Part shown: positions 1 through 64,000 of the stretch, one piece after another
Numbering within the stretch: the first letter of the stretch is position 1
How the letters are laid out: every line of letters starts with the position of its first letter
Origin: Escherichia coli
GTDB taxonomy: Bacteria; Pseudomonadota; Gammaproteobacteria; Enterobacterales; Enterobacteriaceae
Direction: 5' to 3' (one strand)
DNA length: 64,000 nt
Assembly (NCBI RefSeq): GCF_003334305.1
Contig: NZ_QOWS01000003.1
The notes under the pieces: generated by a model
Seen by the model: only the letters and a program-made list of their open reading frames with translations
What the model was told of the DNA's origin: nothing
Database searches by the model: none
Program-made: the position numbers and the translations under genes

Positions 1-320
1 CGCGCATTATTGCTGTGCTGGAGCCGCGCTCGAATACCATGAAAATGGGGATCTGCAAAGACGATCTGGCACCTTCATTAGGTCGTGCCGATGAAGTCTT
101 CCTGCTGCAACCGGCGCATATTCCGTGGCAGGTGGCAGAAGTGGCAGAAGCCTGCGTTCAGCCTGCACACTGGAGTGGCGATGTGGATACGCTGGCAGAT
201 ATGGTGGTGAAAACCGCTCAGCCTGGCGACCATATTCTGGTGATGAGCAACGGCGGTTTTGGTGGGATCCATCAGAAACTGCTGGATGGTCTGGCGAAGA
301 AGGCGGAAGCTGCGCAGTAA
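1..320 (+). CDS. mpl: UDP-N-acetylmuramate:L-alanyl-gamma-D-glutamyl-meso-diaminopimelate ligase, C-terminal part (gene begins upstream of window)
   Basis: ORF running in from the window edge to the stop at 320; C-terminal sequence and position upstream of yjgA/pmbA match K-12 synteny as recalled. Confidence 0.75.
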   Translation, partial: RIIAVLEPRSNTMKMGICKDDLAPSLGRADEVFLLQPAHIPWQVAEVAEACVQPAHWSGDVDTLADMVVKTAQPGDHILVMSNGGFGGIHQKLLDGLAKKAEAAQ

Positions 321-343
321 TTCGGCTTCAGCCTGATATAGCA

Positions 344-446
344 TTGCCGGATAAGGCGTTTACGCCGCATCCGGCATTTGAGCATAGTGCCTGATGCGAC
401 GCTTGATGCGTCTTATCCGGCCTACAGGTGCACCGCATCCGGCAAA
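344..446. repeat. REP/BIME-type palindromic repeat cluster
   Basis: Copies of the GCCGGATAAGGCGTTTACGCCGCATCCGGCA / GCCTGATGCGACGC...CTTATCCGGCCTAC motif in the mpl-yjgA intergenic region. Confidence 0.6.
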
Positions 447-470
447 CCATACTCACATCAACAACGAAAA

Positions 471-1022
471 TTACCCTTCATTCTCCGCCAGTTCGCGCAG
501 ATACTGGAAAATCTGGCGTGCGGATTTCGGCGGCTTATTCCCTTCTTTCTCTTTCTTCGCGTTACGGATCAGAGTACGCAGTTGCTGACGATCGGCATCG
601 GGCCACAGATTCAATACTTCAGCGATGGCGTCATCACCTTGATCGATCAGACGATCGCGCAGGTTTTCCAGTTTATGGAACAGCACCACCTGCTGGTTGT
701 GACGGTTTTTCAGCTTATCCAGCGCCTGACGAATAGGCTCTACGTCGCGCTGGCGCAGCATCTTACCGATGAGCTGCAACTGGCGGCGGCGACCTTCCAT
801 CTTAATACGCTGGGCGAGCTCAATAGCCGCGCGCAGATCCGCATCTAACGGGATCTTATCCAGCGCGTTTTTCCCCAGATCAACAATTTCCGCGCCAAGG
901 CGTTTTAGCTCCTCGGCATCACGTTTAATTTCACTTTTACTGACCCAGATAATTTCATCGTCTTCGTCTTCGATGTCATCACCGGGAACGTCGTCGAGCC
1001 AGTCTTCGGGCTGCTTAGTCAT
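471..1022 (-). CDS. yjgA: DUF615 ribosome-associated protein YjgA (DarP)
   Basis: 183-aa ORF, acidic N-terminus, sequence recognised as YjgA; divergent from pmbA as in K-12. Confidence 0.9.
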
Positions 1023-1115
1023 CTCAGGCTCCTTAAAAAAAGAGGCTAATGTTACCAGTTAAGATGCGCACTGAAAAACGGTTCTCTGTTAGACTTCAGA
1101 GAAACTCTCTACATT

Positions 1116-2468
1116 ATGGCACTTGCAATGAAAGTAATCTCTCAAGTTGAAGCGCAGCGCAAGATTCTGGAAGAAGCAGTTTCCACTGCGCTGGAGTTGG
1201 CCTCAGGCAAATCGGACGGTGCGGAAGTTGCCGTCAGCAAGACCACCGGCATTAGCGTAAGCACGCGTTATGGTGAAGTGGAGAATGTTGAATTCAATAG
1301 CGATGGCGCGCTGGGGATCACTGTTTATCACCAGAACCGCAAAGGTAGCGCATCATCCACCGATTTAAGCCCGCAGGCCATTGCCCGCACCGTACAGGCG
1401 GCGCTGGATATTGCCCGTTATACCTCGCCAGATCCCTGTGCCGGCGTGGCAGACAAAGAGCTGCTGGCCTTTGACGCACCAGATCTCGACTTGTTCCACC
1501 CTGCGGAAGTTTCCCCGGATGAAGCCATTGAACTGGCGGCCCGCGCAGAACAGGCGGCATTGCAGGCGGACAAACGCATTACCAATACCGAAGGCGGCAG
1601 TTTTAACAGCCACTACGGTGTCAAAGTTTTTGGCAACAGCCACGGCATGTTGCAGGGTTACTGCTCTACGCGTCATTCACTCTCCAGCTGTGTAATTGCC
1701 GAAGAAAATGGCGATATGGAGCGTGATTACGCCTACACCATTGGTCGTGCGATGAGCGATCTGCAAACGCCAGAGTGGGTTGGGGCCGACTGTGCTCGCC
1801 GTACTTTATCGCGCCTGTCACCGCGTAAACTCTCCACCATGAAAGCGCCAGTCATTTTTGCCAATGAAGTGGCAACCGGGCTTTTTGGCCATCTGGTGGG
1901 GGCGATAGCGGGTGGCTCGGTTTACCGTAAATCTACCTTTCTGCTGGATTCGCTGGGTAAACAAATTCTGCCGGACTGGCTGACCATTGAAGAGCATCCG
2001 CATCTGCTGAAAGGGCTGGCGTCGACGCCATTCGACAGCGAAGGTGTGCGCACCGAGCGTCGCGATATTATTAAAGATGGCATCCTGACTCAGTGGCTGC
2101 TGACCAGCTACTCGGCGCGGAAACTGGGGCTGAAAAGCACCGGACATGCGGGCGGTATTCACAACTGGCGGATTGCCGGACAAGGGCTAAGCTTCGAACA
2201 AATGCTCAAAGAGATGGGCACCGGGCTGGTGGTGACGGAGCTGATGGGCCAGGGCGTGAGTGCCATTACCGGTGATTATTCCCGTGGTGCAGCGGGCTTC
2301 TGGGTAGAGAATGGCGAAATTCAGTATCCCGTTAGTGAAATCACCATCGCAGGTAATTTAAAAGATATGTGGCGCAATATTGTCACCGTCGGTAACGATA
2401 TTGAAACACGCAGTAATATACAGTGTGGTTCTGTGCTGTTGCCGGAGATGAAAATCGCCGGGCAGTAA
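1116..2468 (+). CDS. pmbA: Metalloprotease PmbA (TldE)
   Basis: 450-aa ORF with PmbA/TldD family sequence; expected length and context. Confidence 0.93.
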
Positions 2469-2647
2469 AAAACTGGCGCGACCTGCCGCGCTATAAACTA
2501 AAAAATTACACAAAATCATTCGCACTGCATCGAGACGGAAAGTGAATGAGGGCCGGGGAGCGTACTCGCAGTACGTGACCCGGGCGAATGAGCGTAGCCG
2601 TCGATGAGGCAGTGTGAAGGATGAAGTGTAAATAAAAAAGGAAGTGA

Positions 2648-3037
<390 letters not shown>

Positions 3038-3081
3038 TTCCTCATTTCCCTGTTGCCTGCACTCAGGTAACAGGGAACTTA

Positions 3082-3546
3082 TCATCGCAAATGATGCACC
3101 ACCTGATTGCTGCTGCCGCGCCAGATCAGGGAAGGGTCTTTTAAATCCTGCACAAATTTGCCGTCGACCAGTACGTTAATCAAATCAACAACCTGCATTT
3201 GCGCAGCGTTGAGTTCGTCGAGTTTATAGCCTGTCCACACCCAGATGTCTTTACCCGGACACTCGGCGCGGATGCGTTTTACCAGTTTCAGAATATCCGG
3301 CACGTTTTGCGGATGCAGCGGATCGCCGCCGGAGAGGGAAATCCCCTGGCGTTTGATACGAGTGTCATTCAGATCTTTAATGATCTTGTCTTCCATTGCT
3401 TTGGTAAATGGCTGACCAGAATTTACCCGCCATGTGCTTTTGTTATAGCAACCGGGGCATTCATGAACACACCCGGAGACAAACAGGGTGCAGCGAGTGC
3501 CGGGGCCGTTGACGATGTCGACAGGATAGTACTGATGATAATTCAT
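3082..3546 (-). CDS. nrdG: Anaerobic ribonucleotide reductase activating protein (radical SAM)
   Basis: 154-aa ORF with CxxxCxxC cluster motif (CVHECPGC); immediately downstream of nrdD. Confidence 0.93.
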   Translation of the reverse strand: MNYHQYYPVDIVNGPGTRCTLFVSGCVHECPGCYNKSTWRVNSGQPFTKAMEDKIIKDLNDTRIKRQGISLSGGDPLHPQNVPDILKLVKRIRAECPGKDIWVWTGYKLDELNAAQMQVVDLINVLVDGKFVQDLKDPSLIWRGSSNQVVHHLR

Positions 3547-3574
3547 TATTTCGCCTGGCTTATCAGTCCGCGTG

Positions 3575-3681
<107 letters not shown>

Positions 3682-3703
3682 TTTGCTTAGCGCAGAGTGA
3701 AGA

Positions 3704-5842
3704 TTAACCTATCTGCCCATTCCCCAAATGTTTAACGCGGCGCTTAACTTCTTCCTGCTTACCAGCGTTAAACGGACGTGCATCCGGGCTACCTAAATAT
3801 CCGCACACGCGGCGAGTCACCGACACACGGGAGGCGTCATGGTTACCACATTTCGGGCAAGTGAAGCCTTTGCTGGTGCACTCGAACTCACCGGTAAAGC
3901 CACACTCGTAGCACTCATCAATCGGTGTATTGGTGCCGTAATACGGTACATGCTGATAGCTGTAATCCCAGACATCTTCCAGCGCCTTCAGGTTGTGCTG
4001 AATGTTTGGATACTCGCCGTAGCAAATGAAACCACCGTTCGCTAGCGGCGGGTAAGGCGCTTCAAAGTCGATCTTGTCGTACGGGTTCACCTTCTTCTCC
4101 ACATCGAGGTGGAAACTGTTGGTGTAGTAACCTTTATCGGTCACGCCCGGCACCACGCCAAACTCAGCAGTATCGAGACGGCAGAAGCGGTCGCACAGGT
4201 TTTCACTCGGCGTGCTGTAGAGACTGAAACCATAACCCGTTTCTTCTTTCCACTGATCCACTGCCTGGCGCAGACGTTCAACAATGGCGATACCTTTCGC
4301 GCGAAGCTGCTCGTTGTCGTAAACATGCTCGCCGCCGAACAGCGCGTTAATGGTTTCGTGGATGCCGATGTAACCCAGCGAAATAGACGCACGACCGTTT
4401 TTGAAGATTTCAGAAACATCATCGTCAGCATTCAGACGTACGCCACAAGCACCTTCCATATAGAGGATCGGGGCGACGCGCGCTTTCACGCCTTCGAGAC
4501 GAGCGATACGGGTCATCAGTGCCTTACGTGCCAGCACCAGACGTTCATCCAGCAGCTTCCAGAAGGTGGCTTCATCGCCTTTTGCTTCCAGAGCAATACG
4601 CGGCAGGTTCAGGCTGATCACGCCGAGGTTGTTACGACCATCGTGGATCTGCTCGCCGTTTTCATTTTCCCACACGCCGAGGAAGCTGCGGCAGCCCATC
4701 GGGGTTTTAAACGAACCGGTGACTTTCACTACCTGATCGTAGTTCAGGATATCCGGATACATGCGCTTGCTTGCGCACTCCAGCGCCAGCTGTTTGATGT
4801 CGTAGTTCGGATCGCCTTTTTTATGGTTCAGGCCATCGCGAATCGCAAACACCAGTTTCGGGAACACCGCAGTTTTACGGTTTTTACCAAGGCCTGCGAT
4901 ACGGTTACGCAGGATAGATTCCTGAATCAGGCGCGATTCCCAGCTGGTGCCCAGACCAAAACCAAAGGTTACAAACGGCGTCTGACCGTTGGCGGTGTGC
5001 AGGGTGTTTACTTCGTACTCCAGCGACTGGAAGGCATCGTAGCACTCTTTGATGGTACGAGAGTTTGCGTAGCCTTCGGCGTCCGGGATGTTCCACTCTT
5101 CTGCGGTCTTGCGATGTTTGTTGTAGCTGGCGGTAACAAACGGCGCCAGCACTTCATCGATACGGTTAATGGTGGTGCCGCCATAAATATGGCTGGCGAC
5201 CTGAGCAATAATCTGCGCAGTTACCGCGGTTGCCGTAGAGATCGACTTCGGCGGTTCAATCTCGGCGTTCCCCATTTTAAAGCCCTGGGTCAGCATGCCT
5301 TTCAGGTCGATCAACATGCAGTTGAACATCGGGAAGAACGGCGAGTAATCGAGATCGTGATAGTGAATATCGCCACGCTCATGTGCCTGCACCACGTCAC
5401 GCGGCAGCAGGTGCTGGCGTGCATAGTGTTTAGCCACGATCCCGGCCAGCAGGTCGCGCTGGGTTGGAATCACCTTGCTGTCTTTGTTGGCGTTTTCGTT
5501 GAGTAACGAGGCGTTGGTCTGCTCGACCAGACCACGGATCTCCTGGTTCAGGCGACCGCGTTTTTCACGTTCAATGTCGCGATCGTGACGGTACTCGATG
5601 TAAGCACGAGCCAGTTGTTTGTATGGACCCGACATCAGCTGGTTTTCAACTGCGGTCTGGATCTCGTTGATATCCACCTGGTTGCGGCCCTGCATCTGCT
5701 CGCTGACAACCGCGGCAACAGTGGCGCAATAATCGGCATCATCGACTTCCGCTGCTTTAGCTGCACGCAGAATCGCTTCTTTGATGCGCTCTGATTTAAA
5801 CGGCACTTTGCAGCCGTCTCGTTTCATCACATGCGGTGTCAT
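3704..5842 (-). CDS. nrdD: Anaerobic ribonucleoside-triphosphate reductase (class III, glycyl radical)
   Basis: 712-aa ORF; C-terminal Cys-rich zinc motif and glycyl-radical region; sequence recognised. Confidence 0.95.
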   Translation of the reverse strand: MTPHVMKRDGCKVPFKSERIKEAILRAAKAAEVDDADYCATVAAVVSEQMQGRNQVDINEIQTAVENQLMSGPYKQLARAYIEYRHDRDIEREKRGRLNQEIRGLVEQTNASLLNENANKDSKVIPTQRDLLAGIVAKHYARQHLLPRDVVQAHERGDIHYHDLDYSPFFPMFNCMLIDLKGMLTQGFKMGNAEIEPPKSISTATAVTAQIIAQVASHIYGGTTINRIDEVLAPFVTASYNKHRKTAEEWNIPDAEGYANSRTIKECYDAFQSLEYEVNTLHTANGQTPFVTFGFGLGTSWESRLIQESILRNRIAGLGKNRKTAVFPKLVFAIRDGLNHKKGDPNYDIKQLALECASKRMYPDILNYDQVVKVTGSFKTPMGCRSFLGVWENENGEQIHDGRNNLGVISLNLPRIALEAKGDEATFWKLLDERLVLARKALMTRIARLEGVKARVAPILYMEGACGVRLNADDDVSEIFKNGRASISLGYIGIHETINALFGGEHVYDNEQLRAKGIAIVERLRQAVDQWKEETGYGFSLYSTPSENLCDRFCRLDTAEFGVVPGVTDKGYYTNSFHLDVEKKVNPYDKIDFEAPYPPLANGGFICYGEYPNIQHNLKALEDVWDYSYQHVPYYGTNTPIDECYECGFTGEFECTSKGFTCPKCGNHDASRVSVTRRVCGYLGSPDARPFNAGKQEEVKRRVKHLGNGQIG

Positions 5843-6077
5843 GATCGCTCCATATTTTTAAGAACAGGTTATCCACAGAAATTGGGAAAGGCGTTTTCCG
5901 GTTTTTTCGTTTCGTTTTCCGGTGCTTTCCGCAATCGCCATCCGCTTATCCACAACGCCGCACCTTTTTCGTGGGGAGCTGTAGTAGCAATTATAGTCGA
6001 TTAATACAACATATTGGGTTGGGACGCATTTTAAAGTCTATATATAGTGCTTTGCATCAAGGATGTTTGAACTTTTT

Positions 6078-6091
6078 TTGATGTAGCTCAA
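6078..6091. promoter_or_regulatory. Candidate FNR box (TTGATgtagCTCAA) upstream of nrdD
   Basis: 14-bp match to TTGAT-N4-ATCAA with one mismatch, about 235 bp upstream of the nrdD start; nrdDG is known to be FNR-activated. Confidence 0.3.
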
Positions 6092-6235
6092 AGTAAAAAG
6101 CAGAGCGTACGGATGACGGGCGCTACAGCGTTATGTAAATTTTTTAATGAATTTGCTGGTTGAAAAATCAACAAAAACAACATGCTGACAGACAAAACCC
6201 CGGAATGACAGGCATTCCCGGGGCTTAGCGGATAC

Positions 6236-7891
6236 TTACTTCTGTAACCACCAGACAGCCTCAAAAGGCCGTAAAGTCATGGCACAGGGTTGTGGTGAGG
6301 CTTCTTCGTAGTTATGCATCACAAGCTGCCAGTTGCCGCGCATTTGCCCTGGCTGCCAGGGTTGGATCTCACGGCTAAGGTTGGCAATGACCAGCAAGGT
6401 TTGCCCCTTCCATTCACGGCGATAGCACCACAATACAGGGCTGTTTGGCAGCAGATCCTGGTAATTGCCCCATGTCAGGATGGCTTCTTGCTTACGCAGT
6501 GCGATTAACTTTTGGTAGGTGTAAAACACCGAGGAGTCATCGGCCAGCGCGGCTTCTACGTTGATTTGTTGATAGTTATCGCCCAGGCCAATCCACGGTT
6601 CGCCAGCCGTAAACCCGGCATTATCGCCGTTGCTCCATTGCATGGGCGTGCGGCTGTTGTCACGGGATTTACTGGCGAGGATTGCCAATAACTCGTCGGC
6701 ATCACGACCATCGTTGCGCAGCTCGGCAAACATATTGAGGCTCTCCACGTCGCGATAGTCAGTAATGCGCGTGAAATGCGGGTTGGTCATGCCAATCTCT
6801 TCGCCCTGGTAGATATACGGCGTTCCCTGCATGCCATGCAGCACCATCGCCAGCATTTTTGCCGCAGGCACGCGGTATTCACCTTCATCACCAAAGCGAG
6901 AAATAATGCGCGGCTGATCGTGGTTACACCAGAACAAGGCATTCCATGCCACGTTGTGCATTCCTTGTTGCCAGTGGCGGAACAATGTTTTCAACGCCAC
7001 AAAGTCAGGTTTAGCCAGCGTCCATTTTTCACCACCGGGATAATCGACCTTCAGGTGATGAAAATTAAAGGTCATCGACAATTCACTGCCTGTCAGTGCC
7101 GCGTATCGCTGGCAATGCTCAAGGCTGGTGGAGGACATTTCACCTACGGTCATTAACCCGCGTGGCGTAAACACATCGCGGTTCATCTCGTGCAAAAACT
7201 CGTGTGCTCGTGGCCCGTCGGTGTAAAAGCGACGCCCGTCGCCATCCAGGTCTTCAGGGAAACGCGGGTCTTTGGAGATCAGATTCACCACATCCAGGCG
7301 CAACCCGTCGACCCCACGATCGGCCCAGAATTCACAGACTTTTTTCAGCTCTGCGCGTACCGCTGGATTCTCCCAGTTGAGATCCGCCTGTTCTGGTGCA
7401 AAGAGATGCAAATAGTACTGTTCGCTTTCCGCATGCCAGCGCCACGCACTACCGCCAAATTTTGAACGCCAGTTGTTCGGTGGCGTTTCTGGTTCGCCAT
7501 CGCGCCAGATATAAAACTGGCGGTAAGGGCTTTCTTTGTTCAGCGCCTCGCGAAACCAGGCATGTTGGGTAGAGGTATGGTTAAACACCATATCAAGAAT
7601 GATACGAATCCCGCGCGATTTTGCCTGCGTCACCAGTTCGTCAAAATCGTCCAGCGTGCCGTAGGTGGGATCAATCGCCGTATAGTTCGCTACGTCGTAA
7701 CCGTTATCGACCTGGGGAGAGATATAAAAGGGGGTTAGCCAGATGGCATCAACGCCCAGTTTATGCAGATAGTCCAGGCGTTGGATAACGCCACGTAAAT
7801 CGCCGGTGCCGCTACCCGTGGTGTCCTGAAAACTCTTTGGATAAATCTGGTAGATAACGCCGTTTTGCCACCAGTGGGGAAGATTAGTCAT
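6236..7891 (-). CDS. treC: Trehalose-6-phosphate hydrolase
   Basis: The listed ORF is 600 aa, but the recognised TreC begins at MTNLPHWWQNGVIYQ (ATG at 7891), giving 551 aa; GH13 family sequence. Confidence 0.9.
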   Translation of the reverse strand: MTNLPHWWQNGVIYQIYPKSFQDTTGSGTGDLRGVIQRLDYLHKLGVDAIWLTPFYISPQVDNGYDVANYTAIDPTYGTLDDFDELVTQAKSRGIRIILDMVFNHTSTQHAWFREALNKESPYRQFYIWRDGEPETPPNNWRSKFGGSAWRWHAESEQYYLHLFAPEQADLNWENPAVRAELKKVCEFWADRGVDGLRLDVVNLISKDPRFPEDLDGDGRRFYTDGPRAHEFLHEMNRDVFTPRGLMTVGEMSSTSLEHCQRYAALTGSELSMTFNFHHLKVDYPGGEKWTLAKPDFVALKTLFRHWQQGMHNVAWNALFWCNHDQPRIISRFGDEGEYRVPAAKMLAMVLHGMQGTPYIYQGEEIGMTNPHFTRITDYRDVESLNMFAELRNDGRDADELLAILASKSRDNSRTPMQWSNGDNAGFTAGEPWIGLGDNYQQINVEAALADDSSVFYTYQKLIALRKQEAILTWGNYQDLLPNSPVLWCYRREWKGQTLLVIANLSREIQPWQPGQMRGNWQLVMHNYEEASPQPCAMTLRPFEAVWWLQK

Positions 7892-7940
7892 TACGTTATT
7901 CCTGCAAATGCGAGGGGGCGCAATTGCGCCCCGAAGAAAA

Positions 7941-9362
7941 TTAAACAATATCCAGCGTGCCCAGGCGGTATTTCCGCTGATAGATAAACGAGGTGAGTAC
8001 AATCGGGATGATGATGGCGATAACCATTGCCAGCGCAAATACCTGCCAGTAGCTCGGTTGAATCGAGAGAATTCCCGGCAGGCCGCCTACGCCGATACCA
8101 TTCGCCATAACGCCGTTCAGGCCGCATAGTAATCCTGCCAGACCAGAACCAATCATCGCGCACAGCATCGGGAAGCGATATTTCAGGTTGATGCCGTACA
8201 TTGCAGGCTCAGTGACCCCAAGCCAGGCGGAGATAGCGGCAGGCACGGAGATCTCGCGTTCATTGTGCTTGCGGCTGGAAATGATAATGCCTATCACGGC
8301 GGAGCCCTGAGCGATATTCGACAGCGCAATCAGCGGCCACACTGGCGTGCCACCCATGCTTTGAATCATCTGCAAATCAATAGCAAGGGTGGTCTGGTGT
8401 ACGCCGGTGATCACCAGCGGCGCGTACAGGAAGCCAAACAATGCCGCACCAATCGGAGCAAAGCTGCCGGTCATCAGGTGACGTACCGCAAAGGCAACGC
8501 CATCGCCAATCATGCGACCAAACGGACCAATCAGCGCATGGGCGAGGAACACCGCGAGGATCAGCGAACAGACGGGCACCACCACCAGATAGAGGTAATC
8601 CGGTACGATGCGTTTAAGGCGAGTTTCAATAACGCCCAGCGCCAGCCCGGCTAACAGTGCCGGGATCACCTGCGCCTGATAGCCCACTTTGGCGATGCTG
8701 AACATGCCAAAGTCCCACACTTCCGGCAGCTGCTGCCCGAGCAGATAAGCGTTCATCAGCTGGGGGGAAACCAGTGTCACGCCAAGCACGATACCAAGGA
8801 TCGGCGTGCCGCCCATTTTTTTCACCGCTGACCAGCAAATCCCGACCGGCAGGTAGAAGAAGATCGCTTCACCGATCAACCACAGAAAATCGTAGATCGT
8901 TTGCAGGGAAGGGTACATTTGCGCCAGCGTTTGACCGTTGCTCATGGGCAAATCGCCGATCACATTACGAAAACCGAGGATCAAACCGCCGCTAATCAAC
9001 GCGGGCAGCAACGGGAAGAAGATCTCCGCGAAATGAGAGATCAACTGCTCATGCCATTTCATATTCTGCCGGGCGGCTTTTTTTACCTGCTCTTTATCAA
9101 CCTGCGCCTGTCCGGTTGACGCTATTAGTGCTTGATAGTAATCACCCACGTTGGTGCCAATCACCACCTGAAATTGCCCGGCATTGGTGAAACAGCCTTT
9201 CACCATGGGGAGTTGCTCAATTTCTTTCGGTCTGGCATTGGCCGGTTGGTTGAGGACAAAGCGCAGGCGAGTAATACAGTGGCTCACCGTCGCAATATTG
9301 CCGCGCCCGCCGACCAGTTCAATCAACCGATCGATATCCGTTTGGTTTATTTTGCTCATCAT
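7941..9362 (-). CDS. treB: PTS trehalose-specific EIIBC component
   Basis: 473-aa polytopic membrane ORF with EIIB Cys motif (ITRLRF) near the N-terminus; operon with treC. Confidence 0.93.
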   Translation of the reverse strand: MMSKINQTDIDRLIELVGGRGNIATVSHCITRLRFVLNQPANARPKEIEQLPMVKGCFTNAGQFQVVIGTNVGDYYQALIASTGQAQVDKEQVKKAARQNMKWHEQLISHFAEIFFPLLPALISGGLILGFRNVIGDLPMSNGQTLAQMYPSLQTIYDFLWLIGEAIFFYLPVGICWSAVKKMGGTPILGIVLGVTLVSPQLMNAYLLGQQLPEVWDFGMFSIAKVGYQAQVIPALLAGLALGVIETRLKRIVPDYLYLVVVPVCSLILAVFLAHALIGPFGRMIGDGVAFAVRHLMTGSFAPIGAALFGFLYAPLVITGVHQTTLAIDLQMIQSMGGTPVWPLIALSNIAQGSAVIGIIISSRKHNEREISVPAAISAWLGVTEPAMYGINLKYRFPMLCAMIGSGLAGLLCGLNGVMANGIGVGGLPGILSIQPSYWQVFALAMVIAIIIPIVLTSFIYQRKYRLGTLDIV

Positions 9363-9427
9363 AAAGCCCCATGGCAGATGACATTTTTGGTTGGCTGCAG
9401 AATATATTGCGCGGAAAAATTTAAAAA

Positions 9428-9441
9428 CGGGAACGTTCCCG
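9428..9441. promoter_or_regulatory. Perfect 14-bp palindrome CGGGAACGTTCCCG, candidate TreR (LacI-family) operator in the treB promoter region
   Basis: Palindrome seen directly in the treR-treB intergenic region; the assignment to TreR is inference. Confidence 0.35.
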
Positions 9442-9480
9442 AAACGCAGCGAAGATCACAATTTATCGTTCAGGAAACGA

Positions 9481-10428
9481 TCAGGACAGGGTGGCGGGGA
9501 TGATGATTTGTTGCGGTTCGCTGCGCCCGGTTACCTGTGCGATCAATTGGCAGGCCGCCTGGCGTCCAGCTTCGGCGTAGCCAGGATCTACGGTGACGAT
9601 CTCCGGATGAAGGAATTTCATTAACGGCGTATTACCGACGCTCGCCAGTTGCAAGGTGTCGATGCGTTGCTCTTGCAGGTATTTACTTGCGCCAAGAGCC
9701 AGAGTGTCGGTTGCGCACAGTAACGCGGTAGTTTCAGGCGTAATCACTTTTGCTACGTTTTCATAGCCTTGCTTCATAGCAAGCCCTGGCAGAGCGGCAA
9801 CGGGATGCAGTTTATGCGCTTTGCAGAACGCCAGGTAGGCTTCGTGACGTCGCTTCCCGGTCGTCACGTCACTATGCGGCACGCCGAGATAACTGATATT
9901 GCGATGCCCCTGGTCATAGAGCCGTTGCATCAGGATCTTGATTGCCCCTTCGTCGTCATAACAGACCGAAGCAAAGCCTTTTGCGTCACGCGCCAGCAGA
10001 ACCAGCGATGACTGCCAGTGGGCTAACATTTCTTCTGTTATGCCAGTAAAACCGAACAACACTACGCCGTCGATATTACGCCGTTTCAGCACCCCCAAAT
10101 GTTCGGCAACTAATTGCGGGGAAAACTGACTTTCCATCATGATTGGGTCGTAACCTTGTTCATAGAACGCTGGCAGCATGGTTTGAACAGCGAGATTTTC
10201 TGACAACGAATCCAGGCGGGTAACAATGATGGCGACCACTTTATCGCTTTGCCCACGCATAGCGCGCGCAGAGCGGGAAGGGGAAAATCCATGCTGATTC
10301 ATCACTGCTTCAACACGCTCGCGGGTGCGCTGGCTCACGCCGCTTTCGTTATTCAGCACCCGGGAAACCGTAGATTTCCCCACGCCGCTTAAGCGCGCGA
10401 TGTCTTTGATGGTCAGCCGATTTTGCAT
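9481..10428 (-). CDS. treR: Trehalose operon repressor (LacI family)
   Basis: 315-aa ORF with N-terminal HTH (TIKDIARLSGVGKSTVSRVLN) and periplasmic-binding-like fold. Confidence 0.93.
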   Translation of the reverse strand: MQNRLTIKDIARLSGVGKSTVSRVLNNESGVSQRTRERVEAVMNQHGFSPSRSARAMRGQSDKVVAIIVTRLDSLSENLAVQTMLPAFYEQGYDPIMMESQFSPQLVAEHLGVLKRRNIDGVVLFGFTGITEEMLAHWQSSLVLLARDAKGFASVCYDDEGAIKILMQRLYDQGHRNISYLGVPHSDVTTGKRRHEAYLAFCKAHKLHPVAALPGLAMKQGYENVAKVITPETTALLCATDTLALGASKYLQEQRIDTLQLASVGNTPLMKFLHPEIVTVDPGYAEAGRQAACQLIAQVTGRSEPQQIIIPATLS

Positions 10429-10559
10429 CCTGTTGTCCTGTAACGTGTTGTTTAATTATTTGAGCCTAACTTTACCCGTGCATTCAGCAATGGGTAAAGT
10501 CTGGTTTATCGTTGGTTTAGTTGCCAGCAGGTATTATATCGCCATAGATGCTACGAATA

Positions 10560-10806
10560 TTATTGGATTCTCCTTATTATTTGCGGCGCTTTTTTCACTT
10601 ACCGGAGGTTATATGGAACCTGATCCCACGCCTCTCCCTCGACGGAGATTAAAACTTTTCCGGTAAGCCCGTCTTTTCACGGCGTTACCGGATGCGTAAG
10701 GCCGTGACGTTTTAACGTCCCTGCTCAGCTTTATTACCTTCAGGTAAGGCTTCGCCACGCCTGAAGACATTTCTGTACTGTTTCAGACAGTGCGGAGGGA
10801 CTCCTT
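10560..10806 (+). promoter_or_regulatory. mgtA 5' leader region (approximate extent), containing the mgtL leader ORF
   Basis: Long untranslated region ahead of mgtA with an embedded proline-rich leader peptide; the sensing function is established knowledge, the boundaries are approximate. Confidence 0.45.
10613..10666 (+). CDS. mgtL: mgtA leader peptide MgtL ([17 protein letters not shown])
   Basis: 17-codon ORF with RBS (GGAGG) about 140 nt upstream of mgtA; sequence matches the known leader peptide. Confidence 0.8.
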
Positions 10807-22603: not shown

Positions 22604-23800
22604 ATGGCTCAAGTTATTAATGAAATGGATGTTCCGTCCCATTCGTTTGTTTTTCATGGTACAGGTGAGAGATATTTTCTTATTTGTGTGGTGAATGTGT
22701 TGTTAACGATTATAACGCTAGGTATCTATTTGCCATGGGCATTAATGAAATGTAAGCGTTATCTCTATGCTAATATGGAAGTTAACGGACAACGATTTTC
22801 TTATGGAATTACTGGTGGGAATGTTTTTGTTAGTTGTCTTGTTTTTGTTTTTTGCTATTTCGCAATCTTAATGACAGTGTCAGCAGATATGCCACTTGTT
22901 GGCTGTGTTTTGACTTTGTTACTGTTGGTTTTGCTTATATTTATGGCAGCAAAAGGACTGCGTTATCAGGCCTTGATGACCAGTCTCAACGGCGTAAGAT
23001 TTAGTTTTAATTGCTCTATGAAAGGGTTCTGGTGGGTAACCTTTTTCTTGCCGATTTTAATGGCCATTGGGATGGGGACTGTTTTCTTTATCTCGACAAA
23101 GATGCTACATGCCAATAGTTCAAGTAGTGTTATTATATCTGTGGTTCTGATGGCAATAGTTGGTATTGTTTCCATTGGTATTTTTAATGGTACTTTATAT
23201 AGCCTGGTAATGAGTTTTCTCTGGAGCAATACCAGTTTCGGTATACATCGTTTCAAGGTGAAATTAGATACTACGTATTGTATAAAATATGCCATTCTCG
23301 CATTTTTAGCTTTATTACCTTTTCTCGCTGTTGCTGGTTATATTATCTTCGATCAAATATTAAATGCGTATGATAGTTCTGTGTATGCAAATGATGATAT
23401 TGAGAATTTACAGCAATTTATGGAAATGCAACGTAAAATGATAATCGCGCAGTTAATCTATTATTTTGGGATTGCTGTTAGCACCAGTTATTTAACGGTG
23501 TCGTTGCGAAATCATTTTATGAGCAACCTGTCACTGAATGATGGGCGTATTCGTTTTCGCTCAACTTTAACGTACCACGGTATGCTTTATCGCATGTGTG
23601 CGTTGGTGGTGATATCCGGGATTACGGGCGGTCTGGCTTATCCACTGCTGAAAATATGGATGATTGACTGGCAGGCAAAAAATACGTATTTGCTGGGCGA
23701 TTTGGATGACCTTCCTTTAATCAATAAAGAAGAACAACCAGATAAAGGCTTCTTAGCCAGGATTTCACGGGGAATTATGCCTTCTTTACCATTTCTGTAA
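22604..23800 (+). CDS. yjgN: DUF898 inner-membrane protein YjgN
   Basis: About 398-aa AT-rich polytopic membrane ORF; start set at MAQVINEMDV. Confidence 0.8.
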   Translation: MAQVINEMDVPSHSFVFHGTGERYFLICVVNVLLTIITLGIYLPWALMKCKRYLYANMEVNGQRFSYGITGGNVFVSCLVFVFCYFAILMTVSADMPLVGCVLTLLLLVLLIFMAAKGLRYQALMTSLNGVRFSFNCSMKGFWWVTFFLPILMAIGMGTVFFISTKMLHANSSSSVIISVVLMAIVGIVSIGIFNGTLYSLVMSFLWSNTSFGIHRFKVKLDTTYCIKYAILAFLALLPFLAVAGYIIFDQILNAYDSSVYANDDIENLQQFMEMQRKMIIAQLIYYFGIAVSTSYLTVSLRNHFMSNLSLNDGRIRFRSTLTYHGMLYRMCALVVISGITGGLAYPLLKIWMIDWQAKNTYLLGDLDDLPLINKEEQPDKGFLARISRGIMPSLPFL

Positions 23801-23803
23801 GAG

Positions 23804-23840
23804 ATAAAAAAGGCCGGAGCATGCTCCGGCCTTCGTTTTC
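23804..23840. terminator. Bidirectional rho-independent terminator between yjgN and valS
   Basis: Perfect hairpin GGCCGGAGCATGCTCCGGCC flanked by A-run and T-run. Confidence 0.65.
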
Positions 23841-23855
23841 ATTACTGTGTTTTGA

Positions 23856-26711
23856 TTACAGCGCGGCGATAACAGCCTGCTGTTCAATCAGCTTCGCTTT
23901 CGCTTCTGCATAGCCTTCCAGCTTTTCACGCTCTTTCGCGATGACCGCTTCCGGTGCGCGGGCGACAAAGCCTTCATTCGCCAGCTTGTTCTCGATACGG
24001 CTGATTTCGCCTTCGATCTTCGCCACTTCTTTCGCCAGACGCGCCAGCTCATCTTCTTTGTTGATGAGGCCAGCCATCGGGATCAGCAGCTCTGCGCCGT
24101 CGATGATCTTAGTAACGGAAACCGGACCTTTGTCATCGGCAGGCAGCACGGTGATGCTTTCCAGACGCGCCAGCGTTTGCAGGAAGCCACGGTTTTCATT
24201 TACGCGACGTTCTGCATCCGCGCTGCAACCACGCAGTAGCAGCTCCAGCGGTTTGCCCGGCGCGATGTTCATTTCTGCACGGATGTTACGTACCGCAACG
24301 ATCGCCTGCTTCAGCCACTCTGTGTCGGCCAGTGCGGCTTCATCAACCTGAGATGCATCGTACTGCGGGAACGGCTGCAGCATGATGGTGTCGGCAGTGA
24401 TACCGCAAAGTACTTTCACACGCTGCCAGATGGTTTCGGTGATGAACGGAATGATCGGATGCGCGAGGCGCAGCAGACCTTCCAGCACGGTCACCAGCGT
24501 ATGGCGAGTACCGCGCAGTTCGGCTTCGGTGCCACCGTTCATTACCGGCTTAGTCAGTTCCAGATACCAGTCACAGAACTGGTTCCAGGTGAACTCATAC
24601 AGAATGCCTGCGGCGATATCGAAGCGGAAGCTGTCCAGCGCTTCGCGGTACGCTTTGATGGTCTGGTTGAACTCCGCCAGAATCCAGCGATCCGCCAGCG
24701 ACAGCGTCATTTCGCCGCCGTTGAAGCCGCAATCCTGACCTTCTGTGTTCATCAGCACAAAGCGGCTGGCGTTCCACAGCTTGTTACAGAAGTTACGGTA
24801 ACCTTCCAGGCGTTTCATATCCCAGTTGATATCGCGACCGGTAGAAGCCAGCGCCGCCAGGGTGAAGCGCAGCGCGTCAGTACCGTGCGGTTCAATACCG
24901 TTCGGGAACTGCTTCTCGGTGCGCTTACGGATTTTGTCCGCCAGCTGTGGCTGCATCATATTGCCGGTGCGTTTTTCCAGCAGTTCTGGCAGCGAAATAC
25001 CGTCAACCATATCCAGTGGGTCAATAACGTTACCCTTGGATTTGGACATCTTCTGGCCTTCGTCGTCACGAATCAGGCCGGTCATGTAAACAGTGTGGAA
25101 CGGCACCTGCGGTTTGCCATTTTCATCTTTGATGAAGTGCATGGTCATCATGATCATGCGGGCAATCCAGAAGAAGATGATGTCGAAACCAGATACCATC
25201 ACGCTGGTTGGGTGGAACTGACGCAGGGCGTCGGTATTTTCCGGCCAGCCAAGGGTAGAGAAGGTCCACAGCGCAGAAGAGAACCAGGTGTCGAGAACGT
25301 CTTCGTCCTGACGCAGGACAACATCAGCACCGAGGTTATTTTCTTTACGCACTTCGTCTTCGTTGCGGCCAACATAAACGTTACCCGCTTCGTCATACCA
25401 TGCCGGGATACGGTGACCCCACCACAACTGACGAGAGATACACCAGTCCTGAATATCGCGCATCCAGGAGAAGTACATGTTTTCGTACTGCTTCGGTACG
25501 AACTGAATGTCGCCGTTCTCAACCGCTTCAACTGCCGGTTTCGCCAGGACATCGGCACGCACGTACCACTGGTCGGTCAGCATCGGTTCGATGACCACGC
25601 CACCACGGTCGCCATAAGGAACGGTCAGGTCATGTGGTTTAATTTCTTCCAGCAGGCCGAGTGCGTCAACCGCAGCAACGACCGCTTTACGTGCAGCAAA
25701 ACGCTCCAGTTTCTGGAATTCTGCGGGGATCTCGCTGGAATAAACGTCAGATTCGTTACCTTTGGTATCGAACACCTGGGCACTTTCACGGATATCGCCG
25801 TCAAAGGTCAGGATGTTGATCATCGGCAGGGCGTGACGTTTACCGACTTCATAGTCGTTAAAGTCGTGCGCCGGGGTGATCTTCACGCAGCCGGTGCCTT
25901 TTTCCATGTCGGCGTGTTCGTCGCCAACGATCGGAATACGACGGTTAACCAGCGGCAGAATGACATATTTGCCAATCAGATCTTTGTAACGCGGATCTTC
26001 CGGGTTAACGGCCACGCCGGTATCGCCCAGCAGGGTTTCCGGACGAGTAGTCGCAACCACCAGATAATCTTTACCATCTGCGGTTTTCGCGCCGTCAGCC
26101 AGCGGATAGCGGATGTGCCACATCGAACCTTTCGATTCGCGGTTTTCCACTTCCAGGTCAGAGATAGCGGTGCGCAGTTTCGGATCCCAGTTTACCAGGC
26201 GTTTGCCACGGTAAATCAGGTCTTCTTTATACAGACGAACGAAAACTTCTTTCACCGCATTGGACAGGCCTTCGTCCATGGTGAAGCGTTCACGCTCCCA
26301 GTCCACGGAGTTGCCGAGACGGCGCATCTGACGGGTAATGGTGCCGCCGGATTCCGCTTTCCATTCCCAGATTTTGTCGATGAAAGCTTCGCGGCCGTAG
26401 TCGTGACGGGTTTTACCTTCTTCTGCGGCAATCTTGCGCTCAACGACCATCTGGGTAGCGATCCCTGCGTGGTCAGTACCGACCTGCCACAGGGTGTTTT
26501 TGCCCTGCATGCGCTGATAGCGGATCATGGTATCCATGATGGTTTGCTGGAAGGCGTGACCCATATGCAAACTGCCGGTGACGTTCGGCGGCGGGATCAT
26601 GATGCAGAAACTTTCCTGGCTTTCATCGCCATTAGGCTTAAAGTAGCCCTGCTTTTCCCAGTGCTCGTAAAGCGGCTGTTCGATATCTTGTGGGTTATAT
26701 GTCTTTTCCAT
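23856..26711 (-). CDS. valS: Valine--tRNA ligase
   Basis: 951-aa ORF with class I synthetase HIGH (HMGH) and KMSKS motifs. Confidence 0.96.
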
Positions 26712-27154
26712 TATTTCCAGGTTGCCGTATTCAGGTTGAAACCAGCCACGCGGTAGGCTTTATAGCGTTCGCGCGCCAGTTGTTTCAGAGAATCTTCATA
26801 AGGAACGAAGTCTACCACTTCTGTGAAAGCGGTGGCAAAATCTGCAAAGCTTGTTCGCAGACTAATCAATATATCGCGCGGGCTGCTGCTGCGTTTTTGC
26901 GGCCAGGCGATCTCCACCGGCGCACCGCCGCGCGGTCCTTCTCCCGCTAAATTATGCGGAACAAAGCTTTCTGCCGGACGCGCCCACAGGGCTTCATCCA
27001 GCCGGTAAGCCTGCTTTTCATCTTCACAGGCGATGAGCACGCGCTTACCACTGCGCCAACGTTCTGCGGCAATTTCACACACCAGCTGCTCAACGGCGCT
27101 TAAGCCATCGACGGTGGTGTCATTGTCCAGAAGGTAGAACGTCGCGTTTTTCAT
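26711..27154 (-). CDS. holC: DNA polymerase III chi subunit
   Basis: 147-aa protein starting MKNATFYLL; its stop overlaps the valS start by 1 nt. Confidence 0.9.
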
Positions 27155-27242
27155 AAATGGGGCTTCTTGTGGTGGATTTAAATATTGCTGCATTCCTCAC
27201 CCTAAAAGATGAGCAATGAATTTCTATTGCGCTCGATCGGTT

Positions 27243-27275
27243 CCCTCTCCCTTAGGGAGAGGGTTAGGGTGAGGG
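27243..27275. repeat. Small intergenic palindromic repeat (boxC-like, name from memory), core GGGAGAGGGTTAGGGTGAGGG
   Basis: Palindrome CCCTCTCCC-TTAG-GGAGAGGG; near-identical copy at 31312..31348. Confidence 0.45.
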
Positions 27276-27287
27276 TAAAACGCAAAC

Positions 27288-28802
<1,515 letters not shown>

Positions 28803-29065
28803 CTACGCTCCTGAATCTTAAAGACAACGGCGGTGGCTACAGATAGAATTGCAAGCTTTCGTAACTCATGTCCGCTGTTGCGATGACTTCGTGTTAATCT
28901 TAACGTTATTACGGCATTGGCACGTCAGAACAAAATCTGAGAGGTGAATCCGTTGAGTATAATTATCTTAGCGACGATTTCGACGACTCAAGAGAATAAA
29001 TGACGTTTAAGCCATGAAACAAGCTAAAATCCTGCAAAAGACGAGTTTTTACGGGCGTATTTAAA

Positions 29066-30166
29066 GTGATAATCATAAGATATCTGGTGCGGGAGACGCT
29101 CAAAAGCCAGCTGGCGATACTCTTCATCTTGCTTTTGATCTTCTTCTGTCAAAAGTTAGTGAGGATCCTCGGCGCAGCGGTTGACGGCGATATTCCGGCG
29201 AATCTGGTGCTCTCCCTTCTCGGGTTGGGCGTGCCGGAAATGGCGCAGCTTATCCTGCCATTAAGCCTGTTCCTCGGGCTGCTGATGACGCTGGGCAAAC
29301 TGTATACCGAAAGTGAAATTACGGTAATGCATGCCTGCGGCCTGAGCAAAGCGGTTCTGGTGAAAGCGGCAATGATCCTTGCGGTATTCACGGCAATCGT
29401 CGCGGCGGTTAACGTGATGTGGGCGGGACCGTGGTCATCGCGTCATCAGGATGAAGTGTTAGCAGAAGCGAAAGCGAACCCTGGCATGGCGGCGCTGGCG
29501 CAAGGGCAATTCCAGCAAGCGACTAATGGCAGTTCGGTGCTGTTCATCGAAAGCGTTGACGGCAGCGATTTCAAAGATGTGTTCCTCGCGCAAATTCGAC
29601 CAAAAGGTAATGCACGTCCTTCTGTGGTGGTGGCCGATTCCGGACATTTAACCCAGATGCGCGACGGCTCCCAGGTCGTCACTCTCAACCAGGGAACGCG
29701 CTTCGAAGGCACTGCACTGTTACGTGATTTCCGCATTACGGACTTCCAGGATTATCAGGCGATCATTGGTCACCAGGCGGTGGCGCTCGACCCGAACGAT
29801 ACCGACCAGATGGACATGCGTACATTGTGGAACACTGACACCGATCGTGCCCGCGCAGAACTGAACTGGCGTATCACGTTGGTATTCACCGTGTTTATGA
29901 TGGCACTTATGGTCGTACCGCTGAGCGTGGTTAACCCACGTCAGGGACGCGTACTGTCGATGCTGCCAGCCATGCTGCTGTATCTACTTTTCTTCCTGAT
30001 CCAGACCTCCCTGAAATCGAACGGCGGTAAAGGTAAGCTGGACCCGACGCTGTGGATGTGGACCGTTAACCTGATTTATCTGGCTTTGGCGATTGTTCTC
30101 AACCTTTGGGACACCGTGCCGGTCCGCCGCCTGCGCGCCAGTTTTTCGCGTAAAGGAGCGGTGTGA
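29066..30166 (+). CDS. lptF: LPS export ABC permease LptF
   Basis: 366-aa membrane ORF, recognised sequence. Confidence 0.93.
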   Translation: MIIIRYLVRETLKSQLAILFILLLIFFCQKLVRILGAAVDGDIPANLVLSLLGLGVPEMAQLILPLSLFLGLLMTLGKLYTESEITVMHACGLSKAVLVKAAMILAVFTAIVAAVNVMWAGPWSSRHQDEVLAEAKANPGMAALAQGQFQQATNGSSVLFIESVDGSDFKDVFLAQIRPKGNARPSVVVADSGHLTQMRDGSQVVTLNQGTRFEGTALLRDFRITDFQDYQAIIGHQAVALDPNDTDQMDMRTLWNTDTDRARAELNWRITLVFTVFMMALMVVPLSVVNPRQGRVLSMLPAMLLYLLFFLIQTSLKSNGGKGKLDPTLWMWTVNLIYLALAIVLNLWDTVPVRRLRASFSRKGAV

Positions 30167-31248
30167 TGCAACCTTTTGGCGTACTTGACCGCTATATCGG
30201 TAAAACTATTTTCACCACCATCATGATGACGCTGTTCATGCTGGTGTCGCTGTCGGGCATTATCAAGTTTGTCGATCAGCTGAAAAAAGCCGGGCAGGGG
30301 AGTTACGACGCGTTAGGCGCAGGAATGTATACCTTGCTGAGCGTGCCGAAAGATGTGCAAATCTTCTTCCCGATGGCAGCTCTGCTTGGGGCGTTGCTTG
30401 GTCTTGGGATGCTGGCGCAGCGCAGCGAACTGGTGGTGATGCAGGCTTCTGGTTTCACCCGTATGCAGGTTGCGCTGTCGGTGATGAAAACCGCCATTCC
30501 GCTAGTCTTGCTGACGATGGCGATTGGTGAATGGGTCGCGCCGCAGGGCGAGCAGATGGCGCGTAACTACCGTGCGCAGGCGATGTACGGCGGCTCGTTG
30601 CTCTCTACCCAGCAAGGCTTATGGGCGAAAGATGGCAACAACTTCGTCTACATTGAGCGGGTTAAAGGTGACGAAGAGTTAGGTGGCATCAGCATTTATG
30701 CCTTTAACGAAAATCGTCGTCTGCAATCCGTACGCTATGCCGCTACTGCGAAGTTTGACCCGGAACATAAAGTCTGGCGTCTGTCGCAGGTTGATGAATC
30801 TGATCTGACCAATCCGAAACAGATCACCGGTTCGCAGACGGTGAGCGGCACCTGGAAAACCAACCTCACGCCAGACAAACTGGGCGTGGTGGCGCTGGAC
30901 CCGGATGCACTCTCAATCAGCGGTTTGCACAACTACGTGAAGTATCTGAAGTCGAGCGGTCAGGACGCTGGACGTTATCAGCTCAACATGTGGAGCAAAA
31001 TCTTCCAGCCGCTATCCGTGGCGGTGATGATGCTGATGGCGCTGTCGTTCATCTTTGGCCCACTGCGTAGCGTACCGATGGGCGTGCGTGTGGTCACCGG
31101 TATCAGCTTCGGTTTTGTCTTCTACGTACTGGACCAGATCTTCGGCCCGCTGACGTTGGTTTATGGCATCCCGCCGATCATCGGCGCACTGTTGCCAAGC
31201 GCCAGCTTCTTCTTAATCAGCCTGTGGCTGTTAATGAGAAAATCGTAA
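30166..31248 (+). CDS. lptG: LPS export ABC permease LptG
   Basis: 360-aa membrane ORF; ATG overlaps the lptF stop (TGATG). Confidence 0.92.
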   Translation: MQPFGVLDRYIGKTIFTTIMMTLFMLVSLSGIIKFVDQLKKAGQGSYDALGAGMYTLLSVPKDVQIFFPMAALLGALLGLGMLAQRSELVVMQASGFTRMQVALSVMKTAIPLVLLTMAIGEWVAPQGEQMARNYRAQAMYGGSLLSTQQGLWAKDGNNFVYIERVKGDEELGGISIYAFNENRRLQSVRYAATAKFDPEHKVWRLSQVDESDLTNPKQITGSQTVSGTWKTNLTPDKLGVVALDPDALSISGLHNYVKYLKSSGQDAGRYQLNMWSKIFQPLSVAVMMLMALSFIFGPLRSVPMGVRVVTGISFGFVFYVLDQIFGPLTLVYGIPPIIGALLPSASFFLISLWLLMRKS

Positions 31249-31311
31249 CCAAGCAAGGGAGCGAAAGCTCCCTTTCACATTGTTGATAAAGTCAAATACG
31301 AGTTCGATCGG

Positions 31312-31348
31312 TCCCCTCGCCCCTTTGGGGAGAGGGTTAGGGTGAGGG
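31312..31348. repeat. Second copy of the boxC-like palindromic repeat
   Basis: Same GGGAGAGGGTTAGGGTGAGGG core as at 27243..27275. Confidence 0.45.
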
Positions 31349-31366
31349 GCACAGACCGCACCTGAC

Positions 31367-32869
31367 TTACCTTCTTCTTCCCCCCAGCAAACTCCCCAAC
31401 ATCCCGCGTACAATCTGATTCGTCACCTGGCGGGCGGCGCTTTTCGCCATTGTTTGCACCACACCATCTTTCTTCCCGCCGCGTGGTCCGGTAGTGCCAA
31501 ACAAAATATCCTTTAATCCACCAAGAATGCCGTCATCCACCGCCACCTCTTTCCCTTTCGCGGGGGGATTATTTTGCTGCTCGGCGCTTGCCTGTACGCC
31601 TTTTTGCAACATCTCATAGGCGGATTCCCGGTCCACCTCATCCTCGTACTTGCCATACACCGGAGAGTGATTAATCAAGCCATTACGCTCATCTTCCGTC
31701 ACCGGTCCCATCCGCGAACAAGGCGCAATCACCATCGCCCGTTCCACCACTGAAGGACTTCCTTTCACATCAAGAAACGAGATTAACGCCTCGCCGGTCC
31801 CCAGTTCCTGGATTGCCTTTTCGGTATCAAATGCCGGATTGGCCCGCATGGTTTGCGCCGCAGCTTTTACCGCTTTCTGATCTTTGGGCGTAAAAGCCCG
31901 CAAAGCGTGTTGAACGCGATTACCGAGCTGCCCGAGCACATTATCCGGAATATCAGACGGGTTTTGCGAAACGAACCAGACGCCTACGCCTTTTGAGCGA
32001 ATAAGCCGTATCACCTGCTCAATCTTATCCAGCAGTACCTGCGGTGCATCGTTAAACAGCAGATGTGCCTCGTCGAAGAAAAACACCAGTTTTGGTTTCT
32101 CCAGATCGCCCGCTTCCGGCAATTGTTCATACAACTCTGAAAGCATCCACAGCAGGCTGGCGGCGTACAGTTTCGGCATCTGATAAAGCTTCTCGGCGCT
32201 GAGGATATTGATAACGCCTTTACCGTTGGTATCGGTGCGCATCCAGTCTTTGATATCCAGCATCGGCTCGCCAAAGAAGTGTGCTGCGCCTTGCTGTTCC
32301 AGCGACAACAGTCCGCGCTGGATGGCACCAACCGATGCGCTACTGATATTACCGTACTGATTCTGGAAAGATTTGGCGTTATCGCCGATGTACTGGGTAA
32401 TCGCCCGCAGATCTTTAAAGTCGAGCAGCAACAATCCCTGATCGTCAGCAATACGGAAGATGATATTCAGCACGCCAGATTGCACATCGTTGAGATTCAA
32501 CAGCCGCGCCAGCAACAGCGGCCCCAGATCCGAAACCGTCGCCCGCACCGGATGGCCTTTCTCGCCAAAGATATCCCACACCACCACCGGATTAGCATGC
32601 GGTTGCCAGTCATTGACGCCGATATTTTTAAGCCTTGCGAGTAGTTTTTCCGATGCCGTTCCTGCCTGCGCGATGCCGGTCAGATCGCCTTTCACATCGG
32701 CCATAAACACCGGAACACCGATTTCCGATAGAGACTCCGCCAGTTTTTGCAGCGTGACAGTTTTACCCGTCCCCGTTGCGCCAGTAATCAGCCCGTGACG
32801 GTTAGCCATTCCCGGCAGTAAAAACAGTTCTGTGTCCGGCGTGCGGGCAATTAACAGGGGTTCGCTCAT
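31367..32869 (-). CDS. yjgR: DUF853 P-loop ATPase YjgR
   Basis: About 500-aa ORF with Walker A GATGTGKT; start set at MSEPLLIAR. Confidence 0.85.
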
Positions 32870-32998
32870 GAGATATCCTCCAGTTTCCTGCCTGGAGTAT
32901 AGGCAACGGCTGTGCACTCTTCACCGCTAAATTCAGCAGATTGCGAGACGCCTTCCAAAGAGATTTAAGTGCCGGGCGACAGGCACCCGGCAAAGGGA

Positions 32999-34018
32999 TC
33001 AGAAGTCGGCTTTCAGAACCACGCGATAACGCGCCTTACCGTCGCGCACATGCTGGATGGCGTCGTTAATTTTCGACATCGGGAACAGTTCGGTGGTCGG
33101 CGCAACCTTGCTGCGGGCGGCAAAACGCATCAGCTTACGCAGCTCATAAGGTGTGCCGGTTGCTGAACCAGAGACGCTGCGGTCGCCCGCAATTAACGTA
33201 AAGGCCGGAACAGACAGCGGCGTGAGAACCGCACCGACCGTATGGAAATTACCGCCATAGGTCAGCGCCTCAAAATAAGGCTGCCAGTCGAGGCTGACGT
33301 TGACGGTGTTGATAATGAGATCAAACTGCCCCGCCAGTGCTTTCAGTGCCTGCGGATCGCGGCTATTCACCACTTTATCGGCACCCATCGCCAGCACTTC
33401 CTGCTCTTTCGCCGGATTAGAACTAAAGGCTGTCACCTCGCATCCCATTGCGTGCAGAAGTTTTATAGCGATATGCCCCAGCCCGCCAATACCAATTACC
33501 CCAACGCGGCTGGTGGCAGTGATATGGTGCATCAACAGTGGTTTAAAGACCGTGATACCGCCGCACAACAGCGGCCCGGCAGACTCGATATCAATATTTT
33601 CTGGCAGCGGAATCACCCATTGCCAGTCCGCACGCAACTTCTCGGCAAAACCGCCGCGATTCATAATTGTTGGCACCGCACCTTGCTCGCAGTTGATCTG
33701 ATTACCGCTAATACAGGCATCGCAATGCCCGCAGCTGCGTGCCGTCCAGCCAATCCCGACACGCTGACCGACCTGCAAACCTTTATCCTGTGCGGCGCTC
33801 CCGAGCGCCACCACGCGACCAATCACCTCATGCCCGGCAACCAGCGGATACTGTGAAAATCCCCATTCGTTGTCGATCATCGACAGATCGGAATGGCAGA
33901 TCCCGCAGTAATCCACCTGCACTTCAACATCTTGTGGCTTCAGTTCACCGGGATCGTACTCATAAACTTCCAGTTCGCCGCCCGCTTCTTTTGCGGCATA
34001 GCATTTTATCATCGACAT
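32999..34018 (-). CDS. ahr: NADPH-dependent aldehyde reductase (zinc-type alcohol dehydrogenase)
   Basis: 339-aa ORF with GHEVIG zinc-ADH motif and GIGGLGH Rossmann motif; start set at MSMIK. Confidence 0.9.
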
Positions 34019-34213
34019 TTTTTGATCCTTCTCTGGTGTTGTCTGGGAAGTGTAGAGCATGGCAGGGCGGGGTGCCTGGAGTGTGACAAAGGTTACACAT
34101 CGCTGTATGCAATGCTGAAAATTTCAGCACTTAGCGAAGTGGGAGCAAGCTGGCGCTTGCATGGTGGCGTGCGCTAGGTATAATCCACAACGTTTTCCGC
34201 ATACCTCTTCAGT

Positions 34214-34298
34214 GCCGAAGTGGCGAAATCGGTAGACGCAGTTGATTCAAAATCAACCGTAGAAATACGTGCCGGTTCGAGTCCGGCCTTCGGCACCA
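34214..34298 (+). tRNA. leuX: tRNA-Leu (anticodon CAA)
   Basis: 85-nt sequence GCCGAAGTGGCGAAATCGGTAGACGCAGTTGATTCAAAATCAACC...GGTTCGAGTCCGGCCTTCGGCACCA with long variable arm and encoded CCA. Confidence 0.92.
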
Positions 34299-34310
34299 CA
34301 TCGTATGCAA

Positions 34311-34340
34311 ATCGAGTCGCTCAAGGGCGGCTTTTTTTGT
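34311..34340 (+). terminator. Probable leuX terminator (imperfect hairpin followed by T7)
   Basis: GC-rich imperfect hairpin followed by TTTTTTT at 34333-34339. Confidence 0.45.
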
Positions 34341-34499
34341 GCCTGAAATCCAGTATCCGCAAGGCTTTCCTCGCTTTTTCACTCAACCTAAGTCAACCTG
34401 ATTCAATCTACATCAACTTACTGATGCGGGTACAACTGCGGGTATTTCCCGGTTCGATTATGTTTGTACCCACACAGGGCCCTTGAAAGGATACTCATC

Positions 34500-35764
34500 A
34501 TGGCTCTGAGTGATGTGAAGGTCCGTTCGGCTAAGCCGGAAGCAAAAGCCTATAAACTTACTGACGGTGAAGGCATGGTTTTGTTGGTCACCCTAATGGC
34601 TCCAAATACTGGCGACTTCGTTATCGTTTTGGCGGTAAGGAGAAGATGCTGGCGCTGGGGAAATACCCTGAAGTCTCGCTGGTCGATGCCAGAGGTCGCC
34701 GGGATGAAGCCCGTAAGTTGTTAGCTAACGGCGTCGATCCTAGTGAGAACAAGAAAGCTGTTAAGGTAGAGCATGAGCAAGAGGTGATAACGTTTGAAGT
34801 GGTAGCCAGAGAGTGGCACGCCAGCAATCAGAAGTGGTCTGCATCGCATAGCGCTCGTGTATTGAAAAGCCTCGAAGATAATCTCTTTGCTGCTATCGGT
34901 AAGCGGAACATTGCTGATCTGAAGACTCGGGATCTGCTTGTCCCCATCAAAGCGGTGGAGTCGTCTGGGCGTCTCGAAGTCGCTGCTCGTTTGCAGCAGC
35001 ATACTACCGCGATTATACGCTTTGCTGTACACAGTGGATTAATCGACTACAACCCCGCTCAAGAGATTGCTGGTGCGGTTGCTACGGCGAAAAGACAGCA
35101 TCGTGCTGCTCTGGAACTTAACCGCATTCCTGAATTGCTTCAACGCATCTATCACTATTCTGGCAGGCCGTTAACCCGACTGGCGGTTGAACTCACATTG
35201 TTAGTTTTCATCCGTTCAAGCGAGTTGCGTTTTGCTCGCTGGTCAGAAGTTGATTTTGATACTGCCATGTGGACGATTCCGGGAGAACGTGAGCCACTGG
35301 AGGGAGTTAAGCATTCTCAGCGTGGTTCGAAGATGCGGACTCCACATCTTGTACCCTTATCTCGACAAGCTCTCACCATTCTGGAAAAAATCAAAAGCAT
35401 GAGTGGAAACCGTGAGCTGATCTTCGTTGGTGATCACGATCCGCGTAAGCCAATGAGTGAGAATACGCTTAACAAGGCCTTGCGAGTGATGGGCTATGAC
35501 ACGAAAACGGAAGTGTGTGGACATGGTTTCAGGACGATGGCGTGTAGTTCTTTGATTGAATCGGGATTGTGGTCGAGGGATGCAGTAGAGCGGCAGATGA
35601 GTCATCAGGAACGTAGCTCAGTACGGGCGGCTTATATCCATAAGGCGGAACATCTTGGGGAGCGAATGTTGATGCTGCAGTGGTGGGCTGATTATCTGGA
35701 TGCGAATAGAATGGCGGCTATCACTCCATTTGACTATGCAAAGATTAATAGTTCTTTTCGATAA
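34500..35764 (+). pseudogene. P4-type tyrosine integrase, frameshifted near the N-terminus
   Basis: N-terminal MALSDVKVRSAKPEAKAYKLTDGEGMVLLVT is in frame 3 and the rest (from ...YRFGGKEKMLALGKYPEVSLVDAR) is in frame 2; join is at a CCC run near 34591-34593; C-terminal catalytic region (HGFR...R...Y) is intact. Confidence 0.75.
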
Positions 35765-35816
35765 TTCTATCTAAGTATATGAATATTAACTGTTTTTTAA
35801 TTAAAGGCTTATAACT

Positions 35817-35850
35817 GAGAAGCCTCCGCCCTAATGGGGAGAGGCTTTTG
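35817..35850 (+). terminator. Rho-independent terminator after the integrase gene
   Basis: Hairpin AGCCTCCGCCCTAATGGGGAGAGGCT followed by TTTTG. Confidence 0.5.
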
Positions 35851-35965
35851 TCTTAACTCAATCAAGAAGGAAATCGTTATGTAAAACTTTATTTTTTTGT
35901 CCGGTATGTGAACGGAAGTGTTAAATATCCACTATGCCTTGTTCGCGCAATGGTCATCCTTTCAA

Positions 35966-37435
35966 TCAAATAACTCCAAGCTTTGCATACAATTCTTTTT
36001 TCTCTTTCATGCTGTTATCCAATGGTGCTACTCGCAATGCCGCTTTCAAATAAGCCGCAGCACCAGAGTAATCACGCATTTGCTCGCAAACTAAAATGAG
36101 TTGGCTTAACACATGGAACTTCATTGGAGTTGTTTGGTTTACTTTCTCCAATAGTACTCTTGCTTCAGAATATTTCGCTTCAAGGCCAAGGATAGATGAT
36201 TCTAAATACATGGTGGCCGCGTTTTCTGCTTCAGCTTGCTTTCGTTGCAACAGCCAGAAATTTGCTTGACTGATATTGCGTAACTGTAGGTTTGCCTTAA
36301 CTATCAACTCGAACAAAGCTGCTGGTTGAGTCAATTTACCCTCAAGTAAGATCGCTTTATTATCTTCTACAACTTTTTCAAAGTCGAATAAGCGATTGGC
36401 GCGATACAAGGCAATAAGTTGCTGATGTAAAGCTTGTAGATCTTTACTGCGGCTATACTCCTGCGACGCTAATTGAGCAGCTTTTTGGTAAGATTGATCG
36501 GACATTGCTTCAAGTACCGCACTTGACCAGTCCTGAGCAGGTTTAGTTTGAAAAACGGGAGCAATAGCACCAACTTTTAATTGCTTAGTGGCAGCAGAAT
36601 CAAATGCATGAATTAAGTCGGAAATAGTGGAAAAGCGATCCTCCGCTCGTTTTTGTAAACAAGTAAGAACCACTTGTTCCAGGTCCGTATGAATAGAGCT
36701 ATTAATCTCTGTCGGAAGCTTGAAAGGTGCGTGGCGCTGAACTTGTGCTGGCGTATCATGGGGCAGCTTTCCTGTCAGCAGCTGGTATAGCAAAACACCT
36801 AAGCTATAGATGTCGCCCAATAGTAGCTCTTCCAGGCTGCCTCTACGGCTATCGACGTTGGAGAACTCTGGGGCCGAATACAGCACAGTCCCGCCATTTT
36901 CACGGGTACGAACGTAAATTTCTTCTGGTAAAGCTGAGCTGCCAAAGTCCGTCAACTTCACCAGGTCCCGCTCTCCAACCAAAATGTTATGTGGCTTAAT
37001 ATCTCCATGAGATATTGGTACTGGTAATTCGGCCAAATAATGCACAGCACAGAGCACTTGACGATATATTCTGAACAACCGTTCATAGGTCTGGCCAAAA
37101 TTACGCTGCCTGTCATCGAGCTTTTGCGCCAGGGTTTGGCTGGGAAAATACTCCATTTCAATATAGAACCATTCATTATCTATACGGCCCATATCAAAAA
37201 TTTGCACAATATTTTCGTGCGGCTCGACGTTTAAAAGCTCTTTACCTTCGGCAAGCTGACGGTCTTCCCGAGTAATATCCTTAGGGATTTTTACTGCGAC
37301 AATTTTTCCATCTTTCAGGCGTTCCGCCCGCCATACCCAGCCATGGCTGCCATCACCAAGGCATTCAAGTAACAGGTATTTGTCACCAAGGCGTTTATTC
37401 GTCCCTGGCAAAAAATGTGCTGATTTTATATTCAC
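35966..37435 (-). CDS. Eukaryotic-like (Hanks-type) Ser/Thr protein kinase with helical/TPR-like C-terminal half
   Basis: Gly-rich loop LGDGSHGWVW, VAVK lysine, catalytic loop HGDIKPHNIL, DFG and SAPE motifs; GTG start overlaps the upstream stop (GTGA). Confidence 0.75.
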   Translation of the reverse strand: MNIKSAHFLPGTNKRLGDKYLLLECLGDGSHGWVWRAERLKDGKIVAVKIPKDITREDRQLAEGKELLNVEPHENIVQIFDMGRIDNEWFYIEMEYFPSQTLAQKLDDRQRNFGQTYERLFRIYRQVLCAVHYLAELPVPISHGDIKPHNILVGERDLVKLTDFGSSALPEEIYVRTRENGGTVLYSAPEFSNVDSRRGSLEELLLGDIYSLGVLLYQLLTGKLPHDTPAQVQRHAPFKLPTEINSSIHTDLEQVVLTCLQKRAEDRFSTISDLIHAFDSAATKQLKVGAIAPVFQTKPAQDWSSAVLEAMSDQSYQKAAQLASQEYSRSKDLQALHQQLIALYRANRLFDFEKVVEDNKAILLEGKLTQPAALFELIVKANLQLRNISQANFWLLQRKQAEAENAATMYLESSILGLEAKYSEARVLLEKVNQTTPMKFHVLSQLILVCEQMRDYSGAAAYLKAALRVAPLDNSMKEKKELYAKLGVI

Positions 37436-37974
37436 ATCAACACCTCATAGTGAATTCTGTCCAAAACAATCATGTTCAGGTTTTTGATAAATAAAAAGCG
37501 ACTAAATACCACCTCAACATCAGGAGCGGCGATTACTTGGGTACCCGTGGACGAAGTAAAACCCATACGGCATATGTCTTTCAGTTTTTGAGTATCAGGT
37601 ACACCTACTAAGCCTTGGCTCCAGGCACTGAGGACCAGGGTTTTGGGGCAATGATTCCAGCGCTGTGCTGCTTCCAGTAAGTTTTTTAATTTTTCTTCCA
37701 GCTTTTGCTGCCCCTTCGCTGAACCATCAAAGCGTTCAAATTCGATTAAACACACAGGCGATGCAGAAGATTTATGAAACCAGCCCGAGTCAGAGCGAAT
37801 ATCAGCACCAAATGTCCCTGGAGCCGGGCATTCCACTACCGCCATAAATGACTGTTCATGCCCGAATGTATTCCAAACGCTACAGCCCAGGCTGTGGACC
37901 AATACATCCTGGTCCAATAGCTTACCGCTTGCTAAAAGTGGAAATGTCTCATTTACCCAGGCAACTTCAGGCAT
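37432..37974 (-). CDS. Hypothetical protein (about 180 aa; the listed ORF extends to 38031)
   Basis: ORF translationally coupled between the HerA-like gene and the kinase gene; no motif recognised. Confidence 0.5.
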   Translation of the reverse strand: MPEVAWVNETFPLLASGKLLDQDVLVHSLGCSVWNTFGHEQSFMAVVECPAPGTFGADIRSDSGWFHKSSASPVCLIEFERFDGSAKGQQKLEEKLKNLLEAAQRWNHCPKTLVLSAWSQGLVGVPDTQKLKDICRMGFTSSTGTQVIAAPDVEVVFSRFLFIKNLNMIVLDRIHYEVLM

Positions 37975-37981
37975 AGGCACC

Positions 37982-39667
37982 TTAGCCACTGAAAGAGCCC
38001 CAAACACGCAGTACCTCTGGTGATTCACCACCGTGAATTAATGCCTTACTACCAACTTTAACAAGCAGTGGTGCAGGGATTGAACGACCACACACCAAAG
38101 CTTCACCGGTTGATAAACTCGGGAGTTCCTCCAGATCAGCTTTGCTCACCATATCTGATGCTTTAGCTATAAATCGTTGATCGTCAGGGTTCTTTAAGCG
38201 CATCGTAATTAGCGTATTGCACTGAGAGGTCACATCTGAATCTAATTTCGATGGACGCTGGCTCACAATGCCAAATCCAACGCCAAATTTACGACCTTCA
38301 CCAGCGATCTTTTTAATAATGCGGTGACTGACTGCGTTGCCGCCGGCCGGGGCAAAATTATGACCCTCTTCGTAAATGATAAAGCATGGGCGCAGCGGGT
38401 CCGTTTTGCTCGAGGCTGCTTTTAATATTTCACTAGATAACAGTGCACAAATGACTTGCTTAGCGGTATCACTCAAACCTTGTAAGTCAACAACGACTAA
38501 ACGCCCCTGTTGATTGCTCGGGCGACCCACCATTTTGTAAATATCAGTTGGCTCAGCCATTGTTGCGCTGTAAAAACTTTTAGCTTCATTAAGCACACGT
38601 GAAAGCTTCATCGAGGCGACGGCGGCACTACGGCCTGATAACGCCTTCGCCTCAGCTTCAGAAAGGTCGTCCCACTCTTTTAACTCTTCAATACCATCAC
38701 CTAATAAGAAGCGTAGGCGGTTAATATCTCGTGGCTCAGTCTTATCTGCAGAGCGCCAATAACGAATTGCAACATCGAGTACTCGTTGCTGCGGTTCCGT
38801 TAAGCCAGGTAATATTTCAGCAATATCGTCCATTTCAAAATGGTCAAACTGAAGCGCTAATGGCGTATTCTTACTGGCGTATTTATGTTTAAAAGATTCA
38901 TGCTGCGGCGAGTAAACCTGAATACCTGCACCGGCGGCTTGCAGCTTTTCAAAGGTCTGTTTTATCAGTGGCAGTGCTTCTTGATCACGCTTATCGTCAG
39001 TGGCTTCTAAGAAGCTTGAGAATTGCAGATTACCGCCAGCGAGGGCTTTACCGTATTCACCATGTGGGTCAAATACTACTACCGTACCGTTATTAACCGC
39101 AACTAAACGCTCAATAATGCGGCCAACTGTATAAGACTTACCTGAACCCGTCATTGCCAGAACAGCCAAATGCTCAGTGACCAACTTGTTCACGTCAATA
39201 AAAACAGGAACTGTATTCTCACCTTTGTCGTAGCCTACTAAGTTACCTAAGTGCAAACTGGAGTGTTCATTAAATTCGTAAAAATCACTCAAAAACTGAA
39301 AATCGACGGTTTCAACAGCGGTACCCGGGTTAAGCGGGCGACGTGGAATTTTGATTTGACGAGTAACAGGATCGCGGTAACCAACCAGCTCGACCTGAGC
39401 AAACATATTCTCACCAGTTACATTCGCACCGGGCAAAAGCTCAAGCTCGGTTACACCATCGCCAAAGCCGGCGTTATAGAGCATATTAGTACGGCTTATC
39501 TTGGTCACTCGCCCCAGTACGGCGACTTGCCCCTCATCTTTGCGTTCCTGGTGCATAATGCGTACAAACTCACCACGGCGTACTGAAAACGAGTCTTGTA
39601 CAACCATAGTTAACTGACTGGCATCACCAGTGTTACCGACTAATTTACCTAAAACTTTATAAGCCAT
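37982..39667 (-). CDS. HerA/FtsK-like ATPase
   Basis: Walker A AMTGSGKS, DPHGEY motif, Walker B FIIYEEGHNF, arginine-finger region SQRPSKLD. Confidence 0.75.
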   Translation of the reverse strand: MAYKVLGKLVGNTGDASQLTMVVQDSFSVRRGEFVRIMHQERKDEGQVAVLGRVTKISRTNMLYNAGFGDGVTELELLPGANVTGENMFAQVELVGYRDPVTRQIKIPRRPLNPGTAVETVDFQFLSDFYEFNEHSSLHLGNLVGYDKGENTVPVFIDVNKLVTEHLAVLAMTGSGKSYTVGRIIERLVAVNNGTVVVFDPHGEYGKALAGGNLQFSSFLEATDDKRDQEALPLIKQTFEKLQAAGAGIQVYSPQHESFKHKYASKNTPLALQFDHFEMDDIAEILPGLTEPQQRVLDVAIRYWRSADKTEPRDINRLRFLLGDGIEELKEWDDLSEAEAKALSGRSAAVASMKLSRVLNEAKSFYSATMAEPTDIYKMVGRPSNQQGRLVVVDLQGLSDTAKQVICALLSSEILKAASSKTDPLRPCFIIYEEGHNFAPAGGNAVSHRIIKKIAGEGRKFGVGFGIVSQRPSKLDSDVTSQCNTLITMRLKNPDDQRFIAKASDMVSKADLEELPSLSTGEALVCGRSIPAPLLVKVGSKALIHGGESPEVLRVWGSFSG

Positions 39668-40814
39668 TATTCAATCCCTCATCGAGGCCTGCCAACCACC
39701 CTGCCTCAATATCATTATTCTTTAGTGCCTGGTGTAAACCCTGGCGATAAAACGTAGCAAATTTAGGTAAAATACCAAGCTGTTGATAACCAAGTAATTG
39801 TGGCAACGGCATTGCATTACCTTTGTTTTGCATATCCAGCACCATCAGGCGAGAGGCAACTAAATCGAGATCAGCACTTTTCCATTCTGGTTCGTCACCC
39901 GCTAATTGCACCATTTTTATCTGTCCACCTCGGGCACTACGGAAGTGAAAACCAATTAGACCTTGCTTAGCTTCAATATTGGGTTCAATGCGCTTTTCTT
40001 GTTCAGACAAACGAAATGCGATGGTGCGCGAATAGTTGCCTAAAATGCCATTGATAAATCGCAAATCTCCCACGCCAACCAAACTTTCATCCAGTCCTTC
40101 CAGATTTTGCATCAACTCTTTAGAAAACCCATCAGATGCTAAAATTTGTTTGCGTCCTTGTTCGGTACGTAAATCTTGTTTGGCGATACTTACAATGGCA
40201 CTAAAGCGCTCAGCCAAAATGCTCGCAAGTACTACACCATTTTGATTCCAGGGAAAAATTCTGGAGCGATGGTTTTGCCAAAAAGTTTCTATCACTTGTC
40301 TGGTTTTTTCGTACTCTTGTTTATGACGGACATTTCTCTCCAGCGGAGCCATATCCCGTGCTAAAAACAACGGCGTATCCAGCAAAATTAAATCGCCAGG
40401 CTCATAACCTAAAAGTTTTTTCTCAACTAACTGATAAGCCTGACGAATTTCAATTAAATCAAGCCGTTTACGCTGAGCTTCAAAATCAATATCATCCAGT
40501 TCTGATACCGAGTCGCTACCCACCGTGCTGACTTTATTGTCATCTATTAACAAATCTGTGCGCACTGCTGCACTGGCATAAATAAAACCACCCAATACCT
40601 TGTCTAAGCACGATTTAGTCGCAATACCGGCTACGCGTAAATTAACAATTGTGGGCTTGGGGACCGCTTTCACTAAGCCAGCATCACGGAATAGCGGCGC
40701 CACTTGCTCAATATCACGGACCTGTTTAAGCAAGCGTCCTGCACTTCCCGGTAAGCGAAGCTGGCTATCGATGGCGAGCGATTGCGCTAAATTCATCGTT
40801 TTGTTCTCATTCAT
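39657..40814 (-). CDS. Hypothetical protein (about 385 aa), possible partner of the HerA-like ATPase
   Basis: Coupled ORF (11-nt overlap with the HerA-like start); start set at MNENK; no diagnostic motif recognised. Confidence 0.5.
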   Translation of the reverse strand: MNENKTMNLAQSLAIDSQLRLPGSAGRLLKQVRDIEQVAPLFRDAGLVKAVPKPTIVNLRVAGIATKSCLDKVLGGFIYASAAVRTDLLIDDNKVSTVGSDSVSELDDIDFEAQRKRLDLIEIRQAYQLVEKKLLGYEPGDLILLDTPLFLARDMAPLERNVRHKQEYEKTRQVIETFWQNHRSRIFPWNQNGVVLASILAERFSAIVSIAKQDLRTEQGRKQILASDGFSKELMQNLEGLDESLVGVGDLRFINGILGNYSRTIAFRLSEQEKRIEPNIEAKQGLIGFHFRSARGGQIKMVQLAGDEPEWKSADLDLVASRLMVLDMQNKGNAMPLPQLLGYQQLGILPKFATFYRQGLHQALKNNDIEAGWLAGLDEGLNNGL

Positions 40815-40816
40815 GC

Positions 40817-41692
40817 TTATAGCGTTCCTGTGTGTAGCTGCTCGCCAAGTAATGGGGCATAAGCCCAATATTGCGAGGCTTGTAGGCATGTTTTACCGGT
40901 AGCTGTTATGCCCGCGTCGTCGATAAAATCGTGCTGCCGCAACATCTCACCCCGCTTGACAATATCAAGGCTATTAACATCAAACATCAGCTTAACCGCA
41001 TTATGCTCAGACAACGCTTGTAAGTTCATGCCACCGCCAGCGTAGAGTAATAGCAATACAACTAGATCGTGCTTATCTGGCGTGTAGTCAGTTGATGGCG
41101 CTTTAGGTTCGATTATTCGTTCAGCAATGCCTGCATGGTCCACAAACCAATTCAACCAGCTCACCAGGAGCTCACTATGATCGAGTAAAGTCAGCGACCA
41201 CAAAGGTAACGTGGTAAAGGCTAATAGCCCACTGTTGCTGTGTTTTCGTATGTAGCGGGTATGCACTACATCACCGGCCTGGTGCTGGTAGCGATCTGCG
41301 CTGCCAGTAAAGCCAGCAATAGCCTGGTCTGTTTCACTGGCTAGCAAAGCGGTTAGCCCCGGTTCCTGCCCCCTCAAGCTCGCTGGTACTAACTGCCAAT
41401 CCAGTGGATAGGGCAATTGCGCTAATAAGGTAAATTGTTCTGCTTTCAGGTTTATTACCAAAGCGGCACAACCTGCCTGCATAGCCCAGTGATACAGGTG
41501 CTGCATAGTATTAGCGTCAGTCAACTCTTCTGCTTGCACTATTAACAAACCGCTGGCTGGCGGCGAGCTAATCCAATCCTTCATTAAGGGGGTAGCCCCC
41601 GCAACAGTTTGCAAAAAACGGCCTTTACGATTACTGGCCAGTGCCGCAGATAAATAACGACTCATCGCGTCACCTCTACAAACCAGTGGCAA
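40817..41692 (-). CDS. Hypothetical protein (about 290 aa)
   Basis: Coupled ORF overlapping the stop of the 1428-aa gene; no motif recognised. Confidence 0.5.
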   Translation of the reverse strand: MPLVCRGDAMSRYLSAALASNRKGRFLQTVAGATPLMKDWISSPPASGLLIVQAEELTDANTMQHLYHWAMQAGCAALVINLKAEQFTLLAQLPYPLDWQLVPASLRGQEPGLTALLASETDQAIAGFTGSADRYQHQAGDVVHTRYIRKHSNSGLLAFTTLPLWSLTLLDHSELLVSWLNWFVDHAGIAERIIEPKAPSTDYTPDKHDLVVLLLLYAGGGMNLQALSEHNAVKLMFDVNSLDIVKRGEMLRQHDFIDDAGITATGKTCLQASQYWAYAPLLGEQLHTGTL

Positions 41693-44600
41693 AGGTAAGG
41701 CGCATTTTTACAATGCCTTTGTCTACAAGTCCTTTCTGTTGCTCAGGTGTTAACACGGGTTCCTGATTTTGGCTCAAAGCCTTATAAATCGGTTGCCAAT
41801 CCGCCAGTGTTAAGCCTGTATCATTTAATATTTGCTCACCTTGACTCTGCCATTTGGCCTGGGTGCTTTCACACACCTGTTGAAGTTCTCTGACACCCAA
41901 ATTGCTCACATCCTCCAGAGTCAACGCTGCTGGTTCCGCTTGCTTTTGAGAAGCCAATAGCGGTTTTAATAACGGCAGCCAGCTGTTTACCTGTGCGATG
42001 GAGTTGCGTCTTACTTGGTTTAGACGCTCTTCAATTTTAAGTAGCTGGCCTTGAATCGGTGTAAGTTGACCGCGTGCCGGTTTTAAAAGCTCTTCTGGTA
42101 AATCCCGTAACGATGAAAACTGCCCATTGCGCAAACTGTTTTGCATACTTTGACGCTTGCTCTCTGCATCACTGGGGAGATCGGCAATAGCATCTTCAAT
42201 GAGCTGTAATTTCATTACCAGTTTTGGTAGCTCTGCAATGTCATCGGCGAACTGATACTCAGCCGTGGCGCTACTAAGCCATTCTTGCAGTTGTTGTGCA
42301 CGTAGTTTTTGCTCTGTGAGGTTATTAACCAGCTTACTAAATCGTTCTTTGCAGTTGCGGTAGCTGGACAAAATATGCCCCTGAATCTCCGCTATCGGCA
42401 ACTGTTGATCATTGTGCAGGTTTAAACCCACTTCTTGCGCTAAGGCTGAAAGCTTGTCATGCGCTCTACCTAAATCGAGTTTACGCAGGTAATGCAGTAA
42501 GGTATCGCTATCTGCTTGCTGCTCTTTTCGGCCAGTGGCACTGCTGGTATCGTCTTTTAACGCTCCATCTAAAATATGACCTATGGTGCGCAGCGTGTTG
42601 GTGTACAGACGTTTCGGAAAATTCGTCAGCGGGGCACACTCTGTTTCAACATCTATGATTAAATCAACGAGTCGGTTGTTGATACGCTCAGCGCTGCACT
42701 CAACAAACTCGGCAAATAAACAGGCCTGTTCAATCCGTTGATAAAGCGAGGTCGTTTTGTCTTCTAAGCTGAGAATATGGGCATCTTTTAGCATAGGCCT
42801 GGAACTATTAAGCGGTTTAACCTTTGCTACCAGCTCCAGCACTTCAGCGCGTTTGTGGATAAGCCCTGCCAATACTTTCGTGTCGTTGGCCTCGACCATA
42901 TCAGCCAATTGTTCTTCTTGCTGTTTGAGCACGTTAAATAGCGATTGTGCTTTTTCCAGCTGCTCTTTAGCTTCCACGGTGACGAAACCCAGCTTATTTT
43001 TACCCAGTGGCGCGAACATTTCATTAATGCGTGCATAACCATACACGCGGCTCATGACTTCCACATTGGCTGCATAGCTGCCCATATCGTTACCACGGAA
43101 CCAGTTTTGCGCTTCTCTAATGGCATTTTCTAAGCGGGAGCGCGGGTAGTGCTCCCAAATTGCCTGTTTTTCTGTTGGATTGGTTAAAGTGAGTAAGTTC
43201 AGCTCTCCACACCACCACATCCAGTCATTAAACACGCCTTTGGCGGTAACACTCGTTTCAGCCACATAGGCGAAATAAAACTGTTGCTTAAAGCCTTCGA
43301 ATTGCCACTTGTGCTTTTTATTAGGGTGAGCAATACGGGCTAAAAATAATGGGATCTGCGCCTGGCTTCGCTGCACATTATTAAGTTCAGTAAATAGCCC
43401 GGCATGTTCATCGGCAGTGTAACCTTTGGCAATATAGCTGCCCGGCACCTTAAGTTTATCCAACAAGCTGCTCAGCTCATTCACTGGCACGCCGTGTTGC
43501 TGCTGTAAATCGAGAATGCCATTTAACTCAGGGTGAGCAATGGCCAGCTGATACCAGCCTTTAAACAACAGGTCTCGGTCATTCGGTGATAATTTACCAT
43601 CTACCTTTAACGGCCAGGCAATTAAACCGCGCTGCTGCAAACGCTGGCGCCACTTGTGAATGGCATCCGTGGCAAAGGTTGTCAGGGCATGCAGCTTGTT
43701 TTTGAATTTCGCGGTAAAGCTGTCGGCAGTTAAATTCACGCCGTGCAACTGACATGCTGCCAAACTTAAGCCAATACGCTCTAACTGGTCTGCTTCGCTT
43801 GGGTTGACATAATGCAGCAGTATCGCATCACGCAACTCATTTCTTTCATCCAGTCGGCTGTATTGCTCCATGAGATGTGCAGAAGCAGTTAACGCTAATA
43901 CTGGCGTGCGACCATTTTGGTGGCTGTGGTTTGCCGCAAAGGTGTGAAGATTGTTCAGCTCAATTAGGTTGCTGACCCAGGCAAACAAGGCTTTACCTTC
44001 TGGGTGAAGCTTAAATCCATCCAGGGTAAGTAAACCACCCTGGCGGCCACGGGGCTCGGTTAAAATGGCCAAAGGTGCATCGTCGCTGCCCGCTTTATTA
44101 CTCAGCAAGTTTTCATCATAGGTCCAGTTGTTATCAAGTAATCTCACAAAGCCCGTTACACGGGCTAATGCCTTGATGAGCGGCTTCTGGCTACTTTGTT
44201 TGCTAAGTTCACTCATTGCCTGTTCATGAGCGTCGCCCATGGCGGGATCTTTAAAAATCAGTGAGTTTTGCTGGGCACTGCGATAGCGCAAATCCAGGCG
44301 CAGTAACATCGCCACACTGGGGCCAATATGCGTTGCTTCGCTGGCGTCCAGTTCGGTAGTTTCACCCACTAGCTTGTGCCATAAGGCATCGGCAGCGAAT
44401 TCAATCGCTGGGTGGTCATACAGCAAGCTGAGTAAGTATTTAAACTCACCTTTTGACAGAGGTAGTAATACCGCGCCTTTATCGCCGCTTGCGGCTTGTT
44501 CTTTAATTGAAAAAGTACGCAGGTTATCCAGCAAAGTATCTAAGTTCAGCGCTTGATCTACTGCAGGGTAGTACCATTCATCTTTATCGCGGCGGAATTT

Positions 44601-45962
44601 GGCTTGCTCCAGGGCTTGTCGGCACTGTAGGCGGTCAATGCTCAGTTTGCGGTAATGAGCGGCTATGGGTTCCAGATCTTCGTTTTTCAGCGCCAGCAAT
44701 TCTGTGGCATAGCCCATTTCAGCTAAGCGCACGGGTAATTGGCCGTAGAGCAAACTACGACATTCGGTCAATAGTGCCTGGTCGCGAGTTTGAATGCCTT
44801 CTATCGCGCCTTTATCCAGCACATGCCTGGCTACGCGGCCAGAGCCTGCCAGCACAGCTTCAAATAAATCGCCCACATCCTTGATACTGCGGCCTGCTTG
44901 TTGGTATTGGCTCAGCACTGCATCCACATTAGCCATGACCACGTTAAACCAACCGAAGTTGGCACCACTCATGGCGTATGCAGCTTCCACTAAACCAGCA
45001 GGGTAATTAAAACCCAGCTTGCCGTCTTTTAAGAGGCTTGCCACATAGTCTGATACATCGGCAAAGGCATTATGCTCAAGTTCCACTAACTCAAAGCGGC
45101 GTGCGACCGATTGAATTTCGCGCAATTGCTGGCCAAGCAGTGGTGAACACAGCGCTACATAGCGCAACCATGGAAGTTTACGGCGAGGGTCTTCCTCTTT
45201 AATTGCTTTACCAATCAGGCGAATGGCCTGGCCATCGAGGCGTTTATTTTGTTCATCTTCCAGGCCAAAGGTGGCGGCTTCTGCAACGGTTTCCAGCTCA
45301 TCCAGCACCACCAACATATACTGCACGCCAAAGCTCTTTAATACTTTATAGGCGGCTTGCACCAAACTGACTACCAGCGTTTGGTCAGTATAGAGGTCTT
45401 CTTCGCTGTGGTTGGCGTTCAGCTGTAAGGCATCTGCTAACAGTTCAGATTTAAAGCCAAATGGCATTAAGCGTTCATAGGCTTGTTTGGCAATTTCACT
45501 TTGAATCGATCCATCAAAGGTTTGGGTGGCCAGTGGTAATAGCGCCTGATATAAACCAAAAGCAAACCAGTTATCCGAGTTTTGATAATCTGATGCCACT
45601 TGCGAGTAGCGAATGTAGAGCGCCAGGTATTTGTCTTGCGTGTCGCGATTAAACAGCTGCTTATCGTGCAGTTGGCCTTGTTCGTCGCGGACAAACCAGC
45701 CCCTTGAACAGTCGTTAATTTGTGCAACCAATTCATGGCCTAAACGTGATTTACCCCGACCCCATTCGGCTTCGACGGCAAACACATGGGCAAAGCGATC
45801 ATCGTCGTGATCCACCGTATGCAAAAAGGTTTGAAAGCGTTTAAAAAAGCGGCTCTGGCCCACTAACGGGTCGCGAGGTGGATAATCTGATACGCCCGTC
45901 GCCGCCCAGCGATGTTGTTTTGCCAGGCTATCAACCATCTGTTCGTTTAATTCAAAACTCAT
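41676..45962 (-). CDS. Large (1428 aa) P-loop NTPase-domain protein
   Basis: Walker A-like VEAEWGRGKS and Walker B-like YMLVVLDELE in the N-terminal 250 aa; the long remainder has no recognisable motifs; ATGA overlap with the upstream gene. Confidence 0.6.
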   Translation of the reverse strand: MSFELNEQMVDSLAKQHRWAATGVSDYPPRDPLVGQSRFFKRFQTFLHTVDHDDDRFAHVFAVEAEWGRGKSRLGHELVAQINDCSRGWFVRDEQGQLHDKQLFNRDTQDKYLALYIRYSQVASDYQNSDNWFAFGLYQALLPLATQTFDGSIQSEIAKQAYERLMPFGFKSELLADALQLNANHSEEDLYTDQTLVVSLVQAAYKVLKSFGVQYMLVVLDELETVAEAATFGLEDEQNKRLDGQAIRLIGKAIKEEDPRRKLPWLRYVALCSPLLGQQLREIQSVARRFELVELEHNAFADVSDYVASLLKDGKLGFNYPAGLVEAAYAMSGANFGWFNVVMANVDAVLSQYQQAGRSIKDVGDLFEAVLAGSGRVARHVLDKGAIEGIQTRDQALLTECRSLLYGQLPVRLAEMGYATELLALKNEDLEPIAAHYRKLSIDRLQCRQALEQAKFRRDKDEWYYPAVDQALNLDTLLDNLRTFSIKEQAASGDKGAVLLPLSKGEFKYLLSLLYDHPAIEFAADALWHKLVGETTELDASEATHIGPSVAMLLRLDLRYRSAQQNSLIFKDPAMGDAHEQAMSELSKQSSQKPLIKALARVTGFVRLLDNNWTYDENLLSNKAGSDDAPLAILTEPRGRQGGLLTLDGFKLHPEGKALFAWVSNLIELNNLHTFAANHSHQNGRTPVLALTASAHLMEQYSRLDERNELRDAILLHYVNPSEADQLERIGLSLAACQLHGVNLTADSFTAKFKNKLHALTTFATDAIHKWRQRLQQRGLIAWPLKVDGKLSPNDRDLLFKGWYQLAIAHPELNGILDLQQQHGVPVNELSSLLDKLKVPGSYIAKGYTADEHAGLFTELNNVQRSQAQIPLFLARIAHPNKKHKWQFEGFKQQFYFAYVAETSVTAKGVFNDWMWWCGELNLLTLTNPTEKQAIWEHYPRSRLENAIREAQNWFRGNDMGSYAANVEVMSRVYGYARINEMFAPLGKNKLGFVTVEAKEQLEKAQSLFNVLKQQEEQLADMVEANDTKVLAGLIHKRAEVLELVAKVKPLNSSRPMLKDAHILSLEDKTTSLYQRIEQACLFAEFVECSAERINNRLVDLIIDVETECAPLTNFPKRLYTNTLRTIGHILDGALKDDTSSATGRKEQQADSDTLLHYLRKLDLGRAHDKLSALAQEVGLNLHNDQQLPIAEIQGHILSSYRNCKERFSKLVNNLTEQKLRAQQLQEWLSSATAEYQFADDIAELPKLVMKLQLIEDAIADLPSDAESKRQSMQNSLRNGQFSSLRDLPEELLKPARGQLTPIQGQLLKIEERLNQVRRNSIAQVNSWLPLLKPLLASQKQAEPAALTLEDVSNLGVRELQQVCESTQAKWQSQGEQILNDTGLTLADWQPIYKALSQNQEPVLTPEQQKGLVDKGIVKMRLTFATGL

Positions 45963-47260
45963 AACGACGATCCTTGAAGGTTTATTCTATTGGCGGCGCG
46001 TTTTTTATTGGCATAGCAGTTTTGCGCCAGTTGCTTAATGGTCCGTTGTAACGTTTGGCTTTTGTAGCCAAATAGTGGTGCTAACGGCAGGCTATAACAG
46101 GCATCGCTGAAGCTTGTATGAATTCGATATTGGCCGGCCTCTCCACGACCCGCCTCGGTAAATTGCCAGATTTTTTTTGCCAACAATTCGGCAATGAATG
46201 AGCTCAGGACGCGGTTTAGGCGGTTGATGCTTTCCGTGTTCGCATCGAGTGCCGGGTAGAGGGGTATATTGAGCTCACCGAGCAGAAGCACAAGAAACTC
46301 GGCCAAACTACCCAGACTCACCTCATCACCTTCAATGCCCTGTACCGCCACATTTATTTGACCGGGGGCAAAGGCATTTTGCCCGGCAGGTAAGGTGAGC
46401 AACAAACCGCCACGTTGCTCGGCAGCCCAGGCATCTTGCACAAAGATAATTAGACTGAGTAAAAATAACCAGGGCTGTTGGGCGAATAGCTCGGTAAGCG
46501 GCATGTTGTCATGACCCGAGCGGGACACCAATAACCAATCGGCATTGGGTTTAAGGTTATGTTCATCAAGCAAGGTATTAGGGAGTGCTAACAACCGCCC
46601 ACTACACCAGTTATTTGTCAGTTGTTTTGCGGTGACATCCACCGCTTGTATAGGTGCCGGTGGTTCATTTTGTTCGCTCACGGTAAACAAGGTATAGCTG
46701 GTGCGCAAAATACGACATAGCGCGGGAATGGCAGCATTGTCGTTTAGGCTATGACCGAGCAAATCGCGTTCGGTTTGTGCCAGAGGGCCGGCAATGATTT
46801 GCGGCGTGGTGGCAGTGCTTTCCAGCTGGGCTAAGACCCATTCACTGGCATTGCCCAGTTGCTGAATGAGTTTAACCAATACCATTGTGTCACTCATCGT
46901 GCCTGCTTCCTGGCAGCGAGCGGCGGCTAAATTGATCCAATGTTGGCGAACATCTGGGTTTAAGCCCAACAACGCTAATTGCCATTCACCTGACTGGCTT
47001 AAATCGTTAAAGGCATCAAGCAATGGTGCAGTGAGGCTAAAGGCGCTAACGATATCCGTTTCAGCGTCGTTCTTTTTCGGCTGTATTATTGGTTGTAGCA
47101 GTGACCTAAGGGCAGGCACAGCCGCCAATAACAATGCTGCTTTGTTGGCGTTCAAACCACCTTGTTGCCAAAGCTGCAGGCAGAGGTTAAGTGCCGCTTC
47201 GCTATTTACGGGGTCGTTATATTGCCTGGTTGTACTGCTGTCCGTGCCCCTTGTCTCCAT
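45959..47260 (-). CDS. Hypothetical protein (433 aa)
   Basis: Coupled ORF between the HsdS-like gene and the 1428-aa gene; no motif recognised. Confidence 0.5.
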   Translation of the reverse strand: METRGTDSSTTRQYNDPVNSEAALNLCLQLWQQGGLNANKAALLLAAVPALRSLLQPIIQPKKNDAETDIVSAFSLTAPLLDAFNDLSQSGEWQLALLGLNPDVRQHWINLAAARCQEAGTMSDTMVLVKLIQQLGNASEWVLAQLESTATTPQIIAGPLAQTERDLLGHSLNDNAAIPALCRILRTSYTLFTVSEQNEPPAPIQAVDVTAKQLTNNWCSGRLLALPNTLLDEHNLKPNADWLLVSRSGHDNMPLTELFAQQPWLFLLSLIIFVQDAWAAEQRGGLLLTLPAGQNAFAPGQINVAVQGIEGDEVSLGSLAEFLVLLLGELNIPLYPALDANTESINRLNRVLSSFIAELLAKKIWQFTEAGRGEAGQYRIHTSFSDACYSLPLAPLFGYKSQTLQRTIKQLAQNCYANKKRAANRINLQGSSL

Positions 47261-47262
47261 CT

Positions 47263-48741
47263 TTACTCTTCAGCCTCCGCTTGCGCCGCCTCTTCCAGCA
47301 AACTGTATAACTCATCCACATCGCTAAATAGCGGTGTGGCACCTTCAATGGCATAACCCTCAGCGCTCAGTTTGCTTAAAATCGCTTGATCAAAGCTGCT
47401 GTCGCCATCTTCCAGGGCTTGTTGGGCCTGGATTAGTTGTTGCTCAGTCAGTTGGCCTTCGATTAATGACTCAACTAGAGTTTTGGCAGATGCTGTTAAC
47501 TTTTTTGCATATGCTGCCGTAGTAACGGCTAGTCTCAGCTTACTTCCTATTTCTCTATTCTTCGCTATGTCAATCGGAATCAGAATATTTAACAGGTTTT
47601 CTGAAGTCACTTTTGGTACAACGCTGCCAGTAGTCACACCTTTCCAACACGGAAAGTGTTTATCCAGGAACCTACAAATAGACTCAATATCATATTCATC
47701 TTTTACCTTTAAAACCCAAACATGGTTGTTTGCCCAAAACTTTCCATCAGCTACATTTGCACAGCCAATAGAGCCATCTTGCGCAATAATCAGATATTTA
47801 CCGTTGAAATTGAATTCGGTATGAGTATCTATTGGACCTGATGCGCCATAGTAAAAATATGGTCCGGGTACTCTGTCTTCCGATTTAATAGGGTCGCCAC
47901 ATTTGCATTTACTAATGAAATTAGATAGTTTTGATGAATTCCTAAAGGTCATTTGACTATCGGCCGCACGTGCAAACTCAGGAGCTAAAGACACTGCTGA
48001 TAATACCTGTTGTTTCATTCTTCTAGGTTTCAATGTTAATGAATCAACAAGGTTGAAGTGAAATAAATCTTTAATTTTTCTATCAGCCATTCCTTCAAGT
48101 CGTTTCGCCCAAGCGCGTAACTGCTCGGCTTGGCGAACTTTATCCCCGATGTATTTTTGGGCTAGAGGTAAAACTTTAGGAACCGCTAGCGAGCGGACAC
48201 TTGGGAAGTCAATTGCAGGGCGAGTTGCGCCATATGCTTCCTTCCAGATCGCTACTTGTCCGGTTTTGCTATTCAAATATGCCACCAAGAAATAGGCGTC
48301 AACTTTTTTGGGATCGGGCTTGAATCTGACTGAGTGCTGACTAATGTTGGCCGGTAGATGTTTAGCTGACACAACAGCCGATTTACCAAATTTTGCACCA
48401 GTAATCGTAAGTAAAACGTCGCCATCCACTAATCGGCTGCGCTTTAATTTTTCATCATCTTCATCGTTAATAAAAACAGCTTCTTCAGCTTGCAAGAACA
48501 TTTCTTCAACTTCAGAAGTGCGATAAAACTTAACACGGCCTTTTTCTAAATAATTTGCTCCTAAAGGTGTTGCGCCACTAGCCACCCCGCGCTTTGAATC
48601 AATTACCGCTTCTAGGGGCAAAGCACCTAGGTTGTCTTTTATCTTATTAATTTGTCTTTCAAATCGCGGTTGATAGTGCCAAGGATCAATCCGCCTTTCA
48701 GACAATTGTTCGGGTGTTCTTTTAAAAATAGTTGCCATCAC
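47263..48741 (-). CDS. hsdS: Type I restriction-modification specificity subunit (HsdS-like, two target-recognition domains)
   Basis: Two TRD-like halves (RIDPWHYQP...GDVLLTITGAKFGKSAVV; VPGPYFYYGASGPIDT...) separated by a conserved helical spacer (LAVPKVLPLAQKYIGDKVRQAEQL) with a C-terminal helical region; 4-nt overlap with the MTase gene. Confidence 0.7.
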   Translation of the reverse strand: MMATIFKRTPEQLSERRIDPWHYQPRFERQINKIKDNLGALPLEAVIDSKRGVASGATPLGANYLEKGRVKFYRTSEVEEMFLQAEEAVFINDEDDEKLKRSRLVDGDVLLTITGAKFGKSAVVSAKHLPANISQHSVRFKPDPKKVDAYFLVAYLNSKTGQVAIWKEAYGATRPAIDFPSVRSLAVPKVLPLAQKYIGDKVRQAEQLRAWAKRLEGMADRKIKDLFHFNLVDSLTLKPRRMKQQVLSAVSLAPEFARAADSQMTFRNSSKLSNFISKCKCGDPIKSEDRVPGPYFYYGASGPIDTHTEFNFNGKYLIIAQDGSIGCANVADGKFWANNHVWVLKVKDEYDIESICRFLDKHFPCWKGVTTGSVVPKVTSENLLNILIPIDIAKNREIGSKLRLAVTTAAYAKKLTASAKTLVESLIEGQLTEQQLIQAQQALEDGDSSFDQAILSKLSAEGYAIEGATPLFSDVDELYSLLEEAAQAEAEE

Positions 48742-50885
48742 TCACCCCGCTTATAAGCCGATACAATCTTATCCAGATCGTTTGCGACACCGGCGTTATA
48801 GTCTTCGATATTGTTTTTCACCACATAACCCAATGTTTCAGCCACTGCCATAAACACGTCGGTTTGTGGCTCGGGCAAAAATTGCTCTGGCTGGTTGGGG
48901 TTAGCATGGCGTTTTTGTAAATACAAAATCGAGGTTTTGGCCCCCGTACCGGAGAGTTTAAAGCAGTCGCTCGGCAATGAAATTACTGCTTTTACAATAG
49001 CTTTACCGCCAACAAACTCGCCGGTTTTTTCGTCTTTTTTCCCCATAATGTACTCACGGACATAACGGTCGCCGGAGTTACATAAAATACCATCAGGCAG
49101 CACTATTAACAGGCGGCCACCGGGTTTAAGCAGTTGCAGGCAGCGGTCGATAAAAAGTACTGCTGGGTCAATAGTGGCACCTACCGGTTGCCAGTTGCCC
49201 TTGCTATCGGGCTTGCTGCCCAGCGCGAGCCCTGCGGTTGTAGGCTGCAGGCTGTAAAACGGCTTTTTATCAGTCCCGCCCGTTCTGCGCAAATCGGTAC
49301 GGTAGCCCGCCCATTTAGGCTCGCCGTTTTCATCCAGCTCTAAATCACCGATATCCTGCCACTTCATTTTCACGTGGTCATACCAGGCGTTGTAGCTATC
49401 AACGACTTTTTTGGTCGGACGAAAACCACCGAGCACTTGCTCCATATTGGCTTCGTAATTGGCTTTTGAGTTTTGACCATTTTTGCCTTTATCAAATTTA
49501 GGCGTACCGAACGGCGGGTTGGTGCAAATCAGGTCAAAGCTATTCGGCTTCAGAGCGTTAGTAGTGAGTGAGTTGTCGGTATAAAAAATCTGCGCTTTGG
49601 GGGCACCTTGCAATGCCATATTCACGCGGGCCAGCATTACCATGCGTGGTGCAGCATCGGCACCGGTAAATGCACAGTCGCGTAATTTTTGTTTCAATGA
49701 TTCTTTTTTATCGTCGGCCAGCACCAGCTTAAAATCGATCCATTTATCAATCTGGCTTAACGCCACCGAGCCAAAACCAAAGGAGCCACAGGTGGGGTCG
49801 CAGAAACGAAAATCGCCATTGGCTAAGCGCGATCGCATTTCATCGTCATCGTCGATGTCGTGCATAGCAATTTCTAGCATGGCCTGTTTTACTGGGTTTG
49901 GTGTTAAATAAACGCCAAGGCCACCTTTGGATTCAAAGTTAGCGCGTAGGAATACATCAAACACTCTGCCTAGTAAATCTCCTGACACATCAGCCAACGT
50001 GCCGTGTTCTTTCGCGATTTTACCGTCGTTGGTTTTTACCGGACCCAGGTTTTGTATTGCTTCCAGCAAATCCTGATAGTTTTTCGCAACAGACAGTCGC
50101 AGGTGTGTTTCTTTACTAAAGATGGGGTTACGTGAGCCATCATCTGAGATCACAACGTAGTTTTCGTGGCTTTTAAATTCCTCAAAGGCGGCTTTGATTT
50201 GGGCAACGGCTTTATCGCCGTGGCTCTCCACATATTGCCAATCAAAGACATCACGAAAACGCAGGGTATTTCCCTCATCATCTTTAAAGGTAAGGTCTTC
50301 ATCGTGATGCAGGCGGAAAGTTTCTAAAAACAGAAGCTTAGCTACTTCTTCAATAATGTCGTTCTTGTCGTTTACCTTGTCTTTGGTAACGCGATAAACA
50401 TTTTCATGGAAGGCATCAAATCGCTGCATTAAGCGTGTATAAACACGCATCGACCAGCGAAAGGTTGGATCACGCTCCATGCGATCAAAGCTACGTAATT
50501 CTTCCAGACCAGGCAGGGTATCTGCACCGTGGGTACCGTCAGATCCATCGGCACCGAACAAGGCCAAAATACGTTGGTTCAAGCCATCGTCCACAACGGC
50601 ATATACTGGCCAGTCACCTTCGATATCACTTAACAGCTGATAGGCTAAATCATCAAACTTTGCAGTGTCAGCGGCGTATTCCCAATGGCCTTCTGTCAGC
50701 GCAATCAACATGACTGGTGGCGTTAAGTTGCCTTCAACCAGGCCTTGAATGAGACCAGCCTTGGCGAATTCATGCTCGGGTAATTCGACCAATGGCTGAG
50801 TAAACTCGGAGTGCTGTTTGACCAGTTTATTGAACAGTGCTTCTAGCTGCTGTTGCGGGTCTTGTTTTTTTGCTTCTTTTGCCAT
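48738..50885 (-). CDS. hsdM: N6-adenine DNA methyltransferase, type I HsdM-like (715 aa)
   Basis: AdoMet motif I FRFCDPTCGSFGF, motif IV DLICTNPPFG, motif X region GVYLTPNPVKQAMLEI, C-terminal GRLLIVLPDGIL. Confidence 0.75.
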   Translation of the reverse strand: MAKEAKKQDPQQQLEALFNKLVKQHSEFTQPLVELPEHEFAKAGLIQGLVEGNLTPPVMLIALTEGHWEYAADTAKFDDLAYQLLSDIEGDWPVYAVVDDGLNQRILALFGADGSDGTHGADTLPGLEELRSFDRMERDPTFRWSMRVYTRLMQRFDAFHENVYRVTKDKVNDKNDIIEEVAKLLFLETFRLHHDEDLTFKDDEGNTLRFRDVFDWQYVESHGDKAVAQIKAAFEEFKSHENYVVISDDGSRNPIFSKETHLRLSVAKNYQDLLEAIQNLGPVKTNDGKIAKEHGTLADVSGDLLGRVFDVFLRANFESKGGLGVYLTPNPVKQAMLEIAMHDIDDDDEMRSRLANGDFRFCDPTCGSFGFGSVALSQIDKWIDFKLVLADDKKESLKQKLRDCAFTGADAAPRMVMLARVNMALQGAPKAQIFYTDNSLTTNALKPNSFDLICTNPPFGTPKFDKGKNGQNSKANYEANMEQVLGGFRPTKKVVDSYNAWYDHVKMKWQDIGDLELDENGEPKWAGYRTDLRRTGGTDKKPFYSLQPTTAGLALGSKPDSKGNWQPVGATIDPAVLFIDRCLQLLKPGGRLLIVLPDGILCNSGDRYVREYIMGKKDEKTGEFVGGKAIVKAVISLPSDCFKLSGTGAKTSILYLQKRHANPNQPEQFLPEPQTDVFMAVAETLGYVVKNNIEDYNAGVANDLDKIVSAYKRGE

Positions 50886-50935
50886 GATGTTTTCTAAAAT
50901 CCTTTAATACAGCCAATGGTTACTACAAATGCCGG

Positions 50936-51322
50936 CTAATTTATCAGTACCAGCAAGGGGCCTTTAATCTCTATCTGCGCGTGCTTCTGTGCCAGTTTGC
51001 GTATCTGCTGTTCACTGGTCGTAATACCAGCAGGGAGCTTTTTCAGTACTTGTGCAAGGGGCATGCGCCCACCAGCTTGATGCAACAATGATACCAAATG
51101 TGCCGCGATATCAGGTATAACCTGGTACGTTGCCGTTGTGGGCCCTTTTAGATGATTACTTTGAGGCAATGAGGCAAGCCATAGCGAAACTTGAGACTGG
51201 CTAAAGCCAAGTGTTTGCCAGAGGGTTTGGTTCTCATTAAATACAACGGCGGCGCTTCTGGGAGTTGCTGTTTGCTGAGTTATTAGTTGTTCCAGGCTTT
51301 GTCGCTGGTATTCATGGGTCAT
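50936..51322 (-). CDS. Hypothetical protein (128 aa), third gene of the McrBC-like module
   Basis: ORF whose start overlaps the McrC-like stop by 4 nt; no motif recognised. Confidence 0.45.
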   Translation of the reverse strand: MTHEYQRQSLEQLITQQTATPRSAAVVFNENQTLWQTLGFSQSQVSLWLASLPQSNHLKGPTTATYQVIPDIAAHLVSLLHQAGGRMPLAQVLKKLPAGITTSEQQIRKLAQKHAQIEIKGPLLVLIN

Positions 51323-52662
51323 CTCATGCCTCCACTATAGGATACTGAAGCAGCCATCCGATCCAGTTTGGGGCTCATTGTACAGGACACGTCATTCGGC
51401 CACATCATCCTCTCACCGCGTTTTGCCATTATCCGGTATGGCACAACCCATAATTTTAAAGTCTCCGAGAAAGCAAAATGCTGCGCTATAGGTTGGCTAA
51501 AGTCATCATGCGCAGGGTAAATCAGATACATTTCGCCATTCCCACCAAGATATTTTTGTCCGTAGGCAAACATTTGATAGAAGTCAGCTTGTGCCAGTCC
51601 ATAGAGTGATTTTGTCTGCTGGCTGCTATTCACCAGCTTCCATTTTGTATCCATCACCATTTCGGTTTGAACTGGTTTGTGTGATTGAATCAGCAAGTCG
51701 GGGCGAAGCTTAAAGCAATCTTTAAGTCCATGCTTTACCAAAGAATAAGTTGCTGCTTGAGGTAAAACTTTGAGGTGAGGTGGTAACTCGTCGGGTAGGG
51801 TCTGTGCCACAAAGGATTCAAATACCGCTTCCATAGGGAACAAAAGTGATATCGCTTTGGTGTTTCCCTGCAAAGCACTCGGGCTCATTCCCCTCAGGAT
51901 CAATTGCGCCCATGCCATTGGCTCGTTGTAATGAGCCATACCACGCTCGAGGCGTAAGTTGTTTATATCACGTTCAATATCCCGGCTAAGTGGAATACCG
52001 TCAAACGCAAAACGCAGTTCGTAAAGCCAGCGTTGATTATCTGATGACAGCTGCAGACTAAGAAGCTTATCTAGTGCGGAGTGTAAGAGCCGATTGGCTG
52101 CACAATCAGGCATGTAGTCATCATAATCGACACAAAACTTATGGCGATTCACCGCGTTATGTCGCAGCTGTGCAGAAAGCATCAGCTTGCCCTTCATAAA
52201 AGCCAGATTACCTTGCTTGCTCACATAGTCGGAGCGTAAACCCTGTTTAAGCAATTGGCTGACGCTATGCAAAAACTGGTTAATAAAAATCTCAAGCAAA
52301 GGCATACGCTGAGCCTGAAGAGTGGCTTGCTGGGTTTGAATATGTCGGAACCCAGGCAGATGGCTTAGCATCGTCAGCAATGTTTGACGTGCATTAGCCG
52401 CTGTGAGGTTTTTACCAACCTTGGGCAGTATCTCAAGCTGGAAACCGTGAGGTGTTGAAAGCATCCCTGCGTAGTTTTGAACCTGAAGCAATTTGAAGCC
52501 TGAGCGAGAGGTGAGTTTGAGGAACTGGCTCCCTTGATTACTTGCCAGGCTAAGCGCTTCTAAATAATTAAAGACCTGTGGAGGCACCGGTTTTGCGCCA
52601 ACTGAAGCCGCTTTTCCACTCCCCAAGAGGTCATATTCAAAAACGGAGATAACTTCACCCAT
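51319..52662 (-). CDS. McrC-like endonuclease subunit (PD-(D/E)xK)
   Basis: C-terminal RPDLLIQ...VMDTKWK...QADFYQMFAYGQKY resembles the McrC catalytic core; 8-nt overlap with the McrB-like gene. Confidence 0.65.
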   Translation of the reverse strand: MGEVISVFEYDLLGSGKAASVGAKPVPPQVFNYLEALSLASNQGSQFLKLTSRSGFKLLQVQNYAGMLSTPHGFQLEILPKVGKNLTAANARQTLLTMLSHLPGFRHIQTQQATLQAQRMPLLEIFINQFLHSVSQLLKQGLRSDYVSKQGNLAFMKGKLMLSAQLRHNAVNRHKFCVDYDDYMPDCAANRLLHSALDKLLSLQLSSDNQRWLYELRFAFDGIPLSRDIERDINNLRLERGMAHYNEPMAWAQLILRGMSPSALQGNTKAISLLFPMEAVFESFVAQTLPDELPPHLKVLPQAATYSLVKHGLKDCFKLRPDLLIQSHKPVQTEMVMDTKWKLVNSSQQTKSLYGLAQADFYQMFAYGQKYLGGNGEMYLIYPAHDDFSQPIAQHFAFSETLKLWVVPYRIMAKRGERMMWPNDVSCTMSPKLDRMAASVSYSGGMR

Positions 52663-54730
52663 GATTTACTGCCTGCTCATCAAGGGGAGTCTGTTGGGGC
52701 TGATAAATTGAACGATAAGCCTGTGGAATATTCCAGATCTCTTGATCGAAATCTTTGAGCTCATAAGCTGTTGATTGCTGATCATGGCGTCGTAAACCAT
52801 GGTTGTTACCAAAAAGCGTATCGAGATCGTCGGTTTTCTCAATCACGAATTGCAGGTTGTCGTCTTGCTTTTGATTGTCTGCCAGCACCAACCGGATCTT
52901 GTTCCAGTCATCGAAAAAGTATTCCTGTAAAAGCGGAATGATCTTTTTCTGGAATGCGATCTTCAATTGTTTAAACGCAGCTTCTTCATCACCGGCATCG
53001 AGTGCATTTTTTACCGGCATAAAGAACGCATGCCCCAGCGTATGTTCACGATCGTAAAGAGCCTCGATGCGGCTATTGAGTTTCTCTAACAACGACTCGA
53101 GCTCTATGCCTTTCACCTTAGCTTCACTCAGTAAAGAGAGATCAGGCATCATTTCGACAAAGTCAAAGCGACGGCGCAAAGCCGTGTCCATCAGAGCTAA
53201 AGAACGGTCCGCTGTATTCATGGCTCCGATGATATCGACATTGCCGGGTACGCTGAAGTGATCACCGCTATAAGCCAGTTGCAGGCTCATCGCATTGGGC
53301 ATGCCTGCACGCTTGTCTACTTCAATGAGTGAGATTAGTTCACCAAAGATCTTGGATATGTTACCGCGATTGATCTCATCAATGAAAATGGCGTAGCGAT
53401 GTCCTGGATCGGCATTCGCACGTTGGCAAAGGCGCATAAAGATACCCGGCTCAATGGGATAAGAGATATTGCCACTCTCGTCAGAGCGAGCGCGTATACC
53501 TTCAATAAATTCTTCATAGCCGTAAGATTGGTGGAACGTAACCACCGCAAAACGCTGGATGGCTTCGGCAGATTTAGGGCCACGTTTAAGTTCGGCGTAG
53601 AGCTCTACCAAATCCTCCACTTGCTCGAGCTGTGAATCAACTAGAAACCATTCGCTGTTATCTGTTTTGTTAAATACGGCAGGCTCACGCCGATTCTTAT
53701 AATCAACGGTTAACGACTCGGGAACTGTATAGGATTGCAAAGCTGCCCAGGCAGTATTCGATAGATTGCCATTACGACCGTTTAATAATGCCTTACGTTG
53801 AAACCACATATGTTCAATAATTTGGCGAACTTTCGCTCGTTTCCCAAGATCGAGCAGCACCAGCGTTATAACCTGCATCCAGTTCAACGATTCAAGGCGA
53901 GAATCCAGCCAGGCATCACGATCAGCGGGAACAGCATGAGAAGTGTACTCTTTCATTTTTTGCTGCAACCTGAAGGTCTTGCCAGTGCCAGGGGGGCCAA
54001 AGAAGATCACGTTAGTTGGTGAATGTAGGATGATCTTGTTCTCGATGGGCTCACTGCGGGTTATGGATGTAGTGCTAGCTACTTTCTCCTGCTTTTGTTC
54101 ATTATCGCGTTCACGGAGCAATTCATAGAGATGCCAGATGGCCATATTCACATAATAAGGATCTGTATCAGGAGATTGGGCGTGTATGGCTTGTTTCAAT
54201 TCATAGTTTTTCTGTAACCAATTTCCGGTCAGTACCAAACCGAGATGGAAGTGCTGATTTAAGAATTCTGCTGCTTTATTAAAAGCATTCTCATCCACAG
54301 TACTGGTGTAGTTTTCTGGCGAGAACGCGGCAAAGACGCGATTTCTCAAACTCCAATACATACGCTTGAGAAGTCCGTTTTCTTTAGCTTGTTGAAGTGC
54401 ATTGCCAACATATTGGTAAGTTTCTTCATCCGGCTGTTGCCGAATTCGTTCAGTTAGTTCTCTAAGCAGTGGCAGGCTTTGCTGATATTCTGCTAAGGAT
54501 GGAACGCCCTGGCGAATACTTGCAATGCCGTTGTCACGCTCATACCAAAGCTGTTTGACCAGACCATCTGTTGCAGGCTCAGCAAAAGTTGAGGTTTGCT
54601 GTAGCAAAGTCGTAAATGCACGGTATCGCTGATACCATCTGGAAGCTGTGTAATTTTTATCTTTCGCCAGGGCATCAATCAATTCACTAATCGTTAGCCT
54701 ACCTGCTTCGACACTATCTACAAGAGTCAT
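52655..54730 (-). CDS. McrB-like AAA+ GTPase with unassigned N-terminal domain of about 230 aa
   Basis: FFGPPGTGKTF, IFIDEINRGNISKIFGEL and IIGAMNTADRS motifs typical of McrB-family GTPases; the N-terminal region has no recognisable motifs. Confidence 0.75.
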   Translation of the reverse strand: MTLVDSVEAGRLTISELIDALAKDKNYTASRWYQRYRAFTTLLQQTSTFAEPATDGLVKQLWYERDNGIASIRQGVPSLAEYQQSLPLLRELTERIRQQPDEETYQYVGNALQQAKENGLLKRMYWSLRNRVFAAFSPENYTSTVDENAFNKAAEFLNQHFHLGLVLTGNWLQKNYELKQAIHAQSPDTDPYYVNMAIWHLYELLRERDNEQKQEKVASTTSITRSEPIENKIILHSPTNVIFFGPPGTGKTFRLQQKMKEYTSHAVPADRDAWLDSRLESLNWMQVITLVLLDLGKRAKVRQIIEHMWFQRKALLNGRNGNLSNTAWAALQSYTVPESLTVDYKNRREPAVFNKTDNSEWFLVDSQLEQVEDLVELYAELKRGPKSAEAIQRFAVVTFHQSYGYEEFIEGIRARSDESGNISYPIEPGIFMRLCQRANADPGHRYAIFIDEINRGNISKIFGELISLIEVDKRAGMPNAMSLQLAYSGDHFSVPGNVDIIGAMNTADRSLALMDTALRRRFDFVEMMPDLSLLSEAKVKGIELESLLEKLNSRIEALYDREHTLGHAFFMPVKNALDAGDEEAAFKQLKIAFQKKIIPLLQEYFFDDWNKIRLVLADNQKQDDNLQFVIEKTDDLDTLFGNNHGLRRHDQQSTAYELKDFDQEIWNIPQAYRSIYQPQQTPLDEQAVNHG

Positions 54731-54899
54731 CGTGACTTTTCCTCTGTTGTGACATTACTTATTTTTTAATTAATATGAGGTATTCTAACTATATTGAGTT
54801 AATCGTTGTGACAAGTGCCTGTTATATATACAACTATCTGTTAACTCAGCTCTAATTTAAATACAATGTAAGGTTGTAGGGTGAATGCTGTTATCAACC

Positions 54900-64000: not shown

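Follow-up and report, generated by a model that had tools for sequence, protein, structure and literature searches.

Two type-A BoxC repeats beside pepA and yjgR in Escherichia coli, and the association of BoxC-type repeats with YcjD-like DUF559 genes

Introduction

BoxC is an imperfect palindrome of about 60 bp that is found only in intergenic DNA and that reaches about 20-30 copies in many Escherichia coli chromosomes. BoxC was reportedly described by Bergler et al. in 1992 and by Bachellier et al. in 1999, and PIT elements are said to go back to Hoyne and Maher in 2000. One repeat stands behind several names: the BoxC of the 1990s is the 'PIT' of Hoyne and Maher and the TMECO of Holder et al. 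(2015; PMC4666352), and the HPG1 G4 motif (Kaplan et al., 2016; PMC5100583) is a further name for it. In strain MG1655, TMECO is represented by 23 copies, all of which are intergenic, and the subtype is set by the second loop, which reads TTA in type A and CCG in type B (PMC4666352). An independent catalogue gives BoxC as 56 bp with 32 copies (PMC2267715). The BOX element of Streptococcus pneumoniae (boxA, boxB, boxC; PMC3049150) shares with it only the name 'boxC', as both the sequence and the organism are different. BoxC has gone 30 years without a known origin, spreading mechanism or function, despite the triplex and G-quadruplex biophysics devoted to it.

The REP elements have a known cognate enzyme, RAYT (TnpA-REP), and we know of no cognate enzyme that has been established for BoxC. 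REP/BIME (PU) elements resemble BoxC in being dispersed intergenic palindromes at gene 3' ends, and in K-12, O157:H7 and many other strains they lie in the same two spacers that are described below. However, the two families are unrelated in sequence: BoxC lacks the GCCGGATGCGGCGT...CTTATCCGGCCTAC-type consensus, contains a third G block, and is present in approximately 10-fold fewer copies.

Here we describe two repeats within a 64-kb stretch of E. coli DNA, which we refer to as the window. These repeats share with the BoxC/PIT/TMECO/HPG1 family the three-block pattern, the TTA loop, the flanks, the intergenic placement and the copy number, and they show no difference in kind from the copies in the K-12 lists, from which they are absent because the two sites are unoccupied in MG1655. 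We also report that BoxC-type repeats lie beside YcjD-like DUF559 genes in several bacterial lineages.

Results

Both repeats in the window are type-A members of BoxC

The 21-mer GGGAGAGGGTTAGGGTGAGGG occurs twice on the + strand of the window, in each case downstream of a complementary C-rich arm (Table 1). No further match was present in the window at 3 or fewer mismatches, and 100 dinucleotide-preserving shuffles of the window yielded zero matches. The published BoxC pattern, CCCTCNCCC-N3-6-GGGNGAGGG-N3-GGGNGAGGG, matched the window at these two places only, with a chance expectation of 0, and the 21-mer corresponds exactly to the HPG1 consensus (PMC5100583). The two copies are direct repeats in the same orientation and are separated by approximately 4.07 kb. 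Using the gene context annotated in a genome that is identical over these regions, we placed copy 1 within the 133-nt spacer between holC and pepA, 12 nt past the pepA stop codon, and copy 2 within the 118-nt spacer that separates lptG from the convergent yjgR, approximately 18 nt past the yjgR stop codon. An earlier note on this DNA had assigned two near-identical palindromic repeats of a boxC-like dispersed family to these same intergenic spacers, and both the placement and the name proved correct. The palindrome itself is present at both sites, but the likeness is less complete than the note had it, as copy 2 has CCCTCGCCCC rather than CCCTCTCCC as its upstream arm, which puts one G.A mismatch into the hairpin; the similarity also reaches beyond the extent that had been given to the repeats, through a shared 5' flank, TCGATCGGT.

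The second loop of both copies is TTA, which assigns them to type A. In copy 1, blocks 1 and 2 form a perfect 9-bp hairpin that is accompanied by the extra third G block, so that copy 1 represents the perfect-stem A subtype, like TMECO nos. 2 and 17; its nearest relatives, located at hrpB-mrcB and lldD-trmL, are of the CCCTCTCCC subtype. The 36-mer of copy 2 is identical, letter for letter, to three listed K-12 copies, TMECO nos. 7, 11 and 15 (Table 1 of PMC4666352). Copy 2 belongs to the 'A mm' subtype, which is the commonest in E. coli, and its block 1 is mismatched with block 2 (G.A) and with block 3 (G.T). The spacer of copy 1 also contains the inverted fragment CCTCACCCTAA, which occurs once in the window and probably remains from an inverted partner that stood head-to-head with copy 1.

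We aligned 18 type-A copies, comprising 15 from K-12, one from Enterobacter and the two from the window, and obtained the consensus CAAAAA.G.GC.CGAACGGTC-CCCTCGCCCCTTTGGGGAGAGGGTTAGGGTGAGGG-GAACAG.C..GCAC, which the window copies fit, flanks included. The flank that the two copies have in common is therefore part of the family consensus, which weighs against a local duplication. Each of the 15 K-12 BoxC loci that were fetched is intergenic, and at all 15 the repeat is unannotated in RefSeq. A search of the window against Rfam 15 at the gathering threshold returned four hits, none of which overlaps either element. These results confirm that both sequences are ordinary type-A members of BoxC, a family that was already known.

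Table 1. Positions of features in the window, and repeats beside YcjD-like DUF559 genes that were fetched through the protein
Feature	Positions	Strand	Sequence	Remarks
holC start	27154	-		
Spacer plus pepA stop codon, as RNA	27155-27290	-		nested hairpin
Inverted fragment	27195-27205	+	CCTCACCCTAA	exact reverse complement of copy 1 loop 2 + block 3 (27264-27274)
Copy 1, whole element	27229-27288	+	5' flank GCGCTCGATCGGTT, 3' flank TAAAACGCAAAC	family-typical flanks by alignment
Shared 5' flank, copy 1	27233		TCGATCGGT	
Copy 1, core	27243-27275	+	CCCTCTCCC-TTA-GGGAGAGGG-TTA-GGGTGAGGG	type-A BoxC/TMECO, exact pattern match
21-mer, copy 1	27255-27275	+	GGGAGAGGGTTAGGGTGAGGG	
pepA stop codon	27288-27290	-		adjoins 3' end of copy 1 element
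lptG end	31248			
lptG terminator-like hairpin	31255-31274			upstream of copy 2
Copy 2, whole element	31300-31360	+	5' flank GAGTTCGATCGGTC, 3' flank GCACAGACCGCAC	by alignment; between lptG hairpin and yjgR stop codon
Shared 5' flank, copy 2	31304		TCGATCGGT	
Copy 2, core	31314-31348	+	CCCTCGCCCC-TTT-GGGGAGAGGG-TTA-GGGTGAGGG(G)	pattern match, type 'A mm'
Copy 2, core read to 31349	31314-31349	+	CCCTCGCCCC-TTT-GGGGAGAGGG-TTA-GGGTGAGGGG	
21-mer, copy 2	31328-31348	+	GGGAGAGGGTTAGGGTGAGGG	
yjgR stop codon	31367			
L145, E. coli K-12				degenerate inverted copy at stop codon
L146, E. asburiae				inverted B copy over stop codon, then A copy with the core of window copy 2
L149, L150, K. quasipneumoniae				inverted copy over stop codon
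L151, ENA MAG				inverted copies on both sides (+ gene -)
L152, Kluyvera				inverted copy over stop codon
L153, L163, two NC10-type loci			CCCTCCCCC/GGGTGGGGG variant	both sides (+ gene -)
L154, Caulobacter flavus				both sides, long-loop variant (+ gene -)
L156, E. coli M7424				intact inverted copy at stop codon
L157, Picosynechococcus plasmid				both sides, C5/G5/G5 variant (+ gene -)
L158, K. pneumoniae plasmid				pseudogenised gene, with repeats
L159, N. gonorrhoeae				degenerate direct copies on each side, at a distance of about 130-170 nt
L160, Marinobacter				doublet just downstream of gene
L161, Salinisphaera				both sides (+ gene -)
L162, JGI metagenome contig				both sides, opposite orientation (- gene +)
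L164, another enterobacterium				directly after stop codon

BoxC is abundant across E. coli and both window loci are polymorphic

Of 5,426 complete E. coli genomes, 5,409 were matched by a 101-nt query containing copy 1, at 97,495 places in total and with a median of 20 and a maximum of 37 places per genome, which shows that the motif extends well beyond the two sites in the window. Chromosomes accounted for more than 99.9% of these places (97,421, versus 74 on plasmids), and the copy 2 query gave similar genome-wide numbers.

Occupancy of the two loci varies among strains. The full copy 1 allele at holC-pepA was present in 1,405 of the 5,426 complete genomes (26%) and the copy 2 allele at lptG-yjgR in 1,798 of them (33%). 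When 59 spread-sampled chromosomes were searched with a 4.65-kb query, 11 carried both BoxC alleles, 13 carried one, and 35 carried neither. In K-12 MG1655, both spacers lack BoxC and contain REP-type sequences. In seven alternative haplotypes of holC-pepA/lptG-yjgR, which we read directly, the spacers differ in length: the lptG-yjgR spacer is 118 bp with BoxC or 160 bp with a REP-like element, and the holC-pepA spacer is 133 bp with BoxC or 159/162, 257 or 353 bp with one, two or three BIME units. The alleles of the window resemble the REP-type alleles of K-12, O157:H7 and other strains only at the ends of the spacers, which sets them apart from REP. Both spacers thus appear to be permissive slots that can be filled by either BoxC or REP/BIME, and this interchange argues against a locus-specific function.

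All four combinations of BoxC and REP at the two spacers were found among strains, and therefore the pair is not a composite element around pepA-lptFG. The earlier note had presented the repeats as flanking a pepA-lptFG block; that description carries no structural meaning, as the copies are independently assorting alleles, and we rejected the idea of a linked pair on the same grounds.

Both copies are predicted to fold as RNA

We used ViennaRNA to predict RNA structure, with only hairpins considered. As minus-strand RNA, copy 1 folds at -17.9 kcal/mol (z = -2.5) and copy 2 at -26.2 kcal/mol (z = -3.0), which backs the stem-loop that the earlier note had proposed. The minus-strand RNA that spans the holC-pepA spacer and the pepA stop codon is predicted to form a nested hairpin of -46.2 kcal/mol (z = -6.1), and none of 200 shuffles was as stable. 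This nesting arises because CCTCACCCTAA complements loop 2 and block 3 of copy 1. In the consensus fold of the 18 aligned copies, block 1 pairs with block 3, with 0 compensatory pairs; because the core is nearly invariant, covariation lends support to no particular fold.

At both copies, the hairpin is followed on the minus strand by sequence that contains no U-tract (AACCGAUCGA and ACCGAUCGAA), and a terminator scan called no site at either element. Upstream of copy 2, lptG is equipped with its own terminator-like hairpin (Table 1). We infer that the copies are not intrinsic terminators.

BoxC-type repeats lie beside YcjD-like DUF559 genes

The E. coli protein YcjD is annotated as 'DUF559 domain-containing protein'. 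Its gene adjoins the fabI-ycjD BoxC, which is reportedly the copy of the family's first description. YcjD belongs to the NCBIfam family NF007294 and retains the motif ELDGGQH, its nearest solved relative is PDB 3hrl (E = 1e-27), and its best 120 homologues match Pfam PF04480 and PF18741 (DUF559/MTES_1575, PD-(D/E)xK endonuclease). The PD-(D/E)xK clade of DUF559 includes Vsr and the EDxHD homing endonuclease I-Bth0305I (PMC3424549). Almost all enterobacterial homologues, including those of Enterobacter, Klebsiella, Kluyvera, Lelliottia, Leclercia, Phytobacter, Scandinavium and Franconibacter, end in the C-terminal sequence PSPRPSP, and it is CCCTCACCC-CGG-CCCTCTCCC, a type-B BoxC read as its reverse complement, that translates into this tail. 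A tblastn search detected no DUF559 gene in the 64-kb window.

We fetched 16 gene contexts at 15 loci through the protein and therefore blind to the motif; two of the assemblies, L149 and L150, represent a single K. quasipneumoniae context. In 14 of these 15 loci, the stop codon is overlapped by a triple-block C/G/G repeat or has one no more than about 30 nt away (Table 1). The contexts come from Alpha-, Beta- and Gammaproteobacteria, NC10 and a cyanobacterium, and they establish that BoxC-type repeats are physically associated with YcjD-like DUF559 genes in every lineage examined. The location of the gene differs by genus: E. coli has it at fabI-sapF and Enterobacter at yggW-yggN; in Klebsiella and Kluyvera it is flanked by a Dyp-peroxidase gene and by cysP, the latter being named as such in the K. 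pneumoniae plasmid copy of the context. Because the gene occupies different loci in different genera and the repeat is found beside it, the repeat travels with the gene. In addition, in ST69 and ST182 strains the 3' end of ycjD carries a 12-nt insertion (PMC12817139), which corresponds exactly to a BoxC block together with one loop; these 12 nt were lost in K-12.

A scan of about five species-representative genomes showed that the motif is abundant far outside Enterobacteria. Among the matches listed, approximately 150 exact pattern matches were in the Betaproteobacterium Mitsuaria chitosanitabida, with further copies in a Methylomirabilota (NC10) MAG and a Contendobacter MAG, and across these matches the three 9-nt blocks were invariant, with lineage-specific loops and flanks. 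Mitsuaria contains three paralogous ORFs of 139-141 aa, each of which lies between inverted copies of the repeat at spacings of 401, 401 and 431 nt. The C-termini of these ORFs run into the repeat, and the encoded proteins are 50% identical to E. coli YcjD (E = 1e-28). These three loci (L046, L047 and L049, each arranged as + gene -) were fetched through the motif and are thus not motif-blind.

We also considered whether the inverted A+B pairs of E. coli are DUF559 cassettes from which the gene was deleted, with A upstream and B downstream. As a general account this idea was rejected, as the doublets of Mitsuaria are mostly head-to-head B/B. The idea, which is speculative, fits the E. coli pairs, the inverted copies around the gene in the ENA MAG, and the Mitsuaria cassettes.

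BoxC copy number and the presence of ycjD

ycjD is found in phylogroups A, B1 and C, and eefRABCD stands in its place elsewhere (PMC12817139). In the spread sample, 37 ycjD-positive chromosomes carried 16-31 other BoxC places (median 22) and 22 ycjD-negative chromosomes carried 2-20 (median 4.5), a difference (Mann-Whitney p = 8e-10; n = 37 and 22) that is confounded because ycjD follows phylogroup. There were also exceptions, among them a ycjD-negative strain with 19 BoxC places.

Discussion

The reading that we favor, to which we assign a probability of roughly 0.85, is that the two sequences are solo type-A BoxC copies that represent independent occupancies of permissive 3'-end spacers, with a tie to YcjD-like DUF559 genes that would hold at the level of the family. 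Given the polymorphism of the loci and the published negative tests, the copies would be passive, non-autonomous repeats that serve no locus-specific essential role. Where transcribed, they would form stable GC-rich hairpins that act, at most, as barriers to 3' exonucleases, with the C-rich strand of copy 1 presumably carried in the pepA-to-holC transcript and that of copy 2 in the 3' UTR of yjgR. Such hairpins could also form in single-stranded DNA.

It seems unlikely to us that the copies are instead selected cis-acting RNA elements that, folded within the pepA-holC transcript and within the 3' UTRs of lptG and yjgR, would set mRNA 3' ends, block 3' exonucleases or tune the expression of holC. 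The predicted hairpins on the transcribed strands are strong and non-random, with z from -2.5 to -6.1, and both copies sit just past stop codons. REPs can stabilise upstream mRNA, and in other strains the same slots hold REP/BIME, so that some structured element may be favored there. Yet neither copy has a U-tract or a terminator call, the hairpin of lptG precedes copy 2, and most E. coli genomes do without the BoxC allele at each locus. At the level of the family, Holder et al. observed no bias in distance or gene class, and the in-vivo tests of Hoyne and Maher, as far as they are cited in that paper, revealed no promoter, terminator or polymerase-blocking activity (PMC4666352). Also possible, if doubtful, is that non-B DNA structures, such as an intrastrand purine triplex or a switch between G-quadruplex, hairpin and duplex, stall replication and destabilise the spacers, which would make both loci hot spots of instability. 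The G-rich strands of both copies are on the + strand, which from the K-12 map we take to be the template of the lagging strand on this replichore. In isolation, the G-rich strand forms a triplex that is stable in vitro, as detected by CD and NMR, TMECO loci vary more from strain to strain than control spacers do (PMC4666352), and CD of the same 21-mer reveals signatures of G4 and of hairpins (PMC5100583). Our allele survey agrees with this variability, as both window loci are highly polymorphic. However, the duplex form yields no triplex, in-vivo DMS footprinting detects no protection (PMC4666352), and much of the variability at holC-pepA consists of the number of BIME units (1-3) in alleles that lack BoxC, which suggests that the spacer is variable whichever repeat is present.

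A local duplication, or a composite element that brackets pepA-lptFG, would account for two direct repeats with a common flank, but we consider this explanation vanishingly improbable: genomes carry the element at about 20 other places, the two copies differ in subtype (CCCTCTCCC versus CCCTCGCCCC), and the four presence/absence combinations in the allele survey refute it.

On their own, the two copies matter little, as they add two more strain-variable loci to a family that has been catalogued since the 1990s. The juxtaposition of repeat and gene is of wider significance because it makes the product of ycjD a concrete, testable candidate enzyme for BoxC. We give even odds to the proposal, which is built on analogy, that BoxC and its C/G/G variants are the cognate DNA of YcjD-like endonucleases and would thus constitute a second system of repeat plus resident enzyme, similar to REPIN-RAYT. 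Under this proposal, the gene, together with the inverted repeats at its ends, would represent the autonomous or founding unit, and solo and paired BoxCs, both window copies included, would be non-autonomous derivatives or targets. By analogy with RAYT and REP/REPIN, a YcjD-like enzyme may nick BoxC hairpins, mobilise them or home into them; alternatively, the DUF559 gene may home into repeats that are already in place. The G.T mismatch in the hairpin between block 1 and block 3, which characterizes the commonest E. coli subtype, could speculatively serve as a substrate, as G.T mismatches are the class of lesion that Vsr nicks.

The association would explain the 12-nt indel at the 3' end of ycjD (PMC12817139) as one BoxC block plus a loop. 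It may also account for the very uneven numbers of BoxC among E. coli phylogroups and for many hypothetical proteins with tails of the PSPxPSP or GEGxGEG type. We found no paper in the searchable literature that ties DUF559 or YcjD to BoxC repeats, and one may exist beyond it.

The proposed system resembles REPIN-RAYT in several respects: YcjD-like genes lie between inverted BoxC-type repeats, the repeats at the gene are of the same sequence variant as the dispersed copies nearby, one copy of the gene per genome is usual in enterics, and repeat doublets are common. It differs in the nature of the enzyme, as the YcjD-like gene is predicted to encode a PD-(D/E)xK endonuclease with the Vsr fold and not a transposase of the HUH/Y1 (IS200/IS605-type) class. 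With Vsr and I-Bth0305I, YcjD has the fold family in common, and the G.T mismatch of the common BoxC subtype fits the lesion class of Vsr. In contrast to those enzymes, YcjD-like genes were seen with neither a cytosine methyltransferase partner nor an intron or intein context.

Endonuclease genes and BoxC-type repeats

In every lineage examined, a sample that took in Alpha-, Beta- and Gammaproteobacteria, NC10 and one cyanobacterial plasmid, triple-block repeats of the BoxC type terminate or bracket genes for YcjD-like DUF559 endonucleases, which have a Vsr fold. In enterobacterial members of this family the protein ends in PSPRPSP*, and the DNA encoding this C-terminus is an inverted type-B BoxC. 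In a spread sample of complete E. coli genomes, BoxC places were far more numerous in ycjD-positive strains (median 22) than in ycjD-negative ones (median 4.5), a contrast that is confounded by phylogroup. The lowest count, 2 places, was found in some genomes that probably belong to B2, and one ycjD-negative strain (L155) was an exception with 19 places.

Features in the window and at other loci
Feature	Location	Strand	Size or score
holC-pepA allele, BoxC			133 bp
holC-pepA allele, one BIME/REP unit			159/162 bp
holC-pepA allele, two tandem BIME/REP units			257 bp
holC-pepA allele, three tandem BIME/REP units			353 bp
lptG-yjgR allele, BoxC			118 bp
lptG-yjgR allele, REP-like			160 bp
ycjD with BoxC-type repeat, E. 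coli K-12	L145:508-861
ycjD locus with BoxC-type repeat, E. coli M7424	L156:1505-1881
DUF559 genes with repeats, Mitsuaria	L046:5881-6352, L047:1113-1584, L049:11516-12019
Further DUF559 genes with repeats	L146, L149-L154, L157-L164
Exact BoxC pattern, Mitsuaria chitosanitabida	L011-L117
Exact BoxC pattern, Methylomirabilota MAG	L003-L010
Exact BoxC pattern, Contendobacter MAG	L018-L020
Exact BoxC pattern, a further MAG	L118-L122
naRNA4/CssrE (nucleoid-associated non-coding RNA), Rfam	345-422	+	79.5 bits
Magnesium riboswitch (Magnesium-II), Rfam	10598-10713	+	125.8 bits
Ysr276 (Yersinia sRNA 276, antisense type), Rfam	28047-28241	+	184.9 bits (gathering score 100)
tRNA, Rfam	34214-34295	+

Distribution beyond Enterobacteria and on plasmids

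Among the matches listed, the pattern in its exact E. coli form occurs in large numbers well outside Enterobacteria, with loops and flanks that vary by lineage and blocks that are invariant. The Mitsuaria loci that were fetched hold at least about 150 copies, and those among the matches listed are mostly head-to-head doublets spaced by less than 200 nt. Plasmid-borne copies are few (74-355 of about 100,000 places in complete E. coli genomes, using window copies 1 and 2 as queries) and include one, on a 154-kb record (NZ_CP074792.1), that is identical to copy 2 over 36 nt. In one K. pneumoniae plasmid (L158), a captured chromosomal segment carries a pseudogenised DUF559 gene together with its repeats.

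Allelic variation in E. coli

Comparison with other E. coli haplotypes (L002:2282-2440, L138 and L140-L144) identified the holC-pepA spacer (27155-27287) as a multi-allelic hot spot. At both holC-pepA and lptG-yjgR, the change from one allele to another swaps the entire spacer interior, and no 'empty' allele was seen at either site among the window and these haplotypes. Separately, the Ysr276 match lies within the pepA coding region, antisense to that gene.

The ycjD locus itself also varies. Between ycjD and the fabI-proximal BoxC lies a partial duplicate of the gene's 3' end, with a degenerate repeat. The 3' length of ycjD has been reported to differ by 12 nt between K-12 and ST69/ST182-type strains (PMC12817139). 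When the ycjD 3' end of M7424 (L156:1848-1881) is set against that of K-12 (L145), this difference corresponds to the loss in K-12 of one BoxC block and loop 2.

Follow-up and report, generated by a model that had tools for sequence, protein, structure and literature searches.

Why do yjgR and ahr adjoin each other in some Escherichia coli genomes, and is the short interval between them what remains of a lost catabolic cluster or a version of the site in its own right? The question is raised by a stretch of 64,000 nucleotides of E. coli DNA (the window). A preliminary description had noted a gap of about 130 bp between the two genes, had placed idnR-idnT-idnO-idnD-idnK at this position in K-12, and had proposed that the strain lacks this cluster of about 5 kb. 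The absence of idn between yjgR and ahr is a fact of gene presence or absence, so a test against chance does not apply. Our reading, with a probability of roughly 0.9, is that the 129-bp spacer is the idn-negative ("empty") allele of an old two-allele locus, inherited and shuffled among lineages by recombination.

The yjgR gene (31367-32869, minus strand) is intact and encodes a 500-aa HerA-like P-loop ATPase of unknown role, as found in the open reading frame list and in the RefSeq annotation of E. coli H15. The product gave only weak HerA/CedD-type NCBIfam matches, consistent with its generic RefSeq name, and is 98.8% identical in amino acid sequence to the ST131 YjgR (tblastn). Its ATG is the reverse complement of 32867-32869; the minus-strand open reading frame reaches 32917 on the start side, and the annotated ATG is at 32869. 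The ahr (yjgB) gene (32999-34018, minus strand) is annotated by RefSeq as an NADPH-dependent aldehyde reductase of 339 aa, an identity backed by the NCBIfam equivalog NF047908 (553 bits vs. a cut-off of 470). Its stop codon occupies 32999-33001 (TCA on the plus strand), and its longest open reading frame extends to 34060, with the annotated start at 34018. The gap measures exactly 129 bp (32870-32998), the sequence and the open reading frame list being in agreement, and the gene ends first given, 32869 for yjgR and 32999 for ahr, are exact and recur in the H15 annotation. The plus-strand letters read ...GTTCGCTCAT/GAGATATCC... at 32869/32870 and ...GGCAAAGGGA/TCAGAAGTCGG... at 32998/32999. The tRNA-Leu gene leuX (34214-34298, plus strand; Rfam tRNA, 59 bits, and annotation), a site of island integration, lies 1.2 kb beyond the junction.

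When 31367-34060 was compared with 5,426 complete E. coli genomes (megablast), E. coli H15 (NZ_CP010178.1) gave a full-length match of 100% identity. Window positions correspond to NZ_CP010178.1 positions minus 4,313,180. In the H15 annotation yjgR and ahr are neighbours, both on the minus strand, followed by leuX.

The gene order given for K-12 was borne out. In K-12 MG1655 (NZ_CP012868.1) yjgR is followed by idnR, idnT, idnO and idnD (all on the minus strand), idnK (plus strand), ahr and leuX, so that yjgR and ahr are not adjacent there but are separated by five idn genes. The same arrangement was found in ST131 isolate 86, BL21, DH5alpha and others. Between the ATG of yjgR and the stop codon of ahr, MG1655 has 5,126 bp and ST131 5,129 bp, vs. 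129 bp here; the idn block itself spans 5.13 kb. In idn+ E. coli idnK runs towards ahr, and their stop codons are 3 bp apart. In the window yjgR and ahr are contiguous, and tblastn with the five Idn proteins returned zero matches, in keeping with the proposed absence of the cluster.

The spacer consists of two parts. The 39 bp directly upstream of yjgR (32870-32908, minus strand) are common to the idn-less and idn+ alleles, which are identical from yjgR through this segment (end ...GGAGTATAGGCAACG) and divergent beyond it. These 39 bp are identical in the window, in the ST131 idn+ genome and in E. coli MLI104K2, whereas E. albertii and both Citrobacter loci have a nearly identical sequence. 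They contain GGAGG (the complement of 32877-32881), a putative Shine-Dalgarno sequence 7 nt before the yjgR ATG, a short inverted repeat (32878-32883/32892-32897), and TATACT (the complement of 32896-32901), a candidate -10 element; both roles are read from the letters. A consensus scan gave no full sigma-70 match for yjgR on the minus strand, and its single plus-strand match is not meaningful.

The other 90 bp (32909-32998) are specific to the idn-less allele, and the breakpoint between the alleles lies after ...TATAGGCAACG, about 7 bp upstream of the candidate -10 element. In idn+ genomes the 5.1-kb idnR-idnT-idnO-idnD-idnK block stands in their place. Aligned to the whole idn+ interval, the 90 bp gave a best local score (Smith-Waterman) of 14, when compared with a shuffle mean of 13.5, and 46 of 100 shuffles scored as high or higher. 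No idn remnant was detected in the spacer, either by tblastn with the five Idn proteins or by Smith-Waterman alignment with shuffles, and no IS or repeat remnant is present at the empty junction. Since nothing in the idn+ allele corresponds to the 90 bp, the two alleles differ by a replacement (90 bp vs. 5.1 kb) rather than by a plain insertion or deletion.

Within the 90 bp, positions 32957-32988 (minus strand) hold a G+C-rich hairpin (32967-32988) followed by the tail AAATCTCTTT, and were picked out as a terminator-like site. The hairpin has a 9-bp stem, and RNA folding gave a minimum free energy of -22.3 kcal/mol for a 76-nt context (z = -1.8). A hairpin with a T-rich tail on the ahr strand is most simply taken as the probable intrinsic terminator of ahr. 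A hairpin is found at the matching position of the E. albertii spacer, and one of different sequence in that of Citrobacter werkmanii. An Rfam scan of 32500-34600 matched leuX only, and no known RNA family was found in the spacer.

Most E. coli genomes have the idn-less arrangement, K-12 being of the minority type. Contiguous yjgR and ahr were found in 3,213 of 5,426 complete genomes (59%; megablast), and a 99-bp spacer query (32900-32998, containing the 90-bp segment) matched 3,223 of the 5,426, the match covering 80% or more of the query in 3,212 of them and the identity being 95-100% in nearly all. The window thus has same-strand neighbours separated by a 129-bp spacer that is free of idn remnants and homologous to the spacer of idn-negative genomes. 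The idn block was matched in 2,055 genomes (38%), nearly at full length in 2,038 and over less than 80% in 17. By subtraction, about 150 genomes belong to neither class; about one matching place in each suggests that they have lost yjgR or ahr. The idn state varies even within ST131, isolate 86 being idn+ and strain 4993 idn-. The overall value of 38% agrees with the published prevalences of ∼31-83%, a pangenome study having reported idnODRKT in 83% of the E. coli genomes that are pks-positive and in ∼31% of those that are pks-negative, with one ST95 clade devoid of it (PMC8545132).

The site was then compared across species through a YjgR scan of species-representative genomes, which yielded at least six Enterobacteriaceae loci. 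Nothing lies between ahr and yjgR in E. albertii (NBRC 107761) or in C. werkmanii (NBRC 105721), and the spacer is 130-140 bp long in both. The E. albertii spacer is 92% identical to that of the window (∼90% over the 90 allele-specific bp) and the C. werkmanii spacer 72% identical overall (65% over the 90-bp segment), with an exact 20-mer, GCACTCTTCACCGCTAAATT, common to the window and C. werkmanii inside the allele-specific part. Citrobacter sp. FP75 carries ahr-idnK-idnD-idnO-idnT-idnR-yjgR, with the yjgR-side junction as in idn+ E. coli (GGCAAyG/TCC...). Its idn genes are 78-83% identical in nucleotide sequence to those of E. coli, and its flanking genes behave alike (yjgR 82%, ahr 84%). 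In these few genomes each allele occurs in Escherichia as well as in Citrobacter, with a divergence equal to that of the flanking core genes.

In Enterobacter cloacae and Enterobacter sp. Ag1 a single gene for an ATP-dependent glycerone kinase lies between ahr and yjgR. The glycerone (dihydroxyacetone) kinases are 548-568 aa long (E. cloacae DSM 26481, locus L006, 8217-9863; Enterobacter sp. Ag1, locus L007, 8224-9930), and that of E. cloacae DSM 26481 scored 576 bits vs. TIGR02361. The slot is thus occupied by the kinase gene, by idn or by a short spacer, and therefore carries different sugar-metabolism cargo in different genera.

These results bear on the direction of the event. The idn+ state may have arisen by horizontal acquisition, idn having inserted into a site that was ancestrally empty, with the window representing a state that was never invaded. 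This reading, which we regard as possible but on the whole unlikely, would account for the empty arrangement in E. albertii and C. werkmanii, for the different cargo in the two Enterobacter species, and for the G+C content of the idn block (0.40-0.51), which is modestly below that of the flanks (0.52-0.55). However, a plain insertion would have retained the 90 bp. The block contains idnRTODK alone, with no integrase or IS annotated in it; no direct or inverted repeats bracketing it were found; and it is positioned on the far side of ahr from leuX, so that neither mobility genes, nor flanking repeats, nor a tRNA insertion mark it as a mobile genomic island. Moreover, idn in FP75 occupies the same junction, and its divergence from the E. 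coli genes matches that of the flanking core genes, which looks like long residence rather than recent import.

A very old presence/absence polymorphism, predating or crossing the Escherichia-Citrobacter split, may also be proposed, in which niche-dependent selection on L-idonate/5-ketogluconate use would keep both versions and recombination would move them. The presence of each allele in both genera would fit such a history, which we nevertheless rate as doubtful in this full form. The age and direction of the event are suggested by few taxa, namely the at least six Enterobacteriaceae outgroup loci.

A recent, lineage-specific deletion, which would have taken idn from an idn+ ancestor and left a scar, is very improbable and, in our view, largely refuted. 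It could draw on K-12 and the 38% of genomes that carry idn at exactly this site, on the partial clusters among them (the 17 of 2,055 genomes above), and on one record with idnR and idnT fragments between yjgR and ahr. However, the junction is not built of idn-flanking sequence, the 90 bp having no source in the idn+ allele, and no IS or repeat remnant accompanies it. The same spacer occurs in 3,223 genomes of many lineages, and the arrangement, far from being confined to a single recent lineage, is that of 59% of E. coli genomes and also occurs in two further species. The 90 bp are kept in E. albertii and C. werkmanii with a sequence of their own, and would therefore represent an old allele, not a fresh deletion.

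The record with idn fragments is E. coli MLI104K2 (NZ_CP116925.1; locus L083, 8395-9322), in which yjgR and ahr are 928 bp apart. Long homopolymer runs of G, A or C make up most of this interval, and its annotation lists a hypothetical protein and a LacI-family pseudogene. The 928 bp also include the left junction of the idn+ allele, pieces of idnR and idnT (84-88% identity) and, from the spacer of the empty allele, its right half. We considered it as an intermediate allele and set it aside; the homopolymer runs point to a probable assembly artefact, or possibly to a decayed hybrid allele.

The preliminary description had also called for a search for idn elsewhere, the window being 64 kb of a 4.74-Mb genome. 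A query of yjgR-ahr plus 1.29 kb of idnO-idnD (blastn, word size 11) matched a single place in the H15 chromosome, yjgR-ahr itself, and no second place for idnO or idnD was found. Plasmids were covered by the collection-wide result: among the 5,426 genomes idn was never found on a plasmid, and the median was one place per genome. When a segment of the leuX island was joined to the idnO/idnD query, a single place was found in 59 of 60 island carriers among the matches listed, at least 60 E. coli genomes being tied at 100% on the island part. That idn resides at another locus or on a plasmid, so that the empty site would be uninformative on metabolic capacity, has nothing positive in its favour and, given one chromosomal place in H15 for the query with idnO-idnD and no plasmid copy in the collection, is almost certainly wrong.

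We return to the two-allele reading. One allele comprises the 90-bp segment with the probable ahr terminator, and the other has in its stead the 5.1-kb GntII/L-idonate cluster, with idnR-idnT-idnO-idnD on the minus strand and idnK on the plus strand. The strain would have inherited the empty allele, with no recent deletion. Both alleles would be old, and would pass between lineages when homologous recombination takes place in the flanking genes, which are highly polymorphic and adjoin the leuX island hotspot.

The flanks are consistent with this scheme. The yjgR and ahr genes are mosaic: 300-bp windows are 89-99% identical between E. coli strains, vs. 98-100% for lptF/lptG, and values down to 89-92% were obtained even between two ST131 genomes (31367-34018 vs. 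L002, L085 and L086). Flank similarity does not follow idn state. We infer that frequent homologous recombination beside the leuX hotspot is the route by which the alleles are redistributed, a mechanism that the mosaic flanks fit.

Other variation was noted near the locus. The yjgR gene of ST131 isolate 86 contains an internal stop. The lptG-yjgR intergenic region (31249-31366) is also allelic, with 118 bp and a CCCCTCGCCCCTTTGGGGAGAGGG-type palindromic repeat in the window; in K-12 and the two ST131 genomes it is 160 bp long and carries a REP-like GCGCCAGCGTCGCATCAGGC element. Both versions have the lptG terminator hairpin. Beyond leuX lies a defence island (34500-56065), whose first gene is a frameshifted integrase. 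In its nine-gene core cluster (35966-50885, minus strand) PADLOC matched mad6 (Ser/Thr kinase), mad8/HerA, mad5 (HsdS-like) and mad2 (HsdM-like). From these matches the cluster resembles a methylation-associated defence system of the MADS type; five of its proteins, including one of 1,428 aa, are unassigned. It is followed by McrBC and a phosphorothioate-DNA-dependent endonuclease. At least 60 E. coli genomes match the kinase/HerA segment of the island at 100% identity. Elsewhere in the window, a copy of IS621 (IS110 family) is found between mgtA and ridA (12453-13433), a frameshifted "DNA-binding protein" pseudogene between tabA and argF (18619-20208), and an ISKpn26-like IS5 element between nanC and fimB (about 59745-60725), upstream of the fim switch recombinase genes.

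The consequence for the strain (H15 or an identical relative) is metabolic. There is no idn cluster, and the strain is therefore without L-idonate dehydrogenase, 5-ketogluconate reductase, the IdnT transporter, the IdnR regulator and the second gluconokinase. From the established roles of IdnD, IdnO, IdnT and IdnK, the strain is predicted not to grow on L-idonate or 5-ketogluconate through the GntII route. For annotators, the K-12 gene order is not to be taken as the default at yjgR-ahr. Beyond such bookkeeping the finding has little importance, and the weight first given to it, that of a strain-background marker rather than a novel feature, was upheld, idn being already listed as accessory in published pangenome studies. 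The idn-less junction is ordinary strain variation that is already on record; of the two long-standing versions of the site it is the commoner, and the locus offers a tidy example of what would be a long-lived structural polymorphism in a recombination-hot region beside leuX.

When compared with known systems, the closest counterpart is the K-12 GntII (subsidiary gluconate/L-idonate) locus, yjgR-idnR-idnT-idnO-idnD-idnK-ahr-leuX, whose L-idonate catabolic pathway was reportedly described by Bausch et al. in 1998, a work to which PMC6054384 refers indirectly. The window shares its flanking genes, their orientation and the 39 bp upstream of yjgR. In contrast, K-12 holds five genes in 5.1 kb and a catabolic pathway where the window has 90 bp and the pathway is absent. 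As in the window, ahr directly adjoins yjgR with a homologous spacer in E. albertii NBRC 107761 and C. werkmanii NBRC 105721, although the terminator hairpin of the latter differs in sequence.

Salmonella enterica, like E. coli, is variable for this cluster, which may be present, absent or decayed: idnD is STM4484 in Typhimurium, idnDOTK is absent in Typhi, and idnT and idnO are pseudogenes in Pullorum, a variation linked to gut vs. extra-intestinal lifestyle (PMC6138749, PMC6054384). Salmonella idn genes have been reported to affect fitness in the farm-animal intestine (PMC6138749).

Within E. coli, idn-negative lineages such as the pks-negative ST95 clade IV and most pks-negative strains lack the five idn genes as a block, like the window (PMC8545132), and idnROKDT is among the variably present operons of another pangenome study (PMC10269509). 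Studies of this type (PMC8545132) give gene presence/absence only, whereas the structure of the junction, and the finding that the empty allele is conserved outside E. coli, come from the present analysis. What is added to published work is the recognition of the empty site as a distinct, conserved allele with a sequence of its own across genera, not a scar.

Follow-up and report, generated by a model that had tools for sequence, protein, structure and literature searches.

The closest described systems are satellite phage P4, which integrates at the leuX gene of Escherichia coli, and the KpLE2 element of strain K-12, also called "cryptic prophage PR-Y", whose integrase gene intB (b4271) lies directly after leuX. 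For integrases of the lambda/P4 type, binding to arm sites is needed for integrative as well as excisive recombination. The accessible portions of two publications further describe leuX as E. coli defence hotspot #37 (Hochhauser et al. 2023), the most occupied of 41, in which an arm-type integrase anchors the left end and interchangeable defence systems lie beyond it; according to the same portions, 68% of cases are without an identifiable mobile element, many carry integrase genes, and most islands at this hotspot have no identifiable means of mobilisation (PMC10121019; PMC12707154).

Here we describe the leuX locus in a 64,000-nt stretch of E. coli DNA, hereafter called the window. As far as hotspot #37 is portrayed in the portions of those sources available to us, the window presents the same locus, the same left-anchor integrase and the same kind of defence cargo; the particular frameshift allele analysed below is not discussed in the available portions of PMC10121019 or of the EcoSal Plus review PMC12707154. 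Taking the evidence as a whole, the integrase gene of this island is very probably an inherited pseudogene of the P4 family, produced by loss of a single T in a gene that was probably already an orphan, and its decay would be neutral.

A frameshifted integrase gene beside leuX

The integrase gene and its two remnant reading frames have the following extents:

34500..35764, plus strand: P4-family tyrosine integrase pseudogene, 1265 nt (intact alleles 1266 nt, 421 aa)
34500..34724, plus strand: 5' remnant open reading frame, 30 native and 44 missense residues, then a stop
34646..35764, plus strand: 3' remnant open reading frame, 372 aa from internal Met49, with AAGGAG 3 nt upstream

The start codon is ATG 34500 in the window translation. 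The frame that opens there reads MALSDVKVRSAKPEAKAYKLTDGEGMVLLV, the 30 native residues, continues with the 44 missense residues, and closes at TAG 34722-34724, giving 74 residues in all. A second frame, open from 34571, reads ...HPNGSKYWRLRYRFGGKEKMLALGKYPEVSLVDAR... across the catalytic domain and stops at 35762-35764. The first-pass annotation had described two frames meeting near 34590 between ATG 34500 and position 35764, and both are seen in the window translations. Pfam searches with the intact allele placed Arm-DNA-bind_3 at residues 3-87 (E=1e-27), Phage_int_M at residues 99-193 (1e-25) and Phage_integrase at residues 211-384 (6.5e-19). In the window integrase, the arm-type DNA-binding domain (~83 residues) is broken at residue 30 by the frameshift, while R239, K278, H342, R345, H369 and Y379, which are invariant in comparison with P4 Int, are all kept in the downstream frame. 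The Pfam domains, the identity to P4 Int and the att core at the leuX 3' end bear out the earlier assignment of a P4-type integrase at leuX. Judged from its sequence, the gene beside leuX is that of a P4-type (arm-binding) tyrosine integrase, inactivated early by a 1-nt frameshift.

In the mechanism that we propose, codon 30 lost a T (GTT to GT-), which shifts the frame within the N-terminal arm-type DNA-binding domain; translation would be expected to end after 74 residues, with the rest of the gene, including all catalytic residues, left untouched. From the biology of lambda and P4 Int, because the arm-binding domain would be incomplete, the gene should yield no Int that is competent for arm-dependent integration or excision.

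A working or partly working product might still arise, either by initiation at the internal ATG 34646, which would give an arm-less 372-aa recombinase, or by a -1 slip at G_GGA_AAT (34658-34664). We regard this as very unlikely. It is true that the in-frame ATG at 34646 is preceded by the Shine-Dalgarno-like AAGGAG, that the catalytic domain is intact, and that a canonical X_XXY_YYZ heptamer stands in the overlap of both frames. However, the internal start would lose residues 1-48, so that the 3' remnant would be without 48 residues of the arm-binding domain, and the -1 slip would leave residues 31-53 scrambled in an arm domain of 83 residues. Moreover, both AAGGAG and the heptamer are plain coding sequence of the intact gene (GGKEKM and LGKY) and are conserved for that reason, the 3-nt spacing from AAGGAG to the ATG is suboptimal, and a rescued product would find no attR to act on (see below). 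GGGAAAT (34658-34664) is the only heptamer in the frame overlap, and a slip there would not restore the native protein; no slippery motif was found at the frame junction itself, GGTCACCC. We judged that neither the heptamer nor the internal start could rebuild a functional arm domain, and neither rescue product should move the island. The more specific proposal that the arm-less 372-aa recombinase is made from ATG 34646 and keeps core-site binding or cleavage at leuX is a shade less probable again. If true, such a recombinase could affect how incoming elements are captured or exchanged at hotspot #37, and its activity would help explain the presence of the allele in about one-third of genomes with the island.

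Nature and inheritance of the lesion

To place the missing base, the window gene was aligned with eight intact alleles, namely, CP026085, 2013C-3264, 98234, W, C012, 07-4299, ST866 and H10; the first of these is labelled "DH5alpha", and its leuX region is closer to that of E. coli W than to that of K-12. Intact alleles read TTGGTTCACCCT (LLVHPNG) against TTGGT-CACCCT in the window, and in all eight alignments the only length difference is one T, the intact sequence being TTGTTGGTTCACCCTAAT and the window sequence TTGTTGGT-CACCCTAAT. The lesion is located as follows:

34588..34589, plus strand: site of the 1-nt deletion, codon 30 GTT to GT-, GGTTCAC to GGTCAC, from alignments with the eight intact alleles

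The gap removes one T of a TT that lies 2-3 nt upstream of the C run, and that run, CCC in 8/8 intact alleles, is unchanged in the window. Because the alignments with intact alleles place the gap at the TT, the lesion is identified as the lost T of codon 30.

The CCC run to which the first-pass annotation had drawn attention is indeed present at 34591-34593, but its claim that a C was missing from CCCC did not hold, since the intact alleles keep CCC and the gap is a T. The comparison with related leuX integrases that it had called for thus upheld the frameshift and corrected the identity of the lost base from C to T. Its reconstruction, LLVTPNG, put Thr at residue 31; the intact alleles read LLVHPNG, and the true residue 31 is His (CAC). 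As a rival account, loss of one C from an ancestral CCCC by homopolymer slippage is almost certainly wrong. An extra C in the CCC run would reopen the frame with a plausible VTPNGSKYW, yet each of the eight intact alleles examined has CCC together with an extra upstream T, which gives VHPNGSKYW. Furthermore, a Thr-Pro at the lesion site is absent from P4 Int and K-12 IntB as well, and the reconstruction was ruled out by a search of 5,426 complete E. coli genomes, none of which matched a synthetic CCCC allele exactly.

Allele frequencies were obtained by querying complete E. coli genomes with 80- and 81-mers. This part of the gene occurs in 293 records, with the deleted 80-mer matching exactly in 104 and the intact 81-mer in 143. 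The 2,228 records that cover at least 80% of the 1701-nt query represent mostly other leuX integrases and the conserved ahr-leuX flank and were left out of the allele counts. Across the 1701 nt, i.e., leuX and the whole integrase gene, the window sequence recurs with 100% identity in at least 40 genomes, with humans, mice, cattle, chickens, fish, soil and an orangutan as their hosts or sources. In 5/5 annotations opened for records with the deleted allele, PGAP marks the gene "frameshifted"; the lesion is already known to standard annotation (RefSeq/PGAP), and the gene is an ordinary dead gene.

Base-by-base comparison of six deleted alleles (the window, 165, A7, Res13-Lact-ER07-18, TUM12355 and GPEC620-622) revealed that all six share the linked bases G34792, C35032 and T35080. 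Strain C012 has the same haplotype with the T kept and an open frame of 421 codons (WP_044687132.1), and the T is the single base by which its integrase open reading frame differs from that of the window. This base-for-base identity apart from the T argues that the lesion is evolutionarily recent, and the occurrence of one haplotype in six deleted alleles and of the same haplotype with the T points to a pattern of inheritance rather than to an error driven by sequence context. An 80-mer with C at 35032 matched exactly in just 94 records, so some deleted alleles bear further changes, and GPEC620-622 carries an extra SNP on the deleted allele. The window is identical to strain A7 (CP028767; GCF_022493755.1) over at least 31200-61000. 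A single origin of the deletion on one haplotype fits the six sampled alleles, as distinct from all 104, and in the proposed mechanism the deletion would have arisen once, on a C012-type haplotype.

These distributions also bear on the possibility that the integrase of this genome is really intact and that one base was dropped in sequencing or assembly, single-base indels being the commonest long-read error. We hold this to be highly improbable, even slightly more so than a working product, and the "homopolymer sequencing error" offered by the earlier annotation is likewise very unlikely given the 104 records, the one haplotype in 6/6 alleles and the PGAP flag in 5/5 annotations. The T was lost from a TT dinucleotide and not from a homopolymer run; the same allele comes from many laboratories, years and hosts; and the deletion is confined, in the sampled alleles, to one SNP haplotype that is also found with the T. 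Altogether, the agreement among many assemblies backs the base call in the window and supports that the frameshift is a real, inherited mutation.

Attachment site, cargo and mobility of the island

The integration target and the left attachment site comprise three features:

34214..34298, plus strand: leuX, tRNA-Leu(CAA), the integration target, found with ARAGORN and identical to K-12 leuX b4270
34279..34298, plus strand: att core (attL) GAGTCCGGCCTTCGGCACCA, the leuX 3' end, 20/20 identical to the annotated P4 attP core
34425..34474, plus strand: putative arm-type Int-binding repeats (P' arm), from a repeat search of the tRNA-to-int spacer

Even when up to 3 mismatches are allowed, the window contains no other copy of the att core. 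The putative arm repeats consist of TGCGGGTA present twice with 12-nt spacing (34425-34444) and an inverted copy at 34464-34474, a layout that matches the annotated P4 attP arm repeats directly upstream of int. With its core and putative P'-arm repeats, the left attachment site looks complete. Matches resembling the arm repeats at 11048-11091 lie inside mgtA and were dismissed as chance.

The segment directly 3' of leuX (34299-34340), which contains a terminator hairpin, exists in two quite different E. coli versions, CATCGTATGCAAATCGAGTCGCTCAAGGGCGGCTTTTTTT in the window, C012, H10 and others and AAAAGTATGTAAATAGACCTCAACTGAGGTCTTTTTTT in K-12, W and 2013C-3264. From 34341 on, the sequence is identical in both, and the versions do not track the frameshift; the switch between them may mark a recombination breakpoint within attL. 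On the left side of leuX the window carries ahr. Strain A7, whose sequence there (31367-34060) is that of the window, has yjgR next to ahr, whereas in K-12 and 2013C-3264 idnK and idnD adjoin it instead; the idn operon left of leuX is a presence/absence polymorphism.

Beyond the integrase lies the cargo:

35966..55829, minus strand: defence-type cargo, from the annotation of strain A7 (identical), PADLOC and NCBIfam

The cargo encodes a Ser/Thr kinase, HerA, five hypothetical proteins (one of 1428 aa) and type-I-like S and M subunits, as well as McrC, McrB and a restriction endonuclease that binds phosphorothioated DNA. The genes at 35966-50885 (minus strand) form an apparent nine-gene operon. 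Its products are the kinase (PADLOC mad6, 1e-45, also PD-T4-6), a hypothetical protein of 180-199 aa, HerA, which also matches mad8, two further hypothetical proteins, the 1428-aa protein, which gave no significant Pfam, NCBIfam or PADLOC match, a 433-aa hypothetical protein, an HsdS-like subunit that also matches mad5, and a 715-aa HsdM-like subunit that also matches mad2; no HsdR is annotated in this operon. The operon resembles a methylation-associated defence system (MADS). NCBIfam returned one MADS model (MAD6, for the kinase) with a score of 117 against a cut-off of 460, i.e., far below it, and the operon may be an uncharacterised MADS variant. Strain 165 has lost the central part of the operon. 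The adjoining block at 50936-55829 (minus strand) encodes a 128-aa hypothetical protein, McrC, McrB and the endonuclease binding phosphorothioated DNA (NCBIfam NF045808, 437 bits against a cut-off of 180), followed by HNH-endonuclease remnants. Because the McrBC/endonuclease block adjoins a methyltransferase-containing system, modification-dependent restriction appears stacked beside the latter.

At the right-hand side, nanS (sialate O-acetylesterase; 55984-56991, minus strand) is flagged "incomplete" by PGAP, with extents that vary among near-identical records (100% and 99.7-99.9%). In the window, nanS encodes 326 aa, is gapless compared to K-12 NanS and is open, and the flag seems to reflect inconsistent annotation, not a lesion. 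A deletion that removed attR together with the nanS 3' end, suggested by this flag, was rejected, as nanS is collinear with K-12 and its frame is open.

We examined the island for the other components of a mobile element, attR being sought through sequences that resemble the core and arm repeats. When the 23-nt and 20-nt leuX 3' ends were used at up to 3 mismatches, no second att core was found in the window; nor did the tRNA-to-int spacer and the downstream window share any exact repeats of at least 11-12 nt, and no second tandem arm-repeat pair was found elsewhere in the island. Fuzzy searches allowing up to 4-5 edits at 9 loci, including those of E. coli W and K-12, returned no attR. In E. 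coli W, which has an intact integrase and the same island, the 48 kb downstream contain no further copy of the core when as many as 4 edits are allowed, and none was found at the K-12 right edge of the leuX region. The annotation of strain A7, identical in sequence to the window, served to check for further genes: among its 20 features from leuX to nanS there are none for an excisionase (Vis/AlpA/Xis), replication or transfer. The same island with the same right-hand junction accompanies an intact integrase in E. coli W, C012, H10, 07-4299 and ST866.

Since no attR was found even beside intact integrases, the frameshift is not needed to explain non-excisability, and on this comparison site-specific recombination could probably not have excised the island even when the T was still present. 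The earlier suggestion that the frameshift had immobilised the island is therefore correct in holding the integrase to be dead and overstates the part played by the mutation, given that a second att site is missing even in E. coli W. In terms of the proposed mechanism, the island would retain an intact attL (core and putative P'-arm repeats) and be without attR, P arm and excisionase, equally so in strains with an intact integrase; because these are missing even there, the integrase was probably already an orphan under relaxed selection. Its loss would then be neutral decay and would not be what fixed the island in place. In at least 143 records the intact allele survives with few substitutions, an observation compatible with a recent origin and equally with a retained function; as both readings fit, relaxed selection is something that we infer.

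An adaptive reading of the same lesion, in which integrase loss was selected for stabilising a beneficial defence island or for removing a harmful recombinase, strikes us as unlikely, if less so than the other alternatives. Its appeal lies in how common the deleted allele is (104/293 records, ~36% of carriers), in the several chromosomal and island contexts in which it occurs, including behind later-inserted elements, and in the independent inactivation of K-12 intB. Clonal expansion of carrier lineages, however, explains the frequency equally well, and islands with an intact integrase are also without attR, so that loss by excision was probably no risk to select against. We thus retain neutral decay of an integrase that was probably an orphan as the preferred reading.

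Other arrangements of the locus were also seen. In many genomes another element stands between leuX and this integrase, forming tandem arrays; the inserted elements include a CbtA/YeeU and AbiEii island and a P4-like satellite with psu and primase. The junctions of these arrays carry a full or degenerate leuX 3' end, e.g., TTCGAGTCCGGCCTTC-GCACCA, and intact and deleted alleles both occur displaced from leuX. In some genomes, other elements were inserted later at leuX and pushed the integrase island off the tRNA gene. In addition, a 97%-identical att core and integrase, with fragments of the kinase gene, is found on plasmid pZ0117ECO0116-1 (NZ_CP098193.1, 1778-3488), a 192-kb conjugative IncF plasmid of ColV type, where the copy adjoins an IS3 element; this copy could be an IS-mediated capture of a chromosomal segment or the product of a noisy assembly.

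Significance and comparison with known integrases

By itself, the integrase finding matters little, as it adds one more decayed integrase at a tRNA-linked island. Because the intact ancestor allele survives, however, the two natural alleles form an isogenic pair, and this pair is usable to test whether integrases at the leuX hotspot still act. How hotspot #37 islands move is a question to which the lack of attR, even next to intact integrases, is relevant.

The intact alleles WP_044687132.1 (C012) and WP_001218329.1 (E. coli W and others) have an open frame of 421 aa, and the C012 island has the same cargo and right junction as the window. Compared to intB of K-12 (MG1655 4496675-4497940), the window integrase occupies the same place directly after leuX, with 75% amino acid identity and 71% DNA identity, and the island cargo differs. 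K-12 intB is annotated as a pseudogene and is also broken within the N-terminal arm-binding domain, but its lesion is independent, consisting of an in-frame stop at codon 19 as opposed to a 1-nt deletion at codon 30.

P4 Int (NP_042035.1) shares 56.9% amino acid identity with the window integrase over 97% of its length (E=8e-153), with the same three-domain architecture and the same R-K-H-R-H-Y residues. The 20-nt attP core of P4 is identical to the leuX 3' end that stands beside the window integrase, and in P4, as in the window, paired arm repeats with 12-nt spacing and an inverted copy lie directly upstream of int, although the repeat sequence itself differs (TGGGGGCA in P4, TGCGGGTA in the window). 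Unlike P4, the window island is without primase, psu, sid and cos and carries defence genes as its cargo; it has no second att site, and its integrase gene is frameshifted.

Follow-up and report, generated by a model that had tools for sequence, protein, structure and literature searches.

A ten-gene cassette in the leuX island of Escherichia coli, predicted to be a methylation-associated anti-phage restriction system of the MADS-like family

The MADS defence system (mad1–8) has been shown experimentally to discriminate self from non-self by methylation, and phages escape it epigenetically (Maestri et al. 2023/2024). A putative 11-gene 'MADS-like' operon of P. aeruginosa, madl1–11, was reported on bioinformatic grounds only in the Supplementary Notes of the preprint (Maestri et al., bioRxiv 10.1101/2023.03.30.534895), with the order HTH/WYL, x, MTase, S, x, ATPase, x, x, HerA-like, x, kinase. 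A third point of comparison is HerA–NurA, the end-resection machine of archaea and Deinococcus (PDB 7f6d, 9x1l; PMC12977600).

We analysed a locus within a window of E. coli DNA (the whole stretch under analysis, 64,000 nucleotides) that had been put forward in a preliminary description as a candidate undescribed defence system. 'Undescribed' is too strong, because Maestri et al. had already reported the same gene order as MADS-like, although no library, PADLOC included, names the operon as a whole. We consider it rather probable that the locus is the E. coli form of a restriction cassette that comprises ten genes, spreads horizontally and is associated with methylation, predicted from its sequence to act against phages. 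Roughly 1 in 20–25 complete E. coli genomes (~4–5%) carries these 15 kb, which are mostly 'hypothetical' in annotation (PGAP so names five of the genes) and nameless in defence-finder HMM libraries, and the cassette may also matter for phage therapy and for the transfer of DNA to carrier strains.

Gene layout, conservation and setting

Gene coordinates (Table 1) were taken from the ORF list and from RefSeq, which annotates an identical region in E. coli, and both place nine co-directional minus-strand genes between 35966 and 50885 as originally described. With the PGAP starts, the junctions from kinase to MTase are −4, +7, −11, +2, +10, −4, +2 and −1 nt, and the same order is found in other genomes, in keeping with the proposal of a tightly packed unit. 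The longest ORFs of 291, 410 and 199 aa are probably shorter in reality (282, 385 and 180 aa respectively). The idea of a single unit of nine genes holds as to the single conserved unit but not as to the number, which is ten with the 128-aa gene 0; this ORF lies 50 nt upstream of the MTase gene, and a 4-nt overlap joins its start to the stop of McrC. The spacing suggests that the cassette is co-transcribed; a promoter and terminator scan of the locus, which gave weak promoter-like sites, was uninformative.

Table 1. Coordinates, strand and predicted products of the cassette genes and the adjacent tRNA gene.
Feature	Coordinates	Strand	Product
gene 0	50936..51322	−	128-aa small protein, madl2 position
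gene 1	48738..50885	−	715-aa HsdM-like N6-adenine DNA methyltransferase
gene 2	47263..48741 (alternative start 48738)	−	491-aa HsdS-like specificity subunit
gene 3	45959..47260	−	433-aa fast-evolving protein
gene 4	41676..45962	−	1428-aa signature protein, KAP-like P-loop NTPase at N-terminus
gene 5	40817..41665	−	282-aa fast-evolving protein
gene 6	39657..40814	−	385-aa NurA-fold (RNase H-like) protein, HerA partner
gene 7	37982..39667	−	561-aa HerA/FtsK-type hexameric translocase ATPase
gene 8	37432..37974	−	180-aa restriction-endonuclease-fold (PD-(D/E)xK) protein
gene 9	35966..37435	−	489-aa Hanks-type Ser/Thr kinase, non-RD (HGD)
tRNA	34214..34298		tRNA-Leu(CAA)

A neighbourhood search of other genomes recovered the modules together: all ten genes occur in the identical order 0-1-2-3-4-5-6-7-8-9 in 63 of the 66 loci that lie whole within their contigs, in ten phyla, and because this order recurs the packing is far beyond chance. 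The cassette is a conserved unit and not a chance neighbourhood. The order persists even where identity is 22–35%, and no locus with just one half of the cassette was seen among the loci compared; an order frozen from Clostridia through Cyanobacteria to E. coli points to a machine of several subunits on which selection is strong. Gene 7 is the most conserved member (60–99% identity across phyla), and the 128-, 433- and 282-aa proteins evolve fastest. Its occurrence is patchy and differs between strains, on islands that carry an integrase and lie beside other restriction genes. As first noted, the E. coli copy lies inside the leuX island with restriction-like neighbours, namely McrBC and an SBD-HNH enzyme, and an integrase adjoins the tRNA gene.

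Predicted products of the ten genes

The motifs called earlier in the MTase, the 1428-aa protein, the HerA-like ATPase and the kinase were all found again in the sequences. Gene 1 matches the PADLOC model MTase_I PDLC03023 over its full length (1577 bits), mad2 at 2e-20 and NCBIfam MADS2 with 111.6 bits against a cut-off of 720; Pfam assigns it to N6_Mtase, with an NPPF motif at residue 456. Gene 2 matches Specificity_I at 7.7e-164 and mad5 at 6e-16 in PADLOC, reaches 90 bits against the NCBIfam MADS5 cut-off of 400, and is assigned by Pfam to Methylase_S, with two target-recognition domains. Its identity is 37–65% in loci whose neighbouring genes reach 87–99%, and at least 80% of the allele is common to only 36 of 211 E. 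coli genomes. As judged from these comparisons the S gene is hypervariable, with target-recognition domains swapped between strains, also inside E. coli, and the MTase and hypervariable S are retained together in every locus.

The P-loop domain of gene 4 occupies approximately residues 1–350, with Walker A GRGKS at 68–72 and Walker B LVVLDE at 217–222; the remaining 1,000 aa or so form a poorly conserved scaffold that is coiled-coil in part. We describe the N-terminus as KAP-like: 16 of 34 family members match Pfam KAP_NTPase at E≤0.1 (best 2.4e-4; the E. coli protein 0.21), most members falling below Pfam significance. A PDB search returned coiled-coil noise only, no homologue was found among PLSDB plasmids, and the family stands apart, with 181 representatives among 1.84e9. 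The kinase, gene 9, carries GDGSHG27, VAVK49, HGD145, DFG163 and APE188 and has a TPR-like C-terminal half; its best PADLOC match is mad6 (1e-45), followed by PD-T4-6 (1e-39), with a weak match to PglW, and it scores 116.9 bits against the cut-off of 460 for NCBIfam MADS6 (NF047741). On these scores it is homologous to the MAD6 kinase yet no equivalog of it.

Gene 7 matches PADLOC HerA at 1e-56 and NCBIfam helicase_HerA at 6e-59, is assigned by Pfam to DUF87 and HAS-barrel, and contains GSGKS174-178 and IIYEE; mad8 is also matched (6.6e-26), with generic HerA models scoring far higher. Nuclease folds can now be given to two neighbouring proteins, of 385 and 180 aa, that had been listed as unknowns. 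Gene 6, encoded adjacent to HerA, has a NurA (RNase H-like) fold with conserved D87 on the paired strand, D107, D108, D146 and H290, but the canonical β1 Asp position is an invariant G63, and the protein may therefore be a non-catalytic adaptor. Gene 8 has a PD-(D/E)xK core (α-β-β-β-α-β) with acidic catalytic residues on β2 and β3, the invariant E48, D62, E78 and E80 being arranged as in BamHI-type E/D/ExE sites; Foldseek backs the nuclease fold weakly, with no match at E≤0.001. With two predicted nuclease-fold proteins in the cassette, the restriction activity that seemed to be missing is plausibly there.

The remaining three proteins are the fast-evolving ones. An iterative HMM finds gene 0 in 69 loci, with 26–34% identity to the same-position gene in Desulfonema, Pseudomonas and Paraburkholderia; residues 68–129 give weak winged-helix-type matches to the RNA polymerase delta N-terminal domain (E 0.3–0.7), and the protein is possibly built of two small winged-helix-like domains. 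Gene 3, present in 78 loci, has no match in Pfam, PDB, PADLOC, NCBIfam or PHROG, either by profile or member by member, and gene 5, present in 75 loci, has no signal in the databases searched, including PADLOC and NCBIfam. Comparison of the cassette families with hhalign detected no hidden homology among them.

A proposed mechanism and alternative readings

In the mechanism that we propose, the HsdM-like and HsdS-like proteins, whose motifs are intact and whose S domains are swapped, would form a type I-style methyltransferase placing m6A on a bipartite host site, and the same M/S module in a larger complex would read unmethylated sites on incoming DNA. The 1428-aa KAP-like protein, as NTPase and scaffold, would organise this complex and act as an ATP-dependent switch. 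The 180-aa protein, with its BamHI-like fold, would cut the DNA, and HerA, as a hexamer, would then load on the break together with the NurA-fold protein and degrade the DNA processively, so that HerA–NurA and the small endonuclease together would replace HsdR. The kinase with its TPR domain may gate the complex or provide a back-up, roles that have been suggested for PglW and Stk2, and more speculatively the 128-, 433- and 282-aa proteins could be adaptors or sensors facing phage counter-measures. We suggest, with somewhat less than even confidence, that this amounts to a new restriction class, in which M/S recognition is coupled to HerA–NurA resection primed by a BamHI-like endonuclease, with a KAP-family NTPase scaffold, kinase licensing and no HsdR motor, and which is distinct from MADS except for the methylase, S, kinase and HerA. 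If the proposed mechanism is right, HerA–NurA, known as a repair complex, would gain a role as a restriction effector. The natural S-allele variants in E. coli are available as specificity controls.

An unlikely alternative is abortive infection, in which the fast-evolving proteins and the kinase or KAP NTPase sense a phage product and either HerA–NurA and the small nuclease attack all DNA or global phosphorylation follows, leading to cell death, with methylation in a minor protective or regulatory role. The kinase is indeed related to PD-T4-6 and Stk-type defence kinases, three components evolve fast, and KAP and STAND-like NTPases are often sensors. HerA partners of other defence systems are reported to target host molecules (PMC11472057). 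However, a MTase and hypervariable S in every locus are hard to explain without sequence-specific self/non-self discrimination, and the related MADS is the system that phages escape epigenetically.

It is improbable that an orphan type I M+S pair here happens to adjoin a HerA/NurA/kinase module that is an independent system. The MTase and S do match generic type I families best (REBASE-derived PADLOC models), and the 50-nt gap and weak promoter-like sites are in favour, but the ten genes co-occur in fixed order across ten phyla even at the lowest identities, no half-only locus was seen, and close start/stop junctions span the supposed boundary (S/433 at +2 nt, 433/1428 at −4 nt).

We give still less weight to a canonical MADS operon or a variant of BREX/Pgl. 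Matches to mad2, mad5, mad6 and mad8, the weak PglW match and a MAD1-type leader in relatives point that way, but the NCBIfam MADS2, MADS5 and MADS6 scores are far under their cut-offs and PGAP gives the genes no MADS name. Mad3 (AbiEii/OLD-Toprim) and Mad4 (DUF4276) have no match in PADLOC, NCBIfam or Pfam, nor has Mad7 (DptG-like; mandatory in the MADS authors' model) in PADLOC or NCBIfam even at E≤10. For the unassigned proteins there is no PADLOC match to PglZ or DUF499 BrxC/PglY at E≤10, and no Pfam match. The preliminary description had recognised neither HsdR nor PglZ, and PADLOC, NCBIfam and Pfam searches likewise found neither of them, nor BrxC or DptFGH. A non-defence module for DNA repair or island maintenance (addiction), built on HerA–NurA as an end-resection machine, is just as improbable given the patchy spread on integrase-bearing islands adjoining restriction genes, the hypervariable S subunit and the BrxR- or MAD1-type regulators.

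Comparison with known systems

The restriction cassette that we favour resembles type I restriction–modification in its separate HsdM-like methylase and two-domain HsdS with domains shuffled between strains, but it lacks HsdR, the SF2 helicase-nuclease (none of the ten proteins matches HsdR or REase_I in PADLOC, NCBIfam or Pfam), and has seven other conserved genes. BREX type 2/Pgl likewise unites a methylase with a Ser/Thr kinase and a large P-loop ATPase for methylation-dependent exclusion, whereas the methylase here is type I-like with a separate S, and HerA, NurA-fold and restriction-endonuclease-fold proteins are present. Homologues of DptF, DptG and DptH (DndFGH/DptFGH/SspFGH) gave no match in PADLOC or NCBIfam, and the DndG chain was not found in PDB profile searches. 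Compared with HerA–NurA and with TdpAB, a HerA-like/NurA-like defence pair (PDB 8wet), the β1 catalytic Asp is replaced by Gly, and the pair forms part of a methylase/kinase cassette with no Mre11–Rad50 or phosphorothioate module.

The likeness to MADS lies in the MTase and S subunit, the Ser/Thr kinase and the HerA-type ATPase, and in a small Xis-type HTH (MAD1-type) leader in some relatives. MADS differs in having Mad3 (an ATPase-nuclease), Mad4 and Mad7, whereas the cassette has the KAP-like 1428-aa protein, the NurA-fold and small restriction-endonuclease-fold proteins and three unassigned proteins, in another gene order. If the proposed mechanism is right, bacteria have arrived at least twice at immunity that is gated by methylation and centred on HerA and a protein kinase, in MADS and in the present cassette.

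The closest correspondence is with the MADS-like operon. Genes 0–9 correspond to positions 2–11, with the MTase, S, ATPase, HerA-like protein and kinase at 3, 4, 6, 9 and 11, and all 11 positions are filled in one locus (L085), where a BrxR-type WYL gene takes position 1 as leader. The E. coli copy is without the position-1 regulator and has McrBC there instead, and the genes that we describe as NurA-like, BamHI-like and KAP-like are left without a function in the preprint. As part of our favoured explanation, and held with the same degree of confidence as the whole, the cassette would be the family called MADS-like, matched to the P. aeruginosa madl genes by gene order and domain description, not by sequences.

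Operon structure and genomic setting

The nine co-directional minus-strand ORFs named in the preliminary description have the same coordinates in an ORF listing and in the RefSeq/PGAP annotation, and with PGAP starts the cassette junctions are -4, +7, -11, +2, +10, -4, +2 and -1 nt. The catalytic motifs reported for the kinase, HerA, the 1428-aa protein and the MTase are all intact. The set holds as one unit but not in its count, as a tenth gene (gene 0, 128 aa) also belongs to it. Strain A7 and others are 100% identical to the window across the nine genes. A promoter and terminator scan returned fewer sites than shuffled sequence.

The annotation of the identical strain A7 shows the tyrosine integrase next to leuX as frameshifted, and a direct repeat of leuX (the tRNA end) of the attR type was looked for and not found; the leuX island may therefore be immobilised. 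On the other side, the McrC stop overlaps the gene 0 start by 4 nt, and McrBC occupies the leader position (immediately preceding the cassette) in all Enterobacterales relatives (Erwinia, Rosenbergiella, Ewingella and Pantoea), with a regulator gene there in other clades. The arrangement prompts the question whether McrBC and the cassette are transcribed together or functionally coupled. Elsewhere in the window, a low-GC stretch (0.37–0.47) corresponds to the core E. coli yjgL/argI/bdcA region and is ruled out as an island by its presence in 5426 of 5426 genomes.

Features of the window and of related loci, with the motifs of the cassette proteins
Sequence	Coordinates	Feature	Motifs
Window	18000-24000	Low-GC core region
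Window	34214-34298	tRNA-Leu(CAA)
Window	34500-35764	leuX-adjacent tyrosine integrase, frameshifted
Window	35966-50885 (minus)	Cassette genes 1-9
Window		Gene 1, MTase	NPPF456
Window		Gene 4, 1428-aa protein	GRGKS68-72, LVVLDE
Window		Gene 7, HerA	GSGKS174-178
Window		Gene 9, Ser/Thr kinase	VAVK49, HGD145, DFG163
Window	50936-51322 (minus)	Gene 0, 128 aa
Window	51319-54730	McrC and McrB (McrBC type IV system), directly upstream of the cassette
Window	54900-55772	SBD-HNH endonuclease, phosphorothioate-DNA-binding, upstream side of the cassette
L085	1-3496	Defence-like cassette neighbours
L006	1116-3479	Defence-like cassette neighbours
L007	17488-18783	Defence-like cassette neighbours
L005	20099-24311	Defence-like cassette neighbours
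L086 (E. coli IncF plasmid NZ_CP098193.1)	352-1807	Fragmented cassette-kinase copy

Distribution of the ten-gene cassette

The same neighbourhood recurs in other genomes: all nine genes are found in Desulfonema, Pseudomonas veronii and Paraburkholderia, each with a gene of 128–143 aa just upstream of the MTase that is homologous to gene 0 of the window (26–34% identity). A scan using one genome per species returned 77 cassette loci in Alpha-, Beta- and Gammaproteobacteria, Desulfobacterota, Myxococcota, Cyanobacteria, Planctomycetota, Acidobacteriota, Verrucomicrobiota, Fibrobacterota, Bacillota and Chloroflexota. Searching the ORFs of these loci with iterative HMMs gave the gene order 0-1-2-3-4-5-6-7-8-9 for 63 of 66 loci not truncated by a contig end; the other three, from Chloroflexi and Desulfobacteraceae, retain the positional layout, with very divergent equivalents of genes 0, 3 and 5. 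Within E. coli the operon is at least partly present in 268 of 5426 complete genomes, and at least 80% of it lies in one piece in 207 of these 5426. The original observation is thus borne out, and is extended by the tenth gene and by conservation across phyla.

A divergent cassette sub-type is seen in L082, L083 and L084 (loci from Anaerolineaceae, Desulfobacteraceae and Chloroflexi), in which the counterparts of genes 0, 3 and 5 can hardly be detected; two of the three have a gene 4 of 1644–1657 aa, longer at the N terminus by about 310 residues, as well as an additional gene of about 395 aa. No match to gene 4 was found on plasmids by tblastn, and a corresponding search with the kinase, aimed at finding a MADS operon for comparison, turned up nothing beyond generic kinases and a single fragmented remnant in E. 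coli. This copy (68% amino-acid identity) is split into small ORFs and lies alone on a conjugative virulence plasmid, with the other cassette genes absent.

The gene preceding the cassette differs between clades. It is a MAD1-type Xis-HTH gene in nine loci (84.7 bits, exceeding NCBIfam's cut-off of 80), and in L085 a BrxR-type WYL gene overlaps gene 0 and is followed by all ten cassette genes. A second MAD5-like S gene lies directly upstream of gene 0 in 31 of the 77 loci, across many phyla (including L022, L024, L029, L034, L038, L044 and L069); it is absent from E. coli, and could supply a different specificity or serve as a switching substrate. Among the defence-like neighbours in L085, L006, L007 and L005 are a giant protein of the sacsin/NOV_C type, a SIR2_2 protein, a helicase of Schlafen group 3 together with SymE, and an AAA_15/21 ATPase followed by a protein exceeding 1500 aa.

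Component proteins

PADLOC and NCBIfam both support the earlier assignment of a type I-like MTase and S subunit, a HerA and a Hanks kinase, the last with mad6 as its top PADLOC match. HerA is the most conserved cassette gene (60–99% identity to E. coli), and conservation is lowest in genes 0, 3 and 5. Identity of the S subunit is only 37–65% where neighbouring genes are 87–99% identical, and at least 80% of the window's S allele is common to only 36 of 211 E. coli genomes, the remainder having one half of it or the conserved spacers only. This variation is the shuffling of target-recognition domains that characterises functional type I-like specificity subunits.

The 128-, 433-, 1428-, 282-, 385- and 180-aa proteins, which are five of the original nine plus gene 0, gave nothing significant in PADLOC, NCBIfam, Pfam or PHROG scans. 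Profile searches against PDB sequences with alignments A2–A6 and A8 returned only coiled-coil noise or non-significant winged-helix matches, and gene 0 has only weak winged-helix-like matches. All-against-all hhalign of the ten families detected no internal homology, and we therefore reject the 433-aa protein as a cryptic target-recognition domain. Structure prediction resolved two of the otherwise unmatched genes as a predicted pair of nuclease-fold proteins, a NurA-fold (385 aa) and a BamHI-like (180 aa) protein.

Homologues of gene 4 retain its length (1420–1444 aa), and every one is annotated as hypothetical and lacks a Pfam domain. When the N-terminal 640 aa were scanned against Pfam member by member, 16 of 34 matched KAP_NTPase (best 2.4e-4); strong conservation is limited to residues 1–350, and the C-terminal region contains a coiled coil. 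An exhaustive HMMER search of 1.84 billion clustered proteins with the N-terminal domain gave only 181 representatives, with all full-length matches of 1250–1650 aa, and we therefore regard gene 4 as the cassette signature. The same search revealed no bridge to other P-loop families, leaving this family isolated, and in a word-indexed search the N-terminal profile matched nothing beyond fragments of its own family.

Proposed mechanism and relationship to known systems

Direct support extends to the predicted folds, the motifs, gene linkage and S diversification; we infer six further steps, from methylation to adaptors. Host sites would be methylated by M2S, and a complex with the KAP-like NTPase as its scaffold would engage unmethylated foreign sites. 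The BamHI-like protein would then cut the DNA, and HerA with the NurA-fold protein would degrade it from the break. The kinase may be a gate or back-up of the reaction, and the fast-evolving small proteins may be adaptors or sensors. Other readings are that the cassette acts by abortive infection, that it is two independent systems lying side by side, that it is simply canonical MADS or BREX, or that it serves repair or island maintenance. Most of these rivals are opposed by the hypervariable S subunit and by the finding of all ten genes together in a fixed arrangement.

As proposed earlier, the cassette is neither canonical type I R-M, since it lacks HsdR, nor BREX/Pgl, since it lacks PglZ and BrxC, all three being absent from the PADLOC and NCBIfam results; membership of Dnd/Dpt is rejected on its defining feature. 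Canonical MADS is rejected by NCBIfam scores far under their cut-offs (MADS2, 111.6 against 720; MADS5, 90 against 400; MADS6, 116.9 against 460), and Mad3, Mad4 and Mad7 match no cassette protein in the NCBIfam scan. No description of the gene set occurs in the literature searched, which included work on HerA/FtsK 'capture systems' (PMC10853773), on systems related to BREX (PMC12839542) and on P. aeruginosa hotspots (PMC10250203).

The cassette is nonetheless related to MADS, an experimentally validated eight-gene system that tells self from non-self by methylation (bioRxiv 10.1101/2023.03.30.534895) and shares with it an MTase, S subunit, kinase and HerA. Loss of mad5 is reported to be lethal in MADS unless a nuclease gene is removed as well. 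In its Supplementary Notes, that preprint also sets out a putative 11-gene system of P. aeruginosa, termed 'MADS-like', with WYL/HTH at position 1, MTase at 3, S at 4, an ATPase at 6, HerA/translocase at 9 and a kinase at 11, the remaining genes being unannotated (bioRxiv 10.1101/2023.03.30.534895); the literature searched has no mention of this family beyond that preprint. Compared by gene order and domain description, these positions coincide exactly with those of the cassette, and the WYL leader and ten genes of L085 fill all 11. We therefore file the window cassette as a member of the 'MADS-like' family, named earlier but not dissected. The proposal of an undescribed defence system accordingly stands as to a conserved unit with predicted parts, but 'undescribed' goes too far. 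The name 'MADS-like' was already in the literature, without characterisation; new here are the predicted nuclease-fold pair, the KAP-like assignment, the tenth gene and conservation across ten phyla. Taken together, the sequence comparisons point to methylation-associated multi-gene restriction related to MADS.

Follow-up and report, generated by a model that had tools for sequence, protein, structure and literature searches.

A non-RD serine/threonine kinase closes a ten-gene cassette of MADS-like architecture in the leuX island of Escherichia coli

The window, a 64,000 nt stretch of Escherichia coli contig NZ_QOWS01000003.1 (assembly GCF_003334305.1), carries a genomic island integrated at leuX. 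Within it lies a cassette of ten genes in the order g128, N6-adenine DNA methyltransferase (MTase), specificity (S) subunit, g433, g1428, g282, a protein with a predicted NurA fold, HerA, g180 and a serine/threonine kinase (Table 1). The island also carries integrase, McrBC and PT-dependent endonuclease genes, and its GC content is 46.6%, compared with 50.8% in the flank; a search for att direct repeats of the island gave none of at least 16 nt that was convincing. The genes upstream of g128 in E. coli encode McrC and McrB, and the setting of the cassette is a defence island.

Table 1. Cassette genes, kinase domains and island border features, by position in the window.
Feature	Position	Strand	Basis or remark
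tRNA-Leu(CAA), leuX; island integration site	34214..34298	plus	
P4-type tyrosine integrase, frameshifted; island border beside kinase	34500..35764	plus	
Ser/Thr kinase gene (madl11 position)	35966..37435	minus	489 aa, GTG start, cassette-terminal
TPR-like alpha-solenoid, kinase residues 301-489, ~12 helices (predicted)	35969..36535	minus	AlphaFold2 and weak TPR matches
Hanks-type kinase domain, residues 22-270	36626..37372	minus	Pfam Pkinase, non-RD (HGD)
g180, 180 aa, conserved (madl10 position)	37432..37974	minus	Translationally coupled to the kinase
HerA-type hexameric translocase ATPase, 561 aa	37982..39667	minus	PADLOC HerA 1.2e-56, mad8 6.6e-26
NurA-fold protein (predicted), 385 aa (madl8 position)	39657..40814	minus	Foldseek; presumed HerA nuclease partner
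g282, fast-evolving	40817..41665	minus	~30-35% identity between distant loci
g1428, large P-loop NTPase (madl6, 'ATPase', position)	41676..45962	minus	Walker motifs
g433, fast-evolving	45959..47260	minus	35-41% identity
Type I-like specificity (S) subunit	47263..48741	minus	PADLOC Specificity_I 7.7e-164
HsdM-like N6-adenine DNA methyltransferase, 715 aa, NPPF motif	48738..50885	minus	PADLOC MTase_I 1577 bits
g128, small ORF directly 5' of MTase (madl2 position)	50936..51322	minus	Homologue in Desulfonema

The kinase gene is annotated by RefSeq as a serine/threonine-protein kinase, with the same ORF. A preliminary description, made from the sequence alone, had placed it at the end of an operon, with a GTG start overlapping the stop of the upstream gene and with linkage to the HerA and MTase genes, and comparison with related loci upheld each of these points. 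The g180 gene ends ...ATG TGA and the kinase begins GTG AAT, so that the two share a 4 nt overlap (GTGA), and a Shine-Dalgarno sequence (GAGG) was found upstream of the GTG. An overlap is kept in 32 of 33 orthologous loci (4 nt in 28, 1 nt in four), the remaining one having a 9 nt gap; at the homologous position, 18 loci start with ATG and 15 with GTG. On the evidence of this junction, the kinase is translationally coupled to g180. The linkage with HerA and MTase is that of a single compact operon, in which every junction lies between -11 and +10 nt. The conserved cassette stops at the kinase: similarity in the 3 kb downstream was seen in just 8 of 595 locus pairs, mostly from the same genus. 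Consensus scans for terminators and promoters (3' of the kinase, and 5' of MTase and McrB) gave nothing above chance, and a GC-rich hairpin lacking a T-tract is located about 110-140 nt past the kinase stop codon.

The N-terminal part of the protein is a Hanks-type kinase domain. Pfam Pkinase (PF00069) matches residues 22-270 with E = 1.2e-33, covering model positions 3-254 of 263, and the same model matches all 47 members of the kinase family. The preliminary description had listed a full set of catalytic subdomains and considered the enzyme probably active; every motif was confirmed. They comprise the Gly-rich loop G27-D-G29-S-H-G32 (GxGxxG), the lysine motif V46-A-V-K49, the alpha-C glutamate E63, the catalytic loop H143-G-D145-I-K-P-H-N150, D163-F-G165, S187-A-P-E190, D208 of subdomain IX and R267 of subdomain XI. 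Among these, G27, G29, G32, K49, E63, D145, N150, D163-F-G, P189-E190, D208 and R267 are invariant across the 47 members, at identities down to 58%; over the activation segment (161-180), conservation is 99%. The arginine of the HRD motif is absent, H143-G144-D145 being invariant in the family, and the presence of HGD in place of HRD makes this a non-RD kinase that is still a member of the Hanks superfamily. The closest folds in a fold search were PknB, Stk1 and PknA, and the solved structure nearest by sequence is StkP (1e-21); the N-lobe was poorly modelled by AlphaFold2. Judged by its conserved residues, the kinase appears to be catalytically intact, under purifying selection at all catalytic positions, and active.

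The helical, TPR-like tail of about 200 residues predicted in the preliminary description was also borne out, at about 190 residues. In the AlphaFold2 model, residues 301-489 form 12 helices of 10-15 residues each, with pLDDT values of about 90-97. Pfam TPR models match residues ~421-476 weakly but recurrently (29 of the 47 members at E<=0.1, three at E<=0.001). This C-terminal half is less conserved than the kinase domain (0.61 vs 0.84). A search with the C-terminal domain returned only 45 matches in 1.84 billion representatives, and all of the full-length ones have the same architecture, which suggests that the domain is private to this kinase family and occurs almost nowhere else. Mycobacterial PknG, in which a non-RD Hanks kinase is likewise followed by a TPR domain, follows the same domain logic; it differs in its rubredoxin-like N-terminal domains and in its unrelated biological role. 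PknG was not among the top 50 fold matches of the kinase, which are structures of kinase domains only.

At the other end of the cassette, g128 is probably the first gene. Desulfonema has a homologue in the equivalent position, which aligns pairwise over 100 aa with 28% identity and E = 5e-15. The assignment of the MTase by PADLOC agrees with its RefSeq annotation, and HsdR is absent from the cassette. The S subunit is the most variable gene, with 30-33% identity between distant loci, and in one locus (L014) its identity falls to 34% between neighbours that keep 87-99%, indicating that it has been swapped between otherwise near-identical cassettes. The conserved features of g1428 are an invariant Walker A (G68-x-G70-K71-S72) and Walker B (D221-E222), the remainder being a long helical region; it showed only a faint match to KAP_NTPase (E = 0.48) and has no sequence relatives in the PDB. 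Searches of Pfam, NCBIfam, PHROGs and profile-vs-PDB gave nothing significant for g180, g282, g433, g1428 or the NurA-fold protein, and g180 also had no match in PADLOC. The invariant residues E48...D62...E78-x-E80...K91/K95 of g180 are suggestive of a PD-(D/E)xK nuclease, which stays an idea that no tool supported.

HerA is matched by the NCBIfam HerA models as well as by PADLOC, and is the best conserved protein of the cassette, with 82-87% identity among E. coli, Pseudomonas and Desulfonema. Its gene overlaps that of the preceding 385-aa protein by 11 nt. Structure prediction gives the latter protein a NurA fold (pLDDT 73.5, pTM 0.75), every one of the first ten Foldseek matches in the PDB being NurA or a HerA-NurA complex (probability 1.00, E from 1.1e-9 to 5e-7), and its orthologues carry the name 'NurA domain-containing' in UniRef. 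Neither Pfam (NurA, PF09376) nor the PDB gave a sequence match to NurA. The protein has many invariant acidic residues; no conserved Asp was seen in the first core strand (59-73). The putative assignment as a nuclease comes from the fold and the adjacency to HerA, with which the NurA-fold protein is likely to form a DNA-degrading effector pair.

All 36 informative loci, which come from more than 30 species of Gammaproteobacteria, Betaproteobacteria and Desulfobacterota, have a full-length kinase as the final gene of a collinear cassette, and its most divergent relatives are likewise collinear and last. The preliminary description had allowed that homologues might reveal a housekeeping kinase carried independently in unrelated contexts; what was found instead was one and the same cassette around the kinase in every informative locus, divergent relatives included, and the linkage of kinase to cassette is absolute. 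An orthologous cassette occurs in a P. aeruginosa assembly (L010), where the genes run MTase, S (506), 440, 1428, 275 and a NurA-like gene (68% identical). The cassette is horizontally mobile; of the complete genomes of E. coli, about 4.7% (~1 in 20) carry it. No full-length copy of the kinase occurred among 50,697 phage records, and the sole copy in 72,556 plasmids was fragmented.

An architecture of this kind has already been named in the literature. Maestri et al. (bioRxiv 10.1101/2023.03.30.534895; Cell Host Microbe 2024) described in P. aeruginosa a putative 'MADS-like' system, madl1-madl11, and the gene order and count of the present cassette match madl2-madl11: a small ORF, N6-MTase, S, a hypothetical protein, an ATPase, two hypothetical proteins, a HerA-like helicase, another hypothetical protein and a terminal kinase. 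The correspondence is one of architecture, and this order recurs in Pseudomonas, Desulfonema and 30+ other species. Both occur in defence islands beside type IV restriction genes. They differ in the WYL-HTH regulator madl1, which is absent upstream of the cassette in E. coli; annotations in that position show McrC and McrB in E. coli, and transposase and integrase genes in Desulfonema. Four of the madl genes were published without functions, and one of these corresponds here to the protein with the predicted NurA fold. A literature search by RefSeq accession found no paper citing the cassette proteins, Johnson et al. (2022) mention neither kinase nor HerA, and no paper was found that unites NurA, HerA, kinase and MTase as one defence system.

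The canonical MADS system (mad1-8), validated experimentally in P. aeruginosa SMC4386, is the one relative to have been tested. Its operon likewise encodes a Hanks kinase, N6-MTase, S subunit and HerA-like ATPase, and mad6 is the top PADLOC match to the kinase (1.2e-45), with partner matches to mad2 (2.2e-20, the MTase), mad5 (6.3e-16) and mad8 (6.6e-26), all of them under the NCBIfam equivalog cut-offs. However, the mad6 match spans kinase residues 8-319 and leaves the TPR-like tail unshared, and the score against NCBIfam MAD6 (NF047741) is 116.9 bits, under the cut-off of 460. Mad3 (AbiEii/OLD-like), Mad4 (DUF4276) and Mad7 (DptG-like), the last mandatory in the detection model of the MADS authors, are absent; in their place the cassette has g433, g1428, g282, the NurA-fold protein and g180, among which PADLOC and NCBIfam found no counterpart of the three even at E<=10. 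By its score, the kinase is not a MAD6 equivalog. In canonical MADS, defence is lost when the mad6 kinase is deleted, and cultures with protection show normal growth at an MOI of 10, so that the system does not behave as abortive infection; a deletion of mad5 is possible only together with one of mad2 or mad3, and phages that escape the system are methylated. Since the present kinase is not a MAD6 equivalog, the analogy with mad6 genetics is weak.

Two other multi-gene systems show partial likeness. In Pgl/BREX type 2, phage exclusion is likewise linked to methylation, and the Ser/Thr kinase PglW is obligatory for it. PglW, however, is 1400-1600 aa long and combines NERD nuclease and wHTH domains with a pseudo-kinase and a kinase in tandem, whereas the present protein has 489 aa, a single kinase domain and the TPR-like tail. 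Its score against NCBIfam PglW (NF033442) is 66.7 bits (cut-off 990), and PglZ, PglX and BrxC are absent from the cassette, so that score, size, domain layout and partners all speak against an identification with PglW. The second likeness is to the HerA-NurA machines of end resection and to TdpAB, the restriction module of the phosphorothioate-based TdpABC system, as a HerA translocase gene adjoins a NurA-fold gene here and TdpAB also appeared in the fold search. TdpABC couples DNA modification to a HerA/NurA-type effector; its self-mark is phosphorothioate, whereas m6A made by the Type I-like MTase/S pair is predicted here, and the kinase is one of five further proteins in the cassette.

The reading that we favour, with a probability of roughly one half, is that the kinase is a subunit of this ten-gene mobile defence cassette and acts as a regulatory phospho-switch on restriction, not as a free-standing toxin. 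The MTase/S pair would methylate a bipartite motif on host DNA as a self mark, while g1428 and the fast-evolving g433 and g282 would detect unmarked or invading DNA, which the translocase-nuclease effector formed by HerA and the NurA-fold protein would then degrade. The TPR-like domain specific to the family would dock the kinase on the complex, translational coupling would ensure that kinase and g180 are made in a fixed ratio, and the kinase would serve as an obligatory switch by which restriction is permitted or held back. We infer that the cassette protects against phages, that its proteins divide the labour in this way, and that the kinase has a regulatory and not a killing role.

The alternative that survives best, and which we nevertheless consider unlikely, is a toxic kinase of the Stk2/PD-T4-6 type, acting as a phage-triggered abortive-infection effector or as a backup suicide co-effector. 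Its TPR-like domain would sense a phage protein or inhibition of the restriction complex, and phosphorylation of many host proteins would lead to arrest or death. Like the present protein, PD-T4-6 of E. coli and Stk2 of Staphylococcus are Hanks-type kinases implicated in anti-phage defence, and each is reportedly a single-gene abortive-infection system. The kinase domain resembles the PADLOC PD-T4-6 models (1.3e-39) and a PHROG family of ser-thr kinases, sensing through protein binding is typical of TPR domains, the C-terminal half is the more variable one, and comparative-genomics papers have read PglW and DndF fusion kinases as backup suicide co-effectors. Yet the PD-T4-6 similarity is confined to the generic kinase domain and ranks below mad6, and those systems stand alone, whereas this kinase never occurs outside the full cassette and is coupled to g180, so that a stand-alone system of that type was rejected. 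A putative nuclease effector is already present in the operon, and the canonical MADS kinase is needed for direct, non-abortive protection. The suggestion of an Stk-type abortive-infection effector in the preliminary description thus found no support, the operon having its own likely effector and a putative self-marking MTase/S pair, and an obligatory regulatory subunit of a methylation-sensing HerA-NurA restriction machine is, on our analysis, more likely.

Less likely again is a role in averting autoimmunity, with the kinase tuning how active MTase/S is or how methylation is balanced against restriction. Control of this kind has reportedly been proposed for PglW, PglZ and PglX in the Pgl system of Streptomyces. 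It would fit the constant co-inheritance of the kinase with an HsdM/HsdS pair lacking HsdR, and the constraint on mad5 deletion indicates a delicate balance of self-toxicity in a related system. However, kinase and MTase lie at opposite ends of the operon and the kinase is coupled to g180 and HerA, MTase and S are at most putative substrates, and neither PADLOC nor NCBIfam found a PglZ-like phosphatase in the cassette. A silent scaffold, in which the kinase fold and TPR tail merely hold the complex together, would suit a non-RD (HGD) kinase with a large private protein-interaction domain. We regard it as very improbable: the family shows no variation at K49, E63, D145, N150, D163 or in the Gly-rich loop, which a pseudokinase would not be expected to retain, and non-RD kinases are normally active. 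A housekeeping or unrelated signalling kinase that merely adjoins the operon would agree with the generic PknB/StkP-type similarity, but is ruled out by gene context, namely its occurrence in only ~4.7% of E. coli genomes and inside the leuX island, a cassette linkage that is absolute across phyla, and the conserved translational coupling.

A bolder form of the favoured phospho-switch reading, which we put forward tentatively and think more doubtful than the switch itself, is that a non-RD kinase, bound through its TPR-like domain and co-translated with g180, arms HerA-NurA against unmethylated DNA, and so constitutes a distinct type of methylation-guided immunity. If true, bacteria would have an equivalent of the non-RD kinases that signal in the innate immunity of eukaryotes, and this would be the first HerA-NurA restriction complex to be phospho-regulated. 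Kinases are essential yet unexplained in several methylation-linked defence systems, such as Pgl/BREX type 2 and MADS. The occurrence of the cassette in about one in 20 complete E. coli genomes would provide a compact and tractable version in the best model organism, where the likely effector pair, the strictly conserved catalytic residues and coupling, and the apparently private docking domain may serve as handles on kinase substrates and gating. In hundreds of E. coli genomes, the entries for five 'hypothetical proteins' and a generic 'serine/threonine-protein kinase' could be annotated jointly as one defence cassette.

The Ser/Thr kinase carries all the catalytic motifs listed in the preliminary description, namely a Gly-rich loop (G27-D-G-S-H-G32), K49 of VAVK, HGDIKPHN (D145 and N150), DFG (163–165) and SAPE (187–190), as well as the alpha-C glutamate E63, D208 and R267. 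Pfam Pkinase matches residues 22–270 (E=1.2e-33). Aligning 47 family members, down to 58% identity, showed no substitution at any of the listed catalytic positions. Conservation is highest in the activation segment (161–180, score 0.99). The catalytic loop reads HGD, not HRD, throughout the family, making this a non-RD kinase. The nearest solved relative by sequence is StkP (1e-21) and the nearest folds are PknB, Stk1, PknA and PknE, all bacterial Hanks kinases. RefSeq gives the kinase a generic name only, and five of its operon partners are called 'hypothetical protein'.

Helical, TPR-like sequence had been proposed to follow the kinase domain. In the AlphaFold2 model, residues 301–489 are confidently predicted as ~12 antiparallel helices of 10–15 residues each (pLDDT about 90–97), which bears this out; the N-lobe is poorly modelled because the alignment is shallow. 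TPR Pfam models give weak but recurrent matches to residues ~421–476, with E≤0.1 in 29/47 members and E≤0.001 in 3/47. An exhaustive search of 1.84 billion cluster representatives with residues 280–489 returned only 45 matches, and those of full length were all proteins of 485–491 aa that carry the domain in the corresponding place. Taken together, the modelled helices and the TPR matches make 'TPR-like' a fair label, and the search shows a domain private to these kinases.

The best PADLOC match of the kinase is mad6 (1.2e-45), while HerA matches HerA models and mad8, the S subunit mad5, and the MTase mad2. The eight genes of MADS form a methylation-associated defence system that has been validated in P. 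aeruginosa, where defence is lost on deletion of mad6 and cultures under its protection show normal growth at an MOI of 10 (Maestri et al., bioRxiv 10.1101/2023.03.30.534895). Its restriction mechanism was still listed as unknown as of 2026. However, the locus scores far under the equivalog cut-offs of NCBIfam MAD6, MAD2 and MAD5, no trace of Mad3, Mad4 or Mad7 was found among the five unannotated partners even at E≤10, and the similarity of the kinase to mad6 stops after the kinase domain, so that canonical MADS is ruled out. To MAD6, PglW, PD-T4-6 and Stk2 alike, the kinase is related only through its generic kinase domain. The MADS paper also describes a putative eleven-gene 'MADS-like' system (madl1–madl11), in the order WYL regulator, undescribed gene, N6-MTase, S subunit, hypothetical, ATPase, two hypotheticals, HerA/DptH-like helicase, hypothetical and kinase (Maestri et al.). 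The E. coli genes fit madl2–madl11: g128, MTase, S subunit, g433, g1428, g282, a 385-aa protein, HerA, g180 and kinase (g-names give the length in aa), but no WYL gene (madl1) is annotated there. Both Walker A and Walker B are invariant in g1428, the cassette also occurs in a P. aeruginosa assembly, and Desulfonema has a homologue of the small g128 ORF in the same position. By gene order, the cassette is identified as the putative 'MADS-like' system.

The same gene order surrounds divergent kinase homologues in Pseudomonas, Paraburkholderia and Methylocaldum, and a Pseudomonas and Desulfonema limicola each have the whole cassette. With a mid-operon protein as query and one genome searched per species, 33 loci were located in Gamma- and Betaproteobacteria and Desulfobacterota. 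Among these and the loci found earlier, the kinase was full-length, collinear and on the same strand in all 36 whose contig extends far enough to be informative (36/36), and the two most divergent kinases, which came from the C-terminal domain search (26–33% identity in that domain), likewise close this cassette. A housekeeping or free-floating kinase carried in unrelated contexts, the alternative raised in the preliminary description, is ruled out by this linkage. In these contexts the kinase is an obligate cassette component. Phage records held no full-length copy. The sole plasmid match (L012; NZ_CP098193.1, 352–1807; 68% identity) is fragmented into several small annotated ORFs at the record start, and may be a decayed copy or reflect sequence errors in the record; its cassette neighbours would fall on the far side of the record origin. 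In other Enterobacterales genera, namely Serratia (protein P0001), Pantoea, Rosenbergiella and Ewingella (loci L013–L015), cassette proteins are 92–99% identical to those of E. coli, a sign that the unit as a whole was recently transferred horizontally.

The gene before the kinase, g180, has ATG TGA as its last codons; the kinase begins with the GTG of GTGA, preceded by a GAGG Shine-Dalgarno sequence. This overlap of start and stop, described previously, is kept across orthologous loci: the junction is a 4-nt overlap in 28/33 loci, a 1-nt overlap in 4/33 and a 9-nt gap in 1/33. At the homologous position, 18 loci start with ATG and 15 with GTG, validating the GTG start. All eight junctions from MTase to kinase lie between −11 and +10 nt. 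Similarity 3′ of the kinase was seen in 8 of 595 locus pairs, mostly of the same genus; with no conservation downstream, the kinase is the last cassette gene, as first supposed. Neither a canonical terminator nor a canonical promoter emerged from consensus scans. In Desulfonema limicola (L009, 14914–21131), an AAA_21/AAA_15 ATPase gene, a 197-aa ORF and an ORF of >1500 aa lie directly 3′ of the kinase and may be another stacked defence system. At the other end of the E. coli cassette (50936–54730, minus), the McrC stop overlaps the g128 start by 4 nt (51319–51322), and McrB, McrC, g128 and the MTase run in one direction with gaps ≤50 nt, so the type IV McrBC pair may be co-transcribed with the cassette. 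Transposase and integrase genes, not McrBC, precede the g128 homologue of Desulfonema.

Features of the kinase cassette and the surrounding leuX island
Feature	Coordinates	Strand	Remarks
yjgR	31367-32917	minus	core gene just outside the island
P4-type integrase beside leuX	34500-35764	plus	annotated frameshifted; long ORF from 34646 only, without the usual N-terminus
Ser/Thr kinase	35966-37435	minus	489 aa, GTG start
g180	37432-37974	minus	strongly conserved acidic motif
NurA-fold protein, 385 aa	39657-40814	minus	structure model and fold search
S subunit	47263-48741	minus	
Phosphorothioate-dependent restriction endonuclease	54900-55772	minus	far island end; RefSeq annotation of identical region
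HNH endonuclease remnant	about 55870-56070		far island end; RefSeq annotation of identical region

Neither Pfam nor PDB has a sequence match to the 385-aa protein. In a fold search with its model (pLDDT 73.5, pTM 0.75), NurA and HerA-NurA complexes fill the first ten PDB ranks (E 1e-9 to 5e-7); EndoV, Argonaute PIWI domains, the putative nuclease TM1739 (RNase H-like fold) and TdpAB come lower, and some UniRef orthologues are already named 'NurA domain-containing'. Its predicted first core beta-strand (residues 59–73, consensus V-S-G-I-A-T-x-S) does not have the conserved Asp found there in canonical NurA, making its activity as a nuclease uncertain. When E. coli, Pseudomonas and Desulfonema are compared, conservation among the cassette proteins is highest for HerA (82–87% identity), followed by the MTase and the NurA-like protein (about 66–67%), the kinase (56–61%), g1428 (50–56%) and g180 (46–48%); g433, g282 and the S subunit evolve fast (30–41%). 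The S subunit is swapped among otherwise near-identical cassettes (L014, L015 and L042): Rosenbergiella and E. coli are 87–99% identical in all genes except S (34%), and in Ewingella only half of S matches, at 87%. This pattern points to exchange of target-recognition domains, and such swapping of specificity is typical of restriction-modification-like defence. The invariant residues of g180 (D21, D23, H27, C31, E48, R60, D62, E78-F-E80-R81, K91 and K95) resemble a PD-(D/E)xK-type nuclease signature; Pfam, PDB, PADLOC and PHROG gave no match to support this or to reveal relatives.

As the most economical model, we infer that the MTase and S subunit would mark self DNA, that g1428 with g433 and g282 would sense unmarked DNA, and that HerA and NurA would translocate and degrade it. 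The kinase, anchored via its TPR-like domain and co-translated with g180, would be an obligatory switch on this machinery. Comparative-genomics studies have proposed a role as backup or abortive-infection co-effector for kinases fused to PglW and DndF, and the present kinase could be read likewise. However, the cassette has a separate effector pair, the kinase is absolutely linked to the cassette and translationally coupled within it and, by analogy to a non-equivalog, mad6 genetics in MADS favour the same conclusion; these points argue that the kinase is more likely to regulate than to act as a suicide toxin. It is also possible that the kinase controls methylation.

In E. coli, the 5.7-kb stretch from kinase to g282 occurs at ≥99% identity in 254 of 5,426 complete genomes (cassette prevalence ~4.7%), almost always on the chromosome. 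The island lies at the tRNA-Leu(CAA) gene leuX, flanked by ahr/yjgR and nanC/fimB, and contains the frameshifted integrase, the McrBC pair and the phosphorothioate-dependent endonuclease beside the cassette. The operon has a GC content of 46.6%, and the core flank 50.8%. No att repeat of at least 16 nt was found, which together with the frameshifted integrase indicates that the island is probably no longer mobile. This one island is a stack of three different modification-aware systems. The core gene yjgR itself bears a HerA-like C-terminal domain annotation; that it lies beside the island is probably coincidental.

The gene is the orthologous E. coli member of a cassette already noticed and named as the putative 'MADS-like' system. 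As far as the searchable literature shows, there is no precedent for the predicted NurA fold of one 'hypothetical' partner, the TPR-like domain private to the kinase, the catalytic loop that is non-RD without exception in the family, the translational coupling to g180 and its conservation, the 36/36 linkage across phyla or the E. coli prevalence of about 4.7%. The cassette is not categorically new, and gives a tractable way of asking what kinases do in methylation-guided immunity.

Follow-up and report, generated by a model that had tools for sequence, protein, structure and literature searches.

The window, the whole 64,000-nucleotide stretch of Escherichia coli DNA that was analysed, contains a genomic island adjoining the tRNA gene leuX. 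The GC content changes from ~54% to ~46% across the leuX/island junction, and leuX is followed by a frameshifted tyrosine recombinase gene, an integrase pseudogene at 34,500-35,764. Beyond this lies a cassette of ten genes on the minus strand (Table 1) coding, in order, for a small protein, an HsdM-like methylase, HsdS, proteins of 433, 1428 and 282 aa, a NurA-like protein, HerA, a small restriction endonuclease (REase)-like protein and a kinase. From the junction of the methylase and specificity genes through to the kinase the gene ends either overlap or are at most 10 nt apart, with the 385-aa protein (NurA-like) and HerA genes overlapping by 11 nt and the kinase gene beginning 4 nt before the REase-like gene ends; the gap between the 128-aa gene and the methylase is ~50 nt. 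A scan for promoters and terminators downstream of the kinase found nothing. McrBC-family genes are situated directly upstream of the cassette, and a gene for a phosphorothioate-DNA-binding HNH endonuclease is also nearby on the island.

Table 1. Features of the leuX island cassette, with coordinates in the window.
Feature	Coordinates	Strand	Basis or remark
tRNA-Leu(CAA), leuX; island integration site, outside the system	34214..34298	+	ARAGORN
Ser/Thr protein kinase, C-terminal helical/TPR-like region, 489 aa, madl11-like	35966..37435	-	PADLOC, NCBIfam
Small PD-(D/E)xK protein, 180/185 aa, madl10-like	37432..37989	-	AlphaFold model; candidate nuclease effector
HerA/FtsK-type hexameric ATPase, 561 aa, madl9-like	37982..39667	-	Motifs; profile and PDB matches
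NurA-fold protein, 385 aa, madl8-like	39657..40814	-	AlphaFold model; predicted HerA partner
282-aa protein, madl7-like, fast-evolving	40817..41665	-	Position at every locus examined
1428-aa P-loop NTPase, long helical C-terminal part, madl6-like	41676..45962	-	Motifs in translation
433-aa protein, madl5-like, fastest-evolving member	45959..47260	-	24-39% identity to orthologues
Type I-like specificity subunit HsdS, madl4-like	47263..48738	-	PADLOC Specificity_I, 8e-164
HsdM-family N6-adenine DNA methyltransferase, 715 aa, madl3-like	48738..50885	-	PADLOC and PGAP
128-aa protein, cassette leader, madl2-like	50936..51322	-	Conserved upstream of methylase

A preliminary description of this DNA had recognized the hallmarks of HerA in the 561-aa protein, and all four of the motifs it quoted are present in the translation from the open reading frame listing (LAMTGSGKS, FDPHGEY, YEEGH and SQRPS), backed by matches to the PADLOC HerA profile (1e-56), to NCBIfam helicase_HerA (6e-59, under the equivalog cut-off) and, among PDB sequences, to Thermococcus HerA from a HerA-NurA complex (4e-48) and S. 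solfataricus HerA (6e-33). With its GSGKS, EEGH and QRPS motifs and these significant profile matches the protein is a member of the HerA clade, and in the search of PDB sequences it is nearest to HerA proteins that are partnered by NurA. It is 82-87% identical among E. coli, Desulfonema, Pseudomonas and Methylocaldum. The three-gene layout described previously, with consecutive minus-strand genes for the 385-aa, HerA and 180-aa proteins, is found both in the open reading frame listing and in the RefSeq annotation, which was checked in an E. coli genome of 100% identity.

Neither of the proteins flanking HerA had been given an assignable motif, and both are indeed unmatched in Pfam, PADLOC and NCBIfam, the 385-aa protein even at E ≤ 10 in Pfam with the NurA model included. 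The 385-aa protein has 277 homologues, of which those listed are at least 62% identical to it, and homologues are labelled 'NurA domain-containing protein' in UniProt. Its AlphaFold model has the RNase H-like NurA fold, and the match to that fold is strong. The close profile of the family finds nothing meaningful among PDB sequences; a broadened NurA-like profile does reach NurA there, with a domain score of 2 bits and a weak HMMER alignment. A profile search against 1.84 billion representatives gave a family of 123 and revealed no bridge to a canonical NurA carrying the catalytic aspartate.

The 180-aa protein starts at an ATG at 37,974 (37,432-37,974), although a GTG at 37,989 would give 185 aa, and this longer form fits many of the homologues, of which there are 115. 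A profile of these REase-like proteins finds nothing meaningful among PDB sequences. The AlphaFold model contains the alpha-beta-beta-beta-alpha-beta core of the PD-(D/E)xK nucleases, with an aspartate at the start of beta2 and the (D/E)-x-(K/E) motif in beta3, and in this BamHI-like protein D63 and E83-x-E85 are invariant. The homologues of the 385-aa and small proteins are distributed among Gamma-, Beta- and Deltaproteobacteria, and the gene order is always the same. The proposal that HerA and its neighbours constitute a helicase-nuclease module with one neighbour as its effector is thus supported by nuclease folds in both of the AlphaFold models; a nuclease or effector fold in neither neighbour, the result named in advance as telling against the proposal, was not what the models gave. 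The module is not self-contained, however, and is better described as a sub-part of a ten-gene operon.

In S. solfataricus NurA the active site is formed by D58, E116 and D133, together with K202 and Y298 (PMC3326311). The D58A substitution abolishes cutting but leaves NurA able to stimulate unwinding by HerA, and the HerA-binding patch includes I295 and F300 (PMC3326311). By the weak alignment and the predicted strands, without superposition, the position of D58 is occupied by A65 in the E. coli protein and by Ala, Ser or Thr family-wide, and none of 35 close and 25 distant members has an acidic residue anywhere in positions 61-69. Strand beta1, which carries D58 in NurA, is free of acidic residues in this family. 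The same weak alignment places M335 at the position of Y298, with Met or Leu across the family, and across the wider family there is no conserved equivalent of E116. Within the catalytic set D58/E116/D133 plus Y298 and K202, the sole conserved member in this alignment is D146, the nearly invariant equivalent of D133. The segment corresponding to P299-x-P301, which docks NurA onto HerA, is conserved as P336-x-P338, again according to the weak alignment. The absence of the beta1 aspartate taken together with retention of the docking segment argues that the NurA-like protein is probably a catalytically inactive, non-cutting partner of HerA; that is, the canonical HerA partner is probably not the cutter here. 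With its intact acidic motif, the small REase-fold protein is the likelier of the two to cleave DNA. Judging by how the genes are arranged and by the known pairing of NurA with HerA, we would expect the HerA, NurA-like and REase-like proteins to be in physical contact.

An alternative is that the trio is a canonical HerA-NurA resection machine in which the NurA-like protein is an active 5'-3' nuclease degrading the DNA that HerA feeds to it, while the small REase-fold protein has an auxiliary task, for instance sensing DNA ends or modification, or nicking DNA to make entry sites. The strength of the fold match, the kinship of this HerA to NurA-associated HerAs and the near-invariance of D146 all accord with this, and in the close subfamily a group of invariant acidic residues (D101, D107, D108, D110 and E112) adjoins D146 and could make a non-canonical metal site, such that the NurA-like protein may still cut. 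We nonetheless consider it unlikely, because an aspartate whose replacement by alanine kills the S. solfataricus nuclease is missing from close and distant members alike, the tyrosine is replaced, and the second acidic position drifts in the wider family.

Among the remaining cassette genes, the methylase matches the PADLOC MTase_I model PDLC03023 over its full length (1577 bits) and is named 'HsdM family class I SAM-dependent methyltransferase' by PGAP. The kinase also matches PADLOC PD-T4-6 (1e-39), and its glycine loop, VAVK, HGD..N, DFG and APE motifs are invariant across five orthologues; it is apparently active. The translation of the 1428-aa protein contains a Walker A motif (GRGKS) and a Walker B motif (VVLDELE); its sole Pfam match is a sub-threshold one to KAP NTPase (E = 0.36), and searches of PDB sequences with the protein singly or as a profile gave nothing significant, yet it is 50-56% identical across phyla. 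The 282-aa protein has a counterpart at the equivalent place in every locus examined, with 28-34% identity, and is unmatched in Pfam, PADLOC, NCBIfam and PDB sequences, searches with a profile included; for the 433-aa protein no family was found in Pfam, PADLOC or NCBIfam. The 128-aa protein is 28% identical (E = 5e-15) to a counterpart upstream of the methylase in Desulfonema, and in Pseudomonas a 132-aa gene is found at its place, a correspondence by position alone.

The HerA trio, genes 8-10 in the madl numbering, is embedded in a cassette that is conserved across phyla. The same gene order is seen in Desulfonema limicola, Pseudomonas sp., P. aeruginosa and Methylocaldum, and in five other loci from four other taxa the trio is never found apart from the methylase, specificity, kinase and P-loop genes. 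Islands bearing an integrase gene host the cassette, with other restriction genes as neighbours. Within E. coli, 252 of the 254 records show at least 99% identity over the effector trio. The HsdS gene is covered to at least 80% in just 36 of its 211 E. coli matches, which indicates that its target-recognition domains are swapped among strains. These patterns bear on the idea that the trio serves DNA repair or the upkeep of the island, for example as a module that resects double-strand breaks for the mobile element, travelling with an orphan Type I methylase. HerA-NurA is best known for end resection at double-strand breaks in archaea and Deinococcus, but the constant association with the same four companions, the restriction genes alongside, S-subunit diversification typical of restriction specificity, and nearest profile matches to components of the MADS defence system make a repair role very improbable.

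The content and order of the cassette correspond to those of 'MADS-like', an 11-gene candidate system of P. aeruginosa (madl1-madl11) named in a preprint supplement without experiment (bioRxiv 10.1101/2023.03.30.534895). Its order is given there as a WYL protein, a small protein, a methylase, an S subunit, a hypothetical protein, an ATPase, two hypothetical proteins, a HerA-like protein, a hypothetical protein and a kinase, and no prediction was offered for four of the proteins (bioRxiv 10.1101/2023.03.30.534895). A Pseudomonas locus with the arrangement BrxR/WYL-132-M-S-422-1428-275-380-561-192-kinase has exactly the madl order and is composed of orthologues of the E. coli proteins (30-87% identity among those compared), and a P. 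aeruginosa locus likewise has this order. The E. coli cassette shares madl2 through madl11 but lacks the WYL regulator madl1, having the McrBC-family genes directly upstream instead. The tie to the preprint's system is by description, and on that footing the locus is the MADS-like candidate in its E. coli form. A literature search for experimental study of the cassette found nothing beyond the preprint's supplementary mention. Assignment of the NurA and REase folds, like the apparent lack of the NurA aspartate, comes from the present analysis, and two of the "no prediction" MADS-like proteins thereby gain testable roles, one as a NurA-fold partner of HerA that has apparently lost its catalytic aspartate and the other as a small protein of REase fold whose acidic motif is intact.

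MADS itself (mad1-mad8 of P. aeruginosa SMC4386), whose authors also described MADS-like, is an experimentally shown methylation-associated anti-phage system, and their MacSyFinder model makes the MAD6 kinase, MAD7 (DptG-like) and MAD8 (HerA-like) mandatory. MADS and the cassette have in common a methylase, an S subunit, a Ser/Thr kinase and a HerA-like ATPase, and in PADLOC the kinase scores best against mad6 (1e-45), with HerA matching mad8 (7e-26). However, the DptG-like Mad7, the OLD/AbiEii-like Mad3 and the DUF4276 protein Mad4 are unmatched in the cassette by PADLOC and NCBIfam, and MADS in turn is without the NurA-fold, REase-fold and 1428-aa P-loop proteins and the two proteins of no recognized family. 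All NCBIfam MADS scores are far under their cut-offs (117 bits against 460 for the kinase with MADS6, and 112 against 720 and 90 against 400), and with Mad7, Mad3 and Mad4 equivalents absent we rejected filing the locus as MADS. Kinship to DndFGH/DptFGH or BREX was likewise rejected, there being zero PADLOC matches to their components and no account of a cassette combining NurA, kinase and methylase in two comparative-genomics papers devoted to HerA 'capture' systems.

Comparison with other systems shows partial likenesses. An HsdM-family methylase, an HsdS with two target-recognition domains and the swapping of these between strains all resemble Type I restriction-modification, but HsdR, the SF2 helicase-nuclease, is absent, so that the HsdM, HsdS and HsdR set is incomplete, and seven other genes follow M and S. 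The pairing of HerA with an adjacent effector recalls Sir2-HerA and DUF4297-HerA, and there are matches to PADLOC HerA models and NCBIfam HerA_antiphage (1e-38, 3e-32); the cassette differs in lacking a Sir2 or DUF4297 effector, in scoring 133 against an equivalog cut-off of 850, and in comprising ten genes including a methylase. It departs from the archaeal and Deinococcus HerA-NurA resection complex in having lost the D58 and Tyr298 equivalents, in the absence of Mre11/Rad50 genes, in adding a separate REase-fold gene, and in its setting, a mobile-island operon that also encodes a methylase and a kinase. TdpABC, in which TdpAB combines HerA-like TdpA with NurA-like TdpB, is a defence system that uses phosphorothioation as its mark, whereas for the cassette we predict a self-mark of N6-adenine methylation laid down by HsdM/S; the cassette goes beyond TdpAB in its REase-fold, kinase and P-loop components, and the sequence relationship is distant.

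We consider it reasonably likely that the trio supplies the motor and nuclease functions of a restriction-like defence operon of ten genes, the form that MADS-like takes in E. coli. In the mechanism we propose, HsdM-HsdS would methylate a strain-specific bipartite site and thereby mark self DNA, and unmethylated sites on incoming DNA would license the system, with the M-S complex and the 1428-aa P-loop protein as the probable mediators. A hexamer of HerA, with a NurA-like dimer as its cap, would then load onto foreign DNA and pump it, the cap having lost its beta1 aspartate and serving chiefly to activate and guide HerA, much as nuclease-dead D58A NurA does in S. solfataricus. Cutting would be performed by the small BamHI-like protein through D63 and E83-x-E85, and the kinase would gate or amplify the response. 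HerA, the NurA-like protein and the REase-like protein would together stand in for HsdR, the translocase-nuclease that a Type I system has and the cassette lacks. An abortive-infection or toxin-type reading, in which the kinase or the nucleases respond to infection by hitting host targets, with death or arrest of the cell as the outcome and a purely regulatory part for methylation, appears quite improbable: a methylase with a variable S subunit argues for direct discrimination of self from foreign DNA, and phages escape the related MADS epigenetically, as restriction rather than abortive infection predicts.

Both HerA-based defences (Sir2-HerA, DUF4297-HerA, TdpAB and DndH) and methylation-linked ones (BREX, DISARM and MADS) are under active research, and in several the cutter is unclear. 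We suggest tentatively, as a possibility we would rate somewhat below even, that the restriction-like operon represents a distinct class of ATP-dependent restriction, in which a Type I-like methylase and specificity pair has lost HsdR in favour of HerA, a dead-NurA cap kept to activate the motor and guide DNA, and a BamHI-like mini-nuclease, all under kinase and P-loop control. If true, this would be the first NurA pseudo-enzyme and the first instance of HerA-NurA enlisted to do the restricting in a methylation-based system. The cassette would offer a tractable genetic model for the coupling of a HerA motor to epigenetic discrimination of self from foreign DNA. It is carried by ~4.7% of complete E. 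coli genomes (~1 in 20) and is also present in Klebsiella, Salmonella, Vibrio, Acinetobacter and P. aeruginosa, and the candidate system may influence both the host range of phages used in therapy and the uptake of plasmids. The 128-aa lead gene is also on record from the laboratory strain E. coli W.

The HerA ATPase is the central member of three successive minus-strand genes (the trio), an arrangement proposed in the preliminary description and confirmed by both the ORF listing and the RefSeq annotation. All four HerA motifs quoted there are found in the translation of the 561-aa protein, which matches the HerA profiles of PADLOC (1e-56) and NCBIfam (6e-59, under the equivalog cut-off), and its nearest solved relatives are the Thermococcus HerA of the HerA-NurA complex (4e-48) and S. 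solfataricus HerA (6e-33). It is also accurate that neither neighbour has an assignable motif, as no Pfam, PADLOC or NCBIfam model matches the 385-aa or the small protein. The suggestion of a helicase-nuclease module gains support from a NurA fold upstream of HerA and a restriction-endonuclease fold downstream.

The upstream 385-aa protein has 277 homologues, at least 62% identical among the matches listed, in Enterobacterales, Vibrio, Pseudomonas, Acinetobacter, Methylocaldum, Paraburkholderia and Desulfonema, and UniProt names some of them "NurA domain-containing protein". Below NurA, its fold matches include PIWI, EndoV and RNase H. Because a close-family profile matched nothing among PDB sequences, the profile was broadened by an exhaustive search of 1.84 billion representatives, which gave 123 matches; 25 full-length members (identity down to 14%) were aligned, and the resulting profile has a single match among PDB sequences, S. 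solfataricus NurA (E = 0.054). The catalytic residues of that enzyme are D58, E116 and D133, with K202 and Y298 also in the active site and a hydrophobic patch around I295 and F300 binding HerA; the D58A mutant is nuclease-dead and still stimulates HerA unwinding (PMC3326311).

HMMER pairs NurA D58 with E. coli A65 (in a weak N-terminal segment of 2 bits) and Y298-P-F300-P with M335-P336-L337-P338. Strand beta1 of the model (positions 61-69) reads V, [A/S/N], G, [I/V/L], [A/S/T], [T/S/G], x, S, [C/...] in 35/35 close homologues, and neither these nor the 25 distant members have an acidic residue in this stretch. At the end of beta4, D146 takes the place of D133 and hardly varies, and P336 and P338 are invariant throughout the family; the wider family does not conserve the equivalent of E116. 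The family thus retains the NurA fold and the HerA-docking segment but, judging from the HMMER mapping and the column counts, appears to lack the essential aspartate and active-site tyrosine, and the NurA-like protein is probably a non-cutting HerA partner. The main rival, that it has remained the nuclease with the small protein as an accessory, is possible though doubtful; an acidic cluster invariant in the close subfamily (D101, D107, D108, D110 and E112) might form a non-canonical site.

As a candidate for the cutting enzyme, the small protein is the stronger of the two. Its 115 homologues co-occur with the NurA-like family, and many of them suggest the GTG start that gives a 185-aa product. 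The predicted model, of high confidence (pLDDT 92.5, pTM 0.90), has an alpha-beta-beta-beta-alpha-beta core. Its lower-ranking fold matches include BstYI, BglII, HamA, Can2 and Shedu. Foldseek matches are weaker, with none at E <= 0.001 and BstEII as the best (E = 4e-3), and here too restriction enzymes come first. Invariant residues (185-aa numbering) are E53 in beta1, D63 two residues ahead of beta2, E83-F-E85 in beta3 and, in the next helix, K96 and K100, a placement that is canonical for the PD...(D/E)xK motif. In its E-x-E form the motif resembles D94/E111/E113 of BamHI. What stands out most in this system, and lends itself readily to testing, is the pairing of an apparent NurA pseudo-enzyme with a separate mini-nuclease.

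Features of the leuX island and of the ten-gene cassette that contains the trio; identity is that of the E. coli protein to its orthologues in the other taxa with the same gene order
Feature	Coordinates	Strand	Identity	Remarks
tRNA-Leu(CAA) leuX	34214-34298			insertion site of island carrying the trio
Tyrosine recombinase	34500-35764	+		adjoins leuX; frameshifted, two overlapping ORFs; annotated pseudogene
Ser/Thr kinase, 489 aa			56-61%	downstream of trio
Small REase-like protein, 180 aa	37432-37974	-	45-52%	185 aa with GTG start at 37989
HerA, 561 aa	37982-39667	-	82-87%	
NurA-like protein, 385 aa	39657-40814	-	66-68%	
282-aa protein		-	28-34%	upstream of trio
1428-aa P-loop protein		-	50-56%	upstream of trio; GRGKS and VVLDELE; KAP NTPase match only sub-threshold
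433-aa protein		-	24-39%	upstream of trio
HsdS (S)	47263-48738	-		upstream of trio
HsdM-family methylase (M), 715 aa		-		upstream of trio; PADLOC Type I MTase full length, 1577 bits
128-aa protein		-		upstream of trio; cassette leader
McrC-family (447 aa) and McrB-family (691 aa) genes	51319-54730	-		directly upstream of cassette
Phosphorothioated-DNA-binding restriction endonuclease	54900-55772	-		PGAP annotation; PADLOC HNH 4e-25

The trio belongs to a larger system, already noticed in the literature as a candidate. Over the larger part of the cassette, which runs from the M/S junction as far as the kinase, neighbouring genes overlap or are separated by gaps of 10 nt or less, and the order (small protein, M, S, ~400 aa, ~1430 aa, ~280 aa, ~380 aa, 561 aa, ~190 aa, kinase of ~490 aa) is kept in four other taxa, Desulfonema limicola (Deltaproteobacteria), Pseudomonas sp., P. 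aeruginosa and Methylocaldum, with identities graded by protein. The 128-aa leader has a counterpart in Desulfonema (E = 5e-15), and the kinase retains its glycine loop, VAVK, HGD..N, DFG and APE motifs. In two of these taxa the cassette has further defence-type genes as neighbours: an AAA_15/AAA_21 ATPase, a 197-aa protein and a protein of >1500 aa downstream in D. limicola (locus L002, 14914-21131), and in Pseudomonas sp. (L003/L008) a Mrr-type restriction gene downstream and NERD-UvrD and SACS/NOV_C genes upstream. In Methylocaldum sp. SAD2 (L006, 3728-9171) the 1428-aa gene is split into two calls (386 and 1229 aa) with a gap of ~600 nt and may therefore be disrupted; the kinase gene is closely followed by IS66 and IS21 elements.

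The cassette is kin to HerA-NurA and MADS-family defence. The eight genes of MADS, a methylation-associated defence system of P. aeruginosa, are required for phage resistance, and phages escape the system epigenetically (bioRxiv 10.1101/2023.03.30.534895). In PADLOC the kinase matches mad6 best (1e-45), HerA also matches mad8 (7e-26), and S and M weakly match mad5 and mad2, respectively. However, the cassette is not MADS itself, because it lacks counterparts of the DptG-like Mad7, OLD/AbiEii-like Mad3 and DUF4276 protein Mad4 of that system and all NCBIfam MADS scores are far under the cut-offs. The supplementary notes of the same preprint list an 11-gene candidate, "MADS-like", with a WYL regulator (madl1), methylase (madl3), S subunit (madl4), ATPase (madl6), helicase/translocase (madl9) and kinase (madl11), and four proteins given without prediction. 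Compared by description, this architecture is matched exactly by Pseudomonas locus L008 (BrxR/WYL-132-M-S-422-1428-275-380-561-192-kinase), which encodes orthologues of the E. coli proteins, and the E. coli cassette therefore corresponds to madl2-madl11. In place of the WYL gene, which it lacks, genes of the McrBC family sit immediately upstream. A literature search that included comparative genomics of HerA-based "capture" systems found no further description of the cassette.

The three-gene module occurs in 253 of 5426 complete E. coli genomes (254 records), with identity of at least 99% in 252/254 records. The S gene is strongly mosaic in E. coli carriers: of the 211 genomes that match it, only 36 do so over at least 80% of its length, many matches comprise one half or the conserved spacer regions only, and the shared part is the first 61% in some and ~15-20% in others. 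Such a pattern is classic for swapped target-recognition domains under diversifying selection and, with the effector genes on either side sharing at least 99% identity, implies many recognition specificities within one species. Abortive infection and a repair-only role for the trio both seem improbable readings of the system.

From the folds, motifs, gene order, conservation and S-gene variation we infer a restriction-like mechanism in which M-S would methylate self DNA at a strain-specific site and unmethylated foreign DNA would license the system, probably via M-S and the 1428-aa protein, with the fast-evolving 433-aa and 282-aa proteins as candidate sensors or adaptors. A HerA hexamer capped by a NurA-like dimer would translocate DNA, the small REase-fold protein would cut it, and the kinase would gate or amplify the response. 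There is no HsdR in the cassette, and the trio would stand in for it functionally. Like the S-gene pattern, this absence and the other restriction-type genes of the island are signs of restriction-like behaviour.

The window is E. coli chromosome, and the 11.4 kb tested is 100% identical to strain A7 (NZ_CP028767) and many other strains. The insertion site at leuX lies directly past the core genes yjgR and ahr and is followed by the tyrosine recombinase, and GC falls from ~54% to ~46% across the junction; because the recombinase is frameshifted, the island has probably lost its mobility in this strain. The end of the McrC gene and the beginning of the 128-aa leader gene share 4 nt; the McrBC-family genes and the MADS-like operon may therefore be co-transcribed, and P. 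aeruginosa islands with MADS-like also bear Type IV restriction genes (bioRxiv 10.1101/2023.03.30.534895). Besides these McrBC-family genes, the phosphorothioate-DNA-binding HNH endonuclease gene is the third restriction-type gene of the island. Just beyond the island, yjgR (31367-32869, minus strand; annotated "helicase HerA-like C-terminal domain-containing protein") encodes a second, unrelated HerA-type ATPase <6 kb from the trio. A 37% GC patch at 18600-20200, between tabA and argF, is a frameshifted "DNA-binding protein" pseudogene with no relation to the trio.

Follow-up and report, generated by a model that had tools for sequence, protein, structure and literature searches.

Results

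Genes at the locus

The stretch of Escherichia coli DNA analysed here (64,000 nucleotides of contig NZ_QOWS01000003.1, hereafter the window) contains an operon of ten genes at 51322-35966 on the minus strand, in the order p128, M, S, p433, p1428, p291, p410, HerA, p199 and Ser/Thr kinase. All ten are co-oriented and tightly packed, with overlaps or gaps of at most 50 nt, and each has an equivalent in the MADS-like candidate of Pseudomonas aeruginosa, which comprises 11 genes named madl1-madl11 (Maestri et al., bioRxiv 10.1101/2023.03.30.534895, Supplementary Notes). The original prediction concerned M and S, just two of the ten genes of this unit, and the link to MADS or MADS-like systems was not recognised there. 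The operon genes and their neighbours are as follows.

50936..51322, minus strand: p128 (madl2 equivalent), small conserved protein, first gene of the cassette
48738..50885, minus strand: M (madl3 equivalent), 715 aa, Type I (HsdM-like) N6-adenine DNA methyltransferase
47263..48741, minus strand: S (madl4 equivalent), 492 aa, two-TRD HsdS-like specificity subunit
45959..47260, minus strand: p433 (madl5 equivalent), conserved protein
41676..45962, minus strand: p1428 (madl6 equivalent), giant P-loop NTPase, signature protein of the system
40817..41692, minus strand: p291 (madl7 equivalent), conserved protein; the RefSeq start at 41666 gives 282 aa
39657..40889, minus strand: p410 (madl8 equivalent), NurA-fold (RNase H-like) HerA partner; the RefSeq start at 40815 gives 385 aa
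37982..39667, minus strand: HerA (madl9 equivalent), HerA/FtsK-class hexameric DNA translocase ATPase
37432..38031, minus strand: p199 (madl10 equivalent), small PD-(D/E)xK nuclease-fold protein; the RefSeq start at 37975 gives 180 aa
35966..37435, minus strand: Ser/Thr kinase (madl11 equivalent) with a C-terminal helical/TPR-like region, last gene of the operon
52655-54730, minus strand: McrB-like protein of the upstream pair (Enterobacterales)
51319-52662, minus strand: McrC-like protein of the upstream pair (Enterobacterales)
54900..55829, minus strand: PT-DNA-binding HNH restriction endonuclease, a stand-alone neighbour outside the cassette
34214-34298, plus strand: tRNA-Leu, island insertion site (RefSeq annotation of the identical strain A7 region)
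34500-35764, plus strand: frameshifted tyrosine integrase, island insertion site (same annotation)

Methyltransferase, specificity subunit and search for HsdR

Both M and S are real open reading frames, as had been proposed, and they overlap by 4 nt, or by 1 nt with the RefSeq ATG start of S. Motifs I (DPTCGSFGF; FCDPTCGSFGFG) and IV (TNPPFG), first read in M, are present and the gamma-class N6-adenine core that characterises Type I HsdM was confirmed. Pfam N6_Mtase matches the protein in two pieces, at residues 301-474 and 577-689, while the PADLOC Type I methyltransferase model PDLC03023 spans it entirely with 1577 bits; the HsdM_N domain was not detected. M had also been described as longer than a typical HsdM, and this extra length is explained by an insert of ~100 aa and a novel N-terminal region of 300 aa to which no Pfam domain could be matched. 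In the case of S, the proposed two-TRD HsdS architecture is borne out by PADLOC PDLC03120, which covers residues 14-492 with an E-value of 7.7e-164. Moreover, among ~260 E. coli carriers the S proteins of different strains differ by replaced TRD-sized blocks.

The earlier statement that M and S have no recognisable HsdR partner agrees with a profile scan of all island ORFs using PADLOC, NCBIfam and Pfam, in which no SF2-helicase/HsdR protein was found. Nor is any HsdR listed in the RefSeq annotation of the corresponding region (window 1-64000) of strain A7, in which the 18 kb compared with the window show no difference. At the classical hsd/mcr/mrr site of strain A7, between yjiS and yjiA, a penicillin acylase gene is found and no hsdRMS.

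The cassette in other genomes

Using p1428 as query, 80 related loci were recovered, and the orthology of the ten families was established by iterative HMMs. The gene order of the operon recurs in ~70 of these loci, in more than 10 phyla, with hosts among the Proteobacteria, Cyanobacteria, Planctomycetota, Acidobacteriota, Verrucomicrobiota, Fibrobacterota, Clostridia, Chloroflexota, Myxococcota and Desulfobacterota. Genes that are missing from a locus are mostly at contig ends. Among the proteins for which no family could be assigned, p128 lies directly upstream of M in 65 of the 80 loci, p433 is present in 74 and p291 in 71; in the three loci that diverge most (L080-L082) none of these three was detected. 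A second S-like gene, missing from E. coli, is present in about half of the related loci, so that recognition may follow a more complex logic than M2S1.

Pairwise identities over 61 complete loci show that M co-evolves with the downstream genes, with Spearman coefficients of 0.86 to 0.94 (p1428, 0.94; p410, 0.91; kinase, 0.91; HerA, 0.90; p199, 0.88). The coefficient between M and S is only ~0.6 over the same loci, as expected if specificity domains are swapped. Within the species, ~4-5% of complete E. coli genomes carry the cassette, and no copy was found on the 72,556 plasmids searched.

Proteins encoded downstream of M and S

The largest product of the operon, p1428, displays a Walker A motif (GRGKS, residues 68-72) and a Walker B motif (VVLDELE, residues 218-224), both invariant, and a long helical C-terminal half. 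The family is closed, 1.84 billion proteins yielding 182 clusters at 50% identity, and its match to KAP_NTPase is a weak hint, given that 14 of 30 members reach E <= 0.1 with a best value of 2e-4. No PDB relative was found by sequence, no BrxC/PglY (DUF499) match was obtained, and no relationship to any other family was established.

Within the cassette, HerA shows the highest conservation, with 75% mean pairwise identity. It is matched by the PADLOC models HerA (1.2e-56) and mad8 (6.6e-26) and, below their cut-offs, by the NCBIfam HerA models, and its homologues bear Pfam DUF87. As in HerA-NurA pairs, this HerA/FtsK-class ATPase adjoins a NurA-fold protein, p410. In all 29 p410 sequences the canonical beta1 catalytic Asp is replaced by Ala, Ser, Gly or Val, while D112, D171 and H315 are conserved and are the candidate catalytic residues of p410; since this Asp is missing in every member, the NurA-fold protein may not be a nuclease. 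The p199 fold is BamHI/OkrAI/NucC-like, with an alpha-beta-beta-beta-alpha-beta core and acidic residues on strands 2 and 3. Its candidate catalytic residues, named by the fold assignments, are E67, D81, E97 and E99 (19 is to be subtracted for numbering from the RefSeq start), and p199 is most likely the DNA-cleaving subunit, for which it is the best candidate.

The kinase carries the motifs VAVK, HGDIKPHN and DFG; its best PADLOC match is mad6 (1.2e-45), and a PglW-like match is weak (9.8e-20). The three remaining proteins, like most of p1428, gave no assignment of fold or function: p128 has no match in Pfam, PADLOC, NCBIfam or PDB, p433 none in Pfam, PADLOC, NCBIfam, PHROG or PDB, and p291 no significant match to any family or PDB entry.

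Upstream pair and island context

By sequence match the upstream pair is of the McrBC type, an AAA+ McrB with a PD-(D/E)xK McrC subunit. The McrC-like protein matches PF10117 (McrBC) at 2.2e-95, and the McrB-like protein matches AAA_5 (3.4e-11) and NCBIfam McrB (3.2e-43), both below cut-off. The HNH neighbour scores 436.8 bits against NCBIfam PT-DNA_restrict (cut-off 180) and has no homologue in any related locus. A second copy of the tRNA 3' end is absent from the window. We take the McrBC-like pair and the phosphorothioate-dependent HNH endonuclease to be Type IV modules of their own, both located in this leuX island.

Discussion

M and S do not stand alone: they probably make up the DNA-marking half of a rare E. 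coli operon of ten genes, in which HerA, p410 and p199 are the likely DNA-cutting half in place of HsdR. Originally, two answers had been offered for the missing HsdR, either an orphan modification module or a restriction activity provided by something unusual, such as the McrBC-like pair or the downstream ATPases. Restriction, if there is any, has to come from an unusual source, and the second answer is supported in its downstream-ATPases form: the seven downstream genes, among them HerA, p410 and p199, keep their order together with M and S across phyla and co-evolve with M. The orphan module and the McrBC-like pair are not supported. We consider it likely that M and S provide modification and recognition in a restriction-modification-like defence operon of ten genes, the E. 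coli orthologue of madl2-madl11.

In such an operon M and S would form a Type I-style methyltransferase placing an m6A mark on a bipartite site of the host DNA, and the same M-S core would recognise the unmethylated site on incoming DNA, remaining within the restriction complex by analogy with Type I restriction-modification and with MADS genetics. The signal would then go to the downstream proteins replacing HsdR, namely p1428, HerA with p410, and p199, the small BamHI-type PD-(D/E)xK protein which would be the one to cut DNA, while the kinase together with p128, p433 and p291 may regulate or scaffold the complex. The predicted outcome is anti-phage activity directed by methylation status. 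More tentatively, the cassette could represent a distinct ATP-dependent restriction, in which M-S licenses a hexameric HerA pump with a catalytically altered NurA-fold gate as its cap, unmethylated DNA is reeled in and cut by the BamHI-type mini-nuclease, and p1428 and the kinase gate the process. If this possible reading is true, HsdR-independent restriction has been kept as a ten-gene block in more than 10 bacterial phyla.

HerA-NurA pairs are archaeal DNA end-resection machines, and the NurA fold of p410 beside HerA, as well as the location of the operon in an integrase-linked island, would be consistent with a module of a mobile element for methylation-guided DNA processing or addiction, serving for example end resection, maintenance or competitor exclusion rather than defence. 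We regard this as unlikely, given that several hosts have defence genes beside the cassette (in E. coli McrBC and PT-HNH, in P. veronii a SIR2_2 protein), that S subunits diversify as those of restriction-modification systems do, that the four recognisable components are nearest to the experimentally validated MADS, and that no copy was found on the 72,556 plasmids.

Orphan Type I-like methyltransferases exist, and with no HsdR present M and S could in principle methylate for epigenetic regulation or protection only, next to an unrelated system formed by the downstream genes. This is very improbable, as it conflicts with the strict co-occurrence of M and S with the downstream genes: in the loci, all retrieved via p1428, M and S are never apart from the other eight genes, which are overlapping or close and in fixed order, and M co-evolves with those downstream at a rho of ~0.9.

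It is highly doubtful that the upstream GTPase-nuclease pair is the restriction partner of M and S. The pair is co-oriented with the operon and in E. coli there is a 4-nt overlap between the stop of McrC and the start of p128; the same arrangement is found in Erwinia, Rosenbergiella, Ewingella and Pantoea. However, only 5 of the 80 related loci have it, which points to an accessory Type IV module; in four, from Enterobacterales, it lies upstream as it does in E. coli, and in one, from Fibrobacter, it lies downstream of the kinase. It is missing from the other ~75, which keep M, S and the other eight genes, and elsewhere its slot is filled by a MAD1-like HTH, a WYL/BrxR regulator or a second S gene. 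McrBC systems attack DNA that is modified, not DNA that is unmodified, in keeping with an independent Type IV layer.

Finally, a conventional HsdR acting in trans from elsewhere in the genome, for which the 64 kb covered by direct examination leave room, is barely credible given that the classical site of strain A7, considering that site alone, is without hsdRMS, that M differs in architecture with no detectable HsdM_N, and that a cassette conserved across phyla provides a built-in alternative.

Type I-like methyltransferase and specificity pairs without HsdR are usually dismissed as orphans or degraded systems. Here they are the front end of a large and strictly conserved cassette that has been flagged solely in a preprint supplement, as MADS-like, and no experiment on it was found in the literature for any organism. 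Its presence in a small percentage of complete E. coli genomes makes it genetically tractable, and it offers a direct route to how a HerA-type motor, and not an SF2 translocase, can be coupled to methylation status. Furthermore, six protein families of the cassette with no Pfam, PDB-sequence, PADLOC or NCBIfam match could gain functions, and the system would bear on phage therapy and on transformation barriers in carrier strains.

Comparison with known systems

BREX type 2 (Pgl) is likewise restriction-modification-like, has no classical endonuclease partner and brings together an adenine methyltransferase, a large P-loop ATPase and a Ser/Thr kinase. However, PglX is a single chain whereas the E. 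coli methyltransferase is Type I-like with a separate S, and neither PglZ nor the DUF499 of PglY/BrxC gave a PADLOC, NCBIfam or Pfam match in the island. Compared to HerA-NurA pairs, known from archaeal and Deinococcus end resection and from TdpAB defence, the E. coli pair has a p410 family without the canonical beta1 Asp and sits in a methyltransferase-containing operon with a separate PD-(D/E)xK protein. With classical Type I restriction-modification the cassette shares the gamma-class methyltransferase core, a two-TRD S with swappable TRDs and M-S translational coupling, but the motor is an SF2 translocase there while the E. coli candidate is a RecA-fold hexameric HerA. Membership of that class was rejected, since there is no SF2 helicase-PD-(D/E)xK HsdR despite the HsdM-like M and the HsdS.

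MADS (mad1-mad8) of P. aeruginosa SMC4386 is an experimentally validated methylation-associated defence system, and its use of methylation to tell self from non-self has experimental support. Both MADS and the E. coli cassette contain a Type I-like methyltransferase, S, a Ser/Thr kinase and a HerA-like ATPase, and neither has HsdR. The homology of these four proteins to PADLOC mad2, mad5, mad6 and mad8 is significant (E-values from 1e-16 to 1e-45), and the HTH of MAD1 type is present in many relatives of the cassette; upstream of p128 it is above cut-off in P. veronii, and homologous HTH ORFs occur at the same place in nine loci in total. The NCBIfam scores fall short of the curated cut-offs for M (MAD2, 111.6 bits against 720), S (MAD5, 90 against 400) and the kinase (MAD6, 116.9 against 460), and HerA has no NCBIfam MAD8 match. 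MAD3 (ATPase/Toprim), MAD4 (DUF4276) and MAD7 (DptG-like) were not found among the island proteins with PADLOC and NCBIfam, at an E-value limit of 10 for unassigned proteins, nor was DUF4276 with Pfam. Membership of MADS was rejected on these two grounds, the missed cut-offs and the lack of MAD3, MAD4 and MAD7. Conversely, MADS lacks p128, p433, p1428, p291, p410 and p199, and its gene order is different too.

The closest relative is the MADS-like candidate, published with madl1 as WYL, madl3 as methyltransferase, madl4 as S, madl6 as ATPase, madl9 as HerA and madl11 as kinase, with no function given for the hypothetical proteins and no experiment reported (10.1101/2023.03.30.534895). A P. aeruginosa locus displays a WYL/BrxR regulator followed by the same ten genes, and the cluster holding the P. 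aeruginosa protein of 1428 aa is 56% identical to E. coli p1428. The E. coli operon differs in being without madl1 (WYL-HTH), with the McrBC-like pair fused in its slot. From madl2 to madl11 the order in the window matches the P. aeruginosa loci L084 and L085 and the published description position by position, to which this analysis adds new fold assignments for madl8 (NurA) and madl10 (BamHI-type).

M and S belong to a ten-gene operon without a recognisable HsdR

The window is chromosomal E. coli DNA, and its segment 37000-55000 shows 100% identity to strain A7 as well as to many others. The true unit around the N6-adenine MTase (M) and the HsdS-like subunit (S) is a ten-gene operon, from p128 to a Ser/Thr kinase (p-names give protein length in amino acids). 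All its genes run on the minus strand, and neighbours overlap or lie no more than 50 nt apart; the M and S ORFs overlap by 4 nt, and a McrBC-like pair stands upstream in the same orientation and equally closely spaced.

Features of the operon and of the genes upstream of it
54900-55829, stand-alone phosphorothioate-DNA-binding HNH restriction endonuclease (NCBIfam score above cut-off)
52655-54730, minus strand, McrB-like protein
51319-52662, minus strand, McrC-like protein
50936-51322, minus strand, p128
48738-50885, minus strand, M, 715 aa
47263-48741, minus strand, S, 492 aa
45959-47260, minus strand, p433
41676-45962, minus strand, p1428, giant P-loop NTPase
40817-41692, minus strand, p291
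39657-40889, minus strand, p410, predicted NurA-fold partner of HerA
37982-39667, minus strand, HerA
37432-38031, minus strand, p199, predicted BamHI-type nuclease fold
35966-37435, minus strand, Ser/Thr kinase

M carries the motifs DPTCGSFGF and NPPF; a PADLOC Type I MTase model matches it from end to end, and the Pfam N6_Mtase domain is split on it into residues 301-474 and 577-689. The extra length of M over a typical HsdM, noted in the original prediction, is real and is explained by an insert of ~100 aa and by an N-terminal 300 aa without known domain. Residues 14-492 of S are covered by the PADLOC Type I specificity model. Hence ORFs, PADLOC and Pfam confirm the M+S pair as it had been described, and the lack of an HsdR partner holds as well: the HsdR, ResIII and SF2 models of PADLOC, NCBIfam and Pfam matched no island ORF, and no HsdR is annotated by RefSeq anywhere in the window, where the rest consists of housekeeping genes, tRNA-Leu, a frameshifted integrase, nanCMS and fim.

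Scanning the operon for promoters and terminators gave counts at or below shuffled expectation, and no second copy (attR) of the 3' end of tRNA-Leu was found in the window. In strain A7 the HNH enzyme is followed by a partial HNH endonuclease fragment (~55873-55977) and then by a truncated nanS, which at this right edge of the island look like leftovers of earlier island content. With the McrBC-like pair and the adjacent HNH enzyme, the tRNA-Leu island is a stack of defence modules. Just outside it, the housekeeping gene yjgR (31367-32869) encodes a product with a HerA-like C-terminal domain and is a second HerA-related gene of the window, unrelated to the cassette. Further away, the stretch 18000-24000 is of low GC (down to 0.37 versus ~0.52 in the flanks) and holds, between tabA and argF, a 'DNA-binding protein' pseudogene that carries a frameshift and an internal stop (18619-20208).

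Proteins encoded downstream of S

HerA is a HerA/FtsK-class ATPase (PADLOC HerA 1.2e-56; NCBIfam HerA models below cut-off) and the most conserved protein of the cassette, with a mean pairwise identity of 75% across phyla. The kinase has mad6 as its top PADLOC match (1.2e-45) and, keeping the VAVK, HGDIKPHN and DFG motifs, is apparently active.

The six remaining proteins (p433, p291, p410, p1428, p199 and p128) showed no Pfam domain at E≤0.001 in concatenated queries, a weak KAP_NTPase signal on p1428 being the sole hint, and nothing usable in PADLOC or NCBIfam (E≤10) or in PHROGs (E≤1). Sequence searches of the PDB with profiles from seven alignments (A1-A7) returned coiled-coil or noise matches only. 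According to structural modelling, p410 has a NurA fold and p199, which carries invariant acidic residues, a restriction-endonuclease fold of the BamHI type. Two motifs are invariant within the first 225 residues of p1428, Walker A (GRGKS) and Walker B (VVLDELE). An SMC/Rad50-like p1428 was considered and rejected, Walker B being located at 218-224, adjoining Walker A. When its N-terminal profile was searched against 1.84 billion representative proteins, only its own family was recovered (182 clusters at 50% identity), with no bridge to BrxC, KAP or DptH.

Conservation of the cassette across bacteria

Related loci were recovered using p1428 as marker. It has 467 homologous clusters, every one annotated 'hypothetical' and none with a Pfam domain, and no match to it was found on 72,556 plasmids by tblastn. 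Three distant examples, Desulfonema, Pseudomonas veronii and Nitrosomonas, have the whole neighbourhood between p128 and the kinase in common with E. coli and lack McrBC. When one genome was scanned per species, 77 loci were recovered, from Gamma-, Beta- and Alphaproteobacteria, Cyanobacteria, Planctomycetota, Acidobacteriota, Verrucomicrobiota, Fibrobacterota, Clostridia, Chloroflexota, Myxococcota and Desulfobacterota. Iterative HMM searches over all ORFs of 80 loci detected p128 in 65, M in 69, S in 74, p433 in 74, p291 in 71, p410, HerA and p199 in 72 each and the kinase in 71, with an identical gene order wherever the cassette was found. Most absences are attributable to contig ends; these searches did not detect p128, p433 and p291 in L080-L082, from Chloroflexi and Desulfobacteraceae MAGs, which are the most divergent loci.

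Several individual loci display particular features. The Vibrio mexicanus locus (L044) has a RecQ/DpdF-like helicase and a DprA-like protein directly upstream of p128 (1445-4707) and looks like a decaying copy, since each of M, p1428 and HerA is broken into two ORFs. In P. aeruginosa CP006984.1 (L085, 5034-7183) the MTase is called at 323 aa, against 707 aa in the other P. aeruginosa locus L084, and the other nine genes are intact; this may be a naturally MTase-defective copy, which should be toxic if the restriction arm is active without methylation. Distant hosts carry other genes of a defence-like type beside the cassette, namely a 787-aa SIR2_2 protein upstream in P. veronii (L004:1116-3479) and, downstream in Desulfonema (L003:20099-24311), an AAA_15/AAA_21 ATPase and a protein of >1500 aa.

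A variable slot upstream of p128

The slot directly upstream of p128 holds one of four occupants in the related loci. The first, in 38 loci, is a second S-like gene, full-length with two TRDs and dissimilar, which often overlaps the p128 start; it shows no BLAST similarity to the S following M in the same locus and is absent from E. coli. Examples are L020:3248-4711, L022:2753-4252 and L067:2787-4094. The second is a MAD1-type excisionase-family HTH (nine loci); the NCBIfam scan covered the P. veronii protein, which exceeds the MAD1 cut-off. The third, present in P. aeruginosa and Nitrosomonas, is a WYL/BrxR regulator. E. coli and four further Enterobacterales carry the fourth, the McrBC-like pair. 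Together, McrB and McrC occur in only 5/80 related loci, the four Enterobacterales, where they lie upstream as in E. coli, and one Fibrobacter MAG (L056, ~20000-23462), where they are found downstream of the kinase, at the opposite end. Because the slot is variable and McrBC is present in few loci, McrBC is an accessory acquisition rather than the restriction partner that had been proposed.

Co-evolution and distribution in E. coli

Across 61 complete loci, the pairwise identities of M correlate (Spearman) with those of p1428 (0.94), p410 (0.91), the kinase (0.91), HerA (0.90) and p199 (0.88), but only at ~0.6 with those of S, a pattern expected if S target-recognition domains are exchanged and the rest is inherited as a block. 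M+S was found in 263/5426 complete E. coli genomes, and the full 18-kb stretch is covered to ≥80% in 207 genomes. Among E. coli, the S gene falls into coverage classes of 100, 84, 68 and 65%, with 97-99% identity elsewhere, classes which correspond to the replacement of one or two TRD-sized blocks. The operon is intact and compact, M universally co-occurs and co-evolves with HerA, p410, p199, p1428 and the kinase, and S diversifies.

Proposed mechanism and alternative explanations

The suggestion that restriction could come from an unusual downstream partner gains support from this fixed-order cassette and from the co-evolution of M with the downstream proteins. We propose that M-S would methylate a bipartite site and that unmethylated sites would lead to assembly or activation of a HerA-p410 translocation module. 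DNA would then be cleaved by p199, possibly with a contribution of p410, and p1428, the kinase and the three proteins of unknown fold (p128, p433 and p291) could serve in sensing, scaffolding or regulation. Overall, methylation status would be coupled to ATP-driven DNA destruction independently of HsdR.

A non-defence DNA-processing or addiction role of the cassette is unlikely. That M+S is an orphan modification module without restriction partner, as also envisaged originally, is very unlikely, being at odds with the synteny and co-evolution seen in a survey anchored on p1428. The chances of the McrBC-like pair being the partner of M+S are slighter still given its rarity among related loci. 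Least credible is an HsdR acting in trans from elsewhere in the genome, since in strain A7 (L083, 640000-689000) a penicillin G acylase gene fills the classical hsd/mcr/mrr immigration-control site between yjiS and yjiA, and hsdRMS, mcrBC and mrr are all absent at that site.

Relation to MADS and MADS-like systems

Significant but sub-threshold matches link M to MAD2, S to MAD5, the kinase to MAD6 and HerA to MAD8. MADS, the methylation-associated defence system of P. aeruginosa SMC4386, is encoded by an eight-gene operon and protects against four phages; phage escape data support methylation-based discrimination, and its specificity gene, mad5, could be deleted only along with the MTase gene or mad3 (Maestri et al., bioRxiv 10.1101/2023.03.30.534895). 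However, MAD3, MAD4 (DUF4276) and MAD7 (DptG-like), which define that system, are absent from the E. coli locus, which is therefore not MADS. Membership in DndFGH/DptFGH was likewise rejected, with no DptG or DptF match.

The literature on later characterisation of the cassette yielded only the note of Maestri et al., with no experiment reported, and surveys of HerA/FtsK 'capture systems' and of BREX-related systems (PMC10853773, PMC12839542) do not describe it. New here are how widely and how rigidly the ten-gene block is conserved, the assignment of a NurA fold to p410 (candidate catalytic residues D112, D171 and H315) and of a BamHI-type fold to p199 (candidates D81, E97 and E99), and the variable first slot with McrBC as an accessory. 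Furthermore, the system is amenable to study in E. coli and comprises six protein families otherwise without annotation.

The MADS-like system, a candidate known from its genes, had already been named before this analysis: the supplement of the same study describes 11 genes, which manual inspection revealed in ten P. aeruginosa islands, with madl1 as WYL-HTH, madl3 as MTase, madl4 as S, madl6 as ATPase, madl9 as HerA-type helicase/translocase, madl11 as kinase and the others hypothetical (bioRxiv 10.1101/2023.03.30.534895). The P. aeruginosa p1428 homologue lies in a cluster 56% identical to the E. coli protein, and its locus, with adjoining integrases, opens with a WYL/BrxR protein, after which come precisely the ten E. 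coli families. For this reason the E. coli operon is the orthologue of madl2-madl11, and gene content and order identify the locus as the E. coli member of the published, uncharacterised MADS-like candidate system.

What the first reader, a model, noticed from the sequence alone, without database searches (positions are those of the whole stretch)
50936..54730. McrBC-like GTPase/nuclease pair with a divergent N-terminal domain and a third coupled gene, directly upstream of the MTase operon
The 691-aa protein has the McrB GTPase signature (GPPGTGKT, DEINR, MNTADRS), but its first roughly 230 residues, where K-12 McrB carries its modified-DNA reader, are unrelated to anything I recognise. The next gene has a McrC-like PD-(D/E)xK core (PDLLIQ...MDTKWK), and a 128-aa ORF is coupled to it by a 4-nt overlap. 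The module ends 50 bp before the hsdM-like start on the same strand, so it could be transcribed together with the MTase operon. That is reminiscent of R-M systems that use McrBC-like proteins as the restriction component, but it could equally be an independent type IV system.
Basis: partly seen in the sequence, partly recalled or inferred. Interest (0 to 1): 0.6.

Follow-up and report, generated by a model that had tools for sequence, protein, structure and literature searches.

The report
McrBC cassette fused to MADS-like operon
This is an ordinary, widespread McrBC-type restriction gene pair that has landed directly in front of a separate multi-gene "MADS-like" methylation-based defence operon in the E. 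coli leuX defence island; the supposed third McrBC gene is really a gene of that neighbouring operon.

Summary
The described sequence features are all present.

- **McrBC pair:** the 691-aa and 447-aa proteins are a genuine McrB GTPase and McrC PD-DxK nuclease. RefSeq already annotates them this way in 1015 of 5426 complete E. coli genomes.
- **Separable cassette:** about 590 of those genomes carry the same pair (McrB 97% identical) beside an Alw26I-family type IIS R-M system. Others carry it alone. In neither case is the 128-aa gene or this MTase operon present.
- **The 128-aa gene:** it encodes a winged-helix protein. In all 14 taxa examined it sits directly upstream of the 715-aa MTase, S subunit and the 433-aa and 1428-aa genes. 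Seven of those taxa, all non-enteric, have no McrBC next to it. It belongs to the downstream operon.
- **The downstream operon:** it is a MADS-like system (kinase, HerA-type ATPase, MTase, S), not a type I R-M. In Vibrio and Pseudoalteromonas a MAD1 helix-turn-helix gene precedes the 128-aa gene. In Enterobacterales mcrBC occupies that position.
- **The ATGA overlap:** it comes from loss of the McrC stop codon.
- **McrB domains:** the N-terminal 220 residues are an uncharacterised all-helical domain. A 122-residue winged-helix insertion follows the Walker A helix.

Co-transcription is plausible. Functional dependence of the two modules is unproven.

The parts
54731..54899 (-). Upstream non-coding region of mcrB. 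The proximal ~95 nt, including the Shine-Dalgarno sequence, travel with the cassette and are the presumed location of its own promoter.
   Evidence: Alignment of the mcrB upstream regions from three E. coli contexts plus Ewingella, Pantoea and Rosenbergiella. The Pantoea (MADS-like context) upstream ~200 nt is nearly identical to that of the stand-alone and type IIS-linked E. coli cassettes. No consensus sigma-70 site scored at least 9 of 12 on the minus strand here, so the promoter is inferred, not shown.
52655..54730 (-). mcrB-like gene, 691 aa: an AAA+ GTPase of the NxxD McrB clade.
   Evidence: Walker A, Walker B, NxxD and RRRF motifs are visible in the translation. Matches AAA_5, NCBIfam McrB at 148 bits, below the K-12 equivalog cut-off of 637, and PDB 6UT3, 6UT5 and 6HZ4. 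Homologs carry the Pfam McrB_lid domain PF28529.
54068..54730 (-). McrB N-terminal domain (aa 1-221): all-alpha, uncharacterised family, presumed target-recognition or adaptor domain.
53552..53917 (-). Winged-helix insertion (aa 272-393) inside the AAA+ domain, between the Walker A helix and strand beta2.
51319..52662 (-). mcrC-like gene, 447 aa, with an intact PD-DxK nuclease motif (D322, D338, K340).
   Evidence: Full-length Pfam McrBC PF10117 match, E 2e-96. NCBIfam McrC at 95 bits, below the K-12 equivalog cut-off of 338. PDB 6UT5_G, E 5.5e-18.
51319..51378 (-). 19-codon C-terminal extension of McrC (MSPKLDRMAASVSYSGGMR) plus its stop codon. It was created by loss of the ancestral stop and produces the ATGA overlap.
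   Evidence: McrC is 428 aa in the two other E. coli contexts. The DNA alignment shows a stop codon at that position in the stand-alone cassettes and in Rosenbergiella, which also keeps a ~190-nt spacer.
50936..51322 (-). 128-aa gene encoding a small helical domain plus a winged helix. It is the second gene of the ancestral MADS-like operon, not part of McrBC.
50886..50935 (-). 50-nt spacer between the 128-aa gene and the MTase gene, with no terminator.
35966..50885 (-). Context: the rest of the MADS-like operon. Gene order is MTase 715 aa, S 492 aa, 433 aa, 1428 aa, 291 aa, 410 aa, HerA-type ATPase 561 aa, 199 aa, Ser/Thr kinase 489 aa.
   Evidence: PADLOC and NCBIfam hits: mad2, mad5, mad6 (E 1e-45) and mad8/HerA. 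All are below the NCBIfam MADS equivalog cut-offs. The gene order matches the 'MADS-like' madl3-madl11 description in Maestri et al..

Best explanation
The locus is two separable defence modules fused head-to-tail in the leuX defence island.

Module 1 is mcrB-mcrC, a self-contained McrBC-family (type IV-like) restriction cassette with its own upstream region.
- By analogy with solved McrBC complexes, McrB should form a GTP-driven AAA+ ring and recruit McrC, whose intact PD-DxK site cuts DNA.
- Target recognition is probably supplied by the uncharacterised all-alpha N-terminal domain, possibly helped by a clade-wide winged-helix insertion in the AAA+ domain.
- The target, presumably a DNA modification not made by E. 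coli Dam, Dcm or the neighbouring MTases, is unknown.

Module 2 starts at the 128-aa winged-helix gene and runs through the MTase, S subunit, 433-aa, 1428-aa, 291-aa and 410-aa genes, a HerA-type ATPase, a 199-aa gene and a Ser/Thr kinase. This is a MADS-like methylation-based system.
- Its ancestral form begins with a MAD1 helix-turn-helix gene followed by the 128-aa gene.
- In the island variant circulating in Enterobacterales, mcrBC sits where mad1 and its promoter region would be.
- Loss of the McrC stop codon then produced a 19-codon extension and the ATGA overlap.

The MADS-like genes are therefore probably transcribed at least partly by read-through from the mcrBC promoter.

Shown here: family membership, domain anatomy, separability of the two modules, and the origin of the overlap.
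Inferred: the promoter, co-transcription, the DNA target, and modification dependence.
For: McrBC membership:
- Motifs are visible in the translation.
- PF10117 matches McrC over its full length.
- McrB matches NCBIfam and PDB McrB entries.

Separability of McrBC:
- 1015 of 5426 complete E. coli genomes carry the pair, but only 268 carry any part of the MADS-like block.
- 589 genomes have McrC contiguous with an Alw26I/Eco31I/Esp3I-family R-M system.
- Another context is a thrW island with no adjacent R-M.
- McrB is 97% and 93% identical across these contexts, including the N-terminal domain.
- More distant relatives that share the N-terminal domain are always paired with a McrC and lie next to type I or type III-like R-M systems.

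Separability of the MADS-like operon:
- The 128-aa gene is always directly upstream of the MTase.
- No adjacent McrBC is present in Vibrio (two species), Pseudoalteromonas (two species), Rheinheimera, Hahellaceae or Shewanella.
- A MAD1 equivalog (88.7 bits, cut-off 80) lies directly upstream of the 128-aa gene in four of these loci.

Junction:
- Searches show the stop-codon loss and the Rosenbergiella spacer.
- The cassette carries its own conserved 5' region.
- No terminator lies between the modules.

Literature:
- McrBC systems frequently neighbour type I R-M systems and MTases (PMC11090510).
- leuX is E. coli defence hotspot 37 (PMC12707154).
- MADS and MADS-like systems are described in bioRxiv 10.1101/2023.03.30.534895.
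Against: - No recognised modified-base reader (DUF3578/SRA-like, YTH, EVE, or a B3 domain) is detectable in McrB, so modification dependence is assumed, not shown.
- I could not identify a nuclease in the MADS-like operon by sequence. The 410-aa and 1428-aa proteins have no Pfam or PDB matches. A recruited external nuclease therefore cannot be excluded.
- The mcrBC/MADS-like arrangement is conserved across at least seven enterobacterial genera or species. It has been tightened to an overlap in most of them. That could reflect selection for co-expression.
- In Shewanella a different type IV enzyme (Mrr) sits 10 nt upstream of the 128-aa gene. This may hint at a recurrent functional pairing.
- In K. 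pneumoniae NUH66 an HsdM/HsdS pair with 'complete McrBC upstream' restricts plasmids site-specifically, and the restriction subunit is unidentified (PMC12456054).
Confidence: 0.7

Rival explanations
1. LlaJI-like reading. In Enterobacterales the McrBC pair has become the restriction arm of the downstream MTase/S system. M/S marks self DNA and specifies sites. McrB-McrC, co-translated with the operon, translocates on and cleaves unmethylated DNA.
For: - Tight linkage, same strand, no terminator, and an ATGA overlap into the operon.
- The arrangement is conserved in Klebsiella, Ewingella, Pantoea, Erwinia, Rosenbergiella and Escherichia.
- mcrBC sits where the operon's first gene, mad1, would otherwise be.
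- No nuclease is recognisable in the MADS-like genes.
- K. pneumoniae NUH66 shows active HsdS-dependent restriction with no HsdR and with McrBC upstream (PMC12456054).
- LlaJI is a precedent for McrBC-like proteins acting on unmodified DNA (PMC12707154).
Against: - The same operon, with MTase and 1428-aa protein 85-91% identical, exists without any adjacent McrBC in seven non-enteric taxa. It must therefore have its own effector.
- A 97%-identical McrB, N-terminal domain included, serves in about 590 E. coli genomes with no such MTase/S.
- S subunits differ widely among McrBC-linked loci (32-87% identity) while McrB stays at 82-91%.
- The McrB N-terminus is all-alpha, unlike the LlaJI B3 domain.
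- MADS in P. aeruginosa works without McrBC.
Confidence: 0.12
2. The 128-aa protein is a genuine third component of McrBC, acting as a regulator or DNA-binding accessory. It is translationally coupled to McrC.
For: - 4-nt ATGA overlap with mcrC.
- Winged-helix fold.
- In E. coli the gene is present wherever this McrBC variant (at least 99% identical) occurs.
Against: - It is absent from about 700 E. coli genomes that carry a 91-95% identical mcrBC.
- It is present with the MTase operon and without McrBC in seven taxa.
- The overlap is a derived stop-codon loss and is absent in Rosenbergiella.
- The MAD1 gene precedes it in the ancestral arrangement.
Confidence: 0.04
3. The McrBC pair is a decaying passenger with no current function, kept only by linkage in a defence island.
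For: - No known reader domain is detectable.
- Some E. coli genomes have IS insertions in or next to it, for example Nissle-type strains with ISEc52 and strain AR_0061 with IS21.
Against: - Both ORFs are intact, with all catalytic motifs, in about 970 E. coli genomes and many other genera.
- Protein identity of 82-97% across genera with the ORFs maintained.
- In strains where the MADS-like genes are deleted, mcrBC is retained at 100% identity.
Confidence: 0.05

Closest known systems
EcoKMcrBC (E. coli K-12 type IV restriction system) and T. gammatolerans McrBC (PDB 6UT3-6UT8)
   Same: - Two overlapping genes.
- McrB AAA+ GTPase with Walker A, Walker B, the NxxD signature, an arginine-rich RRRF segment and a lid domain.
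- McrC with the DUF2357/PF10117 domain and a PD-DxK nuclease.
- The best PDB sequence hits are these proteins.
   Different: - Scores are far below the K-12 equivalog cut-offs: 148 versus 637 for McrB and 95 versus 338 for McrC.
- The N-terminal domain is all-alpha and matches neither the K-12 5mC reader nor the T. gammatolerans YTH-like domain at the sequence level.
- A 122-residue winged-helix domain is inserted after the Walker A helix. T. gammatolerans McrB lacks it in the residue-level alignment. For K-12 McrB only the matched ranges (query 389-611) indicate this.
- The target is unknown.
MADS and 'MADS-like' systems (Maestri et al., bioRxiv 10.1101/2023.03.30.534895)
   Same: - The downstream operon has an N6-adenine MTase, an S subunit, a HerA-type ATPase and a Ser/Thr kinase, with HTH genes at its start.
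- The gene order matches the described 11-gene MADS-like system (madl3 MTase, madl4 S, madl6 ATPase, madl9 HerA, madl11 kinase).
- Escherichia is the commonest genus for MADS hits.
- A true MAD1 equivalog heads the operon in Vibrio relatives.
   Different: - All window proteins fall below the NCBIfam MADS equivalog cut-offs.
- There is no MAD1 gene in the window. mcrBC occupies that position.
- The 128-aa, 433-aa, 1428-aa, 291-aa, 410-aa and 199-aa proteins have no MADS model hits.
- I could not compare directly with the P. aeruginosa madl sequences.
LlaJI / BsuMI-type R-M systems that use McrB- and McrC-like subunits on unmodified DNA
   Same: McrB-like and McrC-like genes sit next to, and co-oriented with, DNA MTase genes.
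   Different: - The pair here is found without those MTases in most E. coli carriers.
- The N-terminal domain is helical, not a B3-type beta-barrel.
- The adjacent MTase belongs to a larger system that exists without McrBC elsewhere.
K. pneumoniae NUH66 'type I-like R-M without HsdR, McrBC upstream' (Oo et al. 2025, PMC12456054)
   Same: Klebsiella loci L022-L024 have exactly this arrangement: McrB 691 aa, McrC 447 aa, 128 aa, MTase 717 aa, S ~491 aa, then 428/433-aa and 1428-aa genes. This matches the paper's schematic description.
   Different: - Sequence identity with NUH66 itself could not be verified. The accessions were not retrievable.
- The paper does not mention the downstream ATPase, HerA or kinase genes, or MADS.

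Membership tests
McrBC family (type IV restriction) | McrB-type AAA+ GTPase with Walker A, Walker B and the NxxD signature | tested here: met
   GPPGTGKT, DEINR and NTAD are in the translation. AAA_5 match. NCBIfam McrB E 3e-43. PDB 6UT3 E 6e-55.
McrBC family (type IV restriction) | Adjacent McrC with the DUF2357/McrBC domain and a PD-(D/E)xK nuclease motif | tested here: met
   PF10117 matched over positions 1-318 of 318, E 2e-96. D322...D338-T-K340 present. 8-nt overlap with mcrB.
McrBC family (type IV restriction) | N-terminal domain of McrB that reads a modified base (DUF3578, YTH, EVE and similar) | tested here: inconclusive
   The N-terminal 221 residues are a confident all-alpha fold with no match to any known reader. 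A reader function is neither shown nor excluded.
McrBC family (type IV restriction) | GTP-dependent cleavage of modified DNA only | not testable with these tools
   Needs biochemistry or restriction assays.
EcoKMcrBC orthologs (NCBIfam equivalogs NF008457 and NF007277) | Score above the curated equivalog cut-off | tested here: not met
   McrB 148.1 bits versus 637. McrC 95 bits versus 338.
MADS sensu stricto (mad1-mad8), for the downstream operon | MAD6 kinase, MAD7 DptG-like protein and MAD8 HerA-like ATPase (the mandatory set in the authors' model), plus MAD2 MTase and MAD5 S subunit | tested here: inconclusive
   - PADLOC mad6 E 1e-45 and mad8 E 7e-26; weaker mad2 and mad5 hits.
- NCBIfam equivalog cut-offs are not reached: 111.6 versus 720, 90 versus 400, 116.9 versus 460.
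- No MAD7, MAD3 or MAD4 hit.
- The best description is 'MADS-like'.
MADS sensu stricto (mad1-mad8), for the downstream operon | MAD1 HTH gene at the head of the operon | tested here: not met
   No MAD1 in the window by tblastn. It is present above cut-off (88.7 versus 80) directly upstream of the 128-aa gene in the Vibrio relative, and by tblastn in three further non-enteric loci.
LlaJI-type McrBC-dependent R-M | The McrB/McrC-like pair is obligatorily linked to its cognate MTases and recognises unmodified sites through a B3-type domain | tested here: not met
   The pair occurs without this MTase/S in about 700 E. coli genomes. The N-terminal domain is all-alpha.
Type I R-M | HsdR helicase-nuclease subunit encoded with HsdM and HsdS | tested here: not met
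   None of the 14 island proteins scanned hits an HsdR/REase_I model. The MTase is 715 aa with an atypical long N-terminus.

The most novel reading that the evidence does not exclude
In the Enterobacterales version of the island, replacing mad1 with mcrBC and fusing the reading frames created a true hybrid. McrBC would be co-expressed with the MADS-like MTase/S complex and physically recruited by it, serving as its DNA-cleaving arm on unmethylated target sites. This would identify the 'missing HsdR' of the K. pneumoniae NUH66 type I-like system. It would also be a second, independent origin, after LlaJI, of a modification-blocked McrBC enzyme.
Probability: 0.12. Interest if true: 0.7.

Novelty: new member of a known kind. 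Interest (0 to 1): 0.33.

Why it matters
**Annotation.** The 128-aa gene should be assigned to the MADS-like operon, not to McrBC. The "orphan HsdMS next to McrBC" seen in E. coli and Klebsiella should be read as a 10-gene MADS-like system.

**An experimental puzzle.** Oo et al. (2025) could not identify the restriction subunit of a K. pneumoniae "type I-like" system. This analysis points to the unmentioned downstream ATPase, HerA and kinase genes as the first candidates, with McrBC as a testable second.

**The McrBC pair itself.**
- It is present in about 19% of complete E. coli genomes, including Nissle-type B2 strains.
- It belongs to a very large McrB clade with a winged-helix insertion in the AAA+ domain and an uncharacterised helical N-terminal domain.
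- Its DNA target is unknown. Defining that target would fill a gap for a common E. coli restriction barrier relevant to phage therapy and plasmid transfer.

None of this is a new kind of system.

Tried and rejected
- **TGTCACAAC repeat.** Two copies lie upstream of mcrB (54746 and 54805). I considered them as an operator. The count is not significant (8 of 100 shuffles give at least 2) and the motif is not conserved in other cassettes. Rejected.
- **Natural deletions as a test.** E. coli strain 41 and similar strains lost MTase through the 291-aa gene but kept mcrBC and the 128-aa gene. The S subunit is deleted too, and an r-m- state is viable in type I-like systems. This shows only that mcrBC is tolerated alone, so it is not decisive.
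- **N-terminal-domain-only protein search.** It returned only truncated McrB fragments. No new domain architectures were found.
- **Extra ~145-aa domain in longer relatives.** It carries the motif LLxWNP...GDxVYL...RG..KG and looked EVE/PUA-like by eye. It has no Pfam or PDB support and remains an untested lead.
- **Nuclease in the MADS-like operon.** Pfam and PDB searches of the 410-aa and 1428-aa proteins found nothing.
- **Link to NUH66 and SGH07 accessions.** The listing of cluster members failed twice and no supplementary files are held for the paper.
- **Promoter scan.** It found fewer sigma-70-like sites than chance (6 versus 17 expected) and none at the junctions. It neither supports nor excludes an internal promoter.

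Full report
**Setting.** The window is E. coli chromosome. The region is 100% identical to strain C5 (NZ_CP010122). The finding lies in the island integrated at tRNA-Leu leuX (tRNA at 34214-34295; integrase at 34646-35764), next to nanC/nanM and fim. This is the known E. coli defence "hotspot 37" (PMC12707154).

All island genes are on the minus strand. In order of transcription they are:

| Coordinates | Product |
|---|---|
| 54900-55829 | Phosphorothioate-DNA-binding HNH endonuclease (NF045808, 437 bits) |
| 52655-54730 | McrB-like, 691 aa |
| 51319-52662 | McrC-like, 447 aa |
| 50936-51322 | 128-aa ORF |
| 50886-50935 | 50-nt gap |
| 48738-50885 | MTase, 715 aa |
| 47263-48741 | S subunit, 492 aa |
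| 45959-47260 | 433-aa protein |
| 41676-45962 | 1428-aa protein |
| 40817-41692 | 291-aa protein |
| 39657-40889 | 410-aa protein |
| 37982-39667 | HerA-type ATPase, 561 aa |
| 37432-38031 | 199-aa protein |
| 35966-37435 | Ser/Thr kinase, 489 aa |

**Check of the observation.**
- The three McrB motifs and the McrC PD...DxK motif are in the translations.
- mcrB and mcrC overlap by 8 nt. mcrC and the 128-aa ORF overlap by 4 nt (ATGA).
- The gap to the MTase start is exactly 50 nt.
- HMM evidence is strong. McrC matches Pfam PF10117 end to end (E 2e-96). McrB matches AAA_5, NCBIfam McrB (E 3e-43) and the solved McrB structures 6UT3/6UT5 (E about 1e-54) and 6HZ4 (E 6e-40). McrC matches 6UT5 chain G.
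- Both proteins score far below the curated K-12 equivalog cut-offs (148 versus 637; 95 versus 338). They are family members, not EcoKMcrBC orthologs.
- RefSeq already calls them "McrB family protein" and "McrC family protein".

**Anatomy of McrB.**
- The alignment to T. gammatolerans McrB shows a clean insertion of about 122 residues (aa 272-393) between the Walker A helix and strand beta2. Pfam AAA_5 is correspondingly split.
- An AlphaFold2 model of residues 1-395 has mean pLDDT 84.6. It gives a confident all-alpha N-terminal domain (aa 1-221, ten helices) and a winged-helix-like fold for the insertion.
- A search of 1.84 billion cluster representatives found 25,824 relatives. Most of the top 150 align across residues 235-680 in one stretch. 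The winged-helix insertion therefore marks a large McrB clade with variable N-termini.
- About 17 of the top 150 share this N-terminal domain, some with up to 500 further residues in front of it.
- That pattern fits the N-terminal region being the specificity module. This is an inference.

**Is the McrBC pair tied to the MTase operon? No.**
- In E. coli, 1015 of 5426 complete genomes carry the pair. Only 268 carry any part of the downstream block, 207 of them nearly complete.
- In 589 genomes McrC is contiguous with an Alw26I/Eco31I/Esp3I-family type IIS R-M system with two MTases and an endonuclease. Examples are strain Ecol_448 and Nissle-type strains.
- In another context (strain EC1515) the pair sits among IS elements in a thrW island.
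- Across these contexts McrB is 97% and 93% identical, N-terminal domain included, and McrC is 91% and 89% identical.
- The cassette carries its own conserved upstream region.
- None of these other contexts has the 128-aa gene. There McrC is 428 aa.
- More distant relatives sharing the N-terminal domain are always paired with a McrC. They lie next to a type I or a type III-like R-M system. This is the general defence-island pattern reported for McrBC (PMC11090510).

**Where does the 128-aa gene belong? To the downstream operon.**
- Its homologs (52-99% identity, gammaproteobacteria only) were located in 14 taxa.
- In every case the gene lies 50-90 nt upstream of a 714-717-aa MTase, followed by an S subunit and 428-446-aa, 1428-aa and ~282-aa genes.
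- McrBC is directly upstream only in Enterobacterales: E. coli, Escherichia sp., Klebsiella, Ewingella, Pantoea, Erwinia and Rosenbergiella.
- It is absent in Vibrio (two species), Pseudoalteromonas (two species), Rheinheimera and a Hahellaceae genome.
- Shewanella has an Mrr-type enzyme 10 nt upstream. It also has an unrelated McrBC (45-56% identical) 3.4 kb away, behind an opposite-strand gene.
- In four of the non-enteric loci, a 60-aa HTH gene lies immediately upstream of the 128-aa gene. In Vibrio it passes the NCBIfam MAD1 equivalog cut-off (88.7 versus 80 bits). No such gene exists in the window.
- The ancestral operon is therefore mad1, 128-aa gene, MTase, S and so on. In Enterobacterales mcrBC sits where mad1 and its promoter region would be.

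**Origin of the "coupling".**
- The DNA alignment of the junction shows that stand-alone cassettes, and the Rosenbergiella locus, have a stop codon after codon ~428.
- Rosenbergiella keeps a spacer of about 190 nt before the 128-aa gene.
- In E. coli, Ewingella, Pantoea and Erwinia the stop is lost. Nineteen extra codons are read until a TGA that overlaps the ATG of the 128-aa gene, which has its own GGAGG Shine-Dalgarno sequence.
- The overlap is real but derived. It is not evidence of a three-gene McrBC module.

**The downstream operon.**
- PADLOC and NCBIfam link the kinase (mad6, E 1e-45), the HerA-type ATPase (mad8), the MTase (mad2) and the S subunit (mad5) to MADS. All are below the equivalog cut-offs.
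- The gene order matches the 11-gene "MADS-like" system of Maestri et al. Those authors also report Escherichia as the commonest MADS genus. They note type IV R-M and DUF2357 genes in the same Pseudomonas islands.
- I could not identify its nuclease. The 410-aa and 1428-aa proteins have no Pfam or PDB matches.
- Klebsiella loci have the identical arrangement. This matches the description of K. pneumoniae NUH66: an active, HsdS-dependent, site-specific "type I-like" restriction system with no HsdR and a "complete McrBC cluster upstream" (PMC12456054). That paper does not mention the downstream genes or MADS. I could not verify sequence identity with NUH66.

**Co-transcription.**
- No terminator-like hairpin lies between mcrC, the 128-aa gene and the MTase.
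- The 50-nt junction is less structured than shuffled controls (z = +2.27).
- The ancestral mad1 region, which presumably held the promoter, is gone.
It is not shown.

**Verdict.** This is a widespread, already annotated McrBC-family cassette. It has an uncharacterised helical N-terminal domain and a clade-typical winged-helix insertion. It is fused upstream of a MADS-like operon. The 128-aa gene belongs to that operon. The modules are separable in nature. Functional integration in Enterobacterales is not excluded (about 12%) and is directly testable. Interest is modest.

Noticed in passing
window 54900-55829 (-): Directly upstream of mcrB is a phosphorothioated-DNA-binding HNH restriction endonuclease (NCBIfam NF045808, 436.8 bits against a cut-off of 180). 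This is a third modification-dependent-type nuclease in the same island. RefSeq annotates it as 290 aa, and an HNH pseudogene fragment follows it in strain C5.
   Followed up: partly
window 35966-50885 (-): The nine genes downstream of the 128-aa gene form a MADS-like system with no HsdR. Klebsiella loci L022-L024 have the same layout. This probably explains the 'type I-like R-M without HsdR' reported for K. pneumoniae NUH66. That paper does not mention the 1428-aa, HerA or kinase genes.
   Followed up: partly
L002 (E. coli strain 41) 17454-18086; also MS6193, Ecol_224, KSC9: Some E. coli genomes have internal deletions. They removed most of the MTase gene (strain 41 keeps only its first ~211 codons), S, the 433-aa, 1428-aa and 291-aa genes and part of the 410-aa gene. 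mcrBC, the 128-aa gene, herA and the kinase remain intact. About 60 of 268 carriers have less than 80% of the block.
   Followed up: partly
L006 9038-9991; L018 7531-9943; L005 4152-9682: The position just upstream of the 128-aa gene or mad1 is occupied by different defence genes in different taxa: Mrr-type type IV enzyme (Shewanella, 10-nt gap), a DS1-like YejK-related pair (Rheinheimera), Wadjet/JetABCD (Vibrio) and TniQ-type genes (Hahellaceae). It looks like a recombination hot spot.
   Followed up: partly
relatives P0210, P0234, P0228, P0231, P0235, P0241, P0268 (alignment A7): McrB relatives that share the helical N-terminal domain carry an additional conserved ~145-aa domain in front of it (LLxWNP...W.C...GDxVYL..RG..KG...P.Q.W.....SG..I). 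It has no Pfam or PDB match. It may be the true base reader in those proteins and is absent from the window protein.
   Followed up: partly
L022-L024 5238-6173; L003 24454-24708: A family-2 glycosyltransferase gene lies about 420 nt upstream of mcrB in Klebsiella. A remnant of one lies upstream of mcrB in E. coli B2 strains, so the mobile unit may once have included it.
   Followed up: no
window 18001-24000: GC content drops to 0.37-0.47 against about 0.52 in the flanks. This suggests another horizontally acquired segment, unrelated to the finding.
   Followed up: no
window 10598-10713, 28047-28241, 345-422: Rfam matches above gathering score: Mg riboswitch (RF01056), Ysr276 antisense RNA (RF02850) and naRNA4 (RF02564).
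   Followed up: no
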